Assembly (NCBI GenBank): GCA_964419495.1
Contig: CAYQQX010000008.1
Location: 163-64,162, forward strand
Direction of reading: 5' to 3'
DNA length: 64,000 bases
Source of the DNA: an uncultured Anaerolineales bacterium
GTDB lineage: Bacteria > Chloroflexota > Anaerolineae > Anaerolineales > UBA11858
Below are positions 1 through 64,000 of the stretch, one piece after another. The notes below the pieces were generated by a model. That model did not search any database. It saw only the letters and a program-made list of their open reading frames with translations, and was not told the origin of the DNA. Within the stretch, counting starts at the first letter, position 1. Each line of letters starts with the position of its first letter. The translations under genes and the position numbers were made by a program.

Positions 1-893
1 TGAGCCAGTGAGATTTCGCCTGGGGTAGGCCAGTTGCCACCGCCCACCAGCCCGGCATGGGAGATAGTATGGTGCGGGGCCCGAAAGGGTCGCTGTTGGA
101 TCATGGGTACATCCGAAGGCAATTGGTCGGCGATGGAATAGATGCGGGTAACATCCAGCGCTTCATCGATGGTCATATGGGGCAGAACCCCCGGCATGGC
201 TCGCGCTAGTAAGGTTTTGCCTGATCCCGGTGGGCCAATCATCAACAGGTTGTGGGACCCTGATGCGGTGACTTCCAGGGCGCGTTTAACCTGCTCCTGA
301 CCTTTGATCTCTTTGAAGTCAGTGATGGGAATGCCATTGGTCAAACCCTCGGAAGCAGAGTCTATGTCCGGGGATAACACAGTCCCACCTGTCAGGTGGT
401 CATACAGCCTCGCCAGTGAGGGTACAGGAATCACCTCAAGGTCAGGGATCAACGCAGCTTCTGGTGCATCTGCTTCGGGAACAAATATTTGCTGATACCC
501 CTCTGCGCGGGCTAATGCGGCCATAGGTAACACTCCGCGCACGTGACGCACACTTCCATCCAGAGAAAGTTCTCCAATTACCAGGGCATCATTCAAGGCT
601 TGAAAAGGAAGTTGGGCAGTGGCGATCAGGATCCCTATCGCGATAGGTAGATCGTAGACCGGACCAGCTTTGCGCACCGTGGCTGGGGCCAGGTTGACCG
701 TCACCCGTTTGCGGGGAAACATAAACCCCGAGTTTTTGACCGCCGATTCGACGCGTTCGCGGCTTTCCTGTACGGCGGCATCGGGCAGGCCGACGATGGT
801 AGTTTTGGGTAAGCCACTCATGGTATCGACCTCGACTTCGACGACCACTCCGTTCAATCCGATTACAGCGCAGGAAAATACTCGGGCAAGCAT
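1..893 (-). CDS. comM: YifB/ComM-family Mg-chelatase-like AAA+ ATPase (N-terminal part; the gene runs off the left edge)
   Basis: Absent from the ORF track because it is edge-truncated. My reverse-strand translation from the ATG (complement of 891-893) reads MLARVFSCAVIGLNGVVVEVEVD..GLPDAAVQESRERV..NLAPATVRKAGPVYDLPIAIGIL..GELSLDGSVRHVRG..IKGQEQVKRALEVTASGSHNLLMIGPPGSGKTLLARAMPGVLP. This gives the Lon-like N-domain and Walker A typical of ComM/YifB. Confidence 0.85.
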   Translation of the reverse strand, partial: MLARVFSCAVIGLNGVVVEVEVDTMSGLPKTTIVGLPDAAVQESRERVESAVKNSGFMFPRKRVTVNLAPATVRKAGPVYDLPIAIGILIATAQLPFQALNDALVIGELSLDGSVRHVRGVLPMAALARAEGYQQIFVPEADAPEAALIPDLEVIPVPSLARLYDHLTGGTVLSPDIDSASEGLTNGIPITDFKEIKGQEQVKRALEVTASGSHNLLMIGPPGSGKTLLARAMPGVLPHMTIDEALDVTRIYSIADQLPSDVPMIQQRPFRAPHHTISHAGLVGGGNWPTPGEISLA

Positions 894-1084
894 ATATAAA
901 GTGTAGATGGAGGAACGACAAATGTCAATATCAATTATTTATTTTTGATAAACATGCAATAATCTTAAAAATTACAAATGCAGTATATAAAAGTTGCAAA
1001 ATATAATATAATGGATATGATGATATTTCCTTGATTAGGCCGTTCATAAATATTTTTTCAGGTCAATTTGTGAGGAATTTGAAA

Positions 1085-1342
1085 ATGATAAATAAGTTTA
1101 GAAAAAAACCAGTTGTTATTGAAGCAATTCAATTTGATGCCACAAGAAAAAACTTGGCAATTCTAATCGACTTTGTTGCACAACGAAACTTATATTTTGA
1201 TCCAGAAAAAGAACAAGTAATCATCAAAACGCTTGAAGGAGAACACATTGCATCCAAAGGAGATTGGATTATCAAGGGGGTTCAGGGTGAGTGCTATCCT
1301 TGCAAACCAGATATTTTTGAGCAGACTTATGAGCCTGTGTAA
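1085..1342 (+). CDS. small conserved hypothetical protein (phage-associated type, 85 aa)
   Basis: The internal ATG at 1085 is preceded by GAGGAA. Product: MINKFRKKPVVIEAIQF...KGDWIIKGVQGECYPCKPDIFEQTYEPV. I recall the KKPV.IEA.QF ... GDWI..G..GE.YPCKPDIF pattern from small phage or prophage proteins. The region is AT-rich. Confidence 0.6.
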   Translation: MINKFRKKPVVIEAIQFDATRKNLAILIDFVAQRNLYFDPEKEQVIIKTLEGEHIASKGDWIIKGVQGECYPCKPDIFEQTYEPV

Positions 1343-1393
1343 TGTTCTTTTTGTTGGATTCTTGAAACTGTCAAAGACTGGAAGGAGCCTGAG

Positions 1394-4300
1394 ATGATTG
1401 GGAAATCAAAGCAATTTTTAAGTGTAATTCTATTGATTTTTGTTTTCGCGATACCGGGAAAAGTTTGGGCAGAAGAAGAACTGCCCCCGGCCAATCCTGG
1501 AGGCCGTATCACTGGGCCGATTATCACTGGGGTGAATCCTGATCCAGATCCGACAGAAGGGCAGCTTTCTGAAATTGAAATTACTGGGGGTGTACAGCAG
1601 CAATCTCTAGGTGTGTCGGTGTCATCGGAAACACCCCCATTGATGAATGTTGCTGAACAAATGGTTATTGAGGCCCCTTTGATGGAAAGCTCCCTGGCAG
1701 TACCGATGCGCGTTCAAGATCCCTTGGATGTATCCTGTGGTGTGCAGGCGTTGGGTATGGTGATGGATTACCTGGCATTGGATGAAGGTCAAGAAGCTGC
1801 GCCAAGATCAGAAGAGCTTTTAACTGCACTCAAAGATGGGAGTCTGTTGCACGAGTGGGGTACAGGCGTGGAAGAGTTGGCCTATGTAGCTCGACAGAAA
1901 GGTTATGCTGGTTCATATAGTTTCCATGATTGGACGTTGGGGCAAATTCAAAATCAACTAGCGTTAGGCCGTCCGGTAGTTGTATCGCTGGGTGTAAATG
2001 GTGAAGGGAAGCCAGGACACTTTGTGACCGTTACCGGGATCTCAGAAGATGGTCAATGGGTGAGTTACAACGACCCTGCTAGAGGCAGAATCACAGTGCC
2101 AACGGCTGAATTCATGGTGCATTGGAGTTGGCAGGGGTACTCGGGTATGATAACCCAACGAGAAGCACTGGTGAAGAAAGCGGACCCCATGCTGCCAGTG
2201 ATGGGGATGTTCAGTGCTTTATCAGCGATGACGGTGATGTTCTCGAACCTATCGAAGCAGCAGCAAGGCTTATTGCAAGTGCTGCGTCCCAAAGGGGGCG
2301 GAGTTCCGCTGGTGAAGCGCTCGCGGGGTCGAAGCCCGCGAGTGCGCAACCTTGAGAAAGCTCAGCAGCTCCGCAGGCCTGGCAGTCGTGCCTGGCCTAC
2401 GGGAGAGGGTCGACCCGTACCGGGGAAGCTGAGTAGGCATAAACGACCCAATGCGGTGCGCCAGAAGAGGAAGAAACCTGTGCAGCGCGCGAGTGGATTG
2501 GTCACCTGGCGTTCGCAAGCGTTCCCTTCAGCAAAAGAGCAAAAAATGGCCGCTGATCAACTACACCGCAAACGCGCTGAAGTTGTGCAAGCCGAAAAAC
2601 AGTCCCGGGATCTGGTTTCGAGCGCCGAAGCTAGCGGCCACAGGTTGGTTTTCCGGGCACAGAGCGCGTTAGTTCAGTCACAAAGACACTCAGAAATCTA
2701 TCAGCAACAGGCGCGTCAGCGTGGTGACAGGACAGTGGCACAGGCGCGCAGAGAGTATGCCCAGGCGCAGAACAGGGCCAAGGTGATGCTCGCTCAGGCG
2801 CGCAGCCAGGGGGCTGCATGGGTGCGAACTGCAAATCGTAAACTGAATCAGGCGCGCAGTACGGCGGGGTCCTGGCTGAGCAATGCGGTACGTCGCGGGC
2901 GGGGCTTGACTCAATCGGCTAATCATCGACTCAGGCAGGCGTACAGAAGGGGGAAGTATTATTCACGCCGGGTATGGCGTCGCAGCGGCAGATGGGGCAA
3001 GTGGACAAAAATTTTTGGCCGCCGGCGAGGGCGCGGGAACCGGCTGGTAGCGGGCGCACAACGGAATGTTAGCAGAGAGCACCGTCGTTCCAGGAACTCC
3101 TCGGCCCGTTGGCGCAATCGCAAGATGTCCGGTGCGCAGGGTAATTTCAGCAGAGCAGTATACCGTCGAACCAGTAACTATTGGTTTTATAAGCGAGGGC
3201 GAGGTAACCGACTGGTGACCGATGCCCAGCGGGATGTAGTTAAAGCGCAGGGCCGGGCAAATCGCTTGATGGGGTCAACCCAGGCGCGCGCTAACCGTCT
3301 TATCAGCCAAGCCAGGAGTAAACTCAAACGAACTCAAGCCAAGGCTGCCCGATTGCTGGAAAAGTCCCGGCAACGCGGGCGCGAACTGGTTGGCAAGGCT
3401 AGCGGCGATCTGGCAGCCGCCCGTCGGCAGAAGCTGAGTCAGATCAAACAGGCTAAGAAGCGTGGTGCAGCACTGGTCGCCAAGGCGCGCAGTGCTGTGC
3501 AAAGGGCGCAAGCGAGGCTCATTCAACCGTTGGTACGCCAATTGGCTTTACGCAGAATAATTGAGCTGGAAGTGATCAAGAGGCGCATTGCTATGATGAT
3601 AGACTTGATGCGCCGCTTTTTGTCAAACCCTAAGCGTTTGGGCATTGGGGGTGGGATTAGACTGTCAGATCTGAGGGCCAGGGTCAGCCGGGCCGGAAAA
3701 TCGAGGTTTTCAAAACCCAGGTCGGTTGTAAAAACAATATCCAAACCCCCCTCCAAACCGGAGAAACGCGAACAGGAACCGGATCCGAGGCCAAGCTGGA
3801 GAGCCGCAGCGGCGTTAGCGGCCGAGCGCCAGGCCGCTGCCCGAGCTGCCCAGGCGGAGCAGGAGCGGGTAGCGCGTCTCAAGCGAGAAGCAGAGGCAGA
3901 AGCACAACGAAAAGCAACTGAGGAGGCAGCTCGCAATGCTGCAGCAGAAGCAGCAAATCAGAGAGCCGCAGCAGCGTTAGCGGCCGAGCGCCAAGCTGCT
4001 GCCCGAGCCGCCCAGGCGGAGCAGGAGCGGGTGGCTGCGCTGAAACGTAATCAGCGATCTCAATCCGCTGGGACAAGTCTCAATGCTGGGAGTGTGAAAG
4101 GAACGAATGGTGGGAATGCCAATTCAGTTGCTTCGAATCCACCTATCAGCCAACCTAAATCTGCAGCTAACGTGCAAGCAAGCCAGGCAACGCAAGCTGT
4201 CAATACACCTGGCGCTTCTGTTTTCGCTGGCGATTTAGGCGATGCCGAAGTGCGCGCACAAATTGCAGCGGTGGGCGGGGATCCCAACATGGATATTAAA

Positions 4301-6505
4301 CAGGCGCGTGCCATCATCCACAATGCTCGCATTGCCTCGAAATTTCGGGCACAGCAAATGGAACAGGAACGGTATCAGAACGCTAAAGAAAACCTGCCGA
4401 CTTTAATGGCGAAACTCCCTAAAGATGAACTCCAGGCTGGGTTTGGTATAACAGCTAATCAGCAAGTAGAGCAAGCGCGGCGTCAGCATGCTGTCGAGAA
4501 CCTGCCAGGGCTGTTTGTCAAGCTACCTCGAGAAGAATTATTTGCCGGATTGGGTTTGTTAGCTAAGCAGCCAGCCCAACAAAGAGAGCAGGATCGCCGC
4601 CAGAAAGCCGTAGCCAATTTGCCTGATTTGTTTGATATGCTGTCGCAAGATGAACTTTTAAGGGGTACAAATCTATTGGAGAGGCAGCAAAGAATGGCAA
4701 TGGCAAATTCGCTGGCCAGTTGGAAATCGGTGGATATGGCCAATACAGCAGAGGTCATTGCCAGAAGAGAGAGGAGTTGGTGGCAGAATGCGGTGATAGA
4801 CACTGCCAGCCTGTGGCAGAAATTCGATCAGTCTGCTGGTCAATGGGTCAGAGATAAATTCCGCAGACCCACGCAAAACTATGCCAATTGGGTGCAAAAT
4901 CCGAACCAACTGCTGGAGATAGACGCAGCGACGCGTAATGTGCAAACAGTTGCAGTGCCGTCTTTCTGGTTACACCCTGTTGACTGGTTGCAGTCCAAGC
5001 TGATCAATACGGGACGACAAAATAAACAAAACGAGAAAAAGATCATAGCAATTGCGAATCGCAATAATACTCTTACTTCGAGATCACAACAAGCTGTTGC
5101 ATCTCTATTTGCTAGCACAATTCAGTCGATTGGTATAGTTCACCAGCAATCAAGATCAAGAGCTATGGTTGGATTGGAACCTCTACCACAAGGAATTAAA
5201 AATCACTGGCATTTGGTTGGAAACACCTTCTTCAATGCATTAAATTTCGCAAGTATGGGCATATTAGATACGACGCGAAAGGCGTTTAGTTCAAACACGG
5301 CCCGATTGATATATGCATCTACATTAATGGCCATCAATGAGGCTATTGCGCACACTAGCCATCACAGTTTGCGTGTATTAACTGAGAAACGGTTTTCCCA
5401 TCGTTTGGGGGCATCAGCAGAAGCGGCTTTTGGTTTATTCAATCTTATTAGTTTTGGAGCACTGGGAGATATTCGATATGGGATGAAGGAGAAAGACTGG
5501 CTGCGCGTCGCTGGCGGAACTGTTGGGCTTATTCCCTTTTTAGGAATAGCAAGAGGCGGTCATGTATTATATCAAGGTGGAAAATCTGCATTACGAGCAG
5601 TGGGAACATCTCTGTTCACCCGTGGCGCTAGTGGTAGTATATCTCAAGCAGTTCGAGGATCTTGGGATGATGTTTTGCGTTTCTTGCGTCATCAGCGAGT
5701 ACAGGATTTTAGAAGAATTATGCCAATTGTGGGATATGATGTTGCCCGAGCACAGAAGCTATCATCATTGATCACCCAAGCTGATGAAATTAGTGATGGT
5801 ATCATGTTTGCACGTGAGATCAACCAAGGTATCGCGAACGATGATCCATTGCAAATTGCATTAGGATTATTCTTTGGTTTGACAACTGGGGTTGGCATAG
5901 CTACTAATAAGCTTACTCGTCCAGGATTATCAAATACCGAAATTTTTACACTATTACAACAGAGCAGTCGATCAGAAATCCAGATATTGGAAATTTATAA
6001 ATCTCGTTATGGTTATTCGACGACGGCAGAGATTAGAAAAGCATATCTAGATGCAAGTATATTTAGAAAACTTGAGTCGCCTCCAGGAATGTTAAACAAA
6101 TATGTACTTAGAGATCTATTTAGCAACGGATATGGATTGGACGATTTGCCAGAAGCCAAACTGGATGCATTGCTAGAATATTTCAAAACCCCTCAAGGCC
6201 AAGAATTTTGGTTAAATGATACTATGTATTTGGGGCGGCAGTTTGATATATATGAGTTTATGAGTGGGAATACAAGCTTGAATGGGATTTCACTCCATAG
6301 CTATGACAGCTATTCGGGATATTTGAATGAAGGCCTGATTGATTTAGCGAATTCCGTGGGCTATCAAGCACGCGGAATTTCAACAGTTATGGGAGTTGAA
6401 ACCAGCGTAACCATGAACGAGTATTTGTATTTGATGAGCAAGTATCAGAATATATTTGATCTAGATGGAAATAGGCTTACTATAGAAGGTTTTGCCCGCA
6501 AATAA
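1394..6505 (+). CDS. giant mosaic membrane/secreted protein (1703 aa) with an N-terminal C39-like cysteine peptidase and a polymorphic-toxin-like C-terminus
   Basis: RBS GGAAGGAG lies upstream. Signal peptide MIGKSKQFLSVILLIFVFAIPGKVWA. C39-like catalytic motifs QDPLDVSCGVQALGMVMDYL and GHFVTVTGISEDGQWVSYNDPARG. Hydrophobic helix MLPVMGMFSALSAMTVMFSNL. The rest comprises about 500 aa rich in Arg/Lys/Gln/Ala, internal repeats, a GGTVGLIPFLGIARGG motif and an AT-rich tail. Confidence 0.85.
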   Translation: MIGKSKQFLSVILLIFVFAIPGKVWAEEELPPANPGGRITGPIITGVNPDPDPTEGQLSEIEITGGVQQQSLGVSVSSETPPLMNVAEQMVIEAPLMESSLAVPMRVQDPLDVSCGVQALGMVMDYLALDEGQEAAPRSEELLTALKDGSLLHEWGTGVEELAYVARQKGYAGSYSFHDWTLGQIQNQLALGRPVVVSLGVNGEGKPGHFVTVTGISEDGQWVSYNDPARGRITVPTAEFMVHWSWQGYSGMITQREALVKKADPMLPVMGMFSALSAMTVMFSNLSKQQQGLLQVLRPKGGGVPLVKRSRGRSPRVRNLEKAQQLRRPGSRAWPTGEGRPVPGKLSRHKRPNAVRQKRKKPVQRASGLVTWRSQAFPSAKEQKMAADQLHRKRAEVVQAEKQSRDLVSSAEASGHRLVFRAQSALVQSQRHSEIYQQQARQRGDRTVAQARREYAQAQNRAKVMLAQARSQGAAWVRTANRKLNQARSTAGSWLSNAVRRGRGLTQSANHRLRQAYRRGKYYSRRVWRRSGRWGKWTKIFGRRRGRGNRLVAGAQRNVSREHRRSRNSSARWRNRKMSGAQGNFSRAVYRRTSNYWFYKRGRGNRLVTDAQRDVVKAQGRANRLMGSTQARANRLISQARSKLKRTQAKAARLLEKSRQRGRELVGKASGDLAAARRQKLSQIKQAKKRGAALVAKARSAVQRAQARLIQPLVRQLALRRIIELEVIKRRIAMMIDLMRRFLSNPKRLGIGGGIRLSDLRARVSRAGKSRFSKPRSVVKTISKPPSKPEKREQEPDPRPSWRAAAALAAERQAAARAAQAEQERVARLKREAEAEAQRKATEEAARNAAAEAANQRAAAALAAERQAAARAAQAEQERVAALKRNQRSQSAGTSLNAGSVKGTNGGNANSVASNPPISQPKSAANVQASQATQAVNTPGASVFAGDLGDAEVRAQIAAVGGDPNMDIKQARAIIHNARIASKFRAQQMEQERYQNAKENLPTLMAKLPKDELQAGFGITANQQVEQARRQHAVENLPGLFVKLPREELFAGLGLLAKQPAQQREQDRRQKAVANLPDLFDMLSQDELLRGTNLLERQQRMAMANSLASWKSVDMANTAEVIARRERSWWQNAVIDTASLWQKFDQSAGQWVRDKFRRPTQNYANWVQNPNQLLEIDAATRNVQTVAVPSFWLHPVDWLQSKLINTGRQNKQNEKKIIAIANRNNTLTSRSQQAVASLFASTIQSIGIVHQQSRSRAMVGLEPLPQGIKNHWHLVGNTFFNALNFASMGILDTTRKAFSSNTARLIYASTLMAINEAIAHTSHHSLRVLTEKRFSHRLGASAEAAFGLFNLISFGALGDIRYGMKEKDWLRVAGGTVGLIPFLGIARGGHVLYQGGKSALRAVGTSLFTRGASGSISQAVRGSWDDVLRFLRHQRVQDFRRIMPIVGYDVARAQKLSSLITQADEISDGIMFAREINQGIANDDPLQIALGLFFGLTTGVGIATNKLTRPGLSNTEIFTLLQQSSRSEIQILEIYKSRYGYSTTAEIRKAYLDASIFRKLESPPGMLNKYVLRDLFSNGYGLDDLPEAKLDALLEYFKTPQGQEFWLNDTMYLGRQFDIYEFMSGNTSLNGISLHSYDSYSGYLNEGLIDLANSVGYQARGISTVMGVETSVTMNEYLYLMSKYQNIFDLDGNRLTIEGFARK
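3026..3233 (+). repeat. intragenic duplication in the Arg-rich region (RGRGNRLV..AQR motif, copies 56 codons apart)
   Basis: cgagggcgcgggaaccggctggta.. at 3026 matches cgagggcgaggtaaccgactggtg.. at 3194. Peptides: GRRRGRGNRLVAGAQRNV and YKRGRGNRLVTDAQRDV. Confidence 0.7.
3799..4036 (+). repeat. two ~75-nt near-identical copies 162 nt (54 codons) apart inside the giant gene
   Basis: gagagccgcagcggcgttagcggccgagcgccaggccgctgcccgagctgcccaggcggagcaggagcgggt (3799-) matches the copy at 3961-. Both encode RAAAALAAERQAAARAAQAEQERVA. Confidence 0.85.
4385..4700 (+). repeat. three tandem 36-39-codon units (ENLPxLxxKLPxxELxxGxG...Q..R)
   Basis: Units: KENLPTLMAKLPKDELQAGFGITANQQVEQARRQH, AVENLPGLFVKLPREELFAGLGLLAKQPAQQREQDRRQK and AVANLPDLFDMLSQDELLRGTNLLERQQ. 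The E/A-N-L-P anchors are at 4388, 4496 and 4613. Confidence 0.75.
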
Positions 6506-6519
6506 AAGGATGTCAACAT

Positions 6520-7101
6520 ATGAGTTATTTTAAAGATATCGAAGAATCCAAGTTTGTTTCTTGTATTCGTGAAAATTATGATTTCTTAATTGATGAATAT
6601 GGATTTGTATATGAATCGAATGATAGTCGAGAACATCACTATAGATCTGAGAGATGTAGAATATCAATCTTTTACTACCGTTATGAGTTGGATATCTCAA
6701 TATCTCCACGAAAAGAAGGGCTGGAGCAAATTATCACAAAGGAAAGATTCTCAGGAAAAGATGTTGGGTTAGTAGCATTTCAGTTTGGTGCAGATGGGCC
6801 AACGCGCTTGTCGGACGCCCATGTGGAGAGGCTCATTGTTGCAGAACTTGAGTTGCGAGCAAAGCAGGTAATAGAGTATTGTAAACCTTTTCTGCAGGGA
6901 GATTTTTCCAATTGGCCTGCTCATTTTAGGTTATGGACTGTAGATCCGGAAGAAATTCGACATCGCTTTGAGGGGCTAAGTTTCGATGAACAATATGACC
7001 TATATTGGAACACGCCATCGGAGGAGACAAAATATTTGGACACTCTGTTACAGGGAAAGTTTATGAAAGAAAAGCTTAGAAGGAAAAAAGAAGGTAAGTA
7101 G
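6520..7101 (+). CDS. hypothetical protein (193 aa); immunity-protein candidate by position
   Basis: It starts 14 nt after the giant gene stop and shares the AT-rich composition of that gene's C-terminal module. There is no signal peptide. I recognise no family. Confidence 0.6.
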   Translation: MSYFKDIEESKFVSCIRENYDFLIDEYGFVYESNDSREHHYRSERCRISIFYYRYELDISISPRKEGLEQIITKERFSGKDVGLVAFQFGADGPTRLSDAHVERLIVAELELRAKQVIEYCKPFLQGDFSNWPAHFRLWTVDPEEIRHRFEGLSFDEQYDLYWNTPSEETKYLDTLLQGKFMKEKLRRKKEGK

Positions 7102-7315
7102 CATTCTCATACCCAACCGCTCCACCATCGCCGCCGTTAGGCAGTCATTTACAGCCTGCGTAACTGAGGCTGTTGTGTTGCCACTGAAGCCGGGGTTATT
7201 TGCTGGTGACCTGAGCAATGCTGAGTTTCAGCGCTCTTTTACTGCCATGACCAAGATTTGCAGCTATGCCGCAAAAACTATGAAAATACTGTGATAATAA
7301 AAGGATGTACTGACT

Positions 7316-7738
7316 ATGAATAACAAAAAAAGAAAAGAAATGGCTGCCATAGTACGAACAATAGCAACAGAATCTATCCGTAGTTCGGGAGACAGACTTG
7401 TGTTGGGCAGGCCCAATGATTGCATTCAAAATGCTCTGGACTATGGTGGTTTTTTCATTGATGCAGGGCCAGAAGTCATAAACATTCTTGATCAGGCGGG
7501 AATTGATCCAGCAATCGTTTATATTGAAGCGCTGAAAATAAAAATGGAAATGGGAATTCCGCGTGTTGATTTCATAAATATAAACCACGACGCGCAATTG
7601 AGTAAACAGGTGGATGATTGGAATGCCGATCCTTCAATTGCTATTCAGCAAATGCAATGGATGATCAAGAATGCTGGTGAATACGGATATCAAAGAAAGG
7701 GTGACAGTTGGATATTGAATGATGAGCAATCTGACTGA
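7316..7738 (+). CDS. hypothetical protein (140 aa)
   Basis: An AT-rich ORF with AAAAGGA upstream. It ends 9 nt before cpaB. I recognise no family. Confidence 0.5.
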   Translation: MNNKKRKEMAAIVRTIATESIRSSGDRLVLGRPNDCIQNALDYGGFFIDAGPEVINILDQAGIDPAIVYIEALKIKMEMGIPRVDFININHDAQLSKQVDDWNADPSIAIQQMQWMIKNAGEYGYQRKGDSWILNDEQSD

Positions 7739-7747
7739 AATCCAACC

Positions 7748-8410
7748 ATGCCCCCTCGCTCCCCCCTAACCACCCCTGACTGGCAGGCCGCTGTCCGTCG
7801 GCGCACGCAGTTCTACCTGCTGATCGCCTTCTTTCTGGCGGTCTTGTTTGGCGTGCTGGTTTTCCAGTTCTTCATGCAGCAGCGCGCTGCCCAGCCAGAG
7901 GTACTCACCAAGGCCGTCTTCGCTAACCAGGAGATCCCCATGGGGGAGGCCATCACTGCTGAAATGCTGGTGGAGCGCAATGTGCCCGGCGAGGCCGTGC
8001 CGCCGCTGCATTACAGTTTTATCGAACAGGTCGTAGGGCGGGTGACGCTCTACCCCCTGGTGGCCGGCGAGGTGATCCTGCCCGGTAAGCTGCTGGGCGA
8101 TACCGGTGGACCCGTTGCGCAGCGCTGTCCGTCTGGGTATTGGTGTATCAGCATCCCGGAGGCGTGGTTCGTAGCCACCCCGCCTGATCTGGCCGAAGGC
8201 GACAGCCTTGAGATCGCCGCGGTGCAGCCCGGCAACCCGGCCGATGAAGCTGGGTATATCGCCACCGAAGTGCTGGTCGTGGCCCTGCCCCATGGGGGTG
8301 AGGGCAGTGCTTATATACTGGCAGTCGATGACCAGGAGGCCTTGTCGATTTTGTACGCCCATGCCAATGAATTTAAGTTGCTGGTGCTGCTGCGCCCGGC
8401 GGGGAGTTAG
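7748..8410 (+). CDS. cpaB: Flp pilus assembly protein CpaB/RcpC-like (SAF domain)
   Basis: An N-terminal TM helix (FYLLIAFFLAVLFGVLVFQFF) is followed by a SAF-like segment (IPMGEAITAEMLVERNVP...VAGEVILPGKL). The gene is first in the tad gene order. Confidence 0.75.
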   Translation: MPPRSPLTTPDWQAAVRRRTQFYLLIAFFLAVLFGVLVFQFFMQQRAAQPEVLTKAVFANQEIPMGEAITAEMLVERNVPGEAVPPLHYSFIEQVVGRVTLYPLVAGEVILPGKLLGDTGGPVAQRCPSGYWCISIPEAWFVATPPDLAEGDSLEIAAVQPGNPADEAGYIATEVLVVALPHGGEGSAYILAVDDQEALSILYAHANEFKLLVLLRPAGS

Positions 8411-8412
8411 CC

Positions 8413-9177
8413 ATGGGCGTCGTCCTGGGAGTCTTCTCAGCAAAGGGTGGTGTAGGCAAGAGCCTGGTGGCTAGCAATCTGGGGGCGGTCTTCGCCGGAG
8501 GGCATCAGTTCCCCACGGCATTGATCGATCTCAATGCCGGTTTGGGGTCAGCCGATCTGCTCCTGGACTTGGAACCCGAACGCAGTTGGTCAGATTTATT
8601 GCTCGTAGCGGAGGAGCTCACCCCGCAGCATATCAACCTGGCCACCACAAAACATGAGTCTGGGCTGCATCTTCTGGCCTGCCCAGAAGTCCCTGATGAT
8701 CAGGTGAAGATCACCAGAGATTCGCTTGAAGCCTTGTTGAGCGCCTTTCGCCAGGAATACGCCGTGACCCTGTTGGATGTCCCTACCGGGATGGGAGTCA
8801 TCAATGTGTCTGCTTTCCATCTGGTCGATATTGCCCTGGTCTTGATCACACCCGATGCGCCTGCATTGCGGGCTACGCAAAGTTATCTGAACTCACTCTC
8901 CAAGCATGAAAGGCCGCTTGGTCTCGTGCTCAACCAATACGGACGCGGCGCACCGGTCAGCCCCAAGGAAATCGAGGCCCATTTCGAAAGGAGGCTCTAT
9001 GCCATTCTACCGGTAGATCAGAGCGCGGTCTGGGCTAACGTCAGCTACGGTCAGCCCTGCGCGCTCAGGCAAAGAAGGGGCTTGGGACGGGCTTTGCGAA
9101 GTTTATCGAAAACCGTGCTCAAGGTCGCCAAACGTTCGCGAAATTGGGATTACAGCGACCGTTTTAATAGTGCTTAG
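8413..9177 (+). CDS. tadZ: TadZ/CpaE-like ParA/MinD-family ATPase
   Basis: It has the deviant Walker A FSAKGGVGKSLVASNLG. It sits between cpaB and cpaF. Confidence 0.8.
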   Translation: MGVVLGVFSAKGGVGKSLVASNLGAVFAGGHQFPTALIDLNAGLGSADLLLDLEPERSWSDLLLVAEELTPQHINLATTKHESGLHLLACPEVPDDQVKITRDSLEALLSAFRQEYAVTLLDVPTGMGVINVSAFHLVDIALVLITPDAPALRATQSYLNSLSKHERPLGLVLNQYGRGAPVSPKEIEAHFERRLYAILPVDQSAVWANVSYGQPCALRQRRGLGRALRSLSKTVLKVAKRSRNWDYSDRFNSA

Positions 9178-9308
9178 GTAATCTCGTCCCCCCCTTTTTT
9201 TGGTAAATCCGATCTTTGGCTGAGCACTTACAACGGTGAAATAGTAGAGAAAAACTTATAAAAATTGTAATAGTCAGGAATAGATTGAACAAACACCAAA
9301 TGAAGTTT

Positions 9309-9347
9309 ATTCTCCTTCTGCCCCCCCAAAAATTCTGGGGGGAGAAT
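9309..9347. repeat. C-run/G-run hairpin repeat
   Basis: attctccttctg-CCCCCCC-aaaaattct-GGGGGG-agaat. It lies in the tadZ-cpaF spacer. Confidence 0.7.
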
Positions 9348-9359
9348 CATAGTTCAGTT

Positions 9360-9385
9360 CCCCCCAAGGTTGGGGGGTTAGGGGG
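9360..9385. repeat. C-run/G-run hairpin repeat
   Basis: CCCCCC-aaggtt-GGGGGG-tta-GGGGG. Confidence 0.7.
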
Positions 9386-9459
9386 CTGATTTGTTTAACC
9401 TTCCATTGACTAATTCAGAAAAAATAAAAATCATACCAATCTGCGTGAATCAGAGTCCT

Positions 9460-10746
9460 ATGAATAACGGAAACCTCCCTACGCTAGAAGACCGTCTGCA
9501 CCGCCTGGCCAGTGAACGCATTCAGGCCCAAGGCAATGGCGCCAGTGCCTCTATCGTGAAAACCGTGGAGCGTGATGCCTTAGCCCGTATGGTGTGGAAA
9601 CTGCTCCAGGATGAAGGCGAGATCCTGACCCGTAAAACGCAGGATGGATTGGTCACTTCAGTCGTCAACCGCATTCTTGGTTTGGGGCCGATTGAGCCTT
9701 ATCTCCACGATCCCGAAGTCACCGAGATTATGGTCAATGCACCGGACGAGATCTTCATCGAACGGGACGGCCGTCTAGAGCAAGTACAGGCCTCCTTTCG
9801 GGATGCCCGCCACATCTTACATGTCATTGAGCGCATCGTGGCACCCTTGGGCCGCAGGGTAGATGAATCCGTCCCCTATGTGGATGCCCGTCTGCCTGAT
9901 GGCTCGCGCGTCAATGCCATCATCCCCCCGCTGGCGTTACGTGCCCCATCATTGACCATCCGGCGATTTTCAGCTACACCATTCACGTTGCAACGCCTGG
10001 TTTCTTTAGATACATTAGATGATCGCATGGCGCGTTTCATCCAGGCTTGTGTGCGCGCCCGTTTGAACATACTCATCTCTGGGGGCACAGGTTCAGGGAA
10101 AACATCCACGCTAAACGCTATGGCACGCTGCATTCCTCACCATGAACGGCTCATTACCATTGAGGACACTGCTGAGTTGCAATTGATCGCTAAGAATCTT
10201 GTTTCTCTGGAAGCACGCCCGCAAAATATCGAAGGCAAGGGGGAAGTTACCATCCGTACACTGGTGCGAAATGCCTTGCGCATGAGACCCGACCGCATCA
10301 TTGTGGGTGAGGTGCGCGGCGCTGAGGCATTCGACATGCTGCAAGCCATGAATACTGGACACCCAGGTTCTCTCACCACTGTGCATGCAAATTCTCCCGA
10401 AGATGCTATCCGGCGTCTGGAGTCAATGATCCTGATGGCTAGCCTGGAACTTCCCCAACCGGCTATCAGAGAGCAGATCGCCAGTGCTATCGATATCATC
10501 TTGCAGCAGGAGCGCTTGCCAGGTGGGCGGCGCAAAATAATTTCGATTGCAGAAGTCGTTAGTGAAGATGGTTCAAGTTGGGGAGAGCTTCAAGTCAAAG
10601 TTCAAGAGATTTTCCGCTTTGAGCGCCAAGGGATGGATGATGAAGGTCTTGCCCTGGGGATATATCAGGCTACTGGATACCAACCCCAAAGTTTGGAAAC
10701 CATTCGTAAAGCGGGCATATCTATCCAGGCTGAATTAGATGAATAG
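9460..10746 (+). CDS. cpaF: CpaF/TadA type II/IV secretion ATPase
   Basis: Motifs: ITEIMVN, Walker A ISGGTGSGKTSTLNA, IVGEVRGAEAFDMLQAMNTGHPGSLTTVHAN. I chose the ATG at 9460 (MNNGNLPTLEDRL) over the TTG at 9391 given by the track. Confidence 0.9.
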   Translation: MNNGNLPTLEDRLHRLASERIQAQGNGASASIVKTVERDALARMVWKLLQDEGEILTRKTQDGLVTSVVNRILGLGPIEPYLHDPEVTEIMVNAPDEIFIERDGRLEQVQASFRDARHILHVIERIVAPLGRRVDESVPYVDARLPDGSRVNAIIPPLALRAPSLTIRRFSATPFTLQRLVSLDTLDDRMARFIQACVRARLNILISGGTGSGKTSTLNAMARCIPHHERLITIEDTAELQLIAKNLVSLEARPQNIEGKGEVTIRTLVRNALRMRPDRIIVGEVRGAEAFDMLQAMNTGHPGSLTTVHANSPEDAIRRLESMILMASLELPQPAIREQIASAIDIILQQERLPGGRRKIISIAEVVSEDGSSWGELQVKVQEIFRFERQGMDDEGLALGIYQATGYQPQSLETIRKAGISIQAELDE

Positions 10747-10766
10747 TTCAACAGTGGTGATATCTA

Positions 10767-10794
10767 CCCCCCCTGACCCTCCAAGATTGGGGGG
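10767..10794. repeat. C-run/G-run hairpin repeat
   Basis: CCCCCCC-tgaccctccaagatt-GGGGGG. It lies in the cpaF-tadB spacer. Confidence 0.65.
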
Positions 10795-10802
10795 AATTTG
10801 CT

Positions 10803-10849
10803 CCCCCAGACTTGTCCTGATCCTGTCGAAGGGATTGGGGGCCGGGGGG
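10803..10849. repeat. C-run/G-run hairpin repeat
   Basis: CCCCC-agacttgtcctgatcctgtcgaagggatt-GGGGG-cc-GGGGGG. Confidence 0.6.
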
Positions 10850-10866
10850 CATAACCAGGGATATCT

Positions 10867-11916
10867 ATGTTTCGTTGGTTAGGGCTGATTGGTTATTTGT
10901 TGGTGATTGCCTTCGCATGGCTGTTCCGCCAGGCTTTGTTCGATATGGCGCGAGAGCACTATGGATTCATTAGCGCACTCGTAGGAGGGCTGACGTTGTT
11001 TATACTCATCGTTCCCTTTATCGAAATAAGGCAAAGTCGCGGTTATGCTCGCGAATGGCGAGATCGTCTGGCAAGAAGAGATGCATTGCCGAAACCTCAA
11101 CCCTGGTGGCAGCGTTTGCGCCACTCTAATGACACGCTGCTGGACCGTTTGCTTGCCCCTATTTTTCGAAATCCAATTGGGCGGGGGCTGATGAGTTATT
11201 GGGCTGATGCCGGTTTTGGCGCGCATCCGGCCATTTTTCTTGTGGCCATTATATTTACTGCTTTGGGTGGATACCTGGTTGGCTATTTATCCACTCGCAG
11301 TGTGCTGTTAGGGGGTTTTGGGGCATTTCTGTCCTTGATTGCCTTGGCAGTATTGACCTTCACGCGAGCCAGACTCCAGCGCAGACGATTTAGCGATCAA
11401 TTTCCCGATGTCCTCGACCGGATAGCAGACTCCCTCCAGGCTGGTTTCTCGTTACCTCAGGCGATTAATTTCGTCATTCCAAATCTCTTTGAGCCCAGTG
11501 CTTCTGAGATGGCCCAGGTATCGGCTCAAATTGCCCTGGGATTTTCTGTGGATGATGCGCTGAGCGAGTTGTATCAACGCCGCCCCAGCGAAGATGTGCG
11601 CCTCTTGGTTGAAGGCCTGACTTTGCAACGCCAGGTTGGCGGGGATATGCCTGCAATGATGCGGGATATGGCCTCCTTTGTCCGCGGGCGGGTTGAGTTG
11701 GAGAATGAAGTGCGCACACTTACATCCCAGGGTCGTCTTTCGGCCATTGTGATTGCGTTATTGGTGCCGGTGTCGATCGGCGTGCTTTCCATGTTTCCGG
11801 GATATGTTGATGTCCTTTTTCAAACAACAGCAGGAAATCTTGTACTGATCGTTGCTGGAATTCTTGAGCTCATTGGTGCGGCGATTGTGGCACGCCTAGT
11901 TCGGGTTGAATATTAA
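10867..11916 (+). CDS. tadB: TadB-like type II secretion system F-family membrane protein
   Basis: A polytopic membrane protein with a cytoplasmic T2SSF-like segment (FPDVLDRIADSLQAGFSLPQAI...LTLQRQVGGDM). It follows cpaF. Confidence 0.8.
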   Translation: MFRWLGLIGYLLVIAFAWLFRQALFDMAREHYGFISALVGGLTLFILIVPFIEIRQSRGYAREWRDRLARRDALPKPQPWWQRLRHSNDTLLDRLLAPIFRNPIGRGLMSYWADAGFGAHPAIFLVAIIFTALGGYLVGYLSTRSVLLGGFGAFLSLIALAVLTFTRARLQRRRFSDQFPDVLDRIADSLQAGFSLPQAINFVIPNLFEPSASEMAQVSAQIALGFSVDDALSELYQRRPSEDVRLLVEGLTLQRQVGGDMPAMMRDMASFVRGRVELENEVRTLTSQGRLSAIVIALLVPVSIGVLSMFPGYVDVLFQTTAGNLVLIVAGILELIGAAIVARLVRVEY

Positions 11917-12129
11917 TTACTCATGTTACGCACATATGGTTAGGTTGCTTTGCTTCCAAGCCCGATTAATCGGGCGTTGATAGATAGCATGGGGATTTCA
12001 TCCCCGTGCGAGTCCGGAGCGGATTTTCGTAACATTCTTGAAATTTTCAACAATCGTCGAATTCGCTTGCCATGGGCGCCCTTTCGGCGAGCGATCACGA
12101 CAATCATGTTGGATGATTAACAGATAACT

Positions 12130-12999
12130 ATGTTCATCAGCATTGCTTTAGCGCTAACACTAGGCGGTTTTGTATTCGTGTTGCTATTATCACTGGATGT
12201 CCTTTTTGACCATCCGGCGAGAATACGAATGCAGCAGATATTTGACCTAATGCCAGAGAAGCGACGATCTTCATGGCAACAAATTTTTCGTACAGCATTG
12301 GGGGCGGTTCGTCCGCCACAATTTCTTGATGCCTGGGTGGGGCAAAAGGAACTGCACTGGGCTGGATTTTCTCTGGATGTTGTAGAGTATCGAGCGCTTT
12401 GGTGGCTGGTGTGCCTCTTTGGTGGCGTAGCAGGCATTTCGGTTGCGGCCGCAAACCAGTGGCGCGGCGTGAGCATGGCATTTGGGTTCATGTTAATGCT
12501 CGCAATTGCTGGAAGTCCCTATCTTTATTTGCGCTGGCGCATACGCCGGCGCACGCGCGCCATTGCTAAAAGTCTCCCGGATTTCATGGATTTGCTCACT
12601 TTTACCGTGCAAGCGGGTCTAGGGTTTACACCAGCCTTGCAGCGGGTTTGCGCCAGGTATCCAGGTCCGCTGGGTGAAGATCTGCGGCGTATTCTGGTTC
12701 AGCTTGAGCTAGGTTTCTCGCGTGCTGAAGCGTTGGATGAATTTGTGCGTCGATCTCCCTCCCCCGAGATCCAAAACTTTGTTGAAGCTGTCAAACTGAC
12801 CGAACAGCTAGGCACTTCCCTGGCTCGTACATTGGGAATTCAGGCCAAGATGATGCGCCTCACTCGCCGACAGCGTGCCCAGGCTGCGGCGCAGACTGCG
12901 CCAATCCGCATCATCCCCGCGCTGGTTTTTTTCTTCTTACCGAGCCTGCTGCTGATTTATCTCGCCCCACCAATCATCAATTTCTTTATGCGTCAATGA
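12130..12999 (+). CDS. tadC: TadC-like type II secretion system F-family membrane protein
   Basis: T2SSF-like segment LPDFMDLLTFTVQAGLGFTPALQRV...AVKLTEQLGTSLARTL plus terminal TM helices. Confidence 0.8.
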   Translation: MFISIALALTLGGFVFVLLLSLDVLFDHPARIRMQQIFDLMPEKRRSSWQQIFRTALGAVRPPQFLDAWVGQKELHWAGFSLDVVEYRALWWLVCLFGGVAGISVAAANQWRGVSMAFGFMLMLAIAGSPYLYLRWRIRRRTRAIAKSLPDFMDLLTFTVQAGLGFTPALQRVCARYPGPLGEDLRRILVQLELGFSRAEALDEFVRRSPSPEIQNFVEAVKLTEQLGTSLARTLGIQAKMMRLTRRQRAQAAAQTAPIRIIPALVFFFLPSLLLIYLAPPIINFFMRQ

Positions 13000-13451
13000 C
13001 TAAGAAAAAGATGCGCGTAAATCTGCGCCAATCCGCGTCCAAAAGAGTAGTTCCCGCTCAGACACTGGTTGAGTTTGCATTAGTACTACCGATTTTGTTG
13101 CTGCTTATGGTAGCCCTGATTGATTTCGGCGTGATTATGCACGCCCAAATTGTAGTTACCAATGCAGCTTGGGAAGGCGCGCGGGCTGGGGCTACGATTG
13201 TCAACCCTAAACAGGGGGATGAGGAAATCATCGGCGCAATCCACCGGGCTTCTTATGGACTCAACCTGGATAATCTTGAGATCGATATTGATCCAGAACA
13301 AGATGAAGCCCCTCGCAACCAGCCCTTCCCCGCGCCGCGCGGCGAACCCCTGACGGTAACTGTTTTATACGATATTCAACTCGCCTTCCCCAGTATCAAC
13401 TTCCCTGTTTCAGGCAAAGCTGTCACCATGATGGAGTACCAAAACCCATGA
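12996..13451 (+). CDS. tadE: TadE-like pseudopilin/pilus assembly protein
   Basis: TadE-type N-terminus AQTLVEFALVLPILLLLMVALIDFG. It overlaps tadC by 4 nt. The true start may be an internal ATG. Confidence 0.75.
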   Translation: MTKKKMRVNLRQSASKRVVPAQTLVEFALVLPILLLLMVALIDFGVIMHAQIVVTNAAWEGARAGATIVNPKQGDEEIIGAIHRASYGLNLDNLEIDIDPEQDEAPRNQPFPAPRGEPLTVTVLYDIQLAFPSINFPVSGKAVTMMEYQNP

Positions 13452-14047
13452 ACTTAGAACAACGTGGCCAGATCCTGATTGTGGTTGCCATATTATTATT
13501 GGTGGTCTTGTTTTTTTTGGCTGTGATCATCGATGGGGCGCGTTTGATGGTTGAAAAACATGAATTGAATCGCGCAGCCGATGCCGCTGCCAGGGCGGGG
13601 TTAGGGGTTGTTGGCGACCGTATGGTTACGCAAGTGGTGGTTGCCCAAACAGCCGCAGCCCTAAATCTGTGTACGCCAATTCCTGAGCATAATCTGCTAA
13701 CACCTGAGTATGTACCTCCTCCACCATGTACACCGACACCCATGCCCAGCGATTTCTATGCCTGGCTCAAGGATTACCACCGAGCCACCCTGGTTTCACC
13801 AGCCTTGCAGACATCGGTAGCTAGCCAGGTTCAGGCTTATGCCGAGAACAACAACATGGGGTTATCCAACCCTGCTGTGGTTGAGTTGGAAGTAGAATAC
13901 CCAGACGAGTATCACATCAAAGATCGTGACTTAAATATACTCGTTCGCATCCGACGTCAGGTGGTTGTCATATTTGCCGGCTTGTTGGGACTCGATCAGG
14001 GGGAGTTATCAGGCGATACCAAACAGAGTATCCCACAGAGGAAATGA
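13448..14047 (+). CDS. tadG: TadG/TadE-G-like pilus assembly protein
   Basis: N-terminus RGQILIVVAILLLVVLFFLAVIIDGARLMVEKHELNRAADAAARAG, the putative Flp pilus-assembly TadE/G-like pattern. It overlaps the preceding gene by 4 nt. Confidence 0.7.
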   Translation: MNLEQRGQILIVVAILLLVVLFFLAVIIDGARLMVEKHELNRAADAAARAGLGVVGDRMVTQVVVAQTAAALNLCTPIPEHNLLTPEYVPPPPCTPTPMPSDFYAWLKDYHRATLVSPALQTSVASQVQAYAENNNMGLSNPAVVELEVEYPDEYHIKDRDLNILVRIRRQVVVIFAGLLGLDQGELSGDTKQSIPQRK

Positions 14048-14048
14048 A

Positions 14049-14654
14049 ATGACTTTCATCAAGTTCGTAGTTCGCTGTTTGCCCATTCTATTTCTCGCAG
14101 CTTTGCTTGCGATGTTAGGCCATCATCTGGGAAAACATATCCCCTTGGATTTGTGGTATCTGCCCGCAATCATCGCACTGGTCTTGTTTATTAGTTTGCA
14201 GATATTTAAACGGGTTGCACCCTTGAATTTGATTCTCTTGTTGATTCTAGCCTTATCGGCAGGAGCTTTGTTGAACTGGTTTGATCTTGGAAGTAGCGGC
14301 TGGTTCCCATGGGTAGTACTGACATTGGGGTTAGTATCCTCACTGGCTTGGGGATACGGACTGGGAATTCGCCTTGGTTGGCTTGGGAATTTGCTTTATC
14401 TATTTTCGATTGTATACCTTTTGGGTTGGGTGCTCTTGTATTTCATCCCCCAAATCGAGACCTGGACATTGGCCTGGGCGCTAATTGGTTTATTTGTTTT
14501 TATGGGGTTAGTTACTCACATTGTTACAGAAGCGCGTTATTCTAGTGAGAATAAAACGGCAGTTCCTTTGGTTAGTGAATTGTTTGTTTTATTCTTTAAC
14601 TTATTTTGGGTCGGTTTACTCATTGAAGAAATGATTCGAAACTATATTTCATAA
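14049..14654 (+). CDS. polytopic membrane protein (possibly Bax-inhibitor-1/YccA-like)
   Basis: I chose the ATG at 14049 (MTFIKFVV..), just after the tadG stop, over the overlapping upstream start at 13965. It has about 6-7 hydrophobic helices. The family call is tentative. Confidence 0.55.
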   Translation: MTFIKFVVRCLPILFLAALLAMLGHHLGKHIPLDLWYLPAIIALVLFISLQIFKRVAPLNLILLLILALSAGALLNWFDLGSSGWFPWVVLTLGLVSSLAWGYGLGIRLGWLGNLLYLFSIVYLLGWVLLYFIPQIETWTLAWALIGLFVFMGLVTHIVTEARYSSENKTAVPLVSELFVLFFNLFWVGLLIEEMIRNYIS

Positions 14655-14677
14655 GCAATTTCCATGAAGGATGCCAA

Positions 14678-14914
14678 ATGTTTGATGTCATTGTCACCAT
14701 CGTTTTAATCCTTTTTCCACTTTTAATGTCAATAAAAGTCGTTCAAACCTATCGAAAGACAAATTGGATGTGGAGTCTGTTGCCTATTCCTTTTTTCTTA
14801 CTTACTGCTTTTGCCTTTGTTATCGATTGGGTAGATGGGTTTTATTTGCTCGTGTTTGGTTTTATTATCCGTCTAATTGTGGGGTTGATTAATAAGAAGA
14901 GAACTTCACAATAA
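14678..14914 (+). CDS. small membrane protein (78 aa)
   Basis: It has three hydrophobic segments and AAGGA upstream. I recognise no family. Confidence 0.45.
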   Translation: MFDVIVTIVLILFPLLMSIKVVQTYRKTNWMWSLLPIPFFLLTAFAFVIDWVDGFYLLVFGFIIRLIVGLINKKRTSQ

Positions 14915-14967
14915 ATTCAACCTCATATGGGATTTTCCCGAGTAAGTTGTGCTACAATACAATCGCT

Positions 14968-15435
14968 ATGCAGGATCAAAAACCATCTCGGAATCCCGTT
15001 ACCAAGCAAACTTATCGTAAGGAAACTTTCTGGCAGATCACCTTTCCATTGATTTTGGGATTGATCGTTATTGTAGGATTGGCCGTATGGACTGTAATTG
15101 TTGCATCTGGTGGAGGAAATGTCAGCCAGGCTGCTGATGCGTCATTGATCTTCTTGATCATACCTACTTTTGTGATGGCCTTCATCCTTCTGGCAGTGTT
15201 AATCGGCCTGGTTTATGGGATGTACAGCCTCCTGAAGTGGCTGCCGCCGAAATTCTTCACCCTACAGGGCTTTTTCTATCGCATCCAGGATCGTGTCCAG
15301 AAGGCCGCTGATAAGGCCGTCGAGCCGGCTTTGAGGGTGAAGAGTGCCGGCGCTGGCTGGCAAAGGGTAAAAAACGAATTCGTTCCCCGAAAAACAAACA
15401 TTGATATTCCTGGTGAAGGATCTCATGAGTTATGA
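14968..15435 (+). CDS. membrane protein (155 aa)
   Basis: ATG at 14968 (MQDQKPSRNP). It has two long TM helices. Confidence 0.55.
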   Translation: MQDQKPSRNPVTKQTYRKETFWQITFPLILGLIVIVGLAVWTVIVASGGGNVSQAADASLIFLIIPTFVMAFILLAVLIGLVYGMYSLLKWLPPKFFTLQGFFYRIQDRVQKAADKAVEPALRVKSAGAGWQRVKNEFVPRKTNIDIPGEGSHEL

Positions 15436-15647
15436 CAACCTCAAATCAACAAATTCCATCTGATAATAACTGGAAAACCAAAATCTTGATTGTCGGGGCC
15501 ATCATTGGTGCCCTGACCGGTCTAGGAACCGCCTATCTGCTCATTCAACGCGCCGACGAAGAAGAGGGACTCAAGATGTCTGCTGGGGATGGTGCCAAGT
15601 TGGGTGTCTCTGTATTCAGCTTCCTGCGCCAGATTTCCCAGATGTAG
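15432..15647 (+). CDS. small membrane protein (71 aa)
   Basis: It overlaps the previous gene by 4 nt. It has a single TM helix (ILIVGAIIGALTGLGTAYLLI). Confidence 0.5.
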   Translation: MTTSNQQIPSDNNWKTKILIVGAIIGALTGLGTAYLLIQRADEEEGLKMSAGDGAKLGVSVFSFLRQISQM

Positions 15648-15658
15648 AGGCGATTTCA

Positions 15659-16000
15659 ATGCGTTCCCTGGCTGAATTGAATGCCGAAGCGTATCGAAAA
15701 GGGGAACCGCCGTTATCAGATATCGAAATCAAGGAACTGGGTTCACTCATTCCCGATTGGGATGTCAATGAAGTTGATGGTATCAAGCGATTGGAACGCG
15801 TCTTCAAATTCAAGAACTTTGTCCAGGCAATTGCGTTTACCAACAAAGTGGGGGAATTGGCCGAAGAATACGATCACCATCCGGCGCTGCTGACAGAATG
15901 GGGACGTGTCAAAGTCACCTGGTGGACGCATTTCGTCAAAGGCCTGCATCGCAACGATTTCATCATGGCCGCGAAAACAGAGCAGTTGTTCAAAGCGTGA
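15659..16000 (+). CDS. phhB: 4a-hydroxytetrahydrobiopterin (pterin-4a-carbinolamine) dehydratase
   Basis: F.F.NF..A..F.N.V...AE...HHP....W..V.V.W.TH pattern: FKFKNFVQAIAFTNKVGELAEEYDHHPALLTEWGRVKVTWWTH. Confidence 0.85.
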   Translation: MRSLAELNAEAYRKGEPPLSDIEIKELGSLIPDWDVNEVDGIKRLERVFKFKNFVQAIAFTNKVGELAEEYDHHPALLTEWGRVKVTWWTHFVKGLHRNDFIMAAKTEQLFKA

Positions 16001-16059
16001 AATTTCCATAACTTCTGGTGTACTTGACCCCCAATAGAATTTCCTAAAGAGTCTTTACA

Positions 16060-17016
16060 ATGATTTCTTCTTTTAAATCTAAGTTCGGATTAATACTGTT
16101 AAGTACGATTATCTCTGCTATTCTATTTATTGGAGCATTTGAGTTGGTTAATTCACTGCTCTATTATCGTTGGAAATCAGATTTCGATAATCAGGGATGG
16201 TTTGGCAAGATTACTATTCCCTCACCAAATCCAATATTGATGTGGGAATACCGCCCCTATGGGGAGAATGAAGGGATTAAAACCAATCGATATGGATTTA
16301 GAGATTACGATTACGAATCGACTACAAAACCAGAGGATACGTTACGTATCGCTTTTGCGGGTGACTCAGTTACTTTGGGGTTAGGTGTTGATTTTGATGA
16401 CACCTTTGTTCAGCGGTTTAATATGGAAGCAGGTAAATTAGGATTAGCCTACACAGTTCAAGGTCTCAATTTTGGCATTGATGGTTATAACACTCCCCAA
16501 ATTTACGAAATGATAAGGACAAAGGTAGTGGAGTTTTCTCCTGACAATGTGGTCTATGTCATGTGCATGAATGATTTTGATTTCACCCAAGCCTCTGGTG
16601 ACAAAATCCTTTATTTCCAAAAACCTAAGAGCTTCTTCTTAAATATTGCAGAAAAAGCGTATCGCAAAGTAATTGGGGGCGATTTCCATGAATACTTTTT
16701 CAATAAAAATAAAGATGTTGTTTTCGAAAAGATTCTTAATATGCAAGCTGACTTAGCACTTCAAGGGATTGATTTTCAAGTAGTTTTGCTGCCAATTTTT
16801 TCGGGCACCTTTCAGTCCTATCCTCTGGAAGATATGAACAGGGAAATTGCTTTATTTCTTGAGGAGAATGATATTGACTATCTCAATTTACTTGAGGCCT
16901 TTAGGGAAACGGGCAATTTACCAACAGCTTATGCTTCTGGGGTGTGGCATCCAGACCCTCCAGGATATCAGTTTATCGCTGAGCAGCTAATATCATGGAT
17001 TCTGATGGGTGAGTGA
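16060..17016 (+). CDS. SGNH/GDSL-family hydrolase with an N-terminal membrane anchor
   Basis: Block I IAFAGDSVTLGLGV and a late WHPDPPGY block. The gene is AT-rich. Confidence 0.65.
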   Translation: MISSFKSKFGLILLSTIISAILFIGAFELVNSLLYYRWKSDFDNQGWFGKITIPSPNPILMWEYRPYGENEGIKTNRYGFRDYDYESTTKPEDTLRIAFAGDSVTLGLGVDFDDTFVQRFNMEAGKLGLAYTVQGLNFGIDGYNTPQIYEMIRTKVVEFSPDNVVYVMCMNDFDFTQASGDKILYFQKPKSFFLNIAEKAYRKVIGGDFHEYFFNKNKDVVFEKILNMQADLALQGIDFQVVLLPIFSGTFQSYPLEDMNREIALFLEENDIDYLNLLEAFRETGNLPTAYASGVWHPDPPGYQFIAEQLISWILMGE

Positions 17017-17050
17017 TCGGTGCATGTTGTGAAAGGAGTATCTTAGAAAA

Positions 17051-17695
17051 ATGATGTTTCTGCGAATCCTAACTATTCTTCTTGCTATCCCCTTAACACT
17101 CTTACTTTTTCATACCATTATCCGCATTATTCGTCATTTCTACAAATTCCCCATGCCCCAATGGATGGCTAACGCCATCGACAACCCTTTGCGCCGAAAA
17201 ATTCAACCCCCCGATGAAACCGCTTTTCGTCACGGTATCGAACCGGGAATGCGCGTGCTGGAAGTCGGCCCGGGAAACGGCACTTACACGATGGCAGCAG
17301 CCCGCCGTCTTGGCCCTGAGGGAGCGTTGGTCACCATCGATATCGAGCCCAAGATGATCGAGCGTGTCCAGCTCCGGATCGGGGCTGATAGAGTCACCAA
17401 CATCGATGCCCGAGTGGCAGACGCCTATGATCTACCCTTCGATGATGACAGCTTTGACCTGGTGTATATGATCACCGTGATCAACGAAATCCCCGATATC
17501 CCCCGGGCCTTGAGAGAATTCCATCGCGTGTTGAAACCCACGGGGACGCTGGTTTTTAGCGAGTTATTAATAGACCCCGACTATCCTCGGGCAGCGACTC
17601 TCACGCGCAAAGTAGAAGTGCAGAACTTTCGTTTGAAAGAGAAGATTGGAAACATTTTCTACTATACGCTAATTTTTGAGAAAGCACAAAAATAA
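17051..17695 (+). CDS. class I SAM-dependent methyltransferase
   Basis: Motif I VLEVGPGNGTYT. Motif post-I/II DSFDLVYMITVINEIPD..VLKPTGTLVF. Confidence 0.8.
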   Translation: MMFLRILTILLAIPLTLLLFHTIIRIIRHFYKFPMPQWMANAIDNPLRRKIQPPDETAFRHGIEPGMRVLEVGPGNGTYTMAAARRLGPEGALVTIDIEPKMIERVQLRIGADRVTNIDARVADAYDLPFDDDSFDLVYMITVINEIPDIPRALREFHRVLKPTGTLVFSELLIDPDYPRAATLTRKVEVQNFRLKEKIGNIFYYTLIFEKAQK

Positions 17696-17893
17696 TTCGG
17701 AGATGATTGCTACTTAATTTAGGAAATGAGCTGTTTTGGTTGTCCAAAGTTAGCTAACGCGCCTTGTGCGAATACAAGGATAAACTCCCTTCCCTCATCC
17801 ACCCAAATTTGAAAATCAACAAAATCGTGAGTGTCTTTGGTACAATCTTTGGTTATTGGTGACAATTTTTTTATTGGTATCGGGAGTGTAAAA

Positions 17894-18205
17894 ATGGCAA
17901 AAGCGGAAATTTTCGCCGGGAATTGTGGGTTTAGAACACAGGTTGAAGCTAACATGGATGGTGCCATGTGCAGCATTCACATTGCGAGTGAGTGTCAGGC
18001 GATTAATCGTCTGGCAGAAGAATTAACCCAGGTTGAGCCTTATCAAGAAATCTCTTTCCGTCGGAATATGCCAAAAATCTATGAGATGGGCATGAAGCAT
18101 TGTACGCACTCAGCCTGTCCAGTACCTTCTGGGATTATAAAGGCTGTTGAGATAGAAGCTGGTCTTGCTCTCCCTACGGATGTGACCATTAAATTGGAAA
18201 GATAG
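17894..18205 (+). CDS. small Cys-containing hypothetical protein (103 aa)
   Basis: The ATG at 17894 is preceded by GGGAG. Product: MAKAEIFAGNCGFRTQVEA..CTHSACPVPSGIIKAVEIEAGLALP. I cannot name a family. Confidence 0.5.
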   Translation: MAKAEIFAGNCGFRTQVEANMDGAMCSIHIASECQAINRLAEELTQVEPYQEISFRRNMPKIYEMGMKHCTHSACPVPSGIIKAVEIEAGLALPTDVTIKLER

Positions 18206-18300
18206 GTGAGTTTGAACTGCACTTGCGGTGGGGTGAGTTTAATCCCGTAGCTGCCGAAGATGTGTACTCGATGGTTCTGCTCTGATAAATGGAGGACAAA

Positions 18301-19923
18301 ATGGTGGACTATGATGTCATCGTCATCGGTTCTGGCGCGGGTGGGTTAGCAGCTGCTGTGCCCCTGGCTCAGGCGGGGATGAAAGTGCTGGTATGCGAGC
18401 AGCATGAAGTGCCTGGTGGGTGGACGCACTCATTTACGCTAGAAGGATATCGCTTTAGCCCGGGAGTGCACTATGTGGGTGGATTACATCCAGGCGGATC
18501 GCTGCGCAGGAAATACGAAGGTTTGGGTGTTTCCCAGGATTTAGCTTTTTGCGAAATCAACCCCGATGGCTACGATCACATGTTCATTGGCGAAGAGCGC
18601 TTCGATATTCCCAAAGGTCGCGATAACTATGCCAATCGCTTGAAAGAACGCTTTCCCCACGAGGCCACGGGCATCGATGGCTATATGGAAGCCGTAGCCA
18701 ATATGATAGAAAATCTAGAGAGCATTGCCCGGGGAACAAGGGGTGAACAGGCGGCAGCGATCCCCTCGGTGATGCGCTGGGCCATGAAGTCGGGGCGGGA
18801 GTTGATTGAGCACCATGTCTCTGATCCGCTGTTGGTGGCCATTCTGTGCGGCCAGGCCGGGGATCATGGTATGCCGCCTTCCGAAGTGTTATCTTTCTTG
18901 CATGCCGGGATTACCCACCACTATTTTGAAGGTGCATACTTCCCTTTGGGGGGTGGATTCGCCATCCCGCGCGCCTTTGTACGTGCCCTAAAGCGGGCTG
19001 GCGGAGAAATCCGACTTAACACTGAAGTTGATCAAATTTTACTGGAAGGGGATCGGGCCATCGGTGTGCGCCTGGTAGATGGGAGTGAAATCCGCTCGAA
19101 GTATGTCATCAGCAACGCGGATCCTGAAGTCACTTTTGGTAAATTGGTCGGTCGTGAGCATATCAGCGAAAAGCTGCGCCGCAGATTAGATAAGACGAAG
19201 TATTCCACATCGGCATTGAGCCTGTTCTTCGCTGTGGATATGGATCTGCGTGCCGCGGGGTTGGATTCAGGGAATTTCTGGTTCTACGACCACGACGATA
19301 TCGATGAGCTCTACCGCCTAGGGCGCACGGATAACGCCCTCACCGCAGATTACCCCCCGATGATGTTTATGACGGCCACCACACTAAAAGATCCCTCCAA
19401 GATGCACAGCGGACACCACACTTGCGAGGCCTTTACCTTTGTTGGCTATGACGCCTTCAAGAAATGGGCGCATGAAAAATCTGGGGAACGATCTTCAGGG
19501 TATCAGGGTTTGAAGGAAGACCTGTCTTGGAAGATGTTCAAAGCCATCGAGAAACGTGTCCCCGGGATCAGTGACCACATCGTTTTCTGGAACCTGGGCA
19601 CACCTCTGACCAATGAGCACTATATCAATGTCACCCGTGGAAGTTTGTACGGTATTGAGAAAAATCGCCGCCAAGTCGGCCCCAGGGCTTTTCCCGCTCA
19701 AACTGAATTTGAAGGCCTGTTGATGTGCGGAGCCAGCACTTCTAACTTCGGTGTTTCAGGGGTCACATCTACGGGGTTACAGGCGGCAAGTTCTATTCTT
19801 AATTGCTCTACCAGTGACTTGCTAAATCAAAACGGTCCTGAGTTGCAAATCTATCCTTCTGATGATATTTCACAATGGCCGGAGAATCTGCAAAAACGTA
19901 TAAAGTCTAGAGTTGAACGTTAA
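18301..19923 (+). CDS. phytoene desaturase (CrtI)-family FAD-dependent oxidoreductase
   Basis: Dinucleotide fold DYDVIVIGSGAGGLAAAVPLAQAGMKVLVCEQH. Length and C-terminal pattern fit the CrtI-like family. The ATG at 18301 has GGAGG 5 nt upstream. Confidence 0.8.
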   Translation: MVDYDVIVIGSGAGGLAAAVPLAQAGMKVLVCEQHEVPGGWTHSFTLEGYRFSPGVHYVGGLHPGGSLRRKYEGLGVSQDLAFCEINPDGYDHMFIGEERFDIPKGRDNYANRLKERFPHEATGIDGYMEAVANMIENLESIARGTRGEQAAAIPSVMRWAMKSGRELIEHHVSDPLLVAILCGQAGDHGMPPSEVLSFLHAGITHHYFEGAYFPLGGGFAIPRAFVRALKRAGGEIRLNTEVDQILLEGDRAIGVRLVDGSEIRSKYVISNADPEVTFGKLVGREHISEKLRRRLDKTKYSTSALSLFFAVDMDLRAAGLDSGNFWFYDHDDIDELYRLGRTDNALTADYPPMMFMTATTLKDPSKMHSGHHTCEAFTFVGYDAFKKWAHEKSGERSSGYQGLKEDLSWKMFKAIEKRVPGISDHIVFWNLGTPLTNEHYINVTRGSLYGIEKNRRQVGPRAFPAQTEFEGLLMCGASTSNFGVSGVTSTGLQAASSILNCSTSDLLNQNGPELQIYPSDDISQWPENLQKRIKSRVER

Positions 19924-19934
19924 ACGTTTAATCT
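19893..19934. repeat. degenerate heptamer array (NNNAACG/TTNAACG)
   Basis: aaaaacg tataaag tctagag ttgaacg ttaaacg tttaatc. It overlaps the stop of the CrtI-like gene. Confidence 0.6.
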
Positions 19935-19957
19935 TCAGCTCAATGCAGGCAGATATT

Positions 19958-20374
19958 ATGGTTGCGATTACACGTTTTGAAGAAATTCAAGCCTGGCAAA
20001 CTGCTCGACAGTTGACAAATCTAGTTTATGATTTTGCTGATTTGAGCGCTTTTGCCAAGGATTTTGGATTGAAAGATCAGATACGTAGAGCATCAGTCTC
20101 AGTGATGAGCAATATTGCTGAAGGGTTTGAAAGCCATACGCAAGCGCTGTTTATCAATTATTTGGGGAGAGCAAAGGCATCTGCAGGAGAAGTTCGGTCG
20201 CAATTGTATATTGCGCTTGACAAGGGATACATAACCCAGGAACAATTCAACGAAGCTTACGAATTGGCCGACAAGGCTTCTCGTCAAATATACCGTTTTA
20301 TGGTTTACCTTGAATCTCAGCCGAATGCTCGTCGGATCAGAGAGAATAATGTGGAGTACAATCTTGAACGGTAG
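19958..20374 (+). CDS. four-helix-bundle protein (23S rRNA intervening-sequence protein family, TIGR02436 type)
   Basis: FEEIQAWQTARQLTNLVYDF...DQIRRASVSVMSNIAEGFES....F..YLGRAKASAGEVRSQLYIA is the family signature. Start chosen at MVAITRFEE. Confidence 0.85.
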   Translation: MVAITRFEEIQAWQTARQLTNLVYDFADLSAFAKDFGLKDQIRRASVSVMSNIAEGFESHTQALFINYLGRAKASAGEVRSQLYIALDKGYITQEQFNEAYELADKASRQIYRFMVYLESQPNARRIRENNVEYNLER

Positions 20375-20398
20375 ACGTGCAACGTTCAACGCATAACG
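20364..20398. repeat. heptamer array (TNNAACG x5)
   Basis: ttgaacg gtagacg tgcaacg ttcaacg cataacg. It spans the stop of the four-helix-bundle gene up to the next start codon. Confidence 0.75.
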
Positions 20399-20404
20399 TA
20401 TTTT

Positions 20405-21424
20405 ATGACCACTGAGACACCACGATTTGTTTTTGCAGGGGAATTGTACCGAGATTTTTTCATCACGGCTGATGACAAGCCCATGGTTGATGTGCTGGGA
20501 GGCAATGTGCCCTATGCAGCTGTGGGGCTGAAGCTTTGGGATGATGCACCACCCCCAGGCATAATCGCCCGAGTGGGGGAAGATTACCCTCAACGCTGGT
20601 TGGATGATCTCACTCAAAGAGGCTTCGATACCCGAGGGGTGAATGTGCTCCCAGAGGCTGTCGACGTAAGAAATTTCTATGTCTATGCCGATAAGGCCAC
20701 CCGAGTCAAAGGTGACCCAGTCACTCACTTTGCCAGGTTAGGTGAACCGTTCCCCAAGGCTCTTTTAGGATATAAGGATTCCAGCGAAGCGCTTAACAGC
20801 AGGACTGAACTAACTCCCACATCGCTGCGTCAAGGGGACATCCCCGAGGTTTACCAGGATGCATCAGCTGTGCACCTGTGTCCTATGGATTATATGACCC
20901 ATAGCCTGATTCCGGCGATGCTGCGTCAAGGGGGTACTACCACCGTGACACTTGATCCTTCTCCAGGCTACATGAATGCCACATTCTGGAATGATGTACC
21001 CAGCCTGATCACTGGATTGACAGCATTTCTTCCAGCCGAAGATGATCTACGAGCGTTATTTGAAGGTCGCACTGATGATCTGTGGGAAATGGCCGAAGCA
21101 TTATCTACTTATGGATGTGAATTCGTTGTCATCAAACGCGGAGAGCGAGGCCAATTACTCTATAATGCCTCTTCCAAAGCGCGCTGGGAGATCCCTGCTT
21201 ATCCTGCACGGTTGGCAAACCCCACTGGGGTAGGTGATGCTTTTTGTGGCGGATTTTTGGCTGGGTATCGGCGTGCATATGACCCACTCGAAGCTGTGCT
21301 GCATGGTAATGTCTCGGCTTCGATTGTTTCAGAAGGCACGGGTATTTTCTTTGCCCTGGAAGTATTACCAGGTTTGGCTCGGGCTCGGATCGACTCGCTG
21401 CGTCAATCCGCTCGCAAACTCTAA
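20405..21424 (+). CDS. PfkB-family carbohydrate kinase
   Basis: C-terminal ribokinase/PfkB signature NPTGVGDAFCGGFLAGY. Confidence 0.8.
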   Translation: MTTETPRFVFAGELYRDFFITADDKPMVDVLGGNVPYAAVGLKLWDDAPPPGIIARVGEDYPQRWLDDLTQRGFDTRGVNVLPEAVDVRNFYVYADKATRVKGDPVTHFARLGEPFPKALLGYKDSSEALNSRTELTPTSLRQGDIPEVYQDASAVHLCPMDYMTHSLIPAMLRQGGTTTVTLDPSPGYMNATFWNDVPSLITGLTAFLPAEDDLRALFEGRTDDLWEMAEALSTYGCEFVVIKRGERGQLLYNASSKARWEIPAYPARLANPTGVGDAFCGGFLAGYRRAYDPLEAVLHGNVSASIVSEGTGIFFALEVLPGLARARIDSLRQSARKL

Positions 21425-22524
21425 TGAATATTACTCAACGCGTCCTCGAACTCGCCATTCAAATTCAACAAATCCCCGCGCCGACTTTTCAAGAAGAGCA
21501 GCGTGCAATTTTTATGCGCGATCTTTTCCGCGAGGAAAAGTTGCAGGATGTTGAGATCGATTCTTTGGGAAATGTGTATGCGCGACTTCCTGGGAAAGAT
21601 AATGGTGGCCCGGTTGTTCTTTCTGCGCACACGGACACTGTCTTCCCAATGGAGATTGATCTAAGTGTAAAGAGGGAACCCCATCGTATCATTGCTCCAG
21701 GTATTGGCGATAACAGCCTGGGTTTGGCTGGTTTACTTGGAATATTGTGGATGCTGCGAGAGCAGGAAATCGAACTCCCCGGTGATCTATGGCTGGTTGC
21801 CAACGTCTGTGAGGAAGGTCTGGGGGATTTGAAAGGGATGCGAGCAGTCGTGGATCGATTCGGCGACACCCCAATTGCCTATATCATCATCGAAGGAATG
21901 GCCTTGGGTCAGATTTATCATCGCGGATTAGGGGTGCAGCGTTATCGTATTACGGCTGAGACTCATGGAGGGCATTCCTGGGCAGATTATGGAGAACCTT
22001 CAGCCATCCATGAATTGGCCGCTCTGGTTACCAAATTGGGGAAGATTGACTTGCCAAAAGATCCCCGCACGACGCTCAATGTCGGCGTGATCTCTGGGGG
22101 GACTTCGGTCAACACCATTGCGCCGGGTGCCTCTTTGGAGCTTGATCTGCGCTCTGAGGATCCAGAAGCACTCCAAACTTTGATTAACAATGTCCAGGCC
22201 TTAGTTGAACAGGCCAATCAACCTCGGGTTCAAGTGAAGACTGAAATCATTGGTCAACGACCAGCAGGCCAAATCCCAACCGATCACCCCCTGGTAGAAT
22301 TGGCAAAATCCGCGCTGAGCGAACAAGGGCTTCAAGTGCATTTGAGCATTGGTTCCACCGATGCCAATATTCCCCTTAGCCGTGGCCTACCTGCGGTAAC
22401 CATAGGTTTGACGAGCGGCAAAGGTGCACACACTTCTAACGAATTAATTGAAACTGAGCCACTTGCACAAGGGTTAGAGCAAATACTTAGTGTTGTAGTT
22501 GGGGCATTCAACAATTTCAGCTAA
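21424..22524 (+). CDS. M20-family metallopeptidase/deacylase (ArgE/DapE/PepT-like)
   Basis: Motifs LSAHTDTVFP, GIGDNSLGLAG, EEGLGDLKG, GGHSW. Confidence 0.8.
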   Translation: MNITQRVLELAIQIQQIPAPTFQEEQRAIFMRDLFREEKLQDVEIDSLGNVYARLPGKDNGGPVVLSAHTDTVFPMEIDLSVKREPHRIIAPGIGDNSLGLAGLLGILWMLREQEIELPGDLWLVANVCEEGLGDLKGMRAVVDRFGDTPIAYIIIEGMALGQIYHRGLGVQRYRITAETHGGHSWADYGEPSAIHELAALVTKLGKIDLPKDPRTTLNVGVISGGTSVNTIAPGASLELDLRSEDPEALQTLINNVQALVEQANQPRVQVKTEIIGQRPAGQIPTDHPLVELAKSALSEQGLQVHLSIGSTDANIPLSRGLPAVTIGLTSGKGAHTSNELIETEPLAQGLEQILSVVVGAFNNFS

Positions 22525-22567
22525 CAGCAAAAATCGTCAAGTTTTAGCCAATTCGATCCAAAATTAG

Positions 22568-22679
22568 ACCAATTGCGCCTTGTAGAATCATGAATCGCAG
22601 CCGGGGTTTCCAAACCCCGTGAAGCGAGATTATGAAATCTCGACTACAACAATACATGGCACTTCATATCGCAATTGGT
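22568..22679. repeat. 112-bp hairpin-rich element bounded by a 10-bp inverted repeat, between convergent genes
   Basis: accaattgcg (22568-22577) pairs with cgcaattggt (22670-22679). Internal hairpins: CGGGGTTT-cc-AAACCCCG and CGAGAT-tatgaa-ATCTCG. It may act as a bidirectional terminator. Confidence 0.6.
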
Positions 22680-22680
22680 A

Positions 22681-23799
22681 TTATTTTAAATAGGGGTTGA
22701 GATCAGCGATTATTTTGCGAATAGTTGCTTCTTGTGTTTCAATGCTCTCTGTCAATCTAAACTGAGTTATGGCGCGTTCGAGATTATGCTCTGGGTATTT
22801 CACTTTGTAGTAAATATCCCCGGCCAAGTAATCTGCAAAAAATCGTAATCCCAATTCGAAGGTAAGCAAGCGGATGCTGTCATATATATAGGCATAGTCG
22901 TCGGGGGTTAAAAATTTATTGCCAACGGATGTGTATCCATCAAGGATCGCCTGCGCAAGATCAGTTTCAAAGCGTACCTCATCAATATTTGAGGGAGTTT
23001 CACCAAGTAGATTGCAGCTGGATCGCAGGCAATCACCAATATCGTACTGCACCAGCCCAGGTTTGACCGTATCTAAATCAATGATGCTGACAGCTTGCCC
23101 AGTCTCATCGCAGATCATGATGTTATCGACTTTAGGATCTCCGTGCATTATTCGAACTTGCAGCAACCCTTGATTTTTGGCATCTTCCAGTACCGATGCC
23201 CATTCCCAGCGTTCTGCGATCATGCGGTGGCAATAGCGAATCTCAGCTGAAGCCTTGTTTCGAAGGGGCTTGTTCATCACTTCATCATAGGTTTGCAAAT
23301 ATTGTGGCGTGATGTGAAAACCAAGCAGGGTGTCGTGGAGTTCATCTGGGTTGAGATCGCTCAGCAAACTCTGAAAACGCCCCAGGGCATAACCTGCTTC
23401 CCATGCATGAGCTTCGTTTTGAACAGTACCGAATGTGCGAGTATTTTCAACAAAACTGGAAGCTCTCCAGAAATTCCCTTGGGGATCGATAAAGTAATCA
23501 TCTCCTTGATGTGTGGGTATGATGGACGGCACATCCCAACGTCGGTGTGGATCATCACTTTCGAGTTTCAACTTGCCTTTGACATGCTCTGTGAAAACTC
23601 GCATGTTGGCAATGATCAATTTCGGTTGCTTGAATACATGCGTGTTTATACGTTGCAAAATGAAACACTCTTCATGAATTGAACTGACCAGATAGGTATC
23701 ATTGATATTGCCATCCCCAAAATCTCTGACATCTTCAATTTCCCCCATAAGCGCGAATTGCTCAGCGGCTTGCCATGCACTATTCATAAACTTATTCAC
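22681..23799 (-). CDS. aminoglycoside-phosphotransferase-fold kinase (N-acetylhexosamine-1-kinase-like)
   Basis: Catalytic loop IMHGDPKVDNIM and metal-binding IIDLDTVKPG. Confidence 0.7.
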   Translation of the reverse strand: MNKFMNSAWQAAEQFALMGEIEDVRDFGDGNINDTYLVSSIHEECFILQRINTHVFKQPKLIIANMRVFTEHVKGKLKLESDDPHRRWDVPSIIPTHQGDDYFIDPQGNFWRASSFVENTRTFGTVQNEAHAWEAGYALGRFQSLLSDLNPDELHDTLLGFHITPQYLQTYDEVMNKPLRNKASAEIRYCHRMIAERWEWASVLEDAKNQGLLQVRIMHGDPKVDNIMICDETGQAVSIIDLDTVKPGLVQYDIGDCLRSSCNLLGETPSNIDEVRFETDLAQAILDGYTSVGNKFLTPDDYAYIYDSIRLLTFELGLRFFADYLAGDIYYKVKYPEHNLERAITQFRLTESIETQEATIRKIIADLNPYLK

Positions 23800-25862
23800 T
23801 CTGCAATTTGGACGCGCACATCGACTGCCACTGCTCCCTGGCGCTTAGGTAAGACGCGCAGTGGATTGATTTCGATTTCTGCAATTTCAGGGTGTTCGGC
23901 AGCCAATTGCGCCAGTCGGAAGAGCACATCCAGCACGGCATCACGGTCGGCTGGGGGGATATTGCGGAACCCTTTGAGTTTGCGTCCCGCCCAGGTGCTC
24001 TCGAGCATTCGTTCCGCTTCGAGCATCGTCAGCGGCGCTAATCCAAATGCAATGTCTTTCAACCCTTCGACTTCAGTGCCTCCTGAGCCGAACATCATTT
24101 GAGCCCCAAATTGGGGATCTTGGACGGCGCCGACGATGACCTCTTGTCCCGAGGGAATCATACGCTGAACGTGGACACCCTGGATTTCTGCCTTGGGGTG
24201 AGCTGATCGCGCCAGTTCAAGGACTTCTTTGTATCCGATGCGAATAGCTGCTTCATCACCCAGGTTTAGTAGAACGCCGCCCACATCGCTTTTGTGCAAA
24301 ATCTCCGCCGAGGCAACTTTTAGCGCTACCGGCATTCCAACTTGCTTGGCGAATTCAACTGCCTCGTCAGCAGATTGAGCTAATTCCATCTTGGCATTGG
24401 TGATGCCGTAAACTTCCAAGAGCTTCGAGACTTCCGAAGTTTTCAAAACTTCGGAAGTCTGAACGGGTGTAACTGGATCAACCTCGGCAAACTTCAATAA
24501 TTCAGCACGCTCAACCAACGCAGCCAGTGCCGCGGCAGCGCGCTCGGCAAAGCGATATTCAGGCACATGCGCGGCACGCAGATGTTCTACCGCTTCCTGG
24601 ATCAAACGCTCACCCATCACCGCCACTACCACTGGCTTCTCAGCGCTGTGGATTATTGGAATGATTGCCTTTGCCACCGCTCCCGCGGTGAACATCGGTG
24701 GTGTGGGGAAGATGATCATGACATTGTCCACCCCTGGATCATCCAGAACAATGCGCAGACTTTCAGCGAATTGGCTCGGGGTGGCGGAAGCCAGCATATC
24801 CACTGGATTATGCAGACTAGCCGCCGGGGGCAGAATCCCAGCCAGGGCCGCGTTTGTGTCTCCACTAAATTTGGCTAATTCCAGCCCCAAAGATTCGAGC
24901 GCATCTGCGGCTGTGACTCCGGGTCCACCCGCATTTGTCAGAACAGCCACCCGGCGTCCCTTGGTCGGCGGGCACCAGGCCAAGGCGCGCGCCTGGTCGA
25001 ACATCTCCTCGCTGGATTCAGCACGCAGTACGCCTGCCCGGCGAAAAGCGGCATTATAGGCGCTCTCTTGCCCGGCTAGCGCGCCGGTGTGCGAAGCGAC
25101 AGCGCGTTGACCACCCTCGAAGCGCCCCACTTTGAGTGCAATGATGGGTTTTTCGCGTACCACCTGACGCGCCTGATCGATGAATTTGCGCCCGTCTTTG
25201 ACACCCTCCAAATACAAAGCCAACACGCGGGTGTAGGGGTCATCAGCAACTGGTGCCAGCATATCCGTTTCGTCGACATCGGCCTGATTACCCAGGCTGA
25301 CCAGCCGTGAGAGTCCGTAGCCTTGACCACGCGCCCAATCGATCACCGCCGCGCAGATGGCCCCCGAATGAGAAATGAAAGCTACATCACCAGGAGTAGG
25401 GCCAGGGGGTGGTAAGAAGGTTGTATCGATAGGAAGGTGCGTATCTAACAGGCCGATGCAGTTAGGACCAATCAAGCGAATGCGATATTGGTGAGCAATC
25501 TCCAATATCTCTTCTTCAAGTTTGGCGCCCTCAGTGCCTACTTCGCGGAACCCCCCCGAACCGATAATCGCCGCCTGAATGCCACGCTGACCGCACTGGC
25601 GCAGCGCGTCGGCGATGAAAGGCGCCGGGATCAGCACCGCGGCCAGGTCAACCGGATTGGGCACCTCGAGCACGTTGGTATAGATAGTTTGGCCAAGTAA
25701 TTCGCCGCCTTTGATGTTGACAAAATGCACCGCCCCCTGATAGTTGCTGCGCATCAGGTTGTTGGCCAGACCGTAACCCAGTTTGCTGGGGTCATGCGAG
25801 GCGCCGATGATGACGACGCCTTGGGGATTAAAGAATGGGATTAGGGATGGGTCGATAGGCAT
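23796..25862 (-). CDS. ADP-forming acetyl-CoA synthetase (acetate--CoA ligase family, fused alpha/beta, 688 aa)
   Basis: An N-terminal CoA-binding fold (FNPQGVVIIGASHDPSKLGY), a succinyl-CoA-ligase-like middle (GPNCIGL, SHSGA) and a C-terminal ATP-grasp domain. Confidence 0.85.
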   Translation of the reverse strand: MPIDPSLIPFFNPQGVVIIGASHDPSKLGYGLANNLMRSNYQGAVHFVNIKGGELLGQTIYTNVLEVPNPVDLAAVLIPAPFIADALRQCGQRGIQAAIIGSGGFREVGTEGAKLEEEILEIAHQYRIRLIGPNCIGLLDTHLPIDTTFLPPPGPTPGDVAFISHSGAICAAVIDWARGQGYGLSRLVSLGNQADVDETDMLAPVADDPYTRVLALYLEGVKDGRKFIDQARQVVREKPIIALKVGRFEGGQRAVASHTGALAGQESAYNAAFRRAGVLRAESSEEMFDQARALAWCPPTKGRRVAVLTNAGGPGVTAADALESLGLELAKFSGDTNAALAGILPPAASLHNPVDMLASATPSQFAESLRIVLDDPGVDNVMIIFPTPPMFTAGAVAKAIIPIIHSAEKPVVVAVMGERLIQEAVEHLRAAHVPEYRFAERAAAALAALVERAELLKFAEVDPVTPVQTSEVLKTSEVSKLLEVYGITNAKMELAQSADEAVEFAKQVGMPVALKVASAEILHKSDVGGVLLNLGDEAAIRIGYKEVLELARSAHPKAEIQGVHVQRMIPSGQEVIVGAVQDPQFGAQMMFGSGGTEVEGLKDIAFGLAPLTMLEAERMLESTWAGRKLKGFRNIPPADRDAVLDVLFRLAQLAAEHPEIAEIEINPLRVLPKRQGAVAVDVRVQIAE

Positions 25863-25870
25863 AGTTTTTT

Positions 25871-26263
25871 CTATTCTTCATCCTCTCGTTTGATCACAAT
25901 ATCATCTAATGAAAGATTCAACGCTTCAGCAATTGCCTGTAAGACTTCGGTTGTGCCAGTGCGCTTCCCCGTTTCGATTTGGGAAAGGTATGGCGGACTG
26001 ATCTCGGCAATCTGAGCCAGTTGATTCTGAGAAAGGCCGTGATATTCACGCCACGCTTTGATGGGGTTAGCTCCATCGGCAATAGCATAAACTAATTCGG
26101 CTGGTACTAGCTCATCCTCCCCACTTTCCAGCACAGCCTTCGCCGCATCGAAGTCATGGATATCTTGCAACATTTCAGCTTCTTCTACTAGCCGTAGGTA
26201 AGTTTCATAAGGCAGAACCGCCCATTCAGGTTGTCCATCCCGTTCAATAATTTGTACGCTCAT
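25871..26263 (-). CDS. antitoxin with a C-terminal XRE-type HTH domain
   Basis: HTH LSQNQLAQIAEISPPYLSQIETGKR. It overlaps the upstream toxin gene by 4 nt (ATGA). Confidence 0.8.
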   Translation of the reverse strand: MSVQIIERDGQPEWAVLPYETYLRLVEEAEMLQDIHDFDAAKAVLESGEDELVPAELVYAIADGANPIKAWREYHGLSQNQLAQIAEISPPYLSQIETGKRTGTTEVLQAIAEALNLSLDDIVIKREDEE

Positions 26264-26523
26264 CGGTATACATCTCCACGAGAACCAATTTTCAAAATCA
26301 ATATTATCAGCATCTCGTCTTTAATTTCATATATTACACGCCAATTACCAATTCGCAACCGGTATCCGGCCCGTTTTTGAAGTTTCGAAATATTTGGATG
26401 TTGGGCATGTGGGTTGGCAGCGAGTTGTTCTAACTTATCTTTGATCACTCGCTGGGTATTACGAGGTAATTTATAAAATTTCTTTGAAGCCTGTTTGGTG
26501 AATACAACCTTATACATACTCAC
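26260..26523 (-). CDS. RelE/ParE-family type II toxin
   Basis: YKVVFTKQASKKFYKLP....RVIKDKLEQLAANP......KLQ...GYRLRIGNWRVIYEI.D..LIILILKIGSRGDVY. Confidence 0.8.
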   Translation of the reverse strand: MSMYKVVFTKQASKKFYKLPRNTQRVIKDKLEQLAANPHAQHPNISKLQKRAGYRLRIGNWRVIYEIKDEMLIILILKIGSRGDVYR

Positions 26524-26527
26524 CCCC

Positions 26528-26557
26528 TATATTAGCATAGTGCTAATATAATTTCAA
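26528..26557 (-). promoter_or_regulatory. sigma70-like promoter with an overlapping palindromic operator for the TA operon
   Basis: On the minus strand: TTGAAA (26552-26557), a 17-nt spacer, then TAATAT (26529-26534). A perfect 10-bp inverted repeat, tatattagca-tag-tgctaatata (26528-26550), covers the spacer and the -10. Confidence 0.6.
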
Positions 26558-26609
26558 TATTGGATTTGCAAAGTGCGGAGTCGACTTTCTTTGTCGACTT
26601 CGCAATTCC

Positions 26610-27376
26610 TTAAATATAAAACTTCTCTTTATCTACTTCTTCCCTAAGAATTTTCAACTCTTCCTCGCTTGGTGGCGGATTTTCCTCAACTTCGTCAGCG
26701 AGCAGCAACTCAAATCCTGTACACTCCAACACTTCTTCCACAGTGACGCCCGGTTGTGTAGCCAGCAGCATCATACGTTTGGATTCTGGATGGAAACCCA
26801 GCAAGGCCAAATTTGTGACCACGCGATAGGGACCAGTGTTAGGTGGTAAGCCAGCAGCTTCGCGCGCCCCCGGACCACTTAGATACCCAGGTGTGGTAAT
26901 GAAATCCACTTTTGGAATGAAGCGGCGCTTGTCGTGACGCATGATGGCAATCGTTTGCCAGCAGTGCGAGCCGACATCGTTGCCGCCGCCGCTGCCCGGT
27001 AGGCGCACTTTGGGTTTGTAGAAATCGCCGATCACCGTGCTGTTGAGGTTGCCATAGGGGTCGATTTGCGCGCCGCCGATGAAACCATATTCGATATGGC
27101 CCCTCCCGGCAGCCTCGATGACGTCCAGTATTCCCAGTGCTGAAAGTGCCCTGTGGAAAGAGCGTCTTCCACCCACAGCGACAGGTAAATCATCCAATAT
27201 AGCGCCCATGCCGCCAAATTCAAAGATGGTTGTCAAGTTTGGGGCGTGCATCTTTTGGGCTAAGGACGCCGCCAGCATGGGGATGCCGGTGCCGATGAAA
27301 GCTGTTGAATCATCAGTCATGAGGCGAGAGGCGGTACAGATCAACATTTCGTTGGGGTTGTAGTTTTTCTCTGTCA
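26610..27376 (-). CDS. CoA-transferase subunit B (3-oxoacid/glutaconate CoA-transferase family)
   Basis: The family pattern runs through FIGTGIPMLAA ... SGGGND. Start chosen at MTEKNYNP (27376), which avoids overlap with subunit A. Confidence 0.8.
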
Positions 27377-27381
27377 TTGCA

Positions 27382-28356
27382 TTAACCTCGGCTTGGCACA
27401 ATATCCTGGAGATACTGCAGACGTTCTTCACCGATCAGATCCAGGTATTCCTGGTGATCTTTGAGATTGTAGATGTACTTTTCCAGATATTCCTGCGTGG
27501 TTTCTGGCTTTTTTGATACTTCTGCCCATAGTTGGATGTGTTCTTCATCTCGCTCGTAGTGATAACACATCTCTCCGGGATGCGATCCGAAGGGTGCGTG
27601 CACCACCGCATCTACCAAATAATAGGGGATGATCGTACGGTCCGGTTGGCGGCGGATCACGTCTGTAGGAACGATCTCCTCAGCACTGATGATCAAGGTT
27701 TTGCAGGCGCGTGACATCTCGTAAGCAAAACCGGTGATGCCGTCAATTTGACAGTTGCCGTACATATCTGCGCGGTGCACATGGATGATGCCCACATCAA
27801 GGATCAGAGCAGGAACCAGGGCAATGGGGTCACCGGTATATGGGCACTCTACCAGTTTTCCAGCGCTGTACTTAAAGGTGTCCGTGCCCAACATCGAGCG
27901 TACTGGGATGAAAGGCACCCCCATGGCGGCGGCTTTGAAGCGCCAAACCAGGGCGCCATTGCTCCACTCGACGATCTTCTCTACCCGCCCGGCATCGATT
28001 TCGCGGCGGATGACATGCGAGATGCCATACAGCTCCAGGCCGATATAGGTGTAGTCCATCTCTTTGATCAGTCCCGCTGCCAACAGCACATCCGACTCAT
28101 ATACCCCCTGACCGACCAGCCGCAGATTCTTGATATCCTGACGGATGATTTCGCTGACGACGGACATCGGGCAGCGAACCGAGCCGTAGAGTTCGGTGCC
28201 GATGAAGTCCCCCTCGTGAACGAACTTGCTGACCACTTCTGCATCGGTCATGCGTTTATCGATCAGGCTCTTGGATTTGTTGCGATTCCACTCCCTAAAA
28301 CCATTCACATCAGGCGGCTGAAGAAGTTCGCCGATGCCAGATTCGATAATTTCCAT
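27382..28356 (-). CDS. CoA-transferase subunit A (glutaconate CoA-transferase GctA-like)
   Basis: Its length, its adjacency to subunit B, and RADMYGNCQIDG-type motifs. It has a strong AAGGAGG RBS. Confidence 0.8.
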   Translation of the reverse strand: MEIIESGIGELLQPPDVNGFREWNRNKSKSLIDKRMTDAEVVSKFVHEGDFIGTELYGSVRCPMSVVSEIIRQDIKNLRLVGQGVYESDVLLAAGLIKEMDYTYIGLELYGISHVIRREIDAGRVEKIVEWSNGALVWRFKAAAMGVPFIPVRSMLGTDTFKYSAGKLVECPYTGDPIALVPALILDVGIIHVHRADMYGNCQIDGITGFAYEMSRACKTLIISAEEIVPTDVIRRQPDRTIIPYYLVDAVVHAPFGSHPGEMCYHYERDEEHIQLWAEVSKKPETTQEYLEKYIYNLKDHQEYLDLIGEERLQYLQDIVPSRG

Positions 28357-28373
28357 TGGTCCTCCTTTAGAAC

Positions 28374-28408
28374 GATGAATAGTGAATTTTGAATGATCAA
28401 TTTTGAAT
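28374..28408. repeat. heptamer array (NNTGAAT x5)
   Basis: gatgaat agtgaat tttgaat gatcaat tttgaat. It ends at the stop codon of the four-helix-bundle gene. Confidence 0.75.
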
Positions 28409-28755
28409 TATCTTTGTTTGCTTGATGTGGTTTTTATGCTCGCATTGATTATGCGACAAAGCTCATCAACTTCTTTGGAAGCAAACCTTAACACATCATC
28501 GGATAGCAACTTGCTTCTGGAAATTATTTTTAGCCATACTCGTGACTCATTCAATTCTTTTAGGCTATGAATAAAATCACGAGCACTTTCGGCACCGCGT
28601 GCCTCCGCGTAATGAGCAGCTGGTGCTGTGCCACTTCGGAGTAATTGATTGGCAATGTGTTTTCCCGCTGACGTTTTCGGTAAATCATTGCTCACTTTAA
28701 TGATCTCAACGGCTAATCCAATAAGCCTTTCTTCAATATCATCACCTTTCGCCAT
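28408..28755 (-). CDS. four-helix-bundle protein (23S rRNA IVS protein family)
   Basis: LIGLAVEIIKVSNDLP....GKHIANQLLRSGTAPAAHYAEARGAES..DFIHSLKE..ES..WL. Confidence 0.85.
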   Translation of the reverse strand: MAKGDDIEERLIGLAVEIIKVSNDLPKTSAGKHIANQLLRSGTAPAAHYAEARGAESARDFIHSLKELNESRVWLKIISRSKLLSDDVLRFASKEVDELCRIINASIKTTSSKQR

Positions 28756-28782
28756 CTGAAACCGTCTTTTATTATCATTAAA

Positions 28783-28817
28783 AATTTACAATTCCCAATT
28801 CACCATTCACAATTAAT
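28783..28817. repeat. heptamer array (AATTCAC x5), inverted relative to 28374-28408
   Basis: aatttac aattccc aattcac cattcac aattaat. It abuts the stop codon of the lipoprotein gene. Confidence 0.75.
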
Positions 28818-30130
28818 CAGGGGTAAACAAAACCCGCAAATCTTCCTGGGGCAAGATATTCAATCCCGCTGCCATCGAAGCGCACCTTCACTAGAGAAGT
28901 GTTTGCCCAATCGTCGCCGCGCACCTCAATGATCAAGGTTTCATTATCCAGCCAGCCCATAGGCTGCACCGTAGTGGCACTGGGATCACCGACAACGCCC
29001 CCCAGAACATCATCTCTAAGGCTAGTGATGATGTTCCCTTGGATGTCAGCAATGACGACTTTGGAGTGAAAATCTGGCACCTCGGCCATCATCCAGCCCG
29101 CGCCTTCCATCCAGGCTATAAATCGGTTATCCGGGGAGAAGACCGCATAACCCGCGCCCCTGTCGCTGACAGGGTTGATGGGGATGTTTACACTTGCTGT
29201 AGTGTAGAGATTGTATAAAGTCAGGCGGGGGTTTTCGCCATTTACAAAGCCATTGTCTGCGTCAGCATAAGCCACCCAGGTCAGATCAGGGGAGAGACCC
29301 ACAGGGTTGAAATCATCCGTTAGGTATTGGTTCTCAGAACCCCCTCCAGCCAAATCCAAATGATACAAACCCTTGTGAGGCGGGAAGACGATATCGCCGC
29401 CGATGCCAAAGGGCATCAGCGAATACCAAACGCCACCCGGTTCATTATTCTCAGCCTGAACAGCCAGGGGCATGATAGCGTAGATTTCAGGGTCGCTGCG
29501 TTCCCAGAATGGAGCCGCGCCCCCACCTTGATGGTTGCGGACGTAAACTTTGCTCACTAAGGCATCATTGATCCAATCTGTAGTCACATAGGTGAAAGCA
29601 GATTGACCTGGCGCGCCGCGCAAATAGGTCACTTCTACGCCGGTGATCAAATCACTGATCTGCCCATTGTGATTCTGTTTGATCTTCGTCGAGTCTTCAA
29701 AAGCGTGATAGACAACAGGAACATTGATAACCCCATCAGGAGCGCTTCCGGTCACATGGGCGATTCCCCCTGCGAAACCACCAGGGTTTAATCCTGGGGT
29801 TTGAATAAGCCCCACTGGTTGACCCTGTGCATCGTACACAGTCAAGCTGTTGAAGTCTCCAGCCATAGTCAGGAAACCGCTGGGAGCGAATGGATTTACT
29901 TCGGTAGTCGGCGTTGGCGGCGGGACCGTATTGGTGGGTTGGATTGTGGGGGAATCAGTCGGTGCAGGGTTTGCAGGTTGTTCTTCAACGGGATTAGCCG
30001 GTTCAGGTTCCTGGGGTTGGACGGGTAGCGCAGCCGGCTTCGTCGGTTGATTCATCCGTGTAGCCAAATTGCACGCCAGGCTCGCTAGCAAGAGCACAGC
30101 CAAAGTGATTAACAAGTATGAACGTTTCAT
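28817..30130 (-). CDS. lipoprotein, probably a beta-propeller (TolB/WD40-like) with a Pro-rich linker
   Basis: Start MKRSYLLITLAVLLLASLAC (lipobox LASLAC), with GAGGAGG 7 nt upstream. Repeated FSPD/LSPD..W.A motifs. Confidence 0.7.
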   Translation of the reverse strand: MKRSYLLITLAVLLLASLACNLATRMNQPTKPAALPVQPQEPEPANPVEEQPANPAPTDSPTIQPTNTVPPPTPTTEVNPFAPSGFLTMAGDFNSLTVYDAQGQPVGLIQTPGLNPGGFAGGIAHVTGSAPDGVINVPVVYHAFEDSTKIKQNHNGQISDLITGVEVTYLRGAPGQSAFTYVTTDWINDALVSKVYVRNHQGGGAAPFWERSDPEIYAIMPLAVQAENNEPGGVWYSLMPFGIGGDIVFPPHKGLYHLDLAGGGSENQYLTDDFNPVGLSPDLTWVAYADADNGFVNGENPRLTLYNLYTTASVNIPINPVSDRGAGYAVFSPDNRFIAWMEGAGWMMAEVPDFHSKVVIADIQGNIITSLRDDVLGGVVGDPSATTVQPMGWLDNETLIIEVRGDDWANTSLVKVRFDGSGIEYLAPGRFAGFVYP

Positions 30131-30176
30131 GGTGGCCTCCTCAGGTATCGAAGTCAACCGTGCTGAAAATATTTTA

Positions 30177-32615
30177 TCATTCGATGTCTAGTTCTGCGCT
30201 TTGATCAAAGCTGACGGGGAATGTATAGCAATCTTGCCCCGTTGATTTCCAGGAGACTTCTTTTTGGTTGATGGTTGCCCTTTGCGGTGCGTGCGGCAAA
30301 TACAGCTCAATCTCGCCCTGAGTTTTTCCTGGTCTTTCAAGCTGAAAGTGGACTTGCTCGGGGGTGATCGCTGACCATTGAGTTACCTCTAACCCCTGAG
30401 AGATATGCAGATTACTCCCCAAATAGACAGGGCCATCTTTGGGTTTGGGTCTCAGGGATAACAGCCGCACCCCATGGGGCGGGATTGCGTTCAACTCCAG
30501 CGAACCACTAGAGATTAAGCCCGATGTTCCACTCCAAAAAGCGCGCCAGTGATATTCTTGATCTGGGCTAAGATCGAATTTTTCCAGGGGAAAATTCACA
30601 TCCTGCGGCTTGTCTTCCCAGTTGAAGATCGCCAGCAGATGCCAGGGTCCAGCTTCATTCTCCAAATCTAATCGCAATAGATGGGGCATGGGTTCATCGA
30701 ACCAATCCAGCACGCGGGGTGTCTGACCAATGAGTGGTAATAGTTGTTCTGCGATGCGTAGCCGATCAGGGGGCAGCTTGGGAAGGTCATCGGAGAGCAG
30801 CAGAGCCCCGCCGGTCAATGCAATCGCTGTGGCTAATGATTGCACTTCGGGTAGTGTTAGTTCAGAATCTGAACGAATGAGCAGGCAGTCGGGATCGTTG
30901 ACCCACCAGCGGCTGTGCATTGGGGCGCGGGTGAGTGTGTTCAATAAGGCATTGCGAGCAGATGGCAGGGGAGTCTCGTCGCGGACAGGGGCTTCGAAGC
31001 CCATCTCCTTGGGCATCCAGCGGGGAGCCACATCGGCGCCGATGCGCATGGCGTCGAAAATGCCCACCGAGGTACCAATCGGCGCGCCGCAGCCAAGCAT
31101 TTCTGCCTCGGGTCCCACGGCTTTTCGCAGCGCTTCTAACCCCATACGCAGCACTTGGGCGCGAGTTTTGGTGTGATCTTGATAACGACCTTTGAGAGCC
31201 GCGGCGTATAGAAAATCCAGTTTCAAGTAAGGGTAGCCCCATTCGTGGGCAGCGACGCTCACGGTATCGCAGGCATATTGCAGTGCTTCAGGATGGGTCA
31301 GGTCGAGGGCCTTGTTGACATTGTTCCACACAAAACCGGCGTTGACGGGTAACCCCCAACGATTGCGCAGCAGCCAATCGGGGTGGTTTTTTCTCAACCT
31401 GGATTTGGAGTGCACAATGAAAGGGGCCAGCCATAAGCCCGGGGTAAAACCAGCTTCTTTAATTTCGCCTGCCAACGGGGTTACCCCGTTGGGGAATTGG
31501 GGATCGAACTCGAACCAGTCGCCAATTTGGGCTTCAAAGCCATCGTCGATTTGGATGAGGTCGAGGGGCACGCTTTCCTGGGTTTTGGTCGCAGCTTCAA
31601 GGTTTGCGCGGATTTTCCTTTCAGAGATGTCTTGGTAGAAGTGATACCAGGAACACCAACCCACCCCCCCTTGCATCTCCCCCGATTTTTGGGGGGAAAG
31701 AGGGGGGGCGTGCTCTCGTGCCACCGCGTCCAGATAGGGGGCTAAAGGGTCAGGATCGTCAATGTCGACAAACTGTATCACGGCCCAATCTGTGTTCATT
31801 GATGCGCCAGGGTTAAGTTGAGCCATGTCGCCGTTAGCCCACATCCGCAGCGCGGGGTAGAGAGGCTTATCGATGCGGGTGAGTAGGGAGCCAAAATGTT
31901 GTTTTTGCGAAAGAAACCCCGCCAAGATGCCGGTGCGGTGTTGGCGGTCGCCCAGTACGCCGAACATGTCGCTGGCGAAGTAGCCGCGCTTCTTGGGGCG
32001 CGGAGTCCCGGCGTTGTGCCACATGGGCGCTGTCAGAAAGCCCAAACGTGTCCTTTGGTAGTGATCTTTTGCTCCGAACGCTCCCGTGTGCGACCAGGAT
32101 TGCCAGCCGTTAGAGAAGAAAGCTAGCTCTCCAGGGTGTGGGTGGGGTCGGATGACACCGCTGTTGCTGGGTGGTATCGACGGACGCAGCATGATTGGGC
32201 CTGCCTGGGGCAGGATGCGCTTTTTGGGGAAGAAACCCGCCGAAAGCATTTCAATTTGGTCGATGCGCACTGGCTTTTTGCCCTGATTAATGATCTCAAC
32301 CTTCCACAGCAATATCGGATATTGTTCTGAGATTTCGAATGTCAGAGTGCATGCTAAGCCATTATGATCAGGCTTAATCTCGACCGTAAGTTGCTGCATT
32401 TCCCCATGTGGAGATGAAACTTGTTCAACGGATGAAACCTGGGCATTGCGCCACCTGGTTAGGGCAGTGAATTTCTTGAGCCTGCGGCGATAAAGAATTT
32501 GTTGTGTAACGCCATCCAAATAGGGGCCCTCATTTTTTGAACTGTAGAGGCTCCAGGATGCGGTTTTAGGTTCGAGAGTGAATTGTAGGTGCGATGTTTT
32601 TAAGATGTGAGTCAT
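30177..32615 (-). CDS. GH36-family alpha-galactosidase
   Basis: Motifs GWCSWYHFY, IQIDDGFEAQIGDW, GFTPGLWLAPF, HPDW, YLKLDFLY. Start chosen at MTHILKTSHLQF (32615). The longer track ORF would overlap the upstream gene. Confidence 0.8.
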   Translation of the reverse strand: MTHILKTSHLQFTLEPKTASWSLYSSKNEGPYLDGVTQQILYRRRLKKFTALTRWRNAQVSSVEQVSSPHGEMQQLTVEIKPDHNGLACTLTFEISEQYPILLWKVEIINQGKKPVRIDQIEMLSAGFFPKKRILPQAGPIMLRPSIPPSNSGVIRPHPHPGELAFFSNGWQSWSHTGAFGAKDHYQRTRLGFLTAPMWHNAGTPRPKKRGYFASDMFGVLGDRQHRTGILAGFLSQKQHFGSLLTRIDKPLYPALRMWANGDMAQLNPGASMNTDWAVIQFVDIDDPDPLAPYLDAVAREHAPPLSPQKSGEMQGGVGWCSWYHFYQDISERKIRANLEAATKTQESVPLDLIQIDDGFEAQIGDWFEFDPQFPNGVTPLAGEIKEAGFTPGLWLAPFIVHSKSRLRKNHPDWLLRNRWGLPVNAGFVWNNVNKALDLTHPEALQYACDTVSVAAHEWGYPYLKLDFLYAAALKGRYQDHTKTRAQVLRMGLEALRKAVGPEAEMLGCGAPIGTSVGIFDAMRIGADVAPRWMPKEMGFEAPVRDETPLPSARNALLNTLTRAPMHSRWWVNDPDCLLIRSDSELTLPEVQSLATAIALTGGALLLSDDLPKLPPDRLRIAEQLLPLIGQTPRVLDWFDEPMPHLLRLDLENEAGPWHLLAIFNWEDKPQDVNFPLEKFDLSPDQEYHWRAFWSGTSGLISSGSLELNAIPPHGVRLLSLRPKPKDGPVYLGSNLHISQGLEVTQWSAITPEQVHFQLERPGKTQGEIELYLPHAPQRATINQKEVSWKSTGQDCYTFPVSFDQSAELDIE
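31664..31708. repeat. nested C-run/G-run hairpin repeat inside the GH36 coding sequence
   Basis: CCCCCCC-ttgcatct-CCCCC-gattttt-GGGGGG-aaaga-GGGGGGG. Its reverse complement resembles the 9309-9347 copy. It is translated in frame as HAPPLSPQKSGEMQGGVGW. Confidence 0.65.
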
Positions 32616-32628
32616 AGATAAAAAGGGT

Positions 32629-32670
32629 TTGAACGTTGCACGTTTAACGTTAAACGTTGGACGCGTTGCG
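32629..32670. repeat. heptamer array (TTNNACG x6) at a gene junction, with no four-helix-bundle gene
   Basis: ttgaacg ttgcacg tttaacg ttaaacg ttggacg cgttgcg. It covers the spacer and the last codons of the upstream gene. Confidence 0.75.
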
Positions 32671-33540
32671 TAGGATTTGTCCAGTTTCGACGAGCACTGG
32701 TAGTACTTTGTCTGCCACTGCGACAGTTGTTGGTCCCAGACCACAGGCGGGGGTAATCAGGCTGCGAGTATTGAATTCTTCAGGTTGAATGCTCACACCG
32801 CGAGCGCCAGCTTTGTCACATATTAGTTTAATACCAGCACGCAGTTGATCGGCTAAACCTTGTGGAGTGACGGAGTCAATCACTTCGGTGTTGGGGATGA
32901 TGCCCCAGGCGATCACTCCGCTGCGATCCAAAAACTCGTGCAGCTCCTCGGGGTAAAGGGCCAGGTTTTCAATATATCCATAGGCGTCCAAATTTAGGAT
33001 ATCGACCTGGGTTTTGAGCAGCACAGACCAATCAGTATTGGCGCAGCAGTGCACGCCTGCCAGTCCGCCTTTAGAATGAATGGCTTCGAATATTTCGTCA
33101 TAGAGAGCTGCACGCAAATCCTGGTCGGTAACGGTCAATCCTGTGCTTATAGGGCCGGTGACTTGTCCCTTCACCCAACCAACAGATATTTCTGGGGTTT
33201 CTTTGAGTTGTTCCAACATGGCATAAAAACCAGCAGCATAATCGCGCCGCAAGCCGAAGAAGTCAAGATCTTCTTCCAGGTATGGTGTATAGAATATCTC
33301 TAGGGTTGGAGTGATATCTTGCGATGTATCGAAGATAATCTTCTGGTTCTTTTCATCCAGTACCAATGCGGGCAGCACAGCACTGAATTGGGTGTACATA
33401 TTCTCGCGAAAATTGAGCCTGGATAGCTGCGACCAGACAGGTACGTCTAAAGAAGATGCAATTTGTTGGCAAACATTGGCCGCATCGGTGTGCGGCATGC
33501 TGCCGTTGAGAGAAGTCCAAAAGTTTGGAGCAAAGGTCAT
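32650..33540 (-). CDS. UROD/MetE-like TIM-barrel protein (function uncertain)
   Basis: A 296-aa ORF with GVHCCANTDWSVLL and LDAYGY segments. The resemblance to the uroporphyrinogen decarboxylase / cobalamin-independent methyltransferase superfamily comes from memory only. Confidence 0.45.
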   Translation of the reverse strand: MTFAPNFWTSLNGSMPHTDAANVCQQIASSLDVPVWSQLSRLNFRENMYTQFSAVLPALVLDEKNQKIIFDTSQDITPTLEIFYTPYLEEDLDFFGLRRDYAAGFYAMLEQLKETPEISVGWVKGQVTGPISTGLTVTDQDLRAALYDEIFEAIHSKGGLAGVHCCANTDWSVLLKTQVDILNLDAYGYIENLALYPEELHEFLDRSGVIAWGIIPNTEVIDSVTPQGLADQLRAGIKLICDKAGARGVSIQPEEFNTRSLITPACGLGPTTVAVADKVLPVLVETGQILRNASNV

Positions 33541-33543
33541 GTC

Positions 33544-35409
33544 TTATCCCTGCGACTGCAGCAACCGCAGCAACGACTGCCGTGCTAGCAAATCGGTGGT
33601 GACCATGCCTAGAACGGTTTTTCCTTCCACTACGGGCATTGCGGAAATCTCGTAATGTTCCAACTTGCGAACTAATTCTAAGATTGTGTCAGTTGGTTTG
33701 GCAGCGATGACCTTGCGAGTCATGATCTCTGCCAAGGGTTGATCGTCGGGGTGCCCCAACGCGGTGGCACGCGTGATATCCCAGCGGGTCAAAACGCCTT
33801 CTAAGGTTTCATCTTTCCCCACTACGGCCACAATTGAACTGGCTTCTTCGATCATCAGTTCAGCGGCTTGTTGTACAGTGCAATCGACTTCGATGGTTGG
33901 CATTGGGGTCATGATGTCCGCGGAGGTACGGTCGCTCTCGCTGGCGGCAATACGACGCACGCTGATCACTTCGGCAGCTTCGCAGGGCAGCATGTCTGCA
34001 TCTGAAGAGAGCAGGTCGATCAATTCGACCATGTTGTTGCGGATGACATCCTCTCGATATGCCTCAGCTGCAACCAGTCGTTTCTCCGCCAATTCCGATA
34101 ACTCATTAGCATGTTTTTTGAGCCAACCTTCCACAGCATCGTCATCCCCGAGCATGGCATCTGGTATTCTGAGTTGGTTGGGTGTTTTGATGAGATGTTC
34201 CTGTGCTGCGAAGATCACCCCGCCTGAATTGACCAAGTAATCTGTGGCGATCAGTACACCGCGCTCACGGTAGACTGCGCGTTCCATGCGAGATCGCGCT
34301 GCTTTTCGCTCCGCAAGAGGTGAGTAGGTGTTGGCTCCCTCAATGCTGACCGACCACTGCCCCATACGATCAACGGTCATGGAAGGGTTTGTCGTTGGGT
34401 CTGTATCGAGATAATGGGCGATGGGTGCGGCTGGGATCAAGCAAAAGGCAGATTCGCGCAGCAGGTCGTTGGGATCAGTGGAGTATTTGACCGGCAGTCG
34501 ATCCAAAGTTTCGGATGTGATCATATCGTTGTAATACCGGCGAGTGACCAATCCGTGCTCTCCCCACATGTCAAAAAGTTTTTCAGTTTCAAGTCCTTCA
34601 GGGCTGTAGAGATAGCCCATATAGTCGCTGATGCCGATCACACGCGCCGTGGGGATGCGTTCTTTCAATATGCGCGCGGCGTGCGCGCCCACAGCGCCAA
34701 AGCCTTGGATGAGTACAGTCAACTGGTTGGCAGGGGGAAGTTTGAAATTGGCGAATTGGGGGATCGACCGCAAGCGGGGCATCTCTTCCAGCAGGGCTTG
34801 CAAAGCAATGATGCAGCTCCCTGCCGCGGCGCCCAACTCGTCGATGCGGTTGCCGCCCATATCGACTGGTTTAGAAAGGGCGTTATCAAGCCCGTTTTCG
34901 ATGGCGATGGTTTTCATATCGGCATCGTTGGTGCCTACATCGGGGCCGGGGAGATAGATATCGCGGTAGCGATAGATCAGCCGCGCAAAACCGCGCACCA
35001 CAGATGTATGATCCTCAGAACTCAATCGATCAGCTACAATGCCAGATTTTCCACCACCATAAGGCAAGTTAGCAGCCGCGTTTTTGAGGGTCATGCCGCG
35101 GGCCAAATTGTGAATCGCCGCCGGTGTGACATCGGGCAGCATGCGAATGCCGCCCATGGAGGGTTGTCCCATAGCAAGATTGTCTACCACCAGATAGCCA
35201 CCAATTTCCAAGGAGGATTCTTCGTCCCACATGCAGACCACCAGCCTCGGTCCCAGGGCATCCACCTCGATATCCAGGCGCGCTAAACGATCTACATCCA
35301 GAGGGCCGAATTCAATGAAGCGCTTGCTGCCATCTTTGATCAGACGATTCTCGAAAGTCTGCTCGGGGAGATGTTCCTTCAAATATGCTTGCATTTGTTT
35401 TGGGATCAT
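33544..35409 (-). CDS. Glu/Leu/Phe/Val dehydrogenase fused to a C-terminal CBS pair (621 aa)
   Basis: GGIRMLPDVT and PYGGGKSGI catalytic motifs, NAD fold IQGFGAVGAHAA. The last ~130 aa form two CBS-like repeats (IMTPMP...VVGKDETLEGVLTRWDI; IMTRKVI...VVEGKTVLGMVTTDLL). Confidence 0.85.
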   Translation of the reverse strand: MIPKQMQAYLKEHLPEQTFENRLIKDGSKRFIEFGPLDVDRLARLDIEVDALGPRLVVCMWDEESSLEIGGYLVVDNLAMGQPSMGGIRMLPDVTPAAIHNLARGMTLKNAAANLPYGGGKSGIVADRLSSEDHTSVVRGFARLIYRYRDIYLPGPDVGTNDADMKTIAIENGLDNALSKPVDMGGNRIDELGAAAGSCIIALQALLEEMPRLRSIPQFANFKLPPANQLTVLIQGFGAVGAHAARILKERIPTARVIGISDYMGYLYSPEGLETEKLFDMWGEHGLVTRRYYNDMITSETLDRLPVKYSTDPNDLLRESAFCLIPAAPIAHYLDTDPTTNPSMTVDRMGQWSVSIEGANTYSPLAERKAARSRMERAVYRERGVLIATDYLVNSGGVIFAAQEHLIKTPNQLRIPDAMLGDDDAVEGWLKKHANELSELAEKRLVAAEAYREDVIRNNMVELIDLLSSDADMLPCEAAEVISVRRIAASESDRTSADIMTPMPTIEVDCTVQQAAELMIEEASSIVAVVGKDETLEGVLTRWDITRATALGHPDDQPLAEIMTRKVIAAKPTDTILELVRKLEHYEISAMPVVEGKTVLGMVTTDLLARQSLLRLLQSQG

Positions 35410-35566
35410 GGTGAGCCTCCAGTTTGACTTATACCCTTATTATAGCCTGAACATGTTTGAGTCCAAAAAACGAATGTGACACTCGTCCAGGTGATAGGTG
35501 ACCTTTAGTCAATGGAATCTTGCTATAATATGGGTGACTGCCCACCCACTTAAAGGAGTGTCTCCT

Positions 35567-36184
35567 GTGCCCCGTCTTGCAGTAGCGACAAAAGCCGAAA
35601 CCCAAAATCAAACCCGAGCAAAGCTTCTCGAAGCTGCGGCTGATGAGTTTGCGGCCAATGGTTTTGTAGGTGCCAATATCAACCGTATCTCTCTGGCTGC
35701 CGGGTTTGCCAAGGGCACAATTTATAACTACTTCCCCAGCAAGCGAGATTTGATGCTGGCTTTGATCGATGATATTGGTGCCCGACATGCCCAATTCATC
35801 ATCACTGGCGTGGAAATCGAGGACGATGCTGTGGATCGCATCAGGCAATTCTTCTCAGCTGGGTTTAGCTTTGTTGAGCAATACCCCGCCCAAGCCCAGA
35901 TTGCCATCAACGCGGTTTTTGGTTTCGACGCAGAGTTCAAAGAACGCATTTACGCGGCTTACCAAGGTCTATTTGAACTGCTGATCACGGATATTGTCGG
36001 CTATGGTATTGATCGCCAGGATTTTGACCTTCGGGATCCAAATTCGACCGCAGCTTTGCTGATGAGTATTTACCTGGGAGGAAGTTCATTGTTGGGTCCG
36101 GATGGGCGCATATGGTTCGACCCTGAAAAGGTTGTCGATTTTGTTATCCATGGAATTGGCAAAGGATCTTTATCCCCAAAATAA
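35567..36184 (+). CDS. TetR/AcrR-family transcriptional regulator
   Basis: HTH TRAKLLEAAADEFAANGFVGANINRISLAAGFAKGTIYNYFPSKRDL. GTG start at 35567, with AAGGAG upstream. Confidence 0.8.
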   Translation: MPRLAVATKAETQNQTRAKLLEAAADEFAANGFVGANINRISLAAGFAKGTIYNYFPSKRDLMLALIDDIGARHAQFIITGVEIEDDAVDRIRQFFSAGFSFVEQYPAQAQIAINAVFGFDAEFKERIYAAYQGLFELLITDIVGYGIDRQDFDLRDPNSTAALLMSIYLGGSSLLGPDGRIWFDPEKVVDFVIHGIGKGSLSPK

Positions 36185-36193
36185 AAATGACCA

Positions 36194-37360
36194 ATGACTG
36201 AGATTATTACCTATTCCTTACGGAGCAACCAAAAATGCTCTGATCGATACTATCAAGATATCGCTGTTTTAAGCGATGAAGTGCTGGCTGAAATTCGCAA
36301 CCAGGCGACTCCAATTGTGGATGGTTTTCAAGCCTTTTTAGCCCAAAATCAACTTGAGGACCTAAGATCTTTTGACGAATATGCTTATGAATTGCTGATG
36401 CTGGGAGTCTTTTGGCGCGTGCATATGCCTGCTGCTGTGAATTTACCAAAGCTACCACACCATGCGCTGGCAAGTTTCGGTCGTTGGCGCAGGAAGTCGG
36501 CGGTATTCAAGCCAGTGCTTGATTTGTTTCGAGGTGTATTGGGGACGATTTTCCTGTCTCAAAATGAAAATAGCTCTGATAACCAATTTGCTGCAACTCG
36601 CAAAAACCTGACACGACTTCTGGAATGGATCGCTGCGGTGGGAGATTTTCCTGAAGAGTTAGATCGCCTAGAGAACTGGGACGTGTATATTGAGTCACTA
36701 TCCAGCCTGGAGGCAGATGAATCTCTAAGAATGGCAATCAACCTTGGTTCCTGGTTTGAAGCGCGCTCCCAAGATGTTCTTGGGGCATATACCCCCAATG
36801 TGGAAAGCTTCATCAATCAAGAAAAACCATTCTACCGTTGGCGCGAAGATGTCATTTTTTGTTCCCGTCAGCGTATCGAATATCATCTGGCCACGGTTGG
36901 CACCGAGATCCTGAATCGGTCTTTGCAAAAGGATTTCTTGTCAACTGAGAACAAGGTGGTTTTATTGCCCCCGTGTATGAAAGCGAAGTTAGATACTGGT
37001 TGTGGGGCTGTAGAGACCCCGCTGGGGGAACGTTGTATGGCCTGTGAAGCAAGTTGCCGGGTGCACCAGCTGACCAAACTAGGGGAGAAGCAAGGCTTCA
37101 CAGTTCTGATCATGCCCCATGACCTGGATGTTTTCTCGGGCGATACTCAAGAATCTGCCCCGGTGAGGGCCACTGGTGTAGTTGGCGTCTCCTGCCCGCT
37201 AACAAACCCTGCCGGGGGATGGGAGATGAAAAAAGCAGGCACTCCTGCTCAAGGAGTCCTGCTCGATTATTGTGGCTGCCCCTGGCATTGGCATAAAGAG
37301 GGCATCCCCACAGATATTAATTTCAATCAGGTTTTGAGAGTGTTGGGTATCAAGGAGTAG
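36194..37360 (+). CDS. Cys-rich protein with a DUF116-like C-terminal domain
   Basis: LLPPCMKAK...CGAVETPLGERCMACEASCRVHQL...GVVGVSCPLTN...LDYCGCPWHW. The family assignment is from memory. Confidence 0.5.
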   Translation: MTEIITYSLRSNQKCSDRYYQDIAVLSDEVLAEIRNQATPIVDGFQAFLAQNQLEDLRSFDEYAYELLMLGVFWRVHMPAAVNLPKLPHHALASFGRWRRKSAVFKPVLDLFRGVLGTIFLSQNENSSDNQFAATRKNLTRLLEWIAAVGDFPEELDRLENWDVYIESLSSLEADESLRMAINLGSWFEARSQDVLGAYTPNVESFINQEKPFYRWREDVIFCSRQRIEYHLATVGTEILNRSLQKDFLSTENKVVLLPPCMKAKLDTGCGAVETPLGERCMACEASCRVHQLTKLGEKQGFTVLIMPHDLDVFSGDTQESAPVRATGVVGVSCPLTNPAGGWEMKKAGTPAQGVLLDYCGCPWHWHKEGIPTDINFNQVLRVLGIKE

Positions 37361-37548
37361 GTCATTGACCTAATTCTCGATGCCCAAATATTTATCTGCC
37401 TGAGTTGCGGTTAACAAATCCTTTTACCTCACTTAGCGGACACTGAGCTTGTCGAAGTGGTAGTCGAAGGGAAGGACAGGTGTTTCGACTTCGGCTCGCC
37501 TGCGGCGGACCTCCGCTCAACGAGAATTTTCGTTTATCGAATCTCAGG

Positions 37549-38811
37549 CTATTTATGCAAATTCTGCGCGGCGATGATAGACATACCCTTCTCTGTGAGC
37601 ATTTGGGCTGAGGAATTGCAGGCATCGACTTTGTCGAGGAAGTTGCGTTGCATGGCATCCCAATCGCCTGTTTCGATGACTTCGCTCTTGTCGCGAAAAT
37701 AATCCAAGATGTCCGATTGGTGCTCGCGCTGCTGCTCCGTTTCGGGCAGTCCGCCCTCGTGTTTGGCAGAGATATTGGGGACATGATCAGCCAGTTCAAC
37801 CAGTTCTTCGCGGCGGTCATAGGGTTGGATGACGATGGATTTCCATGTCTCAGTGATGTGATGCTCGAAGCGCACCACATCTTCGAAGCCCAATGCTTTG
37901 CGGAATTCGGCCGTGATCTCCATGCTCTCGTTGTTGACCGAATTTGACCAGTTGAAACCGATCAATGGGGAAGTTCCATCATCACGGCTGAACAGCTGGG
38001 CACCAATCAAAGTCCAGAAGGCGGCATAGGGGTTGTCGTTGCCCATGAACACGGAGATTTTGAAGTTGATATCCACGCCCAGGCGGTAGAGTAAGTATCC
38101 AACCAGCACGGTGCCGGGATTGATATTGAGTACTTCGCGCAGTCCATATTCAGTGTAGTAGTAGAGGAACTCATCCAGCCACTTCAGTGCGTGCGAGTTG
38201 GGTTGCCCGACGCCACCAAAATAGCCGGCGATCGTCGCCGGGCCGCCAAGGTGGATGTTGGAGCCATCGGTGCCCTTTGTGTCTAGCGTTTCTACGAAAG
38301 AGCAGCCCATGATGTCTAAAGCAGCAATGATGGCGGGTAGATCGCCATCTTCTTGGGACTCTTTCATCTTGCGAACAGCGATGAAGCGACCAGGGATCAG
38401 GGTGCGATCTTTGATGGCGCGCTCCGCCATTACTCGCACCCAAGGGAAGTATTGCAGCGCCGAAACTTCCAGCGTGACGGCGAAATCATCCTGGAAGGTC
38501 GTACCCGCTGCTTTTTCACCGAGAATTTTCTGACGATATTCATCTACAGTGGCGAATGCGCCCAGATCGCGCTGCTCGATCAACCAGTGTAAATCCTTGA
38601 GATGATCAGGTTGGACAGCCTCGACTTTTTTGAGTAGGTTATCCAGCTTGCGGGCTTCTCGGTGTTTGGCGTTGATCTCTTCGGGAGTTCCATATTTAGC
38701 TACTACATTGAGGAAATCTTTCATCACGCGTGATTCGGGATTTAGTAGAACAGCATTGATATCATCTAGTCGAGAGGCGGGGATTTTCAATCTTTCGAGT
38801 AAATCATTCAT
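37549..38811 (-). CDS. conserved hypothetical protein (420 aa), co-oriented immediately downstream of panB
   Basis: Start MNDLLERLKIP (38811) lies after the heptamer array. The ORF is long with an even composition. I recognise no family. Confidence 0.65.
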   Translation of the reverse strand: MNDLLERLKIPASRLDDINAVLLNPESRVMKDFLNVVAKYGTPEEINAKHREARKLDNLLKKVEAVQPDHLKDLHWLIEQRDLGAFATVDEYRQKILGEKAAGTTFQDDFAVTLEVSALQYFPWVRVMAERAIKDRTLIPGRFIAVRKMKESQEDGDLPAIIAALDIMGCSFVETLDTKGTDGSNIHLGGPATIAGYFGGVGQPNSHALKWLDEFLYYYTEYGLREVLNINPGTVLVGYLLYRLGVDINFKISVFMGNDNPYAAFWTLIGAQLFSRDDGTSPLIGFNWSNSVNNESMEITAEFRKALGFEDVVRFEHHITETWKSIVIQPYDRREELVELADHVPNISAKHEGGLPETEQQREHQSDILDYFRDKSEVIETGDWDAMQRNFLDKVDACNSSAQMLTEKGMSIIAAQNLHK

Positions 38812-38830
38812 TCTTTGTTCCTTTTCTCTT

Positions 38831-38875
38831 TTACTGGTCACTGACAACTGAATACTGATTACTGACAATTGATCA
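38831..38875. repeat. heptamer array (NNACTGA x6-7) at the junction of panB and the downstream gene
   Basis: ttactgg tcactga caactga atactga ttactga caattga tca(panB stop). Confidence 0.75.
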
Positions 38876-39727
38876 CTTCAACAGATCAAGCAGTTCTCCG
38901 TACTCTTCATCCTTGATGGTGAACCAATTCTCCGGTGCTGGGAAGGTTTTGTCTGAGACTTCATTGGCATATTGTGTCAAACCGTTGAGAATCACCTCAC
39001 CGGCATTGCCAAATACCTTGGCCATGCGGGGCTTGAATTTGGGGTACAAACCAAACATATCGTGATAAATGAGCAGTTGTCCGTGTGCATCAGGACCGGA
39101 ACCCAGGCTCAAGATGATGCAGTCTTCGGCGCGCTCGGTGATGATCTTGGTGACCCTATCAGGTACCATCTCCAAGAGGATAGCGAAAGCCCCGGCATTT
39201 TCCAACGCTTTAGCATCATCAATGATTTTCTTGGCCTGCGCTGCCCCTCGCCCCTGGACACGGAATCCGCCCAGGGCAGCCGCGCTCTGTGGGGTCAAGC
39301 CCAGGTGGCCAATGGCTGGGATTCCGGCGCTGACGATACCCTCAATGCGGTCAGCCATTTCCGCACCCCCCTCGAGCTTGATTGAGTCACAGGATGCCTC
39401 AGCCATGAAACGTCCCGCGCTGCGGATGGCAGTCTCCACACTGGGTTGGTAGCTCATATAGGGCATGTCACCCACCAAAAATACCCTGGGCGCACCGCGC
39501 CGAACTGCTTGTGTGTGACGGATCATATCGCCCATTGTGACCGGTAGAGTCGAGTCATATCCCAGCATCGTCATCCCCAAGCTGTCGCCGACCAGGATCA
39601 TATCGATCCCTGCTTGCTCCTGAAAATAGGCTGTGGGGTAATCGTAGCAAGTCAGCCAAGATATGGGATCTTTGTTGACTACTTTATTGAACAACGTGCG
39701 GATGGTAACTTTTTTTCGTTCAGACAT
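38873..39727 (-). CDS. panB: 3-methyl-2-oxobutanoate hydroxymethyltransferase
   Basis: Motifs TCYDY, LVGDSLGMTMLGY, FLVGDMPYMSY, KLEGG, GHLGLTPQS, GGFRVQGR, LEMVP. Confidence 0.9.
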   Translation of the reverse strand: MSERKKVTIRTLFNKVVNKDPISWLTCYDYPTAYFQEQAGIDMILVGDSLGMTMLGYDSTLPVTMGDMIRHTQAVRRGAPRVFLVGDMPYMSYQPSVETAIRSAGRFMAEASCDSIKLEGGAEMADRIEGIVSAGIPAIGHLGLTPQSAAALGGFRVQGRGAAQAKKIIDDAKALENAGAFAILLEMVPDRVTKIITERAEDCIILSLGSGPDAHGQLLIYHDMFGLYPKFKPRMAKVFGNAGEVILNGLTQYANEVSDKTFPAPENWFTIKDEEYGELLDLLK

Positions 39728-40153
39728 TCTTTGCCTCCATGGATTGGATGAACCAAAAACCGCCAGATTTAGCGCCCTGACGGTTAGGTTATGTGATTGA
39801 ATTTGGCATTAACACTCTAAATGAATTGAATAAACATTTCAGTCTTTGTGAAAGGGGGTTCGCAAATTGTTCTTGTAAGATGGAAATGCTCATTGTGAAT
39901 TTATTTTACGTGAAAGTCTAAATGAGTGCAATAGATGGGAAGTCATGCATTTGCCAGAGATAGATCAGATATTGACTTCTACGTTAATCTCGTGACAAAA
40001 ATAACTTGTAATATGTACAGGATTTAGTGATAATGGGGCTTGGTATCGCTCTGCCAAAGCGGTTTTTGGCGCGCTATTTTGTCGAAGTTTTGGGGCGGGA
40101 AAATCTATATTGGGGCCCGCCATTCAATATATACTTTTTAGGCAACAATACTT

Positions 40154-40194
40154 GTGGGGATGTTTCGCATAACTTTAGGATGCGAAGCTCCCAC
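40154..40194 (+). promoter_or_regulatory. stable hairpin in the folD 5' leader
   Basis: GTGGG-ga-tg-TTTCGCAT-aactttagg-ATGCGAAG-ct-CCCAC, 42 nt upstream of the folD ATG. Its function is unknown. Confidence 0.35.
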
Positions 40195-40235
40195 AAAGTA
40201 ATTAGTAGATCAATTTCAATTCATAGGAGTAAATT

Positions 40236-41126
40236 ATGACAGCTAAACTCATTGATGGCAAAGCTATCGCTAAGAAAGTCCGCGAGCAAGCCGCAGTAGA
40301 TGTAGCCGATATGGTTGGGAAGGGCTTCGCCCCTCCAGGGTTGGTTACTGTGCTCGTTGGAGAAGACCCAGCATCCGAGGTTTATGTTGGAATGAAACAG
40401 CGCATGTGCGAGAAATTAGGCATGAAATCCTTCAGCCATACGCTTTCCAAAGATGCCACGCAAGAAGAAGTTGAAGCTTTGGTTCAGCAACTAAATGAAG
40501 ATCCAAAAATTAACGGCATTTTGGTGCAGTTACCTCTCCCCTGGCATTTAGATGATGAAGCCGTTCTCAAATCAATTAGCCCTGAGAAAGATGTCGATGG
40601 CTTCCACCCTCTCAACATGGGACGCCTGGCTCAAAAAGGCCGCGACCCTTTGTTTGTGCCCTGCACCCCCGATGGTTGCATCTTCCTGCTAGATGAAGTA
40701 GGGGTAGAAATGGAAGGCGCCAATGCAGTTGTGTTGGGTCGCTCCAATATTGTCGGTATGCCCGCCGCATTGCTGTTGGTGAAACGCAATGCTACCGTGA
40801 CTATTTGTCACTCCCGCACCAAGAACCTGGCCGATGTGTGTCGTAACGCCGATATCCTGATCGCCGCTGTTGGTCGCGTTGAAATGGTCAAGAAGGATTG
40901 GGTCAAACCCGGTGCCGCAGTCATCGATGTGGGAACCCACCGCATTGAAGATGATACCAAGGAGAAAGGCTACTACCTGACCGGTGATGTGGCTTTTGAA
41001 GAGGTGAGTGAAGTTGCTGGCTGGATTTCTCCCTCTCCTGGAGGGGTAGGACCCATGACCATCGCCATGCTGATGCGCAACACAGTCCGCGCCGCTCAGA
41101 TCGCCCACGGATTAGTTGAAGTGTAA
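40236..41126 (+). CDS. folD: bifunctional methylene-THF dehydrogenase / methenyl-THF cyclohydrolase
   Basis: Motifs LIDGKAIA, VGEDPASEVYV..K, ILVQLPLP, DVDGFHP.N.G, VV.GRSNIVG.P, PGGVGPMT. Confidence 0.92.
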   Translation: MTAKLIDGKAIAKKVREQAAVDVADMVGKGFAPPGLVTVLVGEDPASEVYVGMKQRMCEKLGMKSFSHTLSKDATQEEVEALVQQLNEDPKINGILVQLPLPWHLDDEAVLKSISPEKDVDGFHPLNMGRLAQKGRDPLFVPCTPDGCIFLLDEVGVEMEGANAVVLGRSNIVGMPAALLLVKRNATVTICHSRTKNLADVCRNADILIAAVGRVEMVKKDWVKPGAAVIDVGTHRIEDDTKEKGYYLTGDVAFEEVSEVAGWISPSPGGVGPMTIAMLMRNTVRAAQIAHGLVEV

Positions 41127-41178
41127 TTTAGAGGATCACCAAGATATATTGAAAACTAATATTTGAAAGGGATTTGCC

Positions 41179-43107
41179 ATGTCCAGATATAGAAACGCAA
41201 AAATTGATTTCACCCCCATACCGCTCGAACTGAAGGACCCTGTCCCCACAGACATCGATATTGCTCAGGCGCAGCAGCCCCTCCTGAAAACCGTCACTAC
41301 TATCGCTGATGAGGTTGGTATTCTGCCCGAAGAACTCGAAATGTACGGCAATTTCAAGGCCAAAGTCCGCCTGGAAATCCTTGACCGTCTCAAGGATGTT
41401 CCCGATGGAAAATATATTGACGTAACCGCCATTACACCCACTCCCTTGGGCGAGGGCAAAAGCACCACCATGGTCGGTCTCAGTGAAGCGCTGGGTGCCC
41501 ACCTGGGCAAGAATGTCTTCACCTGTATCCGCCAACCAAGCCAGGGTCCAACCTTTGGCATCAAGGGCGGCGCAGCTGGTGGTGGCTACAGCCAGGTTGT
41601 ACCCATGGAAGATTTCAACCTGCACCTGACCGGTGATATTCATGCCATCACGGCTGCCAACAACCTGCTGGCTGCAGCCATTGATACCCGCATGTATCAC
41701 GAGTCCCGCCAGAGTAACGAAGCCCTCTTCCGCCGCCTGTGCCCACCCGCCAAGGACGGCAGCCGTAAATTTGCCCTCCCAATGCTCAAGCGTCTCAAGA
41801 GACTAGGTATCGACAAGACCGATCCCAATGACCTCACCGAGGAAGAGATCTCCCGCTTTGTGCGCCTCGACATTGACCCCGACACCCTGACCTGGCGCCG
41901 CGTTGTTGACATCAACGACCGTATGCTGCGCGGGATCACCATTGGCCGCGGGCCAAAAGAAATCGATGCCGACCGAGATACCGGCTTCGACATCACTGTT
42001 GCCAGCGAGATCATGGCCATCCTGGCCCTGACCACCGACCTTGCTGATATGCGCAAGAAATTCGGTGACATTGTGGTTGCCACCAGCAAGGCTGGCGAGG
42101 CTGTCACCGCCGAAGATATCGGCTGCGCGGGTGCCATGACCGTCCTGATGAAAGACGCCATCATGCCCACGCTGATGCAGACCCTGGAGGGCACCCCTGC
42201 CTTCGTGCACGCGGGACCTTTCGCCAACATCGCCCACGGCAACAGCTCCATCGTCGCCGACAAGATCGCCCTCAAGCTGGGTGATTACGTGGTCACAGAG
42301 TCCGGCTTTGGCGCCGATATCGGTATGGAGAAGTTCTTCAACATCAAATGCCGCTACTCCGGGCTGATCCCCAACTGTGTGGTTCTGGTCGCTACCGTTC
42401 GTGCCCTCAAGATGCACGGCGGCGGCCCTGCCGTAAAGGCAGGCGCTCCACTGGCTCCCGAATATACTGAAGAAAATCTCGAACTACTCGAAGCCGGTGG
42501 TTCCAACTTGCAAGCCCACATCGAAAATGCTAAGAGCTTTGGCATCCCCGTTGTCGTGGCTGTCAACAGCTTCAAAGACGATACCCCCGCCGAGGTTGAA
42601 CTGGTCCGCAAGATGGCAATCGAGGCTGGTGCAGAAGACGCCGTTGTTTCCCGCCATTGGATGGAGGGCGGCAAAGGTTCGGTTGCGCTGGCTGAAGCCG
42701 TTGTGGCAGCCTGCGAACTGCCCAGCAACTTTGAGTTCCTCTACCCGCTCAAGGGCACGACTATCAAAGAGAAGATCGAGACGATTTGTAAAGAGATCTA
42801 CGGCGCCGATGGTGTCGAATACTCCGAAGAAGCCGAGAAATTGATCGAACTCTATACCAAACTTGGCTTCGACGAATTGCCCATGTGCATGGCCAAGACT
42901 CACCTGAGCATCAGCCACGATCCGCTGCTCAAGGGTCGCCCCACAGGCTTCACCGTTCCGATCCGCGATATCCGTGCCTCTGTTGGTGCTGGCTTCTTGT
43001 ACCCCCTGGTTGGCCAGATGTCCACCATGCCCGGTTTGCCCACCCGCCCGGTTTACTACGACGTAGACCTGGATCTGGAGACCGGCCGCGTGGTTGGCTT
43101 GTTCTAA
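41179..43107 (+). CDS. fhs: formate--tetrahydrofolate ligase, long form (642 aa)
   Basis: Motifs [89 protein letters not shown]. Confidence 0.92.
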
Positions 43108-43124
43108 ATTCAATAGTTTCCATC

Positions 43125-43166
43125 AAACAGGGTGGGGTGCGAAAGTGCTCCATCCTGTTTTCTTTA
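43125..43166 (+). terminator. rho-independent terminator after fhs
   Basis: AAACAGGGTGG..(14 nt)..CCATCCTGTTT followed by TTCTTT. Confidence 0.6.
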
Positions 43167-43327
43167 AGCCTCAGAGAGCTCAGAGTGCACTGAGTTATTC
43201 TTGCTGCACATTTGACCTTTGTTTCCTTTGGCGCATTTGTCCATCGTCTTTCTCCAAATCGATTATAATGAGACACGTTTTGTAGGAATTTATTGAATCC
43301 AATCCTATTGGTAGAGATGGAGCTCGG

Positions 43328-45067
43328 ATGACATCACAGCAGCTAAATTTGGGGGAACTGAAACCTGTTCTTGAAAAGTTTGCACCAGGCGGGCGAAACC
43401 AATTATTACCGGTACTTTGGTCTGCCCAAAACATCTATGGTCACCTTTCTGAACCGGTTGTAGTTGCCATTGGCAAGGCGCTCAAAGTGCCGCTGGCGGA
43501 TATTTACGGCGTCATCGAGTTCTATACCATGTTCTATAAGGAACCAGTTGGGGAGACCATCGTACGCATTTGTGTTAGCCCGGTTTGTACGCAGCGGGGT
43601 AGCCCAGAGATTCTCGATAGCGTATGTGAGCATTTTGATATCAAGCCTGGAGAAACTACCTCGGATAGTAAATATATGATCGAGGCGGTGGAATGCCTGG
43701 GTTTATGCGACTTTGCGCCCTCCGCCCTGGTGGGGGATGTGCCGGTCGCTCTCGATGTGGGTTCTGATCCCCAAAGTTGGATACTGTCTCCAAAGCCGGC
43801 CCCCTTAGGACATTTGGAAGGTGACCCTTATTGGTTACTGGGCAGCTGCGGTCAAGTTGATCCTGCTGAAGTCAAGGATTATGAAGGCTGCGGTGGATTC
43901 ATGGGCTTGAAGAGAACGCTGCAAAATCCCCCTGAATTAGTCATCGAAGAGATAACCAAGTCCGGATTATTAGGACGTGGGGGCGCGGCCTTTCCCACGG
44001 GCTTGAAATGGAAGTTTGCATCGCAGGCATCAGGAGAACCCAAATACATGGTTTGCAATGCCGATGAGTCTGAACCGGGAACCTTCAAAGATCGCGTGCT
44101 GATGGAGGGCTATCCCCTTTCGATCATTGAGGGCATGGTGATCGCTGCCTATGCTGTGGGCAGTCACTATGGCTATCTGTATATCCGCGGCGAATATATG
44201 CGGGCGCAGAGCATCATGGGTAAGGCGCTGGAAAATGCCCGGGCAACAGGATATCTCGGGAAGAATATATTGGAGACAGGCTTTGACTTTGACATCGAGA
44301 TGCGTTCAGGCGCCGGGGCTTACGTTTGCGGCGAAGAGACGGCTTTATTCGAATCCATCGAAGGCAAGCGCGGCTTCCCTCGGTTGAAGCCACCCTACCC
44401 TACAGATCAGGGCCTGTTTGGCAAGCCCACGGATATCAACAACGTTGAAACCTTGTGCGCGGCCACCTGGATCATGGCTAACGGTGCCGAAGCCTTTCGG
44501 TCGAAGGGTACCGAGGGGTCTGCGGGCACAAAGGTTTATTGTCTTTCTGGAGATATCGTCAAACCCGGCGTCTATGAATTGCCCTTGGGTATCACCTTGG
44601 GTGAGATCATCCAAAAAGCTGGCGGGGTTGAAGGAGAATTGCGTGGGGTGCTGATTGGCGGCGCTGCAGGAACTTTCGCTGGACCCGATGACCTTGATTT
44701 GGTGATGAGCTTCGAGGGTTTGGCGGAGAATAAATATTTCTTGGGCTCCGGCGTGGTAAATGTGATCAACACCGAGCGAGATATGAAGCAAATATTGTAC
44801 AGCCTGGCGCATTTCTTTGCCCACGAGTCCTGTGGCAAGTGCTTCCCCTGTCAACTGGGCACCCAGCGACAATTGGAGATCATGGATAAGGCTGTCCAAG
44901 GCCAGCTTACCAATGCTGATCTGGTTGCCCTGGAAGATGTCGGTTTTGCCATGGCTGAGACATCGATTTGCGGCGTTGGCCAAATGGCTTCCACGGCTAT
45001 TCTGTCGTCCTGGGAAAAATGCCCGGATGTATTTGGTTTAGAAGATAGTTTCAATGGACAAGCATAA
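43328..45067 (+). CDS. fused NuoE-like (2Fe-2S) / NuoF-like (FMN, NAD, 4Fe-4S) diaphorase subunit, formate dehydrogenase beta type
   Basis: N-terminus C..PVC....(E)CLGLC. NuoF part: GRGGAAFPTGLKW, CNADESEPGTFKDR, ESCGKCFPCQLG. Confidence 0.85.
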   Translation: MTSQQLNLGELKPVLEKFAPGGRNQLLPVLWSAQNIYGHLSEPVVVAIGKALKVPLADIYGVIEFYTMFYKEPVGETIVRICVSPVCTQRGSPEILDSVCEHFDIKPGETTSDSKYMIEAVECLGLCDFAPSALVGDVPVALDVGSDPQSWILSPKPAPLGHLEGDPYWLLGSCGQVDPAEVKDYEGCGGFMGLKRTLQNPPELVIEEITKSGLLGRGGAAFPTGLKWKFASQASGEPKYMVCNADESEPGTFKDRVLMEGYPLSIIEGMVIAAYAVGSHYGYLYIRGEYMRAQSIMGKALENARATGYLGKNILETGFDFDIEMRSGAGAYVCGEETALFESIEGKRGFPRLKPPYPTDQGLFGKPTDINNVETLCAATWIMANGAEAFRSKGTEGSAGTKVYCLSGDIVKPGVYELPLGITLGEIIQKAGGVEGELRGVLIGGAAGTFAGPDDLDLVMSFEGLAENKYFLGSGVVNVINTERDMKQILYSLAHFFAHESCGKCFPCQLGTQRQLEIMDKAVQGQLTNADLVALEDVGFAMAETSICGVGQMASTAILSSWEKCPDVFGLEDSFNGQA

Positions 45068-45872
45068 CCCTGGGGCTGTGCCCGCTGCCTGGCACGAATA
45101 TAAAAATGGTTGGTATCAAGCCGATGGAGAAGTCATCGAAGAGGCCTTGATCACCATTTATGTCAATGGCGCTGAGTTGGCTACCATTATGGCCTCGCCA
45201 CTCCAGCAAGATGTATTGGCTCTTGGTTTTATGAAGAACGAAGGCTTGATCGAAAGCCTTGCTGAAATAGAGATTCTTTTTGTGAGTAAATTGGGCTGCT
45301 GTGTGGATGTCTGGCTGAACAGGGAATTCGAGAAACCCAAGCGTGTGATCATCACCAGCGGCTGCGGGGGCGGCGTGACCTTCGACGACCCCAGGGTGGG
45401 TATTGAACCTGTTGAAAGTGAAATGCGTTTGGAGCCTGGCAAACTAAGGGAAGCATTTCGCCGACTTCAACCGCCCAACAGTCTGTATGCGCGCTCGCGC
45501 GGCGTACACGCGGCTGGTTTGTTTGATCCGCTAGACGATGAATTGGTAGCTATTGTTGAGGATGTTGGCCGTCACAACACCATTGATAAAATTTCTGGTA
45601 TCTGCTTACAAGAAGCTATTGATCCCAATGGTCGCGTGTTATTGGTCACAGGACGCATCTCCTCAGAGATGCTGCGCAAGGCGGCGGTGATGGGCTGCCC
45701 GATAATTGCATCTCGCACCTCTCCCACTTCAATTTCCATCGAGATTGCGCAAGCCTGGAATATCACTTTGATCGGTTATGTTCGGGCTGGGCGGATGCGG
45801 GTGTACAGTTGCCCGGAGCGTATCAAATCCCTGGAGATGGTTGAAGTTAATGATATTGGTATCACAGAATAG
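45054..45872 (+). CDS. fdhD: formate dehydrogenase accessory sulfurtransferase FdhD
   Basis: Motifs SGCGGGVTFDD, EDVGRHNTIDK, VTGRISSEMLRKAAVMGCPIIASRTSPTS. Confidence 0.85.
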   Translation: MDKHNPGAVPAAWHEYKNGWYQADGEVIEEALITIYVNGAELATIMASPLQQDVLALGFMKNEGLIESLAEIEILFVSKLGCCVDVWLNREFEKPKRVIITSGCGGGVTFDDPRVGIEPVESEMRLEPGKLREAFRRLQPPNSLYARSRGVHAAGLFDPLDDELVAIVEDVGRHNTIDKISGICLQEAIDPNGRVLLVTGRISSEMLRKAAVMGCPIIASRTSPTSISIEIAQAWNITLIGYVRAGRMRVYSCPERIKSLEMVEVNDIGITE

Positions 45873-45882
45873 AGAGAATCAT

Positions 45883-46593
45883 ATGTCTGAAGAGTACGTG
45901 CAGCTTACTATCGATGGCACTCCCATCAGCGTCCCTGCCGGGACAACGCTGTTGGATGCTGCCAAAGATGTTGATGTTGAAATCCCAGTAATTTGTTATT
46001 TTGCTCATACTACGGCAAATGGTTTGTGCCGTTTGTGCGTTGTTGAAGTCGAAGGTGCCCGTATGCTGCAGGCCGCCTGTGTAACGACAGTGCAAGAAGA
46101 TTCTGTTGTGCAAACGCGTTCTCCCAAAGTGGAGCGTGCCCGACGTACCATATTGGAAATGCTAGTTTCCACGGTGGATATCTCCGAAAGCCCCGAATTG
46201 CAGGAATTGGTTGTAGATTATCAATGTCTTCCCGAACGTTTCGATGGGGGTAAGAAGCGCGATCCAGCGATCATCGATGATAACCCGGTTTACCTGCGAG
46301 ATTACTCACAATGTGTGATGTGCTGGCGCTGCGAGCAGGTTTGCGCCGACGATGCCCAATTCACCTACGCCCTAAACTTCAGCGGCCGCGGCTTCGATAC
46401 ACAGATCGCAACTTTTTTCGATAAACCGCTCACTGAGACAACCTGTGTATTTTGCGGAAACTGTATTGGCGTCTGTCCCACGGGGGCGTTGAAAGCCAAA
46501 CGCGAGCATCTGATTGAGCAGGGCGTCGCGCCAGAGAAGGTGATGGAGTTTACGCGCTTGAAGGGGAAGAAGAAAAAGGAAAATTCAAAATAA
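45883..46593 (+). CDS. Fe-S domain protein corresponding to only the N-terminal third of an FdsA/NuoG-type formate dehydrogenase alpha subunit (likely truncated)
   Basis: 2Fe-2S fold ([28 protein letters not shown]) and ferredoxin-type clusters ([27 protein letters not shown]). It ends with a Lys-rich tail (GKKKKENSK) where intact homologues continue into T.C.YCGVGC. Confidence 0.7.
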
Positions 46594-46738
46594 GTAGAGT
46601 TGCACCCGAAACTGTCATGGCCACAGGCCCACCTTCGGTGTGAGCCACCGCCTTTGGAAAGTGGTGAAGAATCTCTGATCATCAGGTATTAGGGATGCTT
46701 CGCTGCACTCAGCATGACAATAAGTAAGTTTCGACCAA

Positions 46739-46780
46739 AAAATCCCCTGCTGATCTTATTCAACGAGGGGATTTTCGCTT
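46739..46780 (+). terminator. hairpin/terminator downstream of the truncated Fe-S gene
   Basis: AAAATCCCCT-(17 nt)-AGGGGATTTT, a 10-bp perfect stem with flanking A/T runs (could work in either direction). Confidence 0.5.
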
Positions 46781-46956
46781 AGTTTAACCGAATATGACCC
46801 TTCCCGAGCTGAAATGTGATTTTTGTTAGATTTGCGGATTTCACTAATGGGATAGAATTTAGTTCGATTACTCGGCCATAGCATCGCAGATTCATCGAAT
46901 TTGGCTGAGTAATTCCCTTTTCTCCACAGAATAAATGTTCAAATTAAGGAGAGATC

Positions 46957-47421
46957 ATGGAAGAAGCTTTGCAAAACATCTTTTCGAACTTCGAAGGGAA
47001 GCGTGAAGAGATCATCCCAATCTTGCAAAAGGTGCAGGAGAATTATACCTACCTGCCCGAAGACTCAATGCGGGAGATCGCCAGATTTACACGCGTTCCA
47101 GAGAGTGACATTTTTGGGGTAGCAACTTTTTACGCCCAATTTCGATTTGAGCCAACTGGACGCAATCACATATGTGTCTGCCGTGGGACGGCCTGCCACG
47201 TGCGGGGGGCACCCGCAATCTTGGAAGAAGTCACTGACAACGTCGGGCTCGAAGGTGAAGGCACAACCGAAGATTTAGAGTATACGGTTGAGACGGTAGC
47301 CTGCATCGGCTGTTGCGCCCTGGCTCCAGCGGTGACCTATAACGAAGAAGTTCACGGTAACCTGACGAAGAATAAGGTCCGCAAACTTTTGAAAGCGGAG
47401 GCTGGTAAAAATGGCAAATAA
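46957..47421 (+). CDS. NuoE/HndA-like 2Fe-2S subunit
   Basis: AAGGAGAG RBS. Thioredoxin-like 2Fe-2S pattern C.C.GTACHVRG...E..ACIGCCALAP. Confidence 0.85.
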   Translation: MEEALQNIFSNFEGKREEIIPILQKVQENYTYLPEDSMREIARFTRVPESDIFGVATFYAQFRFEPTGRNHICVCRGTACHVRGAPAILEEVTDNVGLEGEGTTEDLEYTVETVACIGCCALAPAVTYNEEVHGNLTKNKVRKLLKAEAGKNGK

Positions 47422-49222
47422 CAATTCCGTTCTCATTTGTCGGGGGACCGGGTGTGAATCGGCCAAATCGGGCGATATCCAGACTGAACTAGAAACAGGA
47501 CTGGACGACAGCGGGATCGAGGTCAAATTCACAGGCTGCCATGGCATGTGCCAGCAGGGTCCCATTGTGATCGTGGAACCCGAGGGCACTTTTTACGCCA
47601 ATGTGAAGCCCAAAGATGTTGAGCCCATTGTCGACTCACTGAAAAATGGCGGCGAACCGGTCGAAAAATTATTTTACAAAGACCCCTCCACCAAAGAAAA
47701 ACTCCCCACCTATCACGATATTCCCTTTTACTCTAAACAGAAGCGGCTGGTCTTGCAAAATTGTGGCAAGATCGACCCTGAAAATATCGACAATTACCTG
47801 GAAGTAGGCGGTTATGAAGCCCTAAAAACGGCCATATTTGATCTGACCCCGGAAGCCATCGTCCAATCAGTATTGGACTCAGGGCTGCGTGGGCGCGGTG
47901 GTGGCGGATTTCCAACCGGGCGCAAGTGGCAGTTTACCCAGGACGCCCCCGGCGACACCAAATACGTGCTTTGCAATGCCGATGAGGGTGATCCGGGAGC
48001 CTTCATGGATCGCTCAGTTTTGGAAGGTGATCCCCACGCTGTTTTGGAAGGTATGGCTATTGCGGGTTTTGCCATTGGTGCCAAGCAGGGCTATATCTAC
48101 TGCCGGGCTGAATACCCCCTGGCGATCAAGCGCTTGCAAATTGCCATTGATCAAGCCCGTGAAAAGGGCTTTCTTGGCAAAGGCATTATGGGTGGCGAAT
48201 TTGATTTCGATATTGAAATTTTCCACGGTGCGGGTGCGTTCGTGTGCGGCGAGGAAACTGCCTTGATCACCTCGATCGAGGGGAATCGCGGTATGCCCCG
48301 CAGCCGCCCACCTTATCCCGCAATCAAAGGGCTTTATGGCAAGCCCACACTGCTCAACAACGTCAAGACCTACGCCAACGTCCGCCTGATCATTAATAAT
48401 GGGGCCGACTGGTTTGCCAGCATTGGTACCGAAAAGTCCAAAGGGACGGCCGTATTTGCCCTGACGGGGAAGATCGCCAACAGCGGTCTGGTCGAAGTGC
48501 CGATGGGGATCACGCTGCGTGAGATCATTTACGATATTGGCGGCGGAATGTTGGACCCCAACAAGAAGTTCAAGGCCGTCCAGACCGGTGGCCCTTCGGG
48601 TGGTTGTTTACCCGAATCTTTCCTGGATACGCCCGTCGATTATGACTCGCTGATCGAAGCTGGTTCCATGATGGGCTCTGGCGGGATGGTTGTGATGGAC
48701 GAGGATACCTGCATGGTGGATGTGGCCCGCTACTTCCTGGATTTCACCGAAAAAGAATCCTGCGGTAAGTGTGTGCCTTGTCGTTTGGGTACCAAGCAAA
48801 TGCTCGACATCCTGGAAGACATCGTGGAAGGCCGTGGTAAACCCAGTGATATCGAACTCCTTGAAGATTTGGCTGTGGGCATCAAAGCCGGATCCCTGTG
48901 TGGCTTGGGCCAAACCGCCCCAAATCCGGTACTGACCACCCTGCGTTACTTCAGAGATGAGTATGAGGCCCATATCCATCACCATGCCTGTCCAGCCAAG
49001 CAATGCAAGGAGCTCATCACCTACCACATCTTGGAATCTTGTGTCGGTTGCGGGCTGTGTCGTAGGAGTTGCTCTACCAATGCCATCATCGGTGAACAAA
49101 AAGAGCTGCACTATATTGACCAATCGCTGTGTCACAAATGTGGCGTGTGTTTCGAAGTCTGCCCGCCGAAGGTTTTCTCTATTGAAATACGTACCGGCGA
49201 AGTGGAACTGGTGGAAGGCTAA
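47411..49222 (+). CDS. NuoF/HndC-like FMN/NAD(P)-binding subunit with extra N-terminal 2Fe-2S and C-terminal 2x[4Fe-4S] domains
   Basis: Motifs GRGGGGFPTGRKW, CNADEGDPGAFMDR, ESCGKCVPCRLG. C-terminal CVGCGLCRRSC and CHKCGVCFEVCP. Confidence 0.88.
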   Translation: MANNNSVLICRGTGCESAKSGDIQTELETGLDDSGIEVKFTGCHGMCQQGPIVIVEPEGTFYANVKPKDVEPIVDSLKNGGEPVEKLFYKDPSTKEKLPTYHDIPFYSKQKRLVLQNCGKIDPENIDNYLEVGGYEALKTAIFDLTPEAIVQSVLDSGLRGRGGGGFPTGRKWQFTQDAPGDTKYVLCNADEGDPGAFMDRSVLEGDPHAVLEGMAIAGFAIGAKQGYIYCRAEYPLAIKRLQIAIDQAREKGFLGKGIMGGEFDFDIEIFHGAGAFVCGEETALITSIEGNRGMPRSRPPYPAIKGLYGKPTLLNNVKTYANVRLIINNGADWFASIGTEKSKGTAVFALTGKIANSGLVEVPMGITLREIIYDIGGGMLDPNKKFKAVQTGGPSGGCLPESFLDTPVDYDSLIEAGSMMGSGGMVVMDEDTCMVDVARYFLDFTEKESCGKCVPCRLGTKQMLDILEDIVEGRGKPSDIELLEDLAVGIKAGSLCGLGQTAPNPVLTTLRYFRDEYEAHIHHHACPAKQCKELITYHILESCVGCGLCRRSCSTNAIIGEQKELHYIDQSLCHKCGVCFEVCPPKVFSIEIRTGEVELVEG

Positions 49223-49234
49223 AGGAACCGCCTT

Positions 49235-51916
49235 ATGACAAATCAAATCAAATTTACAATTGACGGACAGGAGATCGTTGCCCAGGATGGACAGAATATT
49301 CTCGACGCTGCGCTGGCCAATGATATTTATATTCCCCATCTATGCCACCACCCAGACTTGAAACCGGTGGGAGCATGCCGATTATGCGGTGTGGAAATCG
49401 ATGGCGGAAGCATGACCATGAGTTGCCTGGAACCAGCGCGAGAAGGGATCGATGTCAAGACCGACAGCCCGGTGATTTATCAATCCCGCAAGATCGCCAT
49501 GGAACTGCTCATCGCCGACCACCACATGGACTGCCTGGCCTGCGCCGCCGCCAATGACTGCGACCTGCTGACAGTTTCGGCCTATCTGGGCATTGATTCA
49601 GAACGGTTGGAACGGCTGCGCAAAACTGTACGTGATCTCCCCATCGACGCATCCAACCCCTTTTTCCAGTTTGATCCCAATAAGTGTGTGATCTGCGGCA
49701 TCTGCGTGCGGACCTGTGACGAAATTGTGGGACTGGGAGCATTAGGATTTATTGATCGCGGTGTTAGTACGACAGTTGGCACGTTTGGAAACAAACCCTT
49801 TGTTGAGTCGATATGTGAATCCTGTGGCGAGTGTGTTGTTCGATGCCCGGTGGGAGCCCTGGCTCCCAAGACACCCAAATTTGCCGCCCGCGAAGTACAG
49901 TCAACCTGCGTCTACTGTGGGGTGGGCTGCGGTATCTATCTGGGTGTGGTGGGTGACAAAGTTGTCAATGTGCGCGCTGACCGTGAGCGCCCGACCAATG
50001 AAGGCAGTCTATGCGTCAAAGGTCGCTACGGCTTCAACTTCGTCAACCATCCTGATCGACTGACCAAACCGCTGATCAAGAAAGACGGTAAGCTTGTAGA
50101 ATCTGAATGGGACGAAGCGCTTGAATTAATTGCCACCAAGTTTGCTGAGAGTAAAGGCGACAAATTTGCCGCTCTGGCAAGTGCCAAGTGCACCTTAGAA
50201 GAAAATTACCTGATCCAAAAATTTACCCGCGCAGTGATGGGGACGAACTCCGTCGACCACTGCGCCCGGCTTTGACACAGCCCTACTGTGGCCGGTCTGG
50301 TCACATCATTTGGCTCGGGCGCAATGACCAACTCCATTAAGGAGATTGATGGCGCAAAAACAATTTTCGTGATTGGGGCTAACACTACCAACGCTCACCC
50401 GGTGATTGGACACCGGATGCGGCGTGCGGCCCAAAACGGAGCCACTCTGCTGGTTGCCAATCCCAAAGAGATCGATCTGGCTCGTTCAGCTCATACCTTC
50501 ATTCAGCCAAAACCTGGCAGCGACACCGTCCTGCTGATGGGCATGTGCCGCTATATTCTCGAAGAAGGGTTGCAGGATCAAGCCTTCATGGACGAACATT
50601 GCGAGAATTTTGATGAGTTCAAGGCATCACTCGATGCCTTTACTCCAGAATTTGTGGAAGAAATTACCGGTGTACCATGGGAACAGGTTGCCAAGGTGGC
50701 GCACACCTACGCTACCAATAAACCGGCTTCTTTGTTCTACGCCATGGGGATTACCCAACACACTCATGGTACCGACAATGTGATGGCAGTTGCCAACCTG
50801 GCAATGATAACCGGCAATATTGGCAAAGAGTCCACCGGAGTGAATCCGCTGCGCGGCCAGAACAACGTGCAGGGCGCCTGCGACATGGGGGGATTGCCCA
50901 ATGTCTATCCTGGCTACCAGAACGTCACACTCCCCGAAAACAAGGCCAAGTTTGAAAAGGCCTGGGGTGTGGAACTCTCCGATGAAATTGGCCTGACCCA
51001 TACCGAAATTTTCGATGCCATTTATGATGGCAAAGTTACGGCTCTGTACATGGTTGGGGAAAACCCGCTTCTGACTGAGGCCAATGCCAAACATGTTCGC
51101 GAAGCCATCGAAAATCCCGACCTGTTTTTCGTGGCCCAGGATATTTTCCTTTCGGAAACGGCTGAACTCGCAGATGTGGTGCTGCCTGCAGCCTCCTTCG
51201 CGGAAAAGGATGGAACCAACACCAACACCGAACGCCGCGTCCAGCGGGTTCGCAAAGCGATCCCACCGCGGGGGGATTCCAAACCCGATTGGTGGATCAC
51301 CAGCCAGATCGCTCAAAAGATGGGCGAGCCTGGCTTTGATTTCTCAGAACCTTCGGAAATCATGGACGAGATCGCTTCAGTGACCCCCATTTATGGCGGA
51401 ATCTCTTACGAACGCATCGAAGAAGTCGGCTTGCAGTGGCCCTGCCGCGATGAGAGCGACCCAGGGACGCAGTACCTGCACAAGGGTAAATTTGCCCGCC
51501 CCAACGGTAAGGGCCAGTTCGTCCCCTTGGAATACAAGAAATCAGCCGAAATCGCAGATGCTGAATACCCATTGATCCTCACAACCGACCGCAGTCTGTA
51601 TCATTATCACTCTGCGACAATGACCCGGCGCGTAGCTGGCTTAGAAGAGTTGGACAGCAATGAGTGGCTGAAACTCAGCCCGGCAGATGCAGAACAGTTC
51701 GGTATCGAAGATGGTGAGTGGGTCGAGGTATATTCGCGACGAGGGAAAATCAAAGTTCGCGCCCAGGTCACGGATGTCTGTCCCTCGGGCGTCTGCTCAA
51801 TGACCTTCCACTTCCACGAAAGCCCCACCAACGAGATCACCAATCCCGCATTGGATCCTGTGGCAAAGATTCCTGAAACTAAGGTCACTGCTGTTCGAGT
51901 GGAAAAAGTGTCATAA
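49235..51916 (+). CDS. fdhA: selenocysteine-containing formate dehydrogenase alpha subunit (893 aa, U at codon 347)
   Basis: Track ORFs 49235..50275 and 50288..51916 share a frame and are separated only by TGA 50273-50275. Reading through gives [34 protein letters not shown], which matches E. coli FdhF VDCCARV-U-HGPSVAGL..GNGAMSN. N-terminal Fe-S domains and TCVYCGVGCG are present. Confidence 0.88.
50288..50304 (+). promoter_or_regulatory. SECIS-like hairpin for fdhA
   Basis: GUGGCC-GGUCU-GGUCAC starts 13 nt after the UGA. The GGUCU apical loop is the same as in the E. coli fdhF SECIS as I recall it. Confidence 0.65.
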
Positions 51917-51950
51917 ATAACTGAGGGGTGTGCATAATCAATCGAATACT

Positions 51951-51982
51951 GATGAGTCCACGCGTTTTTTAGTGGACTCATC
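51951..51982 (+). terminator. 11-bp perfect hairpin after fdhA (possible terminator or attenuator)
   Basis: GATGAGTCCAC-gcgtttttta-GTGGACTCATC. The T-run is in the loop, not after the stem, so terminator function is uncertain. Confidence 0.4.
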
Positions 51983-52142
51983 GATGGTTAAATATGGTAC
52001 CAAAGAGAAAATAGGGGAGTTTATTGAAAAAGGGTGAAATTGCGTTTCAAGCGAGATTGAGTCTACTTGTAGCTTTATCGATGATCATCAGCACTCTCTT
52101 GATGTGAAAATAATCACGAATGGTACAGTTGTCCTTTTAGTT

Positions 52143-52158
52143 TGTGATATTTGTCACA
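52143..52158. promoter_or_regulatory. CRP/FNR-family consensus site TGTGA-N6-TCACA upstream of hdrA
   Basis: tgtga-tatttg-tcaca is perfect in both half-sites. It lies about 155 nt upstream of the hdrA start, in a 396-bp AT-rich leader. Confidence 0.4.
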
Positions 52159-52312
52159 TGTCATATTGGTTGAAATCCGTCAATATTACTGTTATTCACA
52201 TCATTATAGCTCACCGTAGATTCTATGAACCTCACTAAGTAATAATCGGCTTGTTTGCAGGTTGAAAGAACCAATCTAGGGGAGCTCACATCTTCATGGG
52301 AGGTTGGTTTTC

Positions 52313-54340
52313 ATGGAAGCTCAAAATCCCTTCATGGGAGTACATGGCTCGCATCAACAGCAGGAAGTTCGAGTGGGTGTCTATGTATGTCGTTGTGGAA
52401 CCAACATTGGGGGTATTGTAGATGTTGAACAAGTTGTAGATTTTGTTTCCAATTTACCTTGTGTGGCAGTTGCGCGAGAATATTCCTATATGTGTTCCGA
52501 TCCTGGTCAGGGAATGATAAAAGGGGATATCGAAGCACATGACCTTAACCGCGTAGTGGTGGCATCTTGTTCACCAATGATGCATGAAAGCACATTCAAA
52601 ACCGCCTGTTCAGAAGCTGGAATAAATCCATTTTTCTTCCAAATGACCAATATCCGAGAGCATGTCTCCTGGGTGCATTCTTCTGATCCTGTGTTAGCAA
52701 CCAAAAAGGCAAAAGATCTTGTATATGCTGCTGTCAATCGTGTTATTGAACATTTGCCTTTGGAAGAACGCCAATCGGATGTGAAGCAATCTGCATTAGT
52801 AGTTGGGGCTGGAATAGCCGGAATTGAGGCTGCATTACGAATTGCAGATTCAGGGAAGAAAGTTTACCTGGTAGAGAAGCAATCTGGGATAGGTGGGCAT
52901 ATGGCAAGATTATATAAAACCTTCCCAACGTTAGATTGTGCGGCTTGAATACTCACACCCAAAATGGTGTCCGTGGGACGCCACAAAAACATCACACTGC
53001 TTACTTACAGCGAAGTAGAGAGTGTCTCTGGGGTCGTGGGTAATTTCAAAGCAAAAATTCGTAAAAAGGCGAAATATGTAAATAGAGAATTATGCAATGG
53101 CTGCGGTACCTGTGTTGAAAAATGTCCGTGGAAAAATATACCGGACGAATTTGAATATGGTCTTAGCAACAGACCTGCTATTCACTTTCATTACAGCCAG
53201 GCTGTGCCCAAAATACCCGTTATTGATAAAGAGCATTGCGCATATTTCAAGAATGGAAAATGTAAAGCCTGCGAAAAATTTTGTCAGAGGGATGCTATAG
53301 ATTTTGAGCAAACTGATGAAATTATTGAAATTGACGTTGGTACCATAGTTTTAGCTACCGGTTTCAAAGATTTTGATCCCTCTGAATCCCCTCATTATGG
53401 CTATGGTACTTATGGAAATATATTGACTAGCAGAGAATTTGAACGCCTGATCAATACCAGCGGACCAACTTTAGGTGAGGTGCATCTCTCCAATGGAGAT
53501 AAACCAAAGCGGGTTGCGATTATTCATTGTGTTGGTAGTCGCGGGGATAAGAATCAATACTGTTCGCGAGCTTGCTGTATGTATTCGTTAAAACTGGCTC
53601 ACCTGGTCAGGTCTGTGATTGGAGCTGAGGTGGTTGAGTTTTACCGTGATATGCGCGCTTTTGGTAAAGAGTATGAATCTTTTTATGAGAAGGTGAGAGA
53701 AGAACAGGTTGAGTTTGTACGCTACGACAGAGATATTCAGGTTTCCAAGGTTGAAAACCAGCTAACCGTTGAAACTCAAAATTTATTTACAGGTGAAAAC
53801 CAAGCTGAGAAGGTAGACATGGTGATTCTCAGTACAGGCTTTGAACCACAAACCGATCAAAAGACGGTCGCCAGCACATTTGGAGTAAGCCTTAGCCCAG
53901 ATGGTTTTTTCCAGGAAAAACACCCCAAATTAGCCCCAGTTGAAACAGCAACAGATGGTGTATTCCTGGCGGGAGCATGCCAAGGTCCAAAGGACATCCC
54001 GGATTCAGTGGCCCATGGAAGTGCGGCCGCGGCGGCTGCTCTGGCTTTGATGGATGCTGGATCTGTAACCTTAGAACCCTACACCGCTTATATTGATCCT
54101 GAAAAATGCAGTGGCTGCCTGATATGTGCCAATAATTGCCCTTATCATGCAATTGATGTGGTTACCTCCAATGGCCACAAAGTATCTCAAATTAATGAGA
54201 TCTCTTGCAAAGGGTGTGGAACATGCGTGGCCGCTTGCCCAGCTGGCGTTGCCAGACAGCATGGCTTTACAAACGACCAGATCATCGCTGAAATTGAAGG
54301 TTTACTCAAGATGGGACTTGTTGAGGAGACAATGGTATGA
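52313..54340 (+). CDS. hdrA: selenocysteine-containing HdrA-family flavoprotein (675 aa, U at codon 212)
   Basis: Track ORFs 52304..52948 and 52964..54340 are in one frame, separated by TGA 52946-52948. Read-through gives KTFPTLDCAA-U-ILTPKMVSVGRHKN, the conserved HdrA motif where Cys homologues have C. It has the N-terminal VGVYVCRCGTNIGG, FAD fold ALVVGAGIAGIEAAL and ferredoxin domains. Confidence 0.85.
52965..52983 (+). promoter_or_regulatory. SECIS-like hairpin for hdrA
   Basis: UGGUGUCC-GUG-GGACGCCA, an 8-bp stem including one G-U pair, starts 17 nt after the UGA. It lies in a 59-nt block identical to the hdrL copy. Confidence 0.55.
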
Positions 54341-57300
54341 ATCGATCAAAACCTCGCATTGGTGCATATATCTGCCGTTGTGGTACCAATATAGCGGATA
54401 CGGTAGATGTTGAAGAGGTGGTTGCCGACACCAAGAAATTAAAGAATGTTGTACTGGCGCGCGAATATAGCTACATGTGCTCAGATCCAGGTCAGGATTT
54501 GATCAAAGAAGATATAAAAAAACATAAACTGAATCGGGTGGTGGTTGCATCCTGTTCACCCTTGATGCATGAATTTACTTTTAGAAAAGCATTGGAAGCA
54601 GGCGGGCTAAATCCATTTTATTTTCAGATGGCGAACATCCGCGAACAATGCTCCTGGGTGATAAACGACCAGAAAATGGCGACGAAGAAAGCCCAAAAAA
54701 TGGTGGATGCTGCCGTACGGCGCGTGTATTATCATCAACCATTAGATCCCCGTTCAGTTGAAATGGCATCCAGTGTGATGGTGGTAGGAGGTGGGATTGC
54801 TGGGATTGAAGCTTCCCTAAAGATTGCAGATGCAGGAAAGAAGGTTTATCTAGTCGAGCGGGAATCAGCTATTGGCGGACATATGGCCCAGCTTTACAAA
54901 ACCTTCCCGACTCTCGATTGTGCGGCTTGAATACTCACACCCAAAATGGTGTCCGTGGGACGCCACAAAAACATTGAACTGCTAACATTCAGTGAAGTTG
55001 AATCTGTTTCTGGATATGTAGGAAATTACCAAGTTAAGGTTCGCCAAAAACCCCGATATGTTCATGAGGATCTCTGCACAGGCTGCGGCCAATGCGCTGA
55101 AGTTTGTCCGGTGAATGTTCAAAATGCTTTTGAATTAGGTTTAAACCACCGCAAAGCGATCTTCAGGAATTCCGATCAGGCCACACCAAATGCTTTTGTC
55201 GTTGATAAACGCGGTGTTGCTCCTTGCAGAGATGCTTGTCCGGCGGATCAGCGAGCGATGGGCTATATTTCCTTGGTCAGGCAAAAGCGTTACGCAGATG
55301 CCTACTGGGCCATCCGGCGGGAGAACCCATTCCCTTCAGTGTGCGGTCGAGTGTGCAACCGAAAATGTGAAGATGAATGCAGCCGGAGTGATTATGATGA
55401 ACCCGTAAACATTATGGCCATTAAAAGATTTGTTGCCGATTGGGCCTATGACCATAGGGATGAATTGGCCTCAATGGAAGACAAATCGCGTGTAGGTACA
55501 CCTTTTGAAAAGGAACCCCAACCCACTGGGAAACGGATTGCCATTATTGGTGCTGGACCGGCTGGGCTGACTGCCGCATTAGATTTGGTTCGGTTGGGGC
55601 ACAGTGTAAAGGTTTTCGATAGCTTCTCCCAAGCAGGGGGGATGATACGTGTAGGGATTCCACCGCACCGGTTACCTTACGAGAGGTTGGAATGGGAGAT
55701 CGAACAGATCAAGGCAGAAGGGGTTGAGATTCAACTCAATACAAGAATAGATGATATTCCTGCTTTGCTTCAAGAAGGATATGAGTCGGTTTTGATCGCA
55801 ACTGGAGTGCATGATGCTATCAAACTGCCAATCCGTAATTCTAATCACCCAGATAACTGGTTGAGTGTCGATTTCCTCCGCAGAGTATTTTTGGGAGAAG
55901 AAATTAACCTCTCCGGGAGGAAGGTGATTGTCTTAGGTGCCGGGGATGTTGCTTTGGATGTTGCCCGCACCGCAATTCGCCTGGGAAAACCTAAGGTAAA
56001 AATTGTTTGCCGCGGTATGCGAGCTTCGGAACATGAAATCAAAGCTGCCAAGGAAGAAGGCGTTGAAATTGTACCCAGCAGAGTATTCAAAAAAGTGGTG
56101 GCGAACAAGAAAAGGATCAAAGGCATCGAGTGCTTGAAAGCTGAAGTAGGGGGGATTGTCGATGGCCGTCGAATTGTACAAGAAATGCCGGGTACTGAAC
56201 ATGTGATCAAGGGTGACATTGTGATTTGGGCTTTGGGCCAACAGCCAGATTACTCGTTTTTACCTTGGGAAGGCAGCATTAATACGCAGTATCCCAAAGG
56301 AATTCTGGCGGATGAAAATTTGATGACAACACACCCAGGTGTATTTGTAGCTGGAGATGCCAGACAAGGTGCAACCTCATTTGTCGTAGACGCAATTGGT
56401 GAAGGACATCATGTAGCTCGATGTATTGACCGATATTTGCGAGGAGAAGAAGGGATACCTGAACCACAATTGCACGAAGAAGTTGCCCGACTTGAGCCTG
56501 ATGAAATTGAGCAAAAGATATCCCAAGGCATTGTTACAGAAAAACCAAGGCAAACTACAAAATCCATACCACCCATAGAGCGGGAAAATAATTTCAATGA
56601 GGTTGATCTTGCTTTCTCTGAAGTGGAAGCATTGACTGAGGCTTCTAGGTGCCTTGAATGCGGCGTATGCGCAGAATGCCTTGAATGTGTTTCGGCTTGT
56701 GAAAAAGGGGCTGTTGATCAGGAAATGAGAGACAAGGTAGAAGATTATACGGTTGGTGCGATTATCCTGGCAACTGGCTTTAAAGATTTTGACGCTAAGA
56801 AAGCGCCAGAATATGGAGCAGACTTGCCAGATGTGATAACTGCCTTGGAATTTGAACGCTTAATCAACCCAAGTGGTCCAACCAAGGGTCAGGTCTTAAC
56901 CAGTAAAGGGAAACCGCCAAAACGAGTTGCGATCTTACATTGTGTCGGCAGCAGGAACGAAAAATACCATAAGTATTGCTCAAGGGCTTGTTGTATGTAT
57001 TCCTTGAAATTGGCACAACTTGTCCATGAATATGTGGATGCAGAAGTGTTTGAAATTTATCGCGATATGCGGACATTTGGTAAGGGTTATGAAGAGTTTT
57101 ATAATCGAGTGTCCGATGAGGGTGTGAATTTCTATCACGGTTTGGTTAACAATGTTAGTCAGCAGAATGGGAATTTGTTAGTACAGTGGGACGAGAATTT
57201 TTATGACGAACCAGATTCTGTAGAAGCGGATATGGTGATCTTGGCGACTGGTTTTGAGCCACAAGATGATACGGCAAAAGTTGCCAGTATTTTTGGGGTC

Positions 57301-57714
57301 AGTCGCAGCCCTGATGGATTTTTCTTAGAAAAACATCCAAAGCTGGGTCCAGTTGAAACCTCTACCGATGGGATATTTCTGGCCGGAGCCTGCCAAAGCC
57401 CTAAAGATATCCCCGATAGTGTTGCTCAAGCAGGAGCTACTGCGGCAGCAGCCTTATCTTTGATTGACCAGGGCAATGTTTTGCTAGACCCATCTGTTGC
57501 AAGGGTGACAGCCAGCATTTGTGCTGGTTGTGGGCAATGTGTTTCTGCCTGTCCATATGAAGCTGTCGCACTAAATGAAAATGTAGCGAGTGTGAATCCG
57601 TACCAGTGTAAAGGATGTGGCACCTGTGCGGCAACATGCCCAAACAAAGCTATGAGCTTAATTCATTATGAAGATGAACATCTGATTGCTGAGTTAGATG
57701 CTTTATTGAGGTAG
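54337..57714 (+). CDS. hdrL: selenocysteine-containing HdrL-type large HdrA homologue with an inserted GltD/NfnB-like NAD(P)H module (1125 aa, U at codon 198)
   Basis: Track ORFs 54337..54930 and 54946..57714 are in one frame, separated by TGA 54928-54930 (KTFPTLDCAA-U-ILTPKMVSVGRHKN). The insert has NPFPSVCGRVCNRKCEDEC, IAIIGAGPAGLTAALDL, VLGAGDVALDVART and VFVAGDA. The HdrA sequence resumes afterwards (ILHCVGSR, CSRACCMYSLK, C-terminal ferredoxins). Its start overlaps the hdrA stop (ATGA). Confidence 0.82.
54947..54965 (+). promoter_or_regulatory. SECIS-like hairpin for hdrL
   Basis: The sequence is the same as 52965-52983. Confidence 0.55.
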
Positions 57715-57724
57715 GAGCTGAATT

Positions 57725-58186
57725 GTGTTTGAACCAAAAATTATTGCATTTCTATGTACCTGGTGTAGCTATACGGGTGCTGATCTGGCAGGGACATCTC
57801 GCAAGGCTTCTCCCTGGAATATTCGCGCAATCCGGACACCATGTTCAGGACGCGTTCCCCCTGAACTGGTCATTCGGGCATTTGATGAAGGTGCAGATGG
57901 GGTGATTGTATTAGGATGCCATATTGGTGAATGTCATTATGATACTGGCAACCATCGTACTGCAAAAAGGATACCTGTGCTAAAGAATTTATTATCTTTC
58001 GTAGGCTTAGAACCAGAGCGCTTACGTTTGGACTGGGTTTCCGCTTCGGAAGGGGATCGTTTTTCCAGGATAGTTACCGAATTCACTGATACTATCCGTG
58101 AATTGGGGGCTAACAATTGGGGTGATGCCTACCGAGATGAATTTTATGCTGCTTTGGTTGGCGAGGTATTTGAGCAGGAGGTCTAA
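57725..58186 (+). CDS. flxD: MvhD/FlxD-type [2Fe-2S] protein (methyl-viologen-reducing hydrogenase delta subunit family)
   Basis: Motifs IIAFLCTWCSYTGADLAG, IRTPCSGRV, GADGVIVLGCHIGECHY. GTG start with AGGAG upstream. Confidence 0.85.
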   Translation: MFEPKIIAFLCTWCSYTGADLAGTSRKASPWNIRAIRTPCSGRVPPELVIRAFDEGADGVIVLGCHIGECHYDTGNHRTAKRIPVLKNLLSFVGLEPERLRLDWVSASEGDRFSRIVTEFTDTIRELGANNWGDAYRDEFYAALVGEVFEQEV

Positions 58187-58190
58187 TTAT

Positions 58191-59039
58191 ATGAGCATAG
58201 ATTTGCTTCAAGAACACGCAAACAACATCATCTCTTCCGGACAGGTTGACTGCATAATTGGATATGAAGTAGGTCCACGTCAATGGACGAGGCCAGCGTT
58301 CATTTATGAGCCTGATGAAGTGAGGAAATTGGTGTGGAATCAAAATTGTACACATAATCTTACCACCTACTTGCCTTCAAAATTATCTGAAGAAAAAGAG
58401 CGGGTTGCTGTCGTATTAAAGCCGTGTGACGCAAAATCGGTTAATATGCTTTTGGCCGAAAATAAGATCGTTCGCCAACAAGTTCATATCATTGGGATGG
58501 TATGTAATGGGATGTTAGATGATGACGGGGGAAAACAGAGTCGCTGCATAGCGTGCAGTCAGCAAAAACCGAATGTCTATGATTTTCTAATTGGTGATTT
58601 AGATACAGAGGCAATTGATTCTACGAGCTTGAATGGAAACAAGTTTTTGGCGGAGATCGAAGAGTTGCTTCCTCCAGAGCGGGCTGAATTTTGGATAGAA
58701 CAATTCGATCGCTGTATCCGATGTTATGCCTGCCGCCAGGTATGCCCTTTATGTAATTGCCCCACTTGTCTGTATGAACGTGATGATTCTTTGTGGGTTG
58801 GAATGAAAACTGGAATAAAAGAAAAAAGGGCCTTTCATCTTGGACGAGCGATGCACCTGGCTGGTCGTTGTGTGGGGTGCAATGAGTGTGAGAGAGTTTG
58901 TCCAATGGAAATACCCATCAGCTTATTAAACCAAACCCTGGCAAAAGAGCTCCAGGCTCAATTCGATTATATTGCTGGAAATGAAGTGTTGCTCTCTCCA
59001 ATTATTGGGCCCACCCTTGAAAAGGAACAAAAAGCATGA
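58191..59039 (+). CDS. Fe-S protein, FlxC-like (2x CxxCxxCxxxCP-type clusters)
   Basis: Start MSIDLLQEH (58191) with GGAGG upstream. Clusters CIRCYACRQVCPLCNC and CVGCNECERVCP. It sits after the MvhD-like gene, as in flxDCBA. Confidence 0.7.
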   Translation: MSIDLLQEHANNIISSGQVDCIIGYEVGPRQWTRPAFIYEPDEVRKLVWNQNCTHNLTTYLPSKLSEEKERVAVVLKPCDAKSVNMLLAENKIVRQQVHIIGMVCNGMLDDDGGKQSRCIACSQQKPNVYDFLIGDLDTEAIDSTSLNGNKFLAEIEELLPPERAEFWIEQFDRCIRCYACRQVCPLCNCPTCLYERDDSLWVGMKTGIKEKRAFHLGRAMHLAGRCVGCNECERVCPMEIPISLLNQTLAKELQAQFDYIAGNEVLLSPIIGPTLEKEQKA

Positions 59040-60037
59040 AATTCATATCAAGTCATGAGTTAATCGCTTTGTTGCAGAATATATTGAATGAGCAGATTTT
59101 ATATGCCCCTGTGTTGGTTGGGGGAGTGGAGCTATATCAAGAGATAGAGCATGTGGAGGATATTTTCTGGAACTTCACACGTCCGGGTAAATCTGTGAAA
59201 GAGGTGGTTTTTCCACAGACCGAAACATTGATGGTTATAAAAGAGAGCGACAAAAATTTAACGGTTCATGAAAATATTTCAAACGAGAAAACCGTTATTT
59301 TTGGGGTGCGACCTTGTGATGCTCGTGGGATGCAAGCACTAGATTCAATGTTCTTCCATACAGATCCTATTGATAGTTACTACGCTGCGCGAAGGAATAA
59401 TTCAGTATTGATTGGGCTGTCTTGTTCTGAAATGTTGGATACATGTTTTTGCACAAGCATGGGAGGCATGCCTGATGATCCGAGTTGTATGGATATTATG
59501 CTGACAGTGGTTGATGATGGCTATCTGGTCGAGGTTATGAGTGATGCCGGGGCAAATTTGCTAGATGGTATAGAGTTGAGCGATAAGGCTATAGACAAAC
59601 CAAAACCGCCCATTCAAAGCGTGGTTGAAGTTCCAGAAGTTGAAAACATTCAAAACATTTTTGCTTCAAAATTATGGATGCAGGAAGGCGAGCGGTGTTT
59701 AAGTTGTCGAATATGTGCCTATGTTTGTCCTACCTGTCGTTGTTTTGATATTCAGGATGAGAACCTTTCTTCCGCGAATGGCAAAAACCAGAGCATCAGG
59801 TTGCGGTGTTGGGATAGCTGTAGTAGCCATGCATATAGACAGATTGCTGGAGGACATAATCCCAGAGAGATTAAGGCCGACCGACTTCGCAACCGAATTT
59901 TGTGTAAGTTGAAATATTATGCAGAGCAATACGGCCCGCAAGCATGTACCGGGTGTGGGCGATGTATCTCTGCTTGCCCGGTTAATATTGATATCACAGA
60001 GATAATGGGGGCTTTAATGGAAGTGGAGGCAATATGA
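59036..60037 (+). CDS. Fe-S protein, FlxB/AsrA/sulfhydrogenase-beta-like
   Basis: Motifs GVRPCDARG, CFCTSMG, CLSCRICAYVCPTCRCFD, CTGCGRCISACP. Confidence 0.75.
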   Translation: MKFISSHELIALLQNILNEQILYAPVLVGGVELYQEIEHVEDIFWNFTRPGKSVKEVVFPQTETLMVIKESDKNLTVHENISNEKTVIFGVRPCDARGMQALDSMFFHTDPIDSYYAARRNNSVLIGLSCSEMLDTCFCTSMGGMPDDPSCMDIMLTVVDDGYLVEVMSDAGANLLDGIELSDKAIDKPKPPIQSVVEVPEVENIQNIFASKLWMQEGERCLSCRICAYVCPTCRCFDIQDENLSSANGKNQSIRLRCWDSCSSHAYRQIAGGHNPREIKADRLRNRILCKLKYYAEQYGPQACTGCGRCISACPVNIDITEIMGALMEVEAI

Positions 60038-60879
60038 TCCAGAGACCAGGGAATGACTCATTGCAACCATTGATAGGGAAATTAGTTCAAGTTCAAGACC
60101 TTGCACCGGAAATTAAAATGTTTGGTGTTGAATTGGAAAATGGTGCTGGTCAACATTTTAAGAATTACGAGCCCGGACAGTTTGCATTCATCTCTGCCTT
60201 TGGGACCGGTGAGGCTCCTTTTGGAATCGCATCGACTTCTGATCGAGGAAATATCCTTGAATTTGCTGTTCAACGTTTAGGATCAGTTACAACTGCCTTG
60301 CATGAAATGTCTGAAGGTGACCACGTTGGTATCCGAGGGCCCTTAGGAAATGCTTTCCCGATGACAATGTTTGAAGGTAAAGACCTTCTGGTAATTGGTG
60401 GCGGTATTGGGGCTGCTCCATTACGCCCAGTGATCCATTCGGTGCTGGATAATCAAGAAAAATATGGAGAATTGAATATTCTGATGGCTGCCAGAGACCC
60501 TTCTCTGCATGTCTTTCATGATGAATATGAATCATGGCAGGAGAGCAATAACACCAATTTGCATCTCATAGTGGATCAGGCTGATGATAACTGGGAACAT
60601 GATGAAGGCTTGATTACAGAATTGATCCAAAAGGTTGCTCCATCTGCTAAAGACACTGTGGCAATTGTTTGTGGTCCACCAATCATGATTTACTACGTTA
60701 GCAAGTTGCTGAATGAGATTGGATTTATTGGAGGGCAGCAGTATGTTACTCTGGAAGCAAGGATGCATTGTGGGATAGGCAAATGTGGCAGATGTAACAT
60801 AGACAAAACATTGATTTGCGTCGACGGTCCTGTTTTTTCTATGGATCAAGTGGATGCTTTTTCAGAGAGTTATTTATAA
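60034..60879 (+). CDS. FAD/NAD(P)-binding subunit with a C-terminal 2Fe-2S, FlxA/AsrB/PyrK-like
   Basis: Ferredoxin-reductase fold (GQFAFISAFG, LLVIGGGIGAAPLRP) and the terminal cluster MHCGIGKCGRCN. Confidence 0.8.
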   Translation: MIQRPGNDSLQPLIGKLVQVQDLAPEIKMFGVELENGAGQHFKNYEPGQFAFISAFGTGEAPFGIASTSDRGNILEFAVQRLGSVTTALHEMSEGDHVGIRGPLGNAFPMTMFEGKDLLVIGGGIGAAPLRPVIHSVLDNQEKYGELNILMAARDPSLHVFHDEYESWQESNNTNLHLIVDQADDNWEHDEGLITELIQKVAPSAKDTVAIVCGPPIMIYYVSKLLNEIGFIGGQQYVTLEARMHCGIGKCGRCNIDKTLICVDGPVFSMDQVDAFSESYL

Positions 60880-60904
60880 CACGAAAAATATGAGGAAATT
60901 TTCT

Positions 60905-61366
60905 ATGGTCTATAAACCCTGGACTCAATACCAAGCCGCAAAAAGGATTAAAGAGGCTTCTATTTATAATCGCCCCTGGTTGGTTTTAGAAAAGTTGGGG
61001 CTTACTGAAATACCGCAAGAAGTGTTTGAGTTGACTCACTTGGAAGAATTAATTGTCATTGATAATCTTTTGTCTTCAGTGCCTTCCGAAGTAGTTGAGT
61101 TACCTAATCTTTCTCGGCTAATTTTTTTCTATAATGAAATCACCGAGTTGCCCCCTGAAATTGGCAGCTTAACAAATTTGACTCATCTAGACATTAGCTG
61201 CAACCAGCTCGAGAGGTTGCCTTTAGAAATAAAAGATCTAAGAAAATTAAAATACCTTGATCTTCGTTACAATTCACTACCAATTCCTGAGGAAATACTG
61301 GAAAAAGTAGATGAACCACAATTGATCATTAGCGCATATTTTGAACTAATTGAACTCGTTGTATAA
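60905..61366 (+). CDS. leucine-rich repeat protein (153 aa)
   Basis: LxxLxLxxNxL repeats (LTHLEELIVIDNLLSSVPSEV, LPNLSRLIFFYNEITELPPEI, LTNLTHLDISCNQLERLPLEI, LRKLKYLDLRYNSL). The ATG at 60905 has GAGGA 7 nt upstream. Confidence 0.65.
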   Translation: MVYKPWTQYQAAKRIKEASIYNRPWLVLEKLGLTEIPQEVFELTHLEELIVIDNLLSSVPSEVVELPNLSRLIFFYNEITELPPEIGSLTNLTHLDISCNQLERLPLEIKDLRKLKYLDLRYNSLPIPEEILEKVDEPQLIISAYFELIELVV

Positions 61367-61373
61367 GAGAAGA

Positions 61374-61823
61374 TTAAGTTCTTATGCTCATCAATTGAAT
61401 ATTGCGATTGATCAGTCTTCCACCGATGATTTCAGTCAGGTTCTGCAGAAGCACATACCCCTGATCTTTGTTTTCATCCATTAAGGCCAACATCTTTTTC
61501 CCATTAAAACCAATCACCTTTGAGGGTCCTTCTGATATGGCCCCCATGGTATAGATATGGGGTTTTACCAAAGCAGACCAACCGATGATCTCCCCCCGCA
61601 TGTATGGGTTCATCCGATCAATGATATGATCACGATACATGATCGTCAATGCGATTTTTCCTTCAGTGATCAGATAGATATCATTGGCTGATTCTTCTTG
61701 CTTAAATAACCATTCATCAGTTGCTAGTTCCTTAGTTTCTCCAAGCATCTGAATTTTTTTAATAAAGACATCATCAAGGGTGGCAAAAAAGGCATACCGT
61801 TTGAGAGAGTAGTGTGAAGTCAT
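61374..61823 (-). CDS. stand-alone cyclic-nucleotide-binding-like domain protein (149 aa, no DNA-binding domain)
   Basis: cNMP-fold pattern (LFKQEESANDIYLITEGKIAL ... GEIIGWSALV). AGGAGG RBS before MTSHYS. Confidence 0.7.
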   Translation of the reverse strand: MTSHYSLKRYAFFATLDDVFIKKIQMLGETKELATDEWLFKQEESANDIYLITEGKIALTIMYRDHIIDRMNPYMRGEIIGWSALVKPHIYTMGAISEGPSKVIGFNGKKMLALMDENKDQGYVLLQNLTEIIGGRLINRNIQLMSIRT

Positions 61824-61989
61824 TTTACCTCCTATGCGAATGGTGCTACACTGAATTGAAAAGAAAAAGAAAGCGCACATTAACTATACAGGAATTGCGA
61901 TTGAATTTCAAGCGGAATATTTCAAAATCAGCTTAAATCAGCATCCAGTTTGACTGAATTTACAAAAACGATTTCGCAGTTGCAAAAAT

Positions 61990-62275
61990 GGCTGAGTTGA
62001 TAAATAGTCTATAACAGCAACGAATGCCTCAAACTCAGCCCGGAGAATGCGGAGCAGTTTGGCATTGAAGATAGCAAATGGGTTGAAGTCTACTCTCGCC
62101 GCGGTAAGATCAAAGTGGGCGCCCAGGATACATATAGCTGTCCTTCGGGGGTCTGCTCGATGACCTTCCACTACCACGAAAGCCCTACCAACGAGATCAC
62201 CAAACCGGCACTAGATCCCGTAGCCAAGATCCCGAAACTAAAGTCACTGGGGTAAGAGTGGACAAGATGGAATAA
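61990..62275 (+). pseudogene. 3'-terminal remnant of a formate dehydrogenase alpha-subunit gene (about the last 90 codons, frameshifted)
   Basis: It aligns by eye to 51655-51916: LKLSPENAEQFGIEDSKWVEVYSRRGKIKV.AQ....CPSGVCSMTFHYHESPTNEITKPALDPVAKIP against LKLSPADAEQFGIEDGEWVEVYSRRGKIKVRAQVTDVCPSGVCSMTFHFHESPTNEITNPALDPVAKIPE. There is a 1-nt deletion at gatccc-gaaact, no upstream ORF and no start codon. Confidence 0.8.
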
Positions 62276-62428
62276 TACTTATAGAAAATCATTAGATACC
62301 CTGATAAGGAGTATAGTGATTTTTGTTGAAACTTTAGCTCCATATTATGTTTTAATTCGGTATAATCAAATTGTTATTGACAGCAGATACCAATGAGAAT
62401 TTATGATTTTTTAAAAAAGAGGTAGATC

Positions 62429-62881
62429 ATGGATTACAAGAAAATTATTCGCGAAACCCATTTGTTTGAATTCCTTTCTGATGAATTAGTAGGTCGCATG
62501 GCTAAATTTGCCAAAGAGAGGGAATTTTCCAAAGGGGATTTGATTTTCGATGAAGCGCAAGAGGCGGAATATTTGTATATTCTCTTAGATGGGAAAATCA
62601 GCATGGGCGTCAGCCTGACATCCAAGCCCACCACTGTCACAGTTTCGGTTGTGAATGCACCCAGCACTGTCTTTGGTTGGTCTTCGATTGTGACCCCATA
62701 CCGTTTCACGGCCTTTGCTCAATGTGATGTAGATTCCAAAGTGCTGACAATTCCAGGCGAAAAGATTTTAGATATACTGCAGCAAGATCCCCCAACTGCC
62801 TACACTGTGATGAAGAGACTCACTGAATTAATCAGCAGCCGTTTGCGCGACAGTCGCACCGTTATGCTGCGCACTTTGTAA
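62429..62881 (+). CDS. stand-alone cyclic-nucleotide-binding-like domain protein (150 aa)
   Basis: LFEFLSDELVGRMAKFAKEREFSKGDLIFDEAQEAEYLYILLDGKI ... TVFGWSSIV. It is a paralogue of 61374..61823. Confidence 0.75.
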   Translation: MDYKKIIRETHLFEFLSDELVGRMAKFAKEREFSKGDLIFDEAQEAEYLYILLDGKISMGVSLTSKPTTVTVSVVNAPSTVFGWSSIVTPYRFTAFAQCDVDSKVLTIPGEKILDILQQDPPTAYTVMKRLTELISSRLRDSRTVMLRTL

Positions 62882-62939
62882 AGAATTATTTGTACGATTT
62901 GTGCCCTCGACTAGTGAGGGTGGTTGGTATATTGAGATG

Positions 62940-62976
62940 AGAGCCTAATAGTGTTCAACTATTGGGCTCTTTTTTG
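62940..62976 (+). terminator. rho-independent terminator
   Basis: AGAGCCTAATAGT-gttca-ACTATTGGGCTCT, a 13-bp stem with one G-U pair, followed by TTTTTT. Confidence 0.8.
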
Positions 62977-63079
62977 TACATAGATGATCTGAGATCCTTC
63001 GCCCCGCCTGGCTTTGCACGCCTTCGTAGAATGTCTCTACTTAAACATCGTATTTCACCCCGGTCATTTCTTCAGAAAC

Positions 63080-63904
63080 TTACCATAATCGTTTGCCCAA
63101 TTTCTTATTACGTGTCGGATGTCCGGGATTGATCTTGTGCGGATACCCACGCTGACCCAAAAACCCATTCGGCCCAATATACTCATCCCCTTCAATACCC
63201 TCCGCAGTGGCGGCATACAGGGTTGGTAGCGCGCCCATCTCCGCGGATTGCCCAATCAAAGGATTGAGAAAATTGAAGAAGCTGGCGTGACGCTGTAATT
63301 CCGTGGACGTCCAGCCGGGATGCGCACCTAAGCTGATCGTTTTGGCTCCACTTTTTGAGAGCCTGCGCTGCAGTTCGTAAGCGAAGAGCAAGTTGGCCAG
63401 TTTGCTCTGACAGTAGGCCAGCCAACGGTATTAGAAACGCTCGTCGTTCAGATTGTTGAAACGCATCCAGCCGTAGCGGTGGGCGTAACTGCTAATGGTC
63501 ACCACTCGCGACCCTTCATTATCTTTCATGAGATCTAATAACAAACTGTTCAGGGCGAAGTAACCCAAATGGTTGACCCCAAACTGCATCTCGAAGCCAT
63601 CGACGGTCTTCTGGTAGGGGACGGCCATCACCCCGGTGTTGTTGACCAGGATGTCCAGCTTGTCGTAATTCGAGCAGAAATTGCCCACGAATTGGCGTAC
63701 TGAAGACAGATCCGCCAAATTGAGCGCCATCAATTTGAGATTCGCCTGGGGAGTTTCAGTCTGGATCTTCTGCAGGGCAGCTTCTCCCTTTTCCAGGCTG
63801 CGGCGGGCCAGGATCACCGTGGCGTTTTTGACAGCCAGCGCCCGGGCAGCCTCGTAGCCGATGCCGCTGTTTGCGCCGGTGATGATGACGGTTTTGCCCT
63901 GCAT
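63080..63904 (-). pseudogene. short-chain dehydrogenase/reductase with an in-frame TAA just upstream of the catalytic YxxxK
   Basis: Track ORFs 63431..63904 and 63080..63391 are in one frame. Reading across gives ...NNLNDERF-TAA-YRWLAYCQSKLANLLFAYELQRRL. The N-terminus TGANSGIG and the NNTG motif are present. Confidence 0.7.
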
Positions 63905-64000
63905 GTCAGGGATGTTAGCGGTGGTTCATTTGTTGGATGGCATTTGTTGTTCCATTGATAATTATTTTGAAGGGTATTGAGAAGCAGGCTAAAGATATTC

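Follow-up and report, generated by a model that had tools for sequence, protein, structure and literature searches.

What kind of protein is encoded by the giant reading frame that lies directly upstream of a Tad-type pilus operon in the genome of an uncultured Anaerolineales bacterium, and is this arrangement a fixed property of the gene? An earlier note, made from the sequence of this DNA, had described the product as a mosaic with an unusual domain order, in which an extracytoplasmic peptidase is joined through the membrane to a very large polycationic segment. We have analyzed the gene within a 64,000-nucleotide stretch of contig CAYQQX010000008.1 (hereafter the window) and compared its product with homologous proteins and with loci from GTDB species representatives.

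Integrity of the giant reading frame

The reading frame (1394..6505, + strand) begins with ATG and encodes 1703 amino acids, as the earlier note had claimed. Its base composition shifts strongly along its length, with a GC content of 0.34 upstream, 0.61 in the portion rich in Arg and Ala, and low values again over the tip (0.35-0.45) and the adjacent downstream gene, and such shifts might indicate an assembly chimera or a decaying pseudogene whose parts were fused at the compositional boundaries. Against this possibility, which the earlier note had itself raised, the frame is uninterrupted over 5.1 kb, and identical copies of the protein are recorded from two sources on three contigs. An orthologous locus (L063) with 81% nucleotide identity preserves the same order from the head to the downstream gene, with both termini covered. 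Every compositional joint is crossed by independent homologues, one of which (P0004) covers the junction between head and cationic region, while another (P0053) extends from the cationic region to the C-terminus. Moreover, the GC shifts track the amino-acid content of the protein, and they are what a toxin cassette exchanged by horizontal transfer usually shows. By this comparison of homologues an assembly chimera is ruled out, and we give practically no credence to either a fused or a decaying gene. Across the window as a whole, Rfam models yielded no match, and scans for promoters and terminators returned only chance-level signals. The features of the locus are collected in Table 1.

Table 1. 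Predicted features of the giant gene and its surroundings (positions in the window; aa, residues of the 1703-aa protein)
Feature	Position	Strand	Details
Predicted Sec-type signal peptide	1394..1471	+	aa 1-26, cleavage between VWA and EE; read from translation
Acidic Pro/Glu-rich linker	1472..1693	+	aa 27-100, net charge -11; from composition
C39-like (clan CA) cysteine peptidase domain	1694..2128	+	aa ~101-245; Pfam
Marginally hydrophobic conserved helix	2186..2245	+	aa 265-284; Kyte-Doolittle
First glycine motif, LRPKGGG	2282..2302	+	aa 297-303; canonical family position behind helix
Polycationic R/K/Q/A-rich helical-repeat spacer	2291..3628	+	aa 300-745, net +97, 26% K+R
Second, canonical motif, NPKRLGIGGG	3626..3655	+	aa 745-754; amphipathic helix just before
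Ala/Glu/Gln coiled-coil-like repeats	3791..4108	+	aa ~800-905
Conserved stalk	4220..4732	+	VFAGDLGDAEVRAQIAAVGG... block, aa 943-982; three ENLP..L..EL repeats, aa 999-1113
Junction region	4766..5068	+	aa ~1125-1225: WWQNAVIDT..., NWVQNPN, PSFW..DWLQSKLINTGRQN
Pre-toxin domain, Gly-rich, hydrophobic	5222..5938	+	aa ~1277-1515
C-terminal tip, predicted toxin domain	5939..6505	+	aa 1516-1703, ~190 residues
Predicted cognate immunity gene	6520..7101	+	193 aa (W_193), without signal peptide
Standalone copy of DRLVLG C-terminal module (W_140)	7316..7738	+	140 aa, profile match E 1.6e-61
Tad-type pilus operon	7748..14047	+	Pfam matches

A constant head with a predicted peptidase and a glycine motif

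The predicted signal peptide (MIGKSKQFLSVILLIFVFAIPGKVWA, followed by EE) displays the classical n/h/c pattern on reading of its sequence, forms the strongest hydrophobic window of the protein (Kyte-Doolittle value of 2.2) and has equivalents at the N-termini of homologues, in agreement with the earlier assignment. The papain-like, C39_2-type peptidase that had been read from the translation is likewise recovered: the Pfam model Peptidase_C39_2 (PF13529) matches aa 101-229 with 38.3 bits (cut-off 24), and the head also exceeds the cut-offs of the models for peptidase families C70 (PF12385; 29.2 versus 19) and C39 (PF03412; 22.6 versus 22). Its nearest solved relative by profile is the double-glycine peptidase LahT (6MPZ), a weak match with an E-value of 0.005. 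The catalytic residues Q108, C115, H209 and D227, along with the segment GTGVEEL at positions 156-162, are invariant across 19 aligned family members, and from its residues the peptidase is predicted to be catalytically intact. Because a signal peptide precedes it, the domain is also predicted to be extracytoplasmic. Pfam searches with four segments of the protein (E-values up to 1) and NCBIfam searches with the whole protein recognized nothing besides this C39-like domain, so that no curated family accounts for the architecture, in agreement with the earlier note, whose author knew of no described family of this kind.

The peptidase is followed by a conserved hydrophobic helix (aa 265-284) whose 19-residue Kyte-Doolittle mean is 1.56, with a family median of 1.51, against a classical transmembrane threshold of 1.6. 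The helix that the earlier note had counted as a single transmembrane segment is thus present, but its assignment to the membrane is not secure because its hydrophobicity is merely marginal, and the helix could serve for docking or as a weak anchor in the membrane. Consequently, the modules of the proposed arrangement, with the peptidase outside and the polycation in the cytoplasm, are all found, whereas its membrane topology is uncertain. Basic residues occur right behind the helix in all family members.

A glycine motif, R..G[IVL]GG, is nearly invariant in the family and lies 82-102 residues past the catalytic histidine. In the protein studied here the sequence that aligns with the R-x-G-[IVL]-G-G motif of other members is LRPKGGG, and a second motif of canonical type is embedded in a '(D/N)P-x-R-x-G-I-G-G' context that recurs in five homologues (P0002, P0003, P0004, P0006 and P0007). 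We regard the glycine motif as a candidate self-cleavage site, which is probably its role. Two observations run counter to the overall reading that we favor below: the R-R-K-G-I-G-G context is unlike the canonical LSxxELxxIxGG leader, and in the present protein and P0004 an insert of 450-700 residues separates the helix from the canonical GIGG.

This head, comprising a signal peptide, C39-like peptidase, marginal helix and R-x-G-[IVL]-G-G at fixed spacing, is common to 13 and 39 homologues from two sets and to 53 loci in GTDB species representatives. Among approximately 60 relatives that carry it, head identity ranges from 35 to 75%, and all but one derive from metagenome-assembled genomes of Anaerolineales/Chloroflexota, a group that also accounts for 52 of the 53 GTDB loci. 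Behind the head there is a lineage-variable, net-positive spacer, and then a set of interchangeable C-terminal modules.

Spacer, stalk and junction

The claim that some 500 residues of extreme positive charge follow the helix is fully justified by composition. Between aa 286 and 760 there are 122 Lys and Arg residues versus 21 Asp and Glu residues, for a net charge of +101 and a Lys plus Arg content of 25.7%. The spacer is homologous to those of P0004 and P0053, and a net-positive stretch of 250 residues lies behind the GG motif in most family members. As judged from these sequences, the polycation is a family-wide property and is not peculiar to the protein studied here. The RRK immediately behind the hydrophobic helix, with a net charge of +100 following it, constitutes a classical stop-transfer, positive-inside signature, and this too is at odds with our overall reading.

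Downstream of the spacer, the Ala/Glu/Gln-rich coiled-coil-like repeats described previously are substantiated by a 23-residue sequence that occurs in identical form at aa 805 and aa 859, and the three ENLP..L..EL repeats begin at aa 999, 1035 and 1074, as anticipated. The stalk is shared by the protein studied here with P0004, P0053 and P0054. Homologues diverge past the junction region: BLAST segments with P0002, P0004 and P0010 end at about aa 1247, and P0054 and P0061 possess the same junction with different tips.

Exchangeable tips and co-varying downstream genes

The hydrophobic helices and C-terminal module of approximately 310 residues that the earlier note had delineated do exist as a region, but the partition differs, as the region consists of a pre-toxin domain (aa ~1277-1515) and a tip (aa 1516-1703). 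The pre-toxin domain, with landmarks AIxHTS..., GDIRYG, DWLRV, AREINQGI and PLQIALGLFFGL..., is matched by no Pfam model and is common to five proteins (P0056-P0059 and P0062) whose N- and C-termini differ from those of the present protein. In one of these (P0059) a partial match to Rhs_assc_core precedes it and a PIN match below threshold follows it. A search of 1.84 billion representatives yielded just one homologue of the tip (P0053, 74% identical); the tip shows no match in Pfam, NCBIfam or PDB sequences, and contains no recognizable toxin fold or motif. An AlphaFold2 model of aa 1270-1703, built from a 7-row alignment, reached a pLDDT of only 38 and is unusable. With the same region, a profile search against PDB sequences gave chance-level matches only, and a further homologue search using the C-terminal region as query gave none. 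Because a toxin fold or motif was not seen and the structure model failed, the toxicity of this tip is inferred solely from its context.

That context is provided by the C-termini of relatives and by the genes behind them. One relative (L055) bears an AHH nuclease at its extreme C-terminus (E = 9e-12), and the reading frame behind this tip matches Imm11 (27.4 bits versus a cut-off of 22.1). Other tips include an HD/HDIG domain (P0054), a second C39_2 domain (P0002) and Gly-zipper tails spotted by eye (P0006 and P0008). Two further by-eye guesses, a 3D/lytic-transglycosylase end in P0009 and papain-like ends in P0011-P0013, were not confirmed by Pfam and have been dropped. We also set aside a two-gene architecture suggested by L009, where the toxin gene is separate from a short form of the protein (P0036); this is most likely a frameshifted long-read assembly.

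The gene at 6520..7101 begins 14 nt past the stop codon of the giant gene, and at the only other locus with this tip (L063) a W_193 orthologue is positioned directly behind it, such that tip and W_193 family are paired in 2/2 loci. Similarly, a short tip of the DRLVLG type is paired with the '169' family in all four of its loci, and a long DRLVLG tip with the '221' family in both of its loci. The small genes downstream of tips mostly lack a signal peptide. Since the next gene co-varies exactly with the type of C-terminus, 6520-7101 is the predicted immunity gene. Signs of cassette shuffling accompany this pairing: L007_201 is a chimera in which a W_193-like N-terminal half is fused to the tail of another toxin tip; orphan tips occur with their partners (L009_269 with L009_169, and L008_257 with L008_382); and the 221/216 and RyR genes are duplicated at L007. 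Within the window, the standalone DRLVLG module W_140, which ends 9 nt short of the Tad operon, shares 75-86% identity with the copies at L001 and L007. Its AlphaFold2 model has a pLDDT of 81.6, and a Foldseek comparison of this model with the PDB found no relative (best E-value 1.3), just as a profile search of the DRLVLG module against PDB sequences produced chance-level matches only.

The order that had seemed unusual is therefore not so, but follows the layout typical of polymorphic toxins, with a constant N-terminus, a spacer and stalk, a pre-toxin domain, an exchangeable tip and an immunity gene. A conserved N-terminus with divergent exchangeable tips, a co-varying downstream gene, and orphan and chimeric cassettes are all found; a recognizable toxin domain in the tip of this particular protein is not. 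We consider it probable that the gene encodes an antibacterial toxin with an exchangeable tip, that it represents an undescribed family restricted to the Anaerolineales, and that 6520-7101 is its immunity gene.

Alternatively, the product might be a surface protein associated with Tad pili, either an adhesin or matrix anchor whose polycation binds anionic polymers, or a wall-remodeling enzyme, with variable C-termini that act on the cell's own envelope. The lack of a toxin signature in the tip, the recurrent adjacency to Tad genes, and the presence of SH3_3 or PG_binding_1 domains in some relatives and of M23 and SLH domains in the divergent L059 would all be compatible with such a role. Nevertheless, other relatives possess an HD tip or the AHH nuclease with its Imm11 partner, the pre-toxin domain also occurs in the Rhs-type toxin with the sub-threshold PIN match, and exact co-variation of tips and small genes, together with orphan and chimeric cassettes, is unexpected for adhesins or autolysins. 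We judge this alternative very unlikely.

Export route and topology

Evidence on export is divided: a signal peptide is present and the helix is marginal, wall-binding domains and cysteine depletion argue for export, and the polycation argues against passage through Sec. Relatives contain SH3_3 and PG_binding_1 domains, and the divergent L059 contains SLH/fn3 domains. Cysteine is absent from the 1424-residue passenger of the protein studied here and amounts to 0.26% in passengers family-wide, compared to 0.76% in neighboring proteins of cytoplasmic type. As far as these domains and this depletion indicate, the passenger probably leaves the cytoplasm. Sec export of a polycation is opposed by the membrane potential and hence unfavorable, an observation that also stands against our overall reading.

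With these considerations, we infer the following export route and topology for the toxin. The signal peptide would direct the head across the membrane through Sec, whereupon the hydrophobic helix and GG motif might serve as a double-glycine substrate built into the protein. Cleavage at GG by the C39-like domain, probably intramolecular, could then free the passenger from the surface of the producer. The polycationic amphipathic spacer may attach to anionic envelope polymers or membranes of a neighboring cell and aid entry, and the tip would poison cells that are devoid of the immunity protein. In a subset of genomes Tad pili are encoded at the same place and probably expressed together with the toxin; they might supply cell-cell contact, and would not be needed by every family member.

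The same toxin family could operate by different mechanics. If the helix were a true anchor, the peptidase would be outside and the passenger inside, and the polycation would act as a stop-transfer or secretion-arrest element, dependent on membrane potential, that holds the toxin in the cytoplasm of the producer until a trigger (contact or pilus activity) resumes export or passes it to a dedicated machine, possibly Tad. Programmed secretion arrest has a precedent in CdiA. Basic residues behind the helix in every member, the net-positive stretch of 250 residues past GG in most, an immunity protein that is predicted to have no signal peptide, and the fact that the giant gene, where it adjoins a Tad operon, invariably does so on the 5′ side are each consistent with this scheme. 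However, the helix is marginal (family median 1.51), and under the scheme the membrane would lie between the invariant GG motif and the peptidase, neither of which would have a role. Moreover, passengers are poor in cysteine and include wall-binding SH3_3 and PG_binding_1 domains, Tad genes are missing from most loci, and we know of no case in which a Tad machine exports a type I membrane protein. We regard these mechanics as plausible yet unlikely.

Relation to the Tad operon

The Tad-type operon encodes SAF/CpaB, a TadZ-like ParA ATPase, TadA (T2SSE), TadB and TadC (T2SSF), TadE and a TadF/G-like protein (Tad). Among 28 informative species-level GTDB loci, Tad genes are immediately downstream of the giant gene in eight and divergently upstream in one, and Tad is also found at L001/L002, L005 and L008. 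Wherever the giant gene adjoins Tad, it does so on the SAF (5′) side of the operon. Conversely, no Tad gene lies within 10 kb in about 70% of informative loci, an absence that counts against our overall reading, and none is present in 12 of the 17 loci for which 3 kb or more is available on each side. Given the downstream placement in 8/28 loci, the link is recurrent but facultative. The position directly upstream of Tad is thus genuine here and in other genomes, and the question whether homologues always neighbor tad genes is answered in the negative, with linkage at ~30% of informative loci. ABC-transporter genes near many loci were dismissed as generic due to their inconsistent position, and an apparent 36-locus cluster of neighbors consisted of shadow reading frames antisense to the giant gene.

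One might suppose that the head is a processing peptidase of the Tad system, acting on a pilin or another substrate with a glycine motif, and that the long tail was acquired secondarily. In favor of this, scans of the operon region revealed neither a Flp pilin motif nor an A24 prepilin peptidase, and the head of L055 shows weak NCBIfam matches to the pilus and amyloid C39 peptidases FilB and FapD (E ~0.02). These matches are not significant and fall far below the cut-offs, most family members are not beside Tad genes, and the conserved GG motif resides in the protein itself, which has no Tad-family domain in Pfam. A24 peptidases remove prepilin leaders on the cytoplasmic face, whereas an external location is predicted for the C39-like peptidase. 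Such a function is, in our estimation, extremely unlikely.

A bolder proposal would assign the family the part of effector arm in a new system for contact-dependent killing, operated by Chloroflexota that are monoderm and filamentous. Here a surface C39-like peptidase would be anchored by its weak helix, the toxin half would be arrested in export by a polycation of about +100, Tad activity or target contact would trigger the remainder of export and RxGIGG self-cleavage, and the Arg-rich segment would carry the tip into a neighbor. This proposal is speculative, and we hold it to be distinctly improbable. If true, a toxin class would for the first time be linked in its mechanism to a Tad-type machine, and polymorphic toxins would gain a new principle of processing and translocation.

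Significance

Polymorphic toxins influence how microbes compete and recognize kin within their communities, and the known classes are each defined by an N-terminal delivery module. The combination of signal peptide, C39-like peptidase, RxGIGG and polycationic spacer would represent a new delivery module, marking a class confined, with the exception of one locus, to the Anaerolineales. Members of this order are filamentous, mostly uncultured, and abundant in sediments, sludge and mats, and to our knowledge their antagonistic biology is essentially unexplored. The family also supplies new candidate toxin, pre-toxin and immunity domains that have no family assignment, offers a candidate mechanism of built-in double-glycine self-release, and, through its recurrent link to Tad operons, bears on the manner in which Tad-like machines become part of contact-dependent killing.

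Comparison with known systems

Among the known counterparts of the head are the double-glycine peptidase domains of PCAT/AMS bacteriocin exporters (LahT 6MPZ, ComA), which have the same clan CA fold and Q/C/H/D set and are its nearest solved relatives by profile. They act on a Gly-Gly substrate, and the conserved Gly-Gly motif is the candidate substrate here. In these exporters, however, C39 is cytoplasmic and fused to an ABC transporter, whereas the present head is unfused (neither ABC_membrane nor ABC_tran is matched by the protein in Pfam) and predicted to be extracytoplasmic; its candidate substrate is in cis, C-terminal to the domain, and in a motif context that differs from the canonical leader. 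The Pfam C70 model that matches the head above its cut-off represents the AvrRpt2 peptidase of Pseudomonas syringae, a papain-like effector that processes itself at a Gly-containing site. This type III effector becomes active inside plant cells and, unlike the protein described here, has no signal peptide, passenger or immunity gene.

The C39 peptidase toxins StbD-CT and Cpe1 undergo redox-regulated intramolecular auto-processing with cleavage at Gly-Gly, and so provide a precedent for self-release by a C39 domain within a polymorphic toxin (bioRxiv 10.64898/2026.05.07.723447). There, C39 is the C-terminal toxin and the cut is made in the linker N-terminal to it, whereas here the domain is the N-terminal head and the putative site is C-terminal. 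The Tad-like Kil apparatus of Myxococcus xanthus ties a Tad-type machine to contact-dependent killing of neighbors, with its toxin still to be identified (PMC8460266, PMC12075869). Kil belongs to a diderm predator, includes a secretin and works with a needleless T3SS, whereas the link to Tad in the present family consists of genomic adjacency at ~30% of loci; no C39-headed toxin has been reported beside Kil genes.

Among polymorphic toxins, no RHS, FHA, LXG or PAAR element is found in the present protein. Specifically, it has no RHS/YD repeats or Rhs-associated core (Pfam, NCBIfam), its sole overlap with Rhs-type toxins being the pre-toxin domain shared with P0059, and no Pfam match to the TPS domain, FHA repeats or VENN/PT motif of CdiA and other two-partner secretion toxins. 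The huge polycationic spacer and the pre-toxin domain are both without a Pfam model, and the head is missing from the trafficking and releasing modules catalogued by Zhang et al. (2012; PMC3482391), who list C39 solely as a C-terminal toxin (Tox-PL-C39). In the literature searched, C39 was described in polymorphic toxins as a C-terminal toxin only, and not as a constant N-terminal head. In organization, by contrast, the family closely parallels the Rhs, CdiA, LXG and MafB systems (PMC3482391), with the same constant N-terminal trafficking and processing region, pre-toxin domain, hypervariable tip and downstream immunity gene, and likewise with orphan cassettes, recombinant chimeras and, in relatives, AHH (with Imm11), HD and C39-like tips.

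Architecture and integrity of the 1703-residue protein

Examination of the translation, Pfam matches, hydrophobicity, composition and repeats confirmed an earlier note's observation of a mosaic 1703-aa protein, and nearly all of the claimed features were borne out. The N-terminus exhibits a classical Sec signal pattern (MIGKSKQFLSVILLIFVFAIPGKVWA/EE), and the proposed C39_2-type peptidase corresponds to a Peptidase_C39_2 match at aa 101-229 (38.3 bits versus a cut-off of 24); the Peptidase_C70 and C39 models likewise exceed their cut-offs, and the Pfam scan of the query gave no match besides these three. Besides the signal peptide, only aa 265-284 and aa 1485-1504 form strongly hydrophobic windows. 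The extreme positive charge resides in aa 286-760 (122 K+R versus 21 D+E, net +101), and GRGNRLV..AQR[ND]V units are repeated in the cationic part. The Ala/Glu/Gln repeat is an exact 23-residue unit at aa 805 and 859, and the three ENLP..L..EL units occur at aa 999, 1035 and 1074. The catalytic C115 is the sole cysteine of the protein.

The same note had considered that the compositional joints might betray an assembly chimera, and GC content does swing from 0.61 in the Arg/Ala-rich part to 0.35-0.45 in the tip (the exchangeable C-terminal module) and the next gene. The protein is nevertheless no chimera. Homologues bridge the joints: P0004 spans that between head and cationic region, and P0053 extends from the cationic region to the tip. 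Records from two sources, covering three contigs, contain an identical protein, and the orthologous locus L063 (~81% nucleotide identity to the window) preserves the order of signal peptide, tip and orthologue of the 193-aa gene. The GC swings follow amino-acid composition and what is likely an exchanged cassette. The tandem repeat of the cationic spacer has more copies in L063, whose scaffold carries an N-gap within this spacer, than in the window, where copies were counted by eye, which suggests that repeat number may vary between the two. ORFs antisense to the 1703-aa gene are probably shadow ORFs of its Arg/Ala-rich, GC-rich coding strand, and a 36-locus "family" from neighbourhood clustering was rejected as a spurious product of the same effect.

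Coordinates of features in the window and in homologous loci
Feature	Location	Strand	Observations
Low-GC stretch	800-1400		GC 0.32-0.34; just 5′ of the 1703-aa gene; 90% nucleotide identity to L063
85-aa ORF	1085-1342		KKPVVIEAIQFD...GDWIIKG...YPCKPDIFEQTYEPV; inside low-GC stretch; no match in Pfam or NCBIfam
1703-aa ORF (query)	1394-6505	+	Uninterrupted; ATG start
Antisense ORFs	2065-4945	-	Several, 80-137 aa
193-aa ORF (W_193)	6520-7101		Begins 14 nt past the query stop; no signal peptide
140-aa ORF (W_140)	7316-7738	+	Standalone copy of the DRLVLG module that forms the tip in P0003, P0004, P0007, P0010 and L021
Tad-type operon	3′ of 7316-7738		SAF/CpaB, ParA-like TadZ, T2SSE (TadA), two T2SSF (TadB/C), TadE, TadF/G-like
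Multi-pass membrane ORFs	13965-14654; 14947-15435		No family match
Query orthologue	L063:275-2400		Cationic spacer with ~five tandem ARSWLRYAERRGRGWIQxANxKLRGA copies
Duplicated gene pairs	L007:5598-9265		After the P0004 gene; two near-duplicate pairs, each a 221/216-aa gene plus a 100/104-aa RyR-domain gene
Tad-adjacent family member	L055:776-4499		GLGAG in place of GIGG
Divergent family member	L059:2831-5620		Sole member outside Chloroflexota; fn3, Peptidase_M23, SLH
"392-aa" form (P0036)	L009:10001-13791		Open frame runs on to 11772; followed by a lipoprotein-like ORF, then an orphan DRLVLG gene and its "169" partner

A constant head with divergent passengers

Searching with the full-length query retrieved 13 proteins, and the first 316 aa retrieved 39 further. 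Scanning GTDB with each species represented by one genome uncovered 53 loci, 52 of them from Anaerolineales/Chloroflexota MAGs and one (L059) from a "Desulfobacterales" bin, with two copies of the gene in several genomes. This bin may be mis-binned, and by its domains the L059 protein resembles a wall hydrolase more than a toxin with an exchangeable tip. The apparent short form P0036 was rejected as, probably, a frameshift artefact of long-read assembly.

The head is common to all relatives found, with Q108, C115, a GTGVEEL block, H209 and D227 invariant in a 19-sequence alignment. A short hydrophobic helix follows the peptidase fold, and an (R/K)-x-G-[IVL]-G-G motif, nearly invariant, lies 82-86 or ~101 residues past the catalytic His. 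The query and P0004 are atypical in that a long cationic helical-repeat block separates the canonical GIGG (query aa 750) from the helix; in the query, the canonical position itself (aa 300) still bears a degenerate KGGG. Past the GG motif, members are unrelated in sequence detail and similar in character: in most, the 250 residues that follow carry a net positive charge (typically ~+20, maximum +63), and the rest of the passenger is neutral or acidic. P0002 and P0003 have poly-Arg spacers, P0006 and P0009-P0013 have basic, beta-like Tyr/Arg/Lys/Val repeats, and L055 has Arg/Trp/Tyr/Val repeats spanning ~430 residues (VPTYGWVWQTRYRRVRQR; RARRVYHAVRH).

Exchangeable C-termini and tip-matched downstream genes

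In BLAST comparisons, relatives cease to resemble the query at a junction at aa ~1130-1247 (WWQNAVIDT..., PSFW..DWLQSKLINTGRQN). When aa 1131-1703 were searched against 1.84 billion representative proteins, ten matches were obtained, and a single one of them, P0053 (74% identity; the orthologue in L063), extends over the final 430 residues. The other nine are confined to aa ~1277-1410 or ~1470-1510, a Gly-rich hydrophobic domain (AIxHTS..., GDxRYG, DWLRV, GREI..G) that is present in proteins with very different ends. In P0059 a match to the Rhs-associated core end (TIGR03696 positions 53-76 of 76, E 7e-6, under the cut-off owing to partial coverage) precedes it and a sub-threshold PIN match follows it; in P0058 it precedes an HExxH motif, read by eye. 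Given these contexts, this domain, for which Pfam holds no model, behaves as a pre-toxin domain.

On the same stalk, the tip is HD/HDIG in P0054 and a second C39_2 domain in P0002, and the DRLVLG module recurs without family assignment. L055 ends in an AHH nuclease (E 9e-12), and the ORF directly after it matches Pfam Imm11 (27.4 versus a cut-off of 22.1 bits); judged by these matches, this is the clearest predicted toxin/immunity pair of the family. Across the loci compared, the first downstream gene matches the tip type exactly: a "169-aa" family follows short DRLVLG tips (L005, L008, L009, L021), a "221-aa" family long DRLVLG tips (L007, L011), the W_193 family query-type tips (window, L063), and a 343-aa beta-propeller with a lipoprotein-like signal the C39_2 tip of P0002 (L001/L002/L010). 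Cassette exchange has also left footprints: in L007_201, an N-half resembling W_193 (50% identity) is joined to another tip's tail, L009_269 with L009_169 and L008_257 with L008_382 look like orphan toxin/immunity pairs, and the gene pairs of L007 are duplicated (74% identity between the 221/216-aa genes, 90% between the RyR-domain genes).

Exchangeable tips, tip-matched downstream genes and cassette footprints are defining features of polymorphic toxin loci (Zhang et al., 2012, PMC3482391). From these features we conclude that the 193-aa ORF is the predicted cognate immunity gene and aa 1516-1703 a predicted toxin domain, to which no activity is assigned. This tip has no match in Pfam, NCBIfam or PDB sequences, and its AlphaFold2 model is unusable (pLDDT 38). 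W_140 yields a good model (pLDDT 81.6, alpha/beta fold), for which Foldseek found no relative in the PDB. It departs from the fused tips at conserved positions (H in THGSxDR, N in VNEQ, E in EV..L) and lacks an immunity-like partner gene.

Proposed export and self-cleavage

C39 enzymes cut after Gly-Gly, and the closest solved relatives of the head, through weak matches, are the double-glycine peptidase domains of LahT (6MPZ) and ComA. Since the spacing from the catalytic His to the near-invariant GG motif is fixed, we infer that this motif may be a built-in substrate: Sec would export the protein, and the head would then release itself by cleaving its own GG. Intramolecular auto-processing at Gly-Gly has been described for a C39 toxin domain (preprint 10.64898/2026.05.07.723447). 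The main rival holds that the helix is a stop-transfer anchor that arrests secretion, as the RRK cluster and huge positive charge directly past it would favor. The helix is, however, marginal (family median Kyte-Doolittle 1.51), wall-binding domains within passengers (SH3_3 in at least six members, PG_binding_1 in one) point to exit from the cytoplasm, and cysteine is depleted to 0.26% in passengers versus 0.76% in neighbouring cytoplasmic-type proteins. For these three reasons, Sec export with self-cleavage is ranked above anchoring. A plausible role of the Arg-rich spacer would be to bind target cells through their anionic envelopes or membranes.

Association with Tad operons

The Tad-type apparatus reported downstream of the 1703-aa gene is present as a Pfam-identified gene set. 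Window positions 7100-16100 include TadE and TadF/G-like pseudopilins; neither a Flp-type pilin motif (G-xxxx-EY) nor an obvious A24 prepilin peptidase was seen there. Between the end of W_140 and the SAF gene lie 9 nt, as though W_140 headed the operon, and L011 shows this layout too.

Of the 28 GTDB loci whose downstream sequence is 3 kb or longer, eight have a Tad operon immediately downstream, across gaps of 0.6-4.2 kb occupied by putative immunity or orphan genes, and one has it divergently upstream. Where each side of the locus offers 3 kb or more (n = 17), five loci are Tad-adjacent and 12 are not. Metagenome contexts add L001/L002 and L008 (same strand) and L005 (divergent). Wherever the two are adjacent, it is invariably the SAF (5′) end of the operon that the family gene adjoins. 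We judge this adjacency, which spans heads merely 40-50% identical, to be far above chance. The association is facultative though recurrent, and where a genome has two copies, one of them sits away from Tad; the pattern does not show Tad to be the delivery route. Tad-like machines are reported to be required for contact killing in Myxococcus, where the toxin has yet to be identified (PMC8460266, PMC12075869).

The novelty proposed for the protein holds for the family and its head/spacer design, and our literature search found no report of a C39-headed toxin family or of anything comparable in Chloroflexota; the architecture itself is explained by the known principle of polymorphic toxins. The system is best filed as a putative polymorphic toxin variant with an unassigned tip, a new candidate pre-toxin domain and a predicted immunity gene. 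Its recurrent, facultative association with Tad pili merits experimental follow-up and resembles, as a general comparison, the distribution of effectors that are dispersed inside and outside their own secretion-system clusters.

Follow-up and report, generated by a model that had tools for sequence, protein, structure and literature searches.

A candidate polymorphic-toxin-like C-terminal cassette in a giant gene beside a Tad pilus operon of an Anaerolineales bacterium

Does the giant gene that stands near a Tad pilus operon in an uncultured Anaerolineales bacterium (Chloroflexota) end in an exchangeable toxin domain with its own immunity gene? In polymorphic toxin systems, an N-terminal trafficking part leads into a central part and pre-toxin domains, and the variable toxin at the C-terminus has an immunity gene next to it (Zhang, Iyer, Aravind and colleagues 2012, PMC3482391). 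A sequence-only reading of the locus had proposed such a layout, and we followed it up in a stretch of 64,000 nt (the window; GCA_964419495.1, contig CAYQQX010000008.1, positions 163-64,162 of the forward strand).

Composition of the giant gene and its flanks

The giant ORF (1394-6505) encodes a 1703-aa membrane protein in a single frame without interruption. ORF2 (6520-7101; 193 aa, without a signal peptide), which would encode the putative immunity protein, begins 14 nt later and is followed by ORF3 (7316-7738; 140 aa) and by cpaB (7748-8410; Pfam SAF), the first gene of the Tad pilus operon, 3′ of which lie cpaE-like, cpaF, tadB, tadC and TadE-like genes. On the left, orfU (1085-1342; 85 aa, GC3 0.29) belongs to a phage-borne family to which no function is assigned (phrog_419, E 1.9e-34), and comM ends at about 893 on the minus strand; the other genes given with coordinates here, and the protein features, are on the plus strand. 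The boundaries of the giant ORF, ORF2, ORF3 and cpaB agree with the sequence-only reading, as does the very AT-rich left border between comM and orfU (894-1084; GC 0.27 over 901-1200).

The GC content, computed in intervals of 300 nt, is 0.49-0.66 over 2100-4950, 0.36-0.47 over 4950-6450 and 0.32-0.45 over 6450-7800, and 0.55-0.65 in cpaB, which forms the right edge of the AT-rich block. Binned by 100 codons, the giant ORF has a GC3 of 0.44-0.62 across aa 201-1200 and of 0.26-0.40 across aa 1201-1703, with the fall at about nt 5000. The giant gene thus switches from GC-rich to AT-rich at about 5.0 kb without a frame break, as had been judged by eye, and the AT-rich stretch runs on through ORF2 (GC3 0.34) and ORF3 (0.35) and stops at cpaB (0.76). 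Since the drop is present at third codon positions, the switch is more than an amino-acid effect. GC3 is low (0.39-0.42) in codons 1-200 as well, where the C39-like domain lies, and the giant gene is therefore a three-part mosaic. Other low-GC patches occur elsewhere in the window, for example at 16-17 kb and 52-62 kb (GC 0.38-0.45), so that low GC by itself is not peculiar to the giant-gene block.

From the signal peptide to the junction motif

The giant protein starts with a predicted Sec-type signal peptide (aa 1-26, 1394-1471; Kyte-Doolittle peak 2.21 at aa 8-26), for which a cleavage site at KVWA/EE can be read by eye. The C39-like papain-fold peptidase domain (1691-2128) named in the earlier reading is indeed present, with a match to Pfam Peptidase_C39_2 (PF13529) at aa 101-229 (E 2.5e-9, 38.3 bits against a gathering cut-off of 24) and further scores of 29.2 bits for C70 and 22.6 bits for C39. 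Its putative catalytic residues are Cys115 (SCGVQALGM), His209 (PGHFVTV) and Asp227 (YNDP), and these three motifs are invariant in an alignment with the protein of locus L015b; a pattern search with CGVQALGM retrieved 25 Chloroflexota loci. A hydrophobic segment (aa 266-286, 2189-2251; Kyte-Doolittle 1.56) is a likely transmembrane helix, flanked by net charges of +1 on its N-terminal and +11 on its C-terminal side. Applied to these charges, the positive-inside rule predicts a cytoplasmic tail in the producer, with the C39-like domain probably on the other side of the membrane. The suggestion that this domain is the releasing peptidase is doubtful, because it is preceded by a signal peptide, followed by the hydrophobic segment and the +11 stretch, and predicted to lie across the membrane from the tail. 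Neither the giant protein nor the products of its neighbours contain an ABC_tran or ABC membrane domain, so that the domain lacks the TMD and NBD fusion that marks an ABC-transporter-type bacteriocin-processing C39 peptidase, along with a nearby double-glycine leader substrate. No markers of T5SS, T6SS or T7SS were found in the locus, which the Tad operon adjoins.

An extremely basic, low-complexity, coiled-coil-like region follows (aa 288-943, 2255-4222; R+K 26% versus D+E 5% over aa 330-800), which accounts for the high-GC centre of the gene and includes a 25-aa repeat in two copies (direct repeats at 3799-3873 and 3961-4035). Next come a conserved FAGDL..NPNMDIKQAR segment and three NLPxLFxKLPxxEL repeats (aa 944-1187, 4223-4954), the number of which varies from allele to allele, and then the junction motif VPSFWLHPVDWLQSKLINTGR (aa 1188-1208, 4955-5017), located where GC3 drops. 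This motif is a degenerate version of PSLLSDPLGW[LA]Q..LINAGR of L015b and L041. At the PxxxxDPxGL boundary, the window has PSFWLHPVDW, L015b and L041 have PSLLSDPLGW, and proteins P0007 and P0010 have DPSG[LM].

Exchange of the C-terminal region and of the gene behind it

Two syntenic Anaerolineales loci, L016 and L017, have comM, orfU, the C39-like N-domain (77-80% identical to that of the window), ORF3 and the Tad operon in common with the window. In blastn, DNA identity of 76-80% links the window to L017 over 1-2238 and 7302-13998 and nothing aligns between, the homology stopping at about nt 2239, in the hydrophobic segment. From residue ~282 of the giant protein to just before ORF3, both loci are unrelated to the window, downstream small ORF included, and at family level this refutes a collinear C-terminus in all homologues. 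The C-terminal tail of L016 is a second C39_2 domain, and among 21 family proteins at least 11 C-terminal types are singletons. Low GC3 recurs in these unrelated tails and their downstream ORFs (0.33 and 0.37 in L017 versus 0.64 in its cpaB; 0.44 and 0.41 in L016 versus 0.71). The flanks are conserved: orfU keeps its position in L017 and is 90% identical there, and ORF3, a separate ORF homologous to the final ~170 aa of the giant protein of L017, shows 83-86% identity between the window and these two loci (dN/dS 0.13-0.16). By this sequence conservation ORF3 is flank outside the swapped block, and not, as first supposed, a trailing ORF of a toxin cassette.

Within the tail of the window lies a pre-toxin-like module of ~210 aa, not previously described (aa 1302-1513, 5297-5932), that carries in order AIAHTS, AEAxFGLxNLxSxGALGDxRYG, DWLRVxxGxxGxIP, HADExxD, a Gly-rich hydrophobic helix and TNKLTRPGLS, and has no Pfam, NCBIfam or PDB match. 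A partial tandem duplicate of its N-terminal half (aa 1233-1296, 5090-5281) matches positions 6-66 of the module profile. When 1.84 billion representatives were searched exhaustively with the tail by HMMER, this brought up proteins P0007-P0012, which match aa ~1290-1410 only (P0008 also ~1450-1510) with E between 8e-12 and 1e-4. Elsewhere the module stands before at least five unrelated tails: PIN-like (P0010, a weak match of 21.6 bits, below the Pfam cut-off), HExxH (P0009, P0011 and P0014, a motif only), RelA/SpoT-like (L041, a weak RelA_SpoT match with a Pfam E of 0.009, below the cut-off, and YwaC as best PDB match) and two of unknown type. L041 is collinear with the window module as far as TNPLVRP; P0014 forms the end of a paralog whose mid region has 65% identity to L015b, which shares the C39-like head of the window. 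In P0007 and P0010 an Rhs-type tip ending in DPSG[LM] immediately precedes the module, and an unrelated small ORF directly follows every complete module copy.

The module contains the peptide VAGGTVGLIPFLGIARGGHVLYQGG (aa 1372-1396, 5507-5581, 4 nt off the position first given), which had been likened to the PT-TG motif of Gram-positive polymorphic toxins. This assignment did not hold. Pfam PT-TG (PF14449) gave no match on the whole giant protein at E≤1. At the looser limit of E≤10 it matched neither the 503-aa tail, nor the 303-aa end, nor a 100-aa stretch spanning the motif, nor any of the six relatives P0007-P0012, but HMMER filters may hide very weak matches. Where the window reads VAGGTVG, the other two alleles read VAGGVFG, with T replaced by V, and in a nine-sequence alignment the TG column is not conserved, the G, L/I and P of the peptide being conserved instead. 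The related expectation, that the peptide marks a region preceding swappable tails, is borne out by the reuse of the module that bears it. The three alleles with the tail of the window are collinear and show no swap at the peptide, and divergence along the giant gene across alleles is a mosaic and not a single sharp break at 5.0 kb. Across the family, the swap occurs after TNKLTRPGLS (aa 1513), ~120 aa beyond the peptide.

The terminal domain, a putative toxin (aa 1514-1703, 5933-6505; 190 aa), is present only in the three allele types, with no further relatives detected, and has no match to a known toxin family, PDB sequence or fold; an AF2 single-sequence model of the tail has a pLDDT of 36 and is unusable. 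Identity is 43% over its hypervariable first ~65 aa and 85-90% over the remainder. ORF2, which matches no known immunity family, PDB entry or fold, has four homologues, each directly 3′ of the same tail, and the two vary together: tail and ORF2 are about 75-76% and 76% identical, respectively, to the L001/L003 type and 67% and 65% to the L007 type; the cpaB genes adjoining the same alleles are 97-98% identical. The dS of tail and ORF2 is 0.73-0.79, versus 0.28-0.44 in five adjacent Tad genes, and with dN/dS of about 0.2 (ORF2 0.21) both are under purifying selection. A small ORF without a signal peptide starts between −17 and +17 or +18 nt of the stop codon in all 8 loci compared, the three allele types of the window's tail being counted separately, and these ORFs are mutually unrelated unless the tail is the same; one has a weak Imm-NTF2-2 match, below the Pfam cut-off. 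Behind the L016 tail, a lipoprotein-like exported protein comes next. The earlier picture of an exchangeable C-terminal module with a small protein 14 nt on thus stands as to exchange, linkage and co-variation, and fails as to a swap at the motif itself.

Competing readings and known systems

We consider it rather likely that 4955-7101 comprises the variable cassette at the C-terminus of a polymorphic-toxin-like protein, together with its cognate small gene. The constant head would consist of the signal peptide, the C39-like papain-fold ectodomain and one hydrophobic anchor, followed by a long polybasic spacer, a junction motif akin to the Rhs PxxxxDPxGL tip, the pre-toxin-like module with its Gly-zipper-like hydrophobic helices, and the terminal domain. 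On this reading, the terminal domain would be toxic and ORF2 would encode its immunity protein, which would bind and neutralise it inside the producer. The Gly-rich module may aid membrane insertion or translocation, and recombination would swap the cassette among strains and species, which would account for its foreign AT-rich composition. The tail would have to exit the cell, for which the predicted topology offers no recognised export route. Further points against the cassette reading are the lack of any toxin-family, immunity-family, PDB or fold match for the terminal domain and ORF2, the missing PT-TG match, the sub-threshold scores of the PIN, RelA_SpoT and Imm-NTF2-2 matches, the collinearity of the three alleles with their mosaic divergence, and the conserved, non-polymorphic architecture of the largest N-domain subgroup. 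A speculative and rather improbable extension is an undescribed form of polymorphic-toxin delivery in monoderm-like filamentous Chloroflexota, in which a membrane-anchored carrier with a C39-like ectodomain, as first gene of the Tad operon, would pass its cytoplasmic exchangeable tail to neighbours through the Tad machinery, with its assistance or by another conduit, the Gly-zipper-like module, shared with Rhs tips, being the translocation device. To our knowledge, Chloroflexota Tad pili have no known role in killing.

Alternatively, the protein could act within its own cell, as a type I membrane protein and intracellular conflict or abortive-infection effector whose C39-like ectodomain senses the outside, or is triggered from there, while the cytoplasmic tail kills or arrests the producer, with ORF2 as an antitoxin-like restraint. 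The predicted topology would suit this, with everything after aa 286 cytoplasmic (+11 charge, 26% R+K), and so would the order of ectodomain, transmembrane helix, basic stretch, module and tail, found also in L041 and P0008, and the lack of signal peptides in ORF2 and the other downstream ORFs. PIN- and RelA/SpoT-like tails, moreover, have the cytoplasm as their site of action and occur in defence systems as well. However, PADLOC gives no match, the module also directly follows Rhs-type DPxGL tips, a feature of exported toxins, tail and downstream ORF are swapped between strains in the polymorphic-toxin pattern, and the tail of L016 is followed by the lipoprotein-like exported protein; we regard such an effector as unlikely. 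We assign a similarly low probability to the idea that the protein serves the envelope or adhesion in association with the Tad pilus and has a C-terminus that evolves fast and is partly disordered, in which case ORF2 would be an unrelated accessory gene and the variability would reflect weak constraint and surface-antigen-like diversification. In 6 of about 16 assessable loci a gene of the C39-like family directly precedes cpaB-cpaE-cpaF (in 1 it is divergent), the largest N-domain subgroup has a conserved, non-polymorphic architecture with a second C39-like domain at the end, and much of the giant protein is low-complexity; yet selection on tail and ORF2 is purifying, with long invariant stretches, the module is common to Rhs-tip cassettes with enzyme-like tails, and tails and downstream ORFs switch jointly.

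That amino-acid content (an Arg/Ala/Gly-rich centre versus an ordinary tail) or chance explains the compositional switch, which would then hold no evolutionary signal, is very improbable. Although the high-GC centre encodes R/A/Q-rich low-complexity sequence and the window has its further low-GC patches, this account is contradicted by the GC3 drop, which ORF2 and ORF3 share before the rise in cpaB, by the same drop in L016 and L017, whose cassettes are unrelated, and by its coincidence with the junction motif, inside the block replaced relative to L017.

Compared with known systems, the cassette reading, which we prefer, finds partial counterparts. The C39-like domain resembles C39, C39-like and C70 (AvrRpt2) papain-fold peptidases in keeping the Cys/His/Asp motifs and scoring above the Pfam cut-off, and the second C39_2 domain of L016 occupies the same C-terminal place as in Tox-PL-C39 (PMC3482391). 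In contrast to these peptidases, the window domain has no ABC transporter fusion. It is N-terminal and signal-peptide-led, with a membrane segment between it and the tail, and for these reasons it has no evident part in cleaving leaders or releasing a toxin. The sole likeness to the Myxococcus Kil Tad-like killing apparatus, where variability lies in minor-pilin tip complexes (PMC8460266, PMC12075869), is a variable, possibly antagonistic protein gene near a Tad pilus operon.

Rhs elements have a GC-rich core with an AT-rich extension and a dsORF (PMC11083783), much as the giant gene has a GC-rich body, an AT-rich extension and a downstream ORF; L015b and L041 have PSLLSDPLGW at the junction, and the module follows true Rhs-type tips in P0007 and P0010. 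In contrast to Rhs/YD-repeat toxins, the junction motif of the giant protein is degenerate (HPVDW), and YD/RHS repeats or an RHS core gave no Pfam match in the 1703 aa. The module is like PT-TG (PF14449) in standing directly N-terminal to exchangeable toxin-like tails and in its short conserved Gly/Pro motif GxIPxxG, and unlike it in the absence of an HMM match at E≤10 in seven proteins, in its length of ~210 aa and in its own signatures AIxHTS, LGDxRYG, DWLRV and HADE.

With respect to the catalogue of polymorphic toxins (PMC3482391), no trafficking, pre-toxin, toxin or immunity domain was detected in the giant protein or ORF2 except the C39-like fold, and a head made of signal peptide, C39-like ectodomain, single transmembrane helix and polybasic stretch matches no listed export route. 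The terminal domain, ORF2 and the module thus look like no described family, while the overall layout looks like the polymorphic-toxin kind: a head that stays constant between orthologous loci (L016, L017 and the window) while the C-termini vary, a reused pre-toxin-type module, a tightly linked downstream ORF that switches with the tail, and a cassette of foreign composition.

Gene order and predicted topology

The giant gene is a single uninterrupted ORF on the forward strand (1394-6505; 1703 aa) and is followed on the same strand by ORF2 (6520-7101; 193 aa), which encodes the putative immunity protein and starts 14 nt past the giant ORF, by ORF3 (7316-7738; 140 aa) and, 9 nt past ORF3, by cpaB (7748-8410), which opens a Tad pilus operon with the order cpaB/SAF, ParA-like cpaE, cpaF/T2SSE, two T2SSF genes and TadE/TadG-like pseudopilins. 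To the left, a comM/yifB-type gene on the reverse strand ends near 893 and is followed by an AT-rich spacer. Between this spacer and the giant ORF lies orfU (1085-1342; 85 aa), a very AT-rich gene (GC3 0.29) that matches phrog_419 (E 1.9e-34), which places it in a widespread, phage-borne family. The block is unmarked by tRNA genes, tandem repeats or an excess of promoter- or terminator-like sites, and no other copy of any cassette part is present elsewhere within the 64-kb window. The 12-mer ATAAAAGGATGT is found at 6502-6513 and 7297-7308, a few bases 5′ of the ATG of ORF2 and of ORF3; it may have been left by a cassette junction or give both genes a similar ribosome-binding context.

The giant protein begins with a signal-peptide-like N terminus (aa 1-26) and a C39-like papain-fold domain (aa ~100-245; Pfam Peptidase_C39_2, 38 bits, with Cys/His/Asp motifs), followed by a hydrophobic segment (aa 266-286), a stretch of net charge +11 and ~650 aa containing 26% Arg+Lys. 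Between this basic region and aa 1188 is a conserved segment with three copies of the NLPxLFxKLP repeat, and the junction motif VPSFWLHPVDWLQSKLINTGR (aa 1188-1208), whose position coincides exactly with a drop in GC3, leads into the tail, which includes a ~210-aa module (aa 1302-1513) and a terminal domain of 190 aa (aa 1514-1703), the putative toxin. A partial tandem duplicate of the module's N-terminal half (window 5090-5281, aa 1233-1296) is a site of indels, since two other alleles, L001 and L007, carry different deletions or fusions there. Within the terminal domain, the segment at ~6074-6175 (aa 1561-1594; GMLNKYVLRDLFSNGYGLDDL) resembles a unit repeated many times in P0006, a 2470-aa protein with the Pfam 'Decapeptide repeat region' and BspA-type LRRs.

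The positive-inside rule predicts a cytoplasmic location for all of the protein beyond aa 286. This topology argues against the C39-like ectodomain being the releasing peptidase of the tail, as the sequence-only reading had suggested, and fits no recognised export route. The same layout of an anchor followed by a basic region recurs in the homologous metagenomic locus L041 and in P0008, a distant protein sharing the module, and would fit a giant protein that is an intracellular effector rather than an exported toxin. We consider such a role unlikely; the locus is most likely a polymorphic-toxin-like cassette with a putative cognate downstream gene. The cassette would combine a pre-toxin module not described before with a terminal domain without known relatives, and its carrier would be an unusual membrane-anchored, C39-headed Anaerolineales protein.

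Exchange of the tail and its downstream ORF

A scan with the N-terminal C39-like domain, covering one genome per GTDB species, yielded 25 loci, all in Anaerolineales or other Chloroflexota MAGs. The nearest relatives in this domain are L016 (80% identity) and L017 (77%), the latter being fully syntenic with the window (comM, orfU at the equivalent site, the giant homologue, a 221-aa ORF, the ORF3 homologue and cpaB). DNA homology between the window and L017 covers window positions 1-2238 and resumes at 7302, the intervening sequences (window 2239-7301, L017 2403-5297) being unrelated. L016 carries a third, unrelated C-terminal part, which ends in a second Peptidase_C39_2 domain (L016 3300-4280), and the ORF after it (4270-5322; 350 aa) is lipoprotein-like and beta-propeller-like, so that the pair would be an extracytoplasmic-type tail with an exported neighbour. 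Given these unrelated C-terminal parts, at a locus that is syntenic in L017, the homologues lack the uniformly collinear C terminus that would have counted against the sequence-only reading. When 21 family proteins were cut after the anchor, ten of the remainders clustered into a single conserved subgroup and the other eleven were each a C-terminal type of their own. Extra remnants of cpaB, comprising its first 30-90 nt (CACCACCCCTGACTGGCA...), lie beside the cassettes of L016 (470-500, 1053-1142 and 5333 onward) and L001 (3097-3117, 3297-3323 and 3604 onward), with no extra copy in the window; they resemble marks left by repeated insertion or recombination events immediately before cpaB.

In all eight loci compared (the three allele types of this tail counted apart), a small ORF lacking a signal peptide begins −17 to +17 nt from the stop of the giant gene. 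These downstream ORFs are mutually unrelated except where the tail is shared, and one of them gives a weak Imm-NTF2-2 match. A search of 5.8 billion protein clusters gave only four homologues of ORF2, each directly behind the same tail. The proposed toxin/immunity layout is partly supported, by an exchangeable tail with an adjoining, co-switching small ORF. The terminal domain and ORF2 match no known family: Pfam, NCBIfam, PHROGs and PADLOC gave no match for the tail, ORF2 or ORF3, and nothing significant came from PDB searches, by sequence and by profile, whether the query was the tail, ORF2, the module or any of four foreign tails. A single-sequence AF2 model of the tail (pLDDT 36) was discarded, and Foldseek with the AF2 model of ORF2 (pLDDT 61) found no PDB match at E<=0.001.

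Three allele types of the tail and ORF2 were found: that of the window, with an identical copy in L006; that of L001-L005, at the same Tad-adjacent site, with the tail and ORF2 each 76% identical to the window; and that of L007-L012, in another genomic context, with the tail 67% and ORF2 65% identical. The cpaB of the L001 type shares 97-98% identity with that of the window. Against a dS of 0.28-0.44 in the five adjacent Tad genes, the tail and ORF2 reach 0.73-0.79, about double, which indicates that a diverged allele was imported, and a dN/dS of ~0.2 indicates that both are functional. Comparison of the window with the L003 allele did not show one clean recombination breakpoint at 5.0 kb; instead, dS forms a mosaic along the whole giant gene. 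Variation is greatest over aa 1519-1578, in the opening part of the terminal domain.

ORF3 had been counted as part of the AT-rich cassette; it is AT-rich, yet it is conserved in L016 (588-1031), where it lies upstream and not downstream of the giant gene, and in L017 (5303-5731), with 83-86% identity and a dN/dS of 0.13-0.16, pointing to purifying selection. It also aligns over its full length with the last ~170 aa of the L017 giant protein (N-terminal half 39% identical, pairwise E 2e-9). Since it is kept in both loci and aligns with this C-terminal end, we place ORF3 in the conserved flank, outside the swapped block, as a free-standing relative of a C-terminal domain.

The module and its other tails

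The peptide first likened to the PT-TG motif (aa 1372-1396) lies inside the module. It has no Pfam PT-TG score at any usable threshold, and the T of 'TG' is variable, but it belongs to a real conserved module. An exhaustive HMMER search with aa 1201-1703 against 1.84 billion representative proteins retrieved P0005, a full-length allele, together with six distant proteins, which match only aa ~1290-1410 and, in P0008, additionally aa ~1450-1510. L041, from the metagenome scan, aligns collinearly with the window between the junction motif (PSLLSDPLGWAQASLINAGR) and TNPLVRP, beyond which it diverges. Beyond the module, P0010 has a weak PIN match (21.6 bits, below cut-off), P0009, P0011 and P0014 have an HExxH motif, L041 has a weak RelA_SpoT match (E 0.009; top PDB match, non-significant, the alarmone synthetase YwaC), and P0007 and P0008 have further, differing tails. 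In P0007 and P0010, a Rhs-type ...DPSG[LM] tip stands immediately before the module. Since the module precedes different tails within the family and also on Rhs tips, it appears to behave like a pre-toxin domain, though not as a detectable PT-TG member.

Tails also differ within one locus, L015, where two paralogous family genes (1-1476 and 4401-7456) lie 2.9 kb apart on the same strand and share 65% identity in their mid regions, each tail being followed by its own small overlapping ORF. A reading of P0014 as an orphan cassette was rejected: its reading frame continues past the contig edge, so that P0014 is the last part of a full-length paralog. In its mid region it shares 65% identity with L015b, the neighbouring paralog, which has a window-like C39-like head and a different tail.

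A word-indexed search of 5.8 billion proteins gave no match for the tail or module alignment, an effect of the index and not a true absence because the exhaustive HMMER search did find relatives. Genome contigs searched with the tail and metagenome contigs searched with the tail alignment yielded no tail relative, and viral contigs gave no match for the C39-like domain or ORF2; for the module, they gave only two 31-aa matches within a phage tail-like protein, which were put down to chance.

Composition, Tad pili and Rhs elements

The switch from GC-rich to AT-rich sequence seen by eye at about 5.0 kb, with no break in the reading frame, is confirmed. In 300-nt windows, GC falls from 0.49-0.66 to 0.36-0.47 at ~4950-5000, stays low until 7750 and is 0.55-0.65 thereafter, and the GC3 of the giant ORF is 0.44-0.62 at aa 201-1200 versus 0.26-0.40 at aa 1201-1703. 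This GC3 shift rules out the switch as a mere product of the Arg/Ala-rich centre. The AT-rich run likewise continues through ORF2 and ORF3 (GC3 0.34 and 0.35) and ends at cpaB (0.76), as had been described. The first 200 codons of the giant ORF are also low in GC3, and the window contains other low-GC stretches, namely a GDSL-lipase gene (16060-17016; GC 0.38) and a 10-kb block at ~52000-62000 (GC 0.40-0.45). Because of such patches, composition alone proves little and takes its meaning from the comparative data; the low GC3 of the tail and downstream ORF is repeated in L016 and L017 despite their different cassettes.

C39-headed genes directly adjoin cpaB-cpaE-cpaF in seven of the ~16 loci with enough flank, upstream and in the same orientation in L016, L017, L019, L023, L024 and L035 and divergently in L032, and these loci span Chloroflexota whose cpaB are only 35-63% identical. 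A functional link of the family with Tad pili is possible.

If the reading as a polymorphic-toxin-like cassette is right, the locus would represent a new carrier architecture in a poorly studied, mostly uncultured phylum, with a putative toxin/immunity pair that has no known relatives and possibly a new biochemical activity. Its new pre-toxin module, common to this carrier and to Rhs tips, would be a usable handle for finding cassettes, and the recurrent association with Tad operons would be of interest in view of the Tad-like system that carries out contact killing in Myxococcus (PMC8460266, PMC12075869). In Rhs elements, a core rich in GC has long been known to be followed by an AT-rich extension and a downstream ORF (PMC11083783). 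The GC-rich body, AT-rich extension and downstream ORF of the window, echoed by the low GC3 of tail and downstream ORF in L016 and L017, make the locus a clear non-proteobacterial case of this Rhs-like arrangement.

Follow-up and report, generated by a model that had tools for sequence, protein, structure and literature searches.

Nine co-oriented genes that bring together a formate dehydrogenase and proteins of the HdrA and Flx types raise the question of whether they encode one electron-bifurcating complex, as the original prediction proposed, or separate enzymes. They lie at positions 46957-60879 of the window, by which is meant the whole 64-kb stretch of DNA that was analysed. The nine genes, their three in-frame TGA codons and their tight junctions were all confirmed: nuoE and nuoF overlap by 11 nt, with a 12-nt gap between nuoF and fdhA, a 396-nt gap from fdhA to hdrA, a 4-nt overlap of hdrA with hdrL, gaps of 10 nt (hdrL/flxD) and 4 nt (flxD/flxC), and 4-nt overlaps at both flxC/flxB and flxB/flxA. 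Pfam and NCBIfam searches gave domain support for each of the nine predicted gene identities, and two bifurcation-type flavoprotein modules and three NAD(P)-binding modules are present as described. The claim that was not supported is that of a single formate-linked complex: the nine genes are best explained as two independent redox modules, placed side by side in the window's species only.

Formate dehydrogenase module

The first module is preceded by folD and fhs, as originally noted, and by further genes of a C1/formate context.

40236..46593, + strand: upstream C1/formate context (Pfam; same gene order in sister contig L113)
40236-41126, + strand: folD (Pfam)
41179-43107, + strand: fhs (Pfam)
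43328-45067, + strand: fused nuoE-nuoF (Pfam)
45054-45872, + strand: fdhD (Pfam)
45778-46593, + strand: HoxU/NuoG-N-terminal-like Fe-S protein (Pfam)
46957..47421, + strand: nuoE/HydC-like [2Fe-2S] subunit of the formate dehydrogenase module (PF01257, 2Fe-2S_thioredx, E 1.5e-47)
47411..49222, + strand: nuoF/HydB-type FMN/NAD(P)H subunit (Pfam Complex1_51K and NADH_4Fe-4S)
49235..51916, + strand: fdhA, Sec formate dehydrogenase catalytic subunit with NuoG-like N-terminus (TIGR01591)
51950..51983, + strand: 12-bp hairpin, 34 nt past the fdhA stop (RNA fold -22.9 kcal/mol, z = -2.75)

NuoE and FdhA exceed the NCBIfam cut-offs of their families (147 bits against 141 for NF005722 NuoE, and 837 against 666 for TIGR01591 Fdh-alpha), and FdhA further matches the PDB chains 7qv7_S and 6tg9_A. 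NuoF has two additional domains, 2Fe-2S at the N-terminus and a 2x[4Fe-4S] ferredoxin at the C-terminus (Pfam). Over its full length it matches the HydB chains 7t2r_B and 7q4v_B, both from bifurcating enzymes (E 2e-246), whereas the non-bifurcating FdsB (6vw7_B) matches its core only (E 7e-123). The module thus looks like a bifurcating enzyme of a known kind, the HydB/"Bfu" type. NuoE, HydB-type NuoF and Sec-FdhA (46957-51916) would constitute a three-subunit cytoplasmic HydABC/'Bfu'-type formate dehydrogenase belonging to the folD-fhs-fdhD formate/C1 cluster and predicted to couple formate/CO2 to NAD(P)+ and ferredoxin. The hairpin downstream of fdhA lacks a T-tail and was not called by the terminator scan; it may act as a terminator or stabilise RNA.

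HdrA, HdrL and the Flx-like proteins

52313..54340, + strand: hdrA, 675 aa (PDB HdrA 8rvu_a, E 4.5e-208, residues 15-665)
54337..57714, + strand: hdrL, 1125 aa (PDB, Pfam, NCBIfam)
57725..58186, + strand: flxD/mvhD [2Fe-2S] adaptor, Cys form (PF02662 FlpD, E 6.2e-50)
58191..59039, + strand: flxC-like Fe-S protein (profile of alignment A1 against FdhB chains, E 3e-26)
59036..60037, + strand: flxB-like Fe-S protein of AsrA/sulfhydrogenase-beta (AsrA/HydB-like) type (PDB 9nez_B, E 1e-44; PF17179)
60034..60879, + strand: flxA-like FAD/NAD(P)H/[2Fe-2S] protein (PDB 9nez_C, E 1.7e-48)

HdrA is matched by HdrA-family models of NCBIfam at E 1e-238. HdrL is composed of two HdrA parts (residues 1 to ~290 and ~770-1125), both matched by 5odc_A, which are separated by an insertion of ~480 aa located in the inserted-ferredoxin domain. 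This insertion contains an NfnB/GltD-like FAD/NAD(P)H unit with 2x[4Fe-4S]; residues ~290-785 match the NfnB/StnC-type chains 9bov_A, 8oh5_C, 5jca_L and 4ylf_B, and Pfam and NCBIfam likewise identify HdrA halves together with Fer4_20/Pyr_redox_2 (GltD/NfnB-like) domains. For ANME archaea, both a heterodimer of HdrA paralogues and a fusion of HdrA with NfnB have been put forward (PMC9012536), and in the Stn transhydrogenase NfnB-like modules are joined with another bifurcation module (PMC10482914).

The three in-frame TGA codons, in fdhA (50273-50275), in hdrA (52946-52948, within a CAAU motif) and in hdrL (54928-54930), are assigned as selenocysteine codons on several sequence features. The fdhA codon is kept in six relatives and is accompanied by a SECIS element at 50270-50328 (Rfam SECIS_3, E 2.9e-6, below the gathering score), while in hdrA as well as hdrL a hairpin lies 19 nt 3' of the TGA. 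Relatives have either Sec or Cys at this codon (67 TGA versus 5 TGC), and it matches Sec197 of M. maripaludis HdrA, where a Cys-Sec pair lies near FAD (PMC13518236).

FlxD is a standard 153-aa MvhD, which in most relatives is fused with FlxC into one polypeptide. FlxC is a truncated FdhB-like scaffold without the flavin/F420 domain: its profile matches FdhB of Fdh-Hdr supercomplexes (8rvu_E, 9t1s_M and 7bkb_E, E 3e-26), and the alignment covers the 'KPCD' segment as well as the 2x[4Fe-4S] domain at the C-terminus, the portion of FdhB that adjoins MvhD in Fdh-Hdr structures. FlxA and FlxB resemble the gamma and beta subunits of P. furiosus sulfhydrogenase (9nez), respectively. FlxB falls under the cut-off of both TIGR02910 and NF040833, and FlxA, of the AsrB/sulfhydrogenase-gamma (HydG)/PyrK/NfnA type, contains NAD_binding_1 and DHODB_Fe-S_bind domains (Pfam) and matches NfnA (4ylf_A, PDB) at E 1.7e-17.

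Conservation of the hdr-flx operon

About 85 loci from Chloroflexota and metagenomes (L001-L003, L021-L023 and 80 metagenome loci) keep the order hdrA-hdrL-flxD-flxC-flxB-flxA, the named relatives all being Chloroflexota/Anaerolineae, and within this set the synteny is invariant while the flanks are unrelated. Where a locus reaches 1.3 kb or more upstream of hdrA (19 loci) or 3 kb or more downstream of flxA (31 loci), neither fdhA, nuoE nor nuoF was found on that side, and no constant neighbour of any kind, hdrBC or formate dehydrogenase, is linked to the operon in the about 85 loci. Conversely, nuoE-nuoF-fdhA occurs without hdr-flx in sister populations (L110-L114; three sister formate dehydrogenase loci), whose FdhA is 87-91% identical. 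The adjacency in the window is a rearranged exception, much in the spirit of the rearrangement that the original prediction had named as counting against itself. By gene order, hdrA-hdrL-flxDCBA is to be regarded as an autonomous, widespread and uncharacterised six-gene operon, and the Hdr-Flx unit as a conserved variant without linked hdrBC.

Proposed function of the Hdr-Flx enzyme and the place of HdrBC

Homology to solved complexes and gene fusions suggest how the second module (52313-60879; HdrA, HdrL, FlxD, FlxC, FlxB and FlxA, with its own Crp/Fnr-type operator) could be wired. NAD(P)H would be oxidised at FlxA (FAD, 2Fe-2S). Two Fe-S proteins, FlxB and FlxC, would relay the electrons to FlxD with its MvhD-type [2Fe-2S], and FlxD would hand them on to a heterodimer of HdrA and HdrL, at its bifurcating FAD and Cys-Sec pair. 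The ferredoxin domains would serve the low-potential branch, and the NfnB-like FAD/NAD(P)H module within the inserted ferredoxin domain of HdrL would be a second pyridine-nucleotide site. Since conservation is confined to two NAD(P)(H) sites and ferredoxin-type exits, Hdr-Flx is most likely a self-contained, HdrBC-independent, Nfn-like NADH/NADPH/ferredoxin bifurcating or confurcating oxidoreductase, a proposal based on the domains present and on the lack of any conserved partner. Taken as a whole, two modules side by side with such an Nfn-like enzyme as the second is the explanation that we consider probable.

A possible but less favoured alternative is a canonical Flx-Hdr-type enzyme whose high-potential acceptor is encoded elsewhere in the genome, be it HdrBC, a fused HdrD/BamD-like protein, a membrane NarI-CCG protein or a DsrC-like thiol/disulfide carrier, so that NAD(P)H would reduce ferredoxin and a disulfide, or quinone via a membrane protein. 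The lack of hdrB and hdrC noted originally was borne out, as a six-frame motif scan revealed no CCG-domain ORF (hdrB/hdrC/hdrD) among the real genes of the 64-kb window, and Pfam searches found no hdrBC, metFV or acs among its other large ORFs. This absence is weaker than it sounds, because in characterised complexes, too, hdrBC genes are often apart from hdrA (PMC6085437); marine Chloroflexi have hdrABC-mvhD-metVF clusters elsewhere (PMC5736913), and in S. fumaroxidans HdrL-MvhD-FeS genes adjoin hdrABC (PMC5947623). A gene encoding NarI, Fer4 and 2xCCG is found 4-5 kb downstream of the operon in L030, L036, L037 and L099. However, with both strands considered, these are four of the 31 loci that extend 3 kb or more downstream, none lies upstream, and the NfnB-like insertion of the operon could itself be the other branch.

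Insertion next to fdhA and probable separate regulation of the hdr-flx operon

51654..51907, + strand: direct repeat, left copy, last ~253 nt of fdhA (blastn 79% to 62014-62266; alignment A2)
52103..52158, no strand assigned: two Crp/Fnr-type palindromes in the hdrA leader (motif search in relatives)
60854-61366, + strand: LRR protein, far-end cargo of the inserted block (Pfam)
61374-61880, - strand: cNMP-binding-domain protein, far-end cargo of the inserted block (Pfam)
62014..62266, + strand: direct repeat, right copy (blastn 79% over 253 nt)
62429..62881, + strand: 150-aa cNMP-binding protein, host-side flank (Pfam)

The hdr-flx block corresponds to about 10.4 kb of low-GC3 DNA (0.35-0.41, versus 0.53-0.68 for folD to fdhA), framed on its two sides by the direct repeat of the last 253 nt of fdhA. 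A sister population lacks this DNA at the corresponding position: in relatives L113 and L114, fdhA is directly followed by the host-side cNMP-binding gene (L113 11874-12339 versus window 62415-62880, 77%). The right repeat has decayed: it is a pseudo-copy that corresponds to the 3' end of fdhA, lacks 1 nt and is 82% identical to FdhA residues 807-883 (tblastn). In L104-L106 the LRR and cNMP-binding cargo genes travel with the block, and in the related contigs L104 and L105 a unit of ~10.43 kb closes on itself (tandem or circular).

The leader contains TGTGAAAATAATCACG (52103-52118) and the perfect palindrome TGTGATATTTGTCACA (52143-52158), with the family-wide consensus TGTGA-N6-TCACA, which is conserved in L104 also. 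Allowing at most two mismatches, it lies 5' of hdrA in 24/24 relatives versus 14.7% of control windows, and allowing at most one, in 12/24 versus 1.7%. Because of this conserved palindrome, the hdr-flx operon probably has its own regulation through an operator-like site, and transcription may also read through from fdhA into hdrA.

These observations make very unlikely the originally predicted nine-protein formate-driven supercomplex, in which HydBC-type and HdrA-type bifurcation would be joined, as in class II benzoyl-CoA reductase, to supply NAD(P)H and ferredoxin to the Wood-Ljungdahl methyl branch. The genes lie next to one another in one orientation, and the fdhA-396 nt-hdrA junction is retained in same-species contigs from five samples; the two parts nevertheless co-occur in none of the about 85 hdr-flx loci and none of the three sister formate dehydrogenase loci, and an empty site, direct repeats, a GC3 break and a separate conserved operator mark their junction. 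An MvhD-like adaptor does couple both module types in the characterised BCRII (preprint 10.64898/2026.04.10.717634), but FlxD, of standard length and FlxC-fused in relatives, is not an extended BamF-like adaptor. Similarly, FlxC resembles FdhB, the methanogen bridge from FdhA to MvhD, but the FdhA of the window is of the NuoG-fused type and not of the FdhB-binding FdhAB type, and NuoE/HydB already gives this formate dehydrogenase a complete acceptor module. As the inserted block carries an fdhA 3'-end fragment, which also speaks for the supercomplex, a formate dehydrogenase may have been its neighbour at its origin, too.

Least likely of all is a recently acquired block without a physiological role, carried as a non-functional or decaying passenger, as its low GC3, insertion-like boundaries and terminal pseudogene fragment might suggest, since it retains six intact reading frames, SECIS-like hairpins at the Sec codons and 88% nucleotide identity to the relatives' block with frames preserved, and the operon is conserved over many lineages at 45-79% protein identity.

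Gene content of the region

The nine co-oriented genes named in the original prediction were reproduced by the ORF list and the read-through translations, and domain searches with Pfam and NCBIfam back each of the nine assignments.

Genes of module 1 (nuoE-nuoF-fdhA) and module 2 (the hdr-flx operon), with coordinates, strand and diagnostic matches
46957-47421, +, nuoE: 2Fe-2S_thioredx (Pfam, NCBIfam)
47411-49222, +, nuoF: extra N-terminal 2Fe-2S domain and C-terminal 2x[4Fe-4S] domain (Pfam, NCBIfam)
49235-51916, +, fdhA: TIGR01591, 837 bits against a cut-off of 666; NuoG-like N-terminus
52313-54340, +, hdrA: HdrA (Pfam, NCBIfam)
54337-57714, +, hdrL: HdrA split by a Fer4_20/Pyr_redox_2 (GltD/NfnB-like) module
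57725-58186, +, flxD/mvhD: MvhD; FlpD, E 6.2e-50
58191-59039, +, flxC-like: Fe-S protein (Pfam, NCBIfam)
59036-60037, +, flxB-like: AsrA/HydB-like (Pfam, NCBIfam)
60034-60879, +, flxA-like: AsrB/HydG/PyrK-like (Pfam, NCBIfam)

Neighbouring genes overlap or lie no more than 12 nt apart, the sole exception being the 396 nt between fdhA and hdrA. The predicted lack of hdrB and hdrC was also borne out, with no CCG-domain ORF among the real genes of the 64-kb window. Similarly, hdrBC, metFV and acs were not found among the other large ORFs annotated in the window, which encode Tad pilus parts, CoA transferases, an ADP-forming acyl-CoA synthetase and similar proteins. Searching the leaders with Rfam at E <= 1 over 39.5-62.5 kb returned the fdhA SECIS only, with no riboswitch or other known RNA.

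Conservation of the hdr-flx operon

The hdr-flx genes constitute an autonomous and conserved operon. The best homologues of HdrL, with 66-80% identity, come from Anaerolineales and Anaerolineae MAGs and from many metagenomes, and all taxon-named relatives carrying the operon belong to Chloroflexota. In six long contigs of relatives (L001-L003 and L021-L023), the gene order hdrA-hdrL-(mvhD-flxC, usually fused)-flxB-flxA is flanked by unrelated housekeeping genes. A scan of metagenome contigs by FlxC alignment revealed 80 further loci, whose order, labelled by tblastn, is invariant as far as each contig extends. The start of hdrA is reached in 26 loci, with at least 1.3 kb of upstream sequence in 19 and at least 2.7 kb in 15, and the end of flxA in 55, with at least 3 kb downstream in 31. 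Within this contig reach, a homologue of nuoE, nuoF or fdhA was found near hdr-flx in none of about 85 loci, and hence the formate dehydrogenase and hdr-flx genes are not conserved neighbours across these loci. The sole molybdoenzyme match near these loci is a 22%-identical gene located 4 kb downstream in locus L092. Recurrent flanking families, namely an InhA-like MAM protease, a cupin, an ABC transporter and an HI0933-like flavoprotein, include none that is redox-related.

A CCG gene consistently near the operon was likewise not found around the about 85 related operons. Four loci only carry, 4-5 kb downstream of the operon and on either strand, a NarI-like+Fer4+2xCCG fusion protein of ~640 aa (HdrED/DsrMK-like), which could be an occasional membrane-bound acceptor.

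Loci with the NarI-like+Fer4+2xCCG protein (either strand)
L030, 9841-11745
L036, 16926-18842
L037, 9976-11910
L099, 16680-18644

Variation in the operon itself includes a tandem hdrA-hdrL-hdrL arrangement in 5/26 loci (the variant is listed for L023, L036, L068, L073, L084 and L089) and hdrL-flxDCBA lacking hdrA in L092 (5997-12715). A scan of genome contigs with HdrL alone retrieved one relevant MAG (contigs L004/L005) together with 15 irrelevant GltD-like loci from Oscillospiraceae.

The fdhA-hdrA junction in close relatives

The nuoE-nuoF-fdhA unit is autonomous too, and its junction varies among close relatives. Genes nuoE-nuoF-fdhA(Sec) are present in three sister lineages with different genes downstream, and none of the three loci contains hdr or flx genes.

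Sister formate dehydrogenase loci, with FdhA identity and the genes downstream of fdhA
L110/L111, 91%: MOSC, metallophosphatase
L112, 88%: sulfatase
L113/L114, 87%: cNMP-binding protein

Contig L113 is colinear with window positions 40512-51909, from folD to the end of fdhA, and continues directly into the orthologue of the 150-aa cNMP-binding gene located at 62415-62880 in the window. The DNA corresponding to 51.9-62.4 kb is thus missing there, and L113 represents an empty site. In the window, positions 62014-62266 are a decayed 253-nt copy of the fdhA 3' end, 79% identical to 51654-51907 with a 1-nt deletion; with copies at both ends, the hdr-flx operon and the adjoining LRR and cNMP-domain genes, a block of ~10.4 kb, are bracketed by a direct repeat. 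GC3 falls exactly at the junction, from 0.53-0.68 (folD to fdhA) to 0.35-0.41 (hdrA to the LRR gene).

Two related contigs, L104 and L105, are 88% identical to the block in nucleotide sequence; the sample that yielded L105 also yielded the empty-site contig L113. Both L104 (1-10034) and L105 (1-7258) are circularly permuted, in the order flxA-LRR-cNMP(-)-[fdhA 3' fragment]-leader-hdrA, and jointly they close a ~10.43-kb unit on itself with 99.5-100% identity, so that the unit is tandemly repeated or circular in those populations. Five samples yielded contigs whose FdhA is 100% identical, and these retain the window arrangement; adjacency of fdhA and hdrA is hence stable within the species and not beyond it. 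The block could have originated by Campbell-type integration of a circular fragment, or by duplication followed by loss. A classical integrative element was dropped as an explanation, since no recombinase gene was found in the block. Sorting of the fdhA-3' repeats into host and element copies by pairwise identity was also abandoned, because all pairs lie at 73-85% and are uninformative, apart from the fragments of L104 and L105, which are identical to each other.

Several smaller features were observed at this locus. The gene of the LRR protein (60854-61366, 170 aa) shares 26 nt with the end of flxA, has a very low GC content (0.355) and accompanies the block in relatives. Genes for cNMP-binding-domain proteins lie at the block end (168 aa) and just beyond it (150 aa), and no HTH domain was detected in either protein. 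Upstream of a position within hdrL, contig L107 departs from L104 (81%), a hint that this region may exist in two versions. In L110, from the sister lineage nearest to the window (FdhA 91%), nuoF and fdhA are separated by an inserted gene (8269-8655) of the PDDEXK_3 nuclease family, a further sign of a recombinationally active locus.

The hdrA leader

The 396-nt leader contains a perfect palindrome TGTGA-N6-TCACA at 52143-52158, the sole perfect site in 64 kb, and a copy with one mismatch at 52103-52118. A Crp/Fnr-type motif with at most two mismatches precedes hdrA in 24/24 relatives, as compared to 14.7% of 761 control windows, and with at most one mismatch in 12/24, as compared to 1.7% of controls. 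This conserved motif is probably a separate operator, pointing to independent regulation of the hdr-flx operon. On the other side of the junction, a 12-bp hairpin without a T-tail (z = -2.75) lies 3' of the fdhA stop codon. In a scan for canonical terminators after fdhA, the number of sites did not exceed that in shuffled controls and this hairpin was not called; it carries little weight as evidence.

Selenocysteine codons

The three in-frame TGA codons, in fdhA, hdrA and hdrL, are selenocysteine codons. For fdhA, a SECIS_3 match was obtained with Rfam (E 2.9e-6, under the gathering score), and in both hdrA and hdrL a hairpin lies 19 nt 3' of the TGA. From the TGA onward, hdrA (52946-52992) and hdrL (54928-54974) have an identical 47-nt stretch containing the SECIS-like hairpin GGUGUCC-GUG-GGACGCC, and outside it the two proteins are about 53-63% identical. 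In relatives, the equivalent codon is TGA 67 times and TGC five times, with Cys variants in L001 and L002. HdrA and HdrL both contain the motif FPTLDCAA-U-ILTPKM and thereby the CxxC/CxxU pair of HdrA proteins, and the position of Sec corresponds to the FAD-adjacent CxxU pair (Sec197) of Methanococcus maripaludis HdrA (PMC13518236).

Module 1, a predicted bifurcating-type formate dehydrogenase

Residues 6-585 of the NuoF-like protein match HydB of the bifurcating enzymes 7t2r_B and 7q4v_B over the full length (E 2e-246), as well as Stn and NfnABC, whereas beta subunits of non-bifurcating formate dehydrogenases such as FdsB align with the core only (E 1e-111 to 1e-123). FdhA matches HDCR FdhF and Rhodobacter capsulatus FdsA, and its TIGR01591 match, Pfam domains (Fer2_4, NADH-G_4Fe-4S_3, Molybdop_Fe4S4, Molybdopterin and Molydop_binding) and SECIS describe a Mo/W-bis-PGD catalytic subunit with a Sec ligand and a NuoG-like Fe-S N-terminus. 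From the HydB-type NuoF and the HydC-type NuoE, which together characterize the Bfu/HydABC type, we infer that module 1 is a Bfu-type formate dehydrogenase dependent on NAD(P)+ and ferredoxin. Such enzymes are of an already known kind, and this reading fits the folD-fhs-fdhD context. In the account of Wang et al. 2013, FdhF2-HylABC is reportedly an NAD+/ferredoxin-dependent formate dehydrogenase.

With HydABC/'Bfu' enzymes, FdhF2-HylABC and Stn/NfnABC (7q4v, 7t2r, 8oh5, 9n5u), module 1 has in common the HydB-type NuoF with both extra cluster domains, the HydC-type NuoE and a catalytic subunit with a fused NuoG-like domain. It differs in comprising three subunits, with FdhA bearing its own NuoG-like N-terminus, and in that its activity and cofactor specificity are predicted from sequence.

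Upstream, at 43328-46593, is a second NAD(P)H module, consisting of a fused NuoE-NuoF protein (579 aa, lacking the C-terminal ferredoxin domain), fdhD and a HoxU/NuoG-N-terminal-like Fe-S protein (271 aa), and is devoid of a catalytic subunit of its own. This arrangement is kept in the relatives' contigs L113 and L115, and FdhA may use the module as an alternative partner that does not bifurcate.

Module 2 and its predicted wiring

HdrA residues 15-665 match residues 8-653 of 8rvu_a (E 4.5e-208) and HdrL residues 5-292 and 770-1124 match 5odc_A; homology to solved HdrA is thus full-length, covering the N-terminal, TrxR-like FAD, inserted-ferredoxin and C-terminal ferredoxin domains. In HdrL, an NfnB-like module interrupts the inserted ferredoxin domain, with Fer4_20 at 295-373 and Pyr_redox_2 at 400-690 (Pfam), NfnB/StnC-type PDB matches over residues ~290-785, and an NCBIfam match to NF009410 of 458 bits, below the cut-off of 516. 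HdrL was defined as an HdrA-GltD/NfnB fusion with mvhD next to it (Strittmatter et al. 2009; PMC2702500), and here flxD/mvhD begins 10 nt past hdrL.

The remaining subunits have the domain content of a Flx set, that is an FAD/NAD(P)H protein, two Fe-S proteins and an MvhD-like protein, and no Flx-specific model was among the NCBIfam matches. FlxA matches the gamma subunit of Pyrococcus furiosus sulfhydrogenase I (9nez_C, E 1.7e-48) and FlxB its beta subunit (9nez_B, E 1e-44), the pair that forms the NAD(P)H module of that hydrogenase. FlxC, a weak paralogue of FlxB (24% identity), aligns by profile with FdhB of methanogen Fdh-Hdr supercomplexes (E 3e-26) over the 'KPCD' segment and again over the C-terminal 2x[4Fe-4S] domain; an F420/flavin-binding FdhB/FrhB function was ruled out for it, as the ~140-aa flavin domain between these segments is missing. 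In most relatives MvhD and FlxC are fused in one polypeptide, which argues for their direct contact. HdrA and HdrL are old paralogues (52-63% identity), both kept in nearly every locus, and their retention would be compatible with a heterodimer.

In the proposed path, electrons would pass from NAD(P)H through FlxA, FlxB, FlxC and FlxD to the FAD of HdrA/HdrL, with the ferredoxin domains as the low-potential exit and the NfnB-like module of HdrL as the second pyridine-nucleotide site. We favour a reading in which module 2 would be a self-contained, Nfn-like NADH/NADPH/ferredoxin bifurcating or confurcating complex, because nothing else is conserved around the operon. A precedent for pairing an NfnB-like module with another bifurcation module is the Stn transhydrogenase (PMC10482914). 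It is quite possible that the acceptor is instead a distant HdrBC, HdrD or DsrC-type protein, given that hdrBC is often unlinked from hdrA (PMC6085437) and that marine Chloroflexi have hdrABC-mvhD-metVF clusters elsewhere (PMC5736913). A single formate-linked supercomplex of all nine proteins, the machine proposed in the original prediction, has a precedent in class II benzoyl-CoA reductase (BCRII), where HydBC-type BamGHI feeds HdrA-type BamE via MvhD-like BamF (10.64898/2026.04.10.717634), but it is very improbable because the modules are not co-conserved, the sister L113 has an empty site, the hdrA leader has a separate candidate operator, the MvhD is ordinary and a complete acceptor module is already attached to FdhA.

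Starting from the self-contained reading, one may speculate, with considerable doubt, that HdrA-HdrL-FlxDCBA represents a third architectural class of flavin-based bifurcating NADH/NADPH/ferredoxin oxidoreductase ('Hdr-type Nfn'), HdrBC-independent, with an HdrA/HdrL heterodimer core, widespread in anaerobic Chloroflexota and carried here on a recombinationally active ~10.4-kb unit that landed at the fdhA 3' end.

Relation to known systems

For Desulfovibrio vulgaris FlxABCD-HdrABC, NADH-driven bifurcation at HdrA has been proposed (Ramos et al. 2015, as cited in PMC6687939 and PMC7382037). Compared by description, both systems have an NAD(P)H-binding FAD/2Fe-2S protein, two Fe-S proteins and an MvhD-like protein adjoining hdrA. 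Unlike the flxABCD-hdrABC cluster described there, module 2 lacks hdrB/hdrC, has the reversed order hdrA-hdrL-flxDCBA and a second HdrA paralogue with an NfnB-like module, often contains FlxD-FlxC as one polypeptide, and resides in Chloroflexota.

HdrL of Desulfobacterium autotrophicum HRM2 and Syntrophobacter fumaroxidans is similarly a fusion of HdrA with a glutamate-synthase-small-subunit-like part, often a selenoprotein with mvhD next to it; several loci contain FdhB-like Fe-S genes, and one D. autotrophicum locus has an hdrL/hdrA pair in tandem (PMC2702500, PMC5947623). However, those loci are tied to dsrABC, fdhAB or hdrABC (S. fumaroxidans Sfum_0819-0824), and here the partners are sulfhydrogenase-beta/gamma-like FlxB and FlxA, without hdrBC. 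In ANME-1, HdrA9-11 carry an NfnB-like insertion of ~500 aa at the identical position, in the inserted ferredoxin domain, and the idea of two flavin sites and a heterodimer of HdrA paralogues applies to them as well; unlike module 2, these proteins are archaeal and occur in hdrABC/fdhAB gene context, and a Flx-type module is not described there (PMC9012536).

Methanogen FdhAB-MvhD-HdrABC (7bkb, 8rvu, 9t1s) has homologous HdrA, MvhD and FdhB-like elements and the Sec197-type Cys-Sec pair, but FlxC lacks the flavin/F420 domain of FdhB, HdrBC is absent, and the window's formate dehydrogenase is of the NuoG-fused, NuoEF-dependent type. BCRII BamBCDEFGHI, the only characterized enzyme with the HydBC-to-MvhD-to-HdrA type of wiring, is encoded by one conserved cluster including HdrD-like BamD and the tungsten enzyme BamBC (10.64898/2026.04.10.717634). 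In contrast, such a single cluster is not seen across the about 85 hdr-flx loci, the 3 sister fdh loci and the empty site, and in place of an extended MvhD-like adaptor between NuoG-like and HdrA-like subunits, with HdrD/HdrBC output, there is a FlxD of 153 aa with the FlpD domain only. With NfnAB (4ylf, 5jca), module 2 has in common two nucleotide sites and ferredoxin-type clusters; the HdrL insertion is NfnB-like (E 9e-61 to 5jca_L) and FlxA is of the NfnA/PyrK type (E 1.7e-17 to 4ylf_A), yet much nearer to sulfhydrogenase gamma than to NfnA. In module 2, the two Nfn-like parts are on different subunits, with FlxB, FlxC, FlxD and two HdrA-type flavoproteins between them.

HdrL, Flx-Hdr and HdrA-NfnB fusions are thus all already described. 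No description was found of the Chloroflexota six-gene operon without linked hdrBC, or of hdr-flx as a discrete unit that some close relatives carry, others lack and others have amplified, in a literature search outside which lay the two most relevant reviews (Pereira et al. 2011; Appel et al. 2021, HdrA(BC)). HdrA-type bifurcation is understood nearly entirely via HdrABC, and a conserved, selenium-dependent HdrA module, abundant in environmental Chloroflexota and never hdrBC-linked, would offer a direct route to other possible acceptors of HdrA. Its self-contained six-gene operon suits heterologous expression, and coupling of NADH, NADPH and ferredoxin is the testable prediction. The locus also documents a core energy-metabolism operon behaving as such a discrete unit, and it advises caution in genome mining, as proximity and co-orientation of redox genes here reflect an insertion/deletion difference from sister populations and not a shared complex.

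A divergent cluster adjoins hdrA-hdrL in Chloroflexota MAG109 (L004 1084-9406, minus strand). It contains two mvhD genes and encodes giant HdrA/HdrL-like fusion proteins of 1065 aa and 1542 aa, which recall the fused HdrA dimer BamE.
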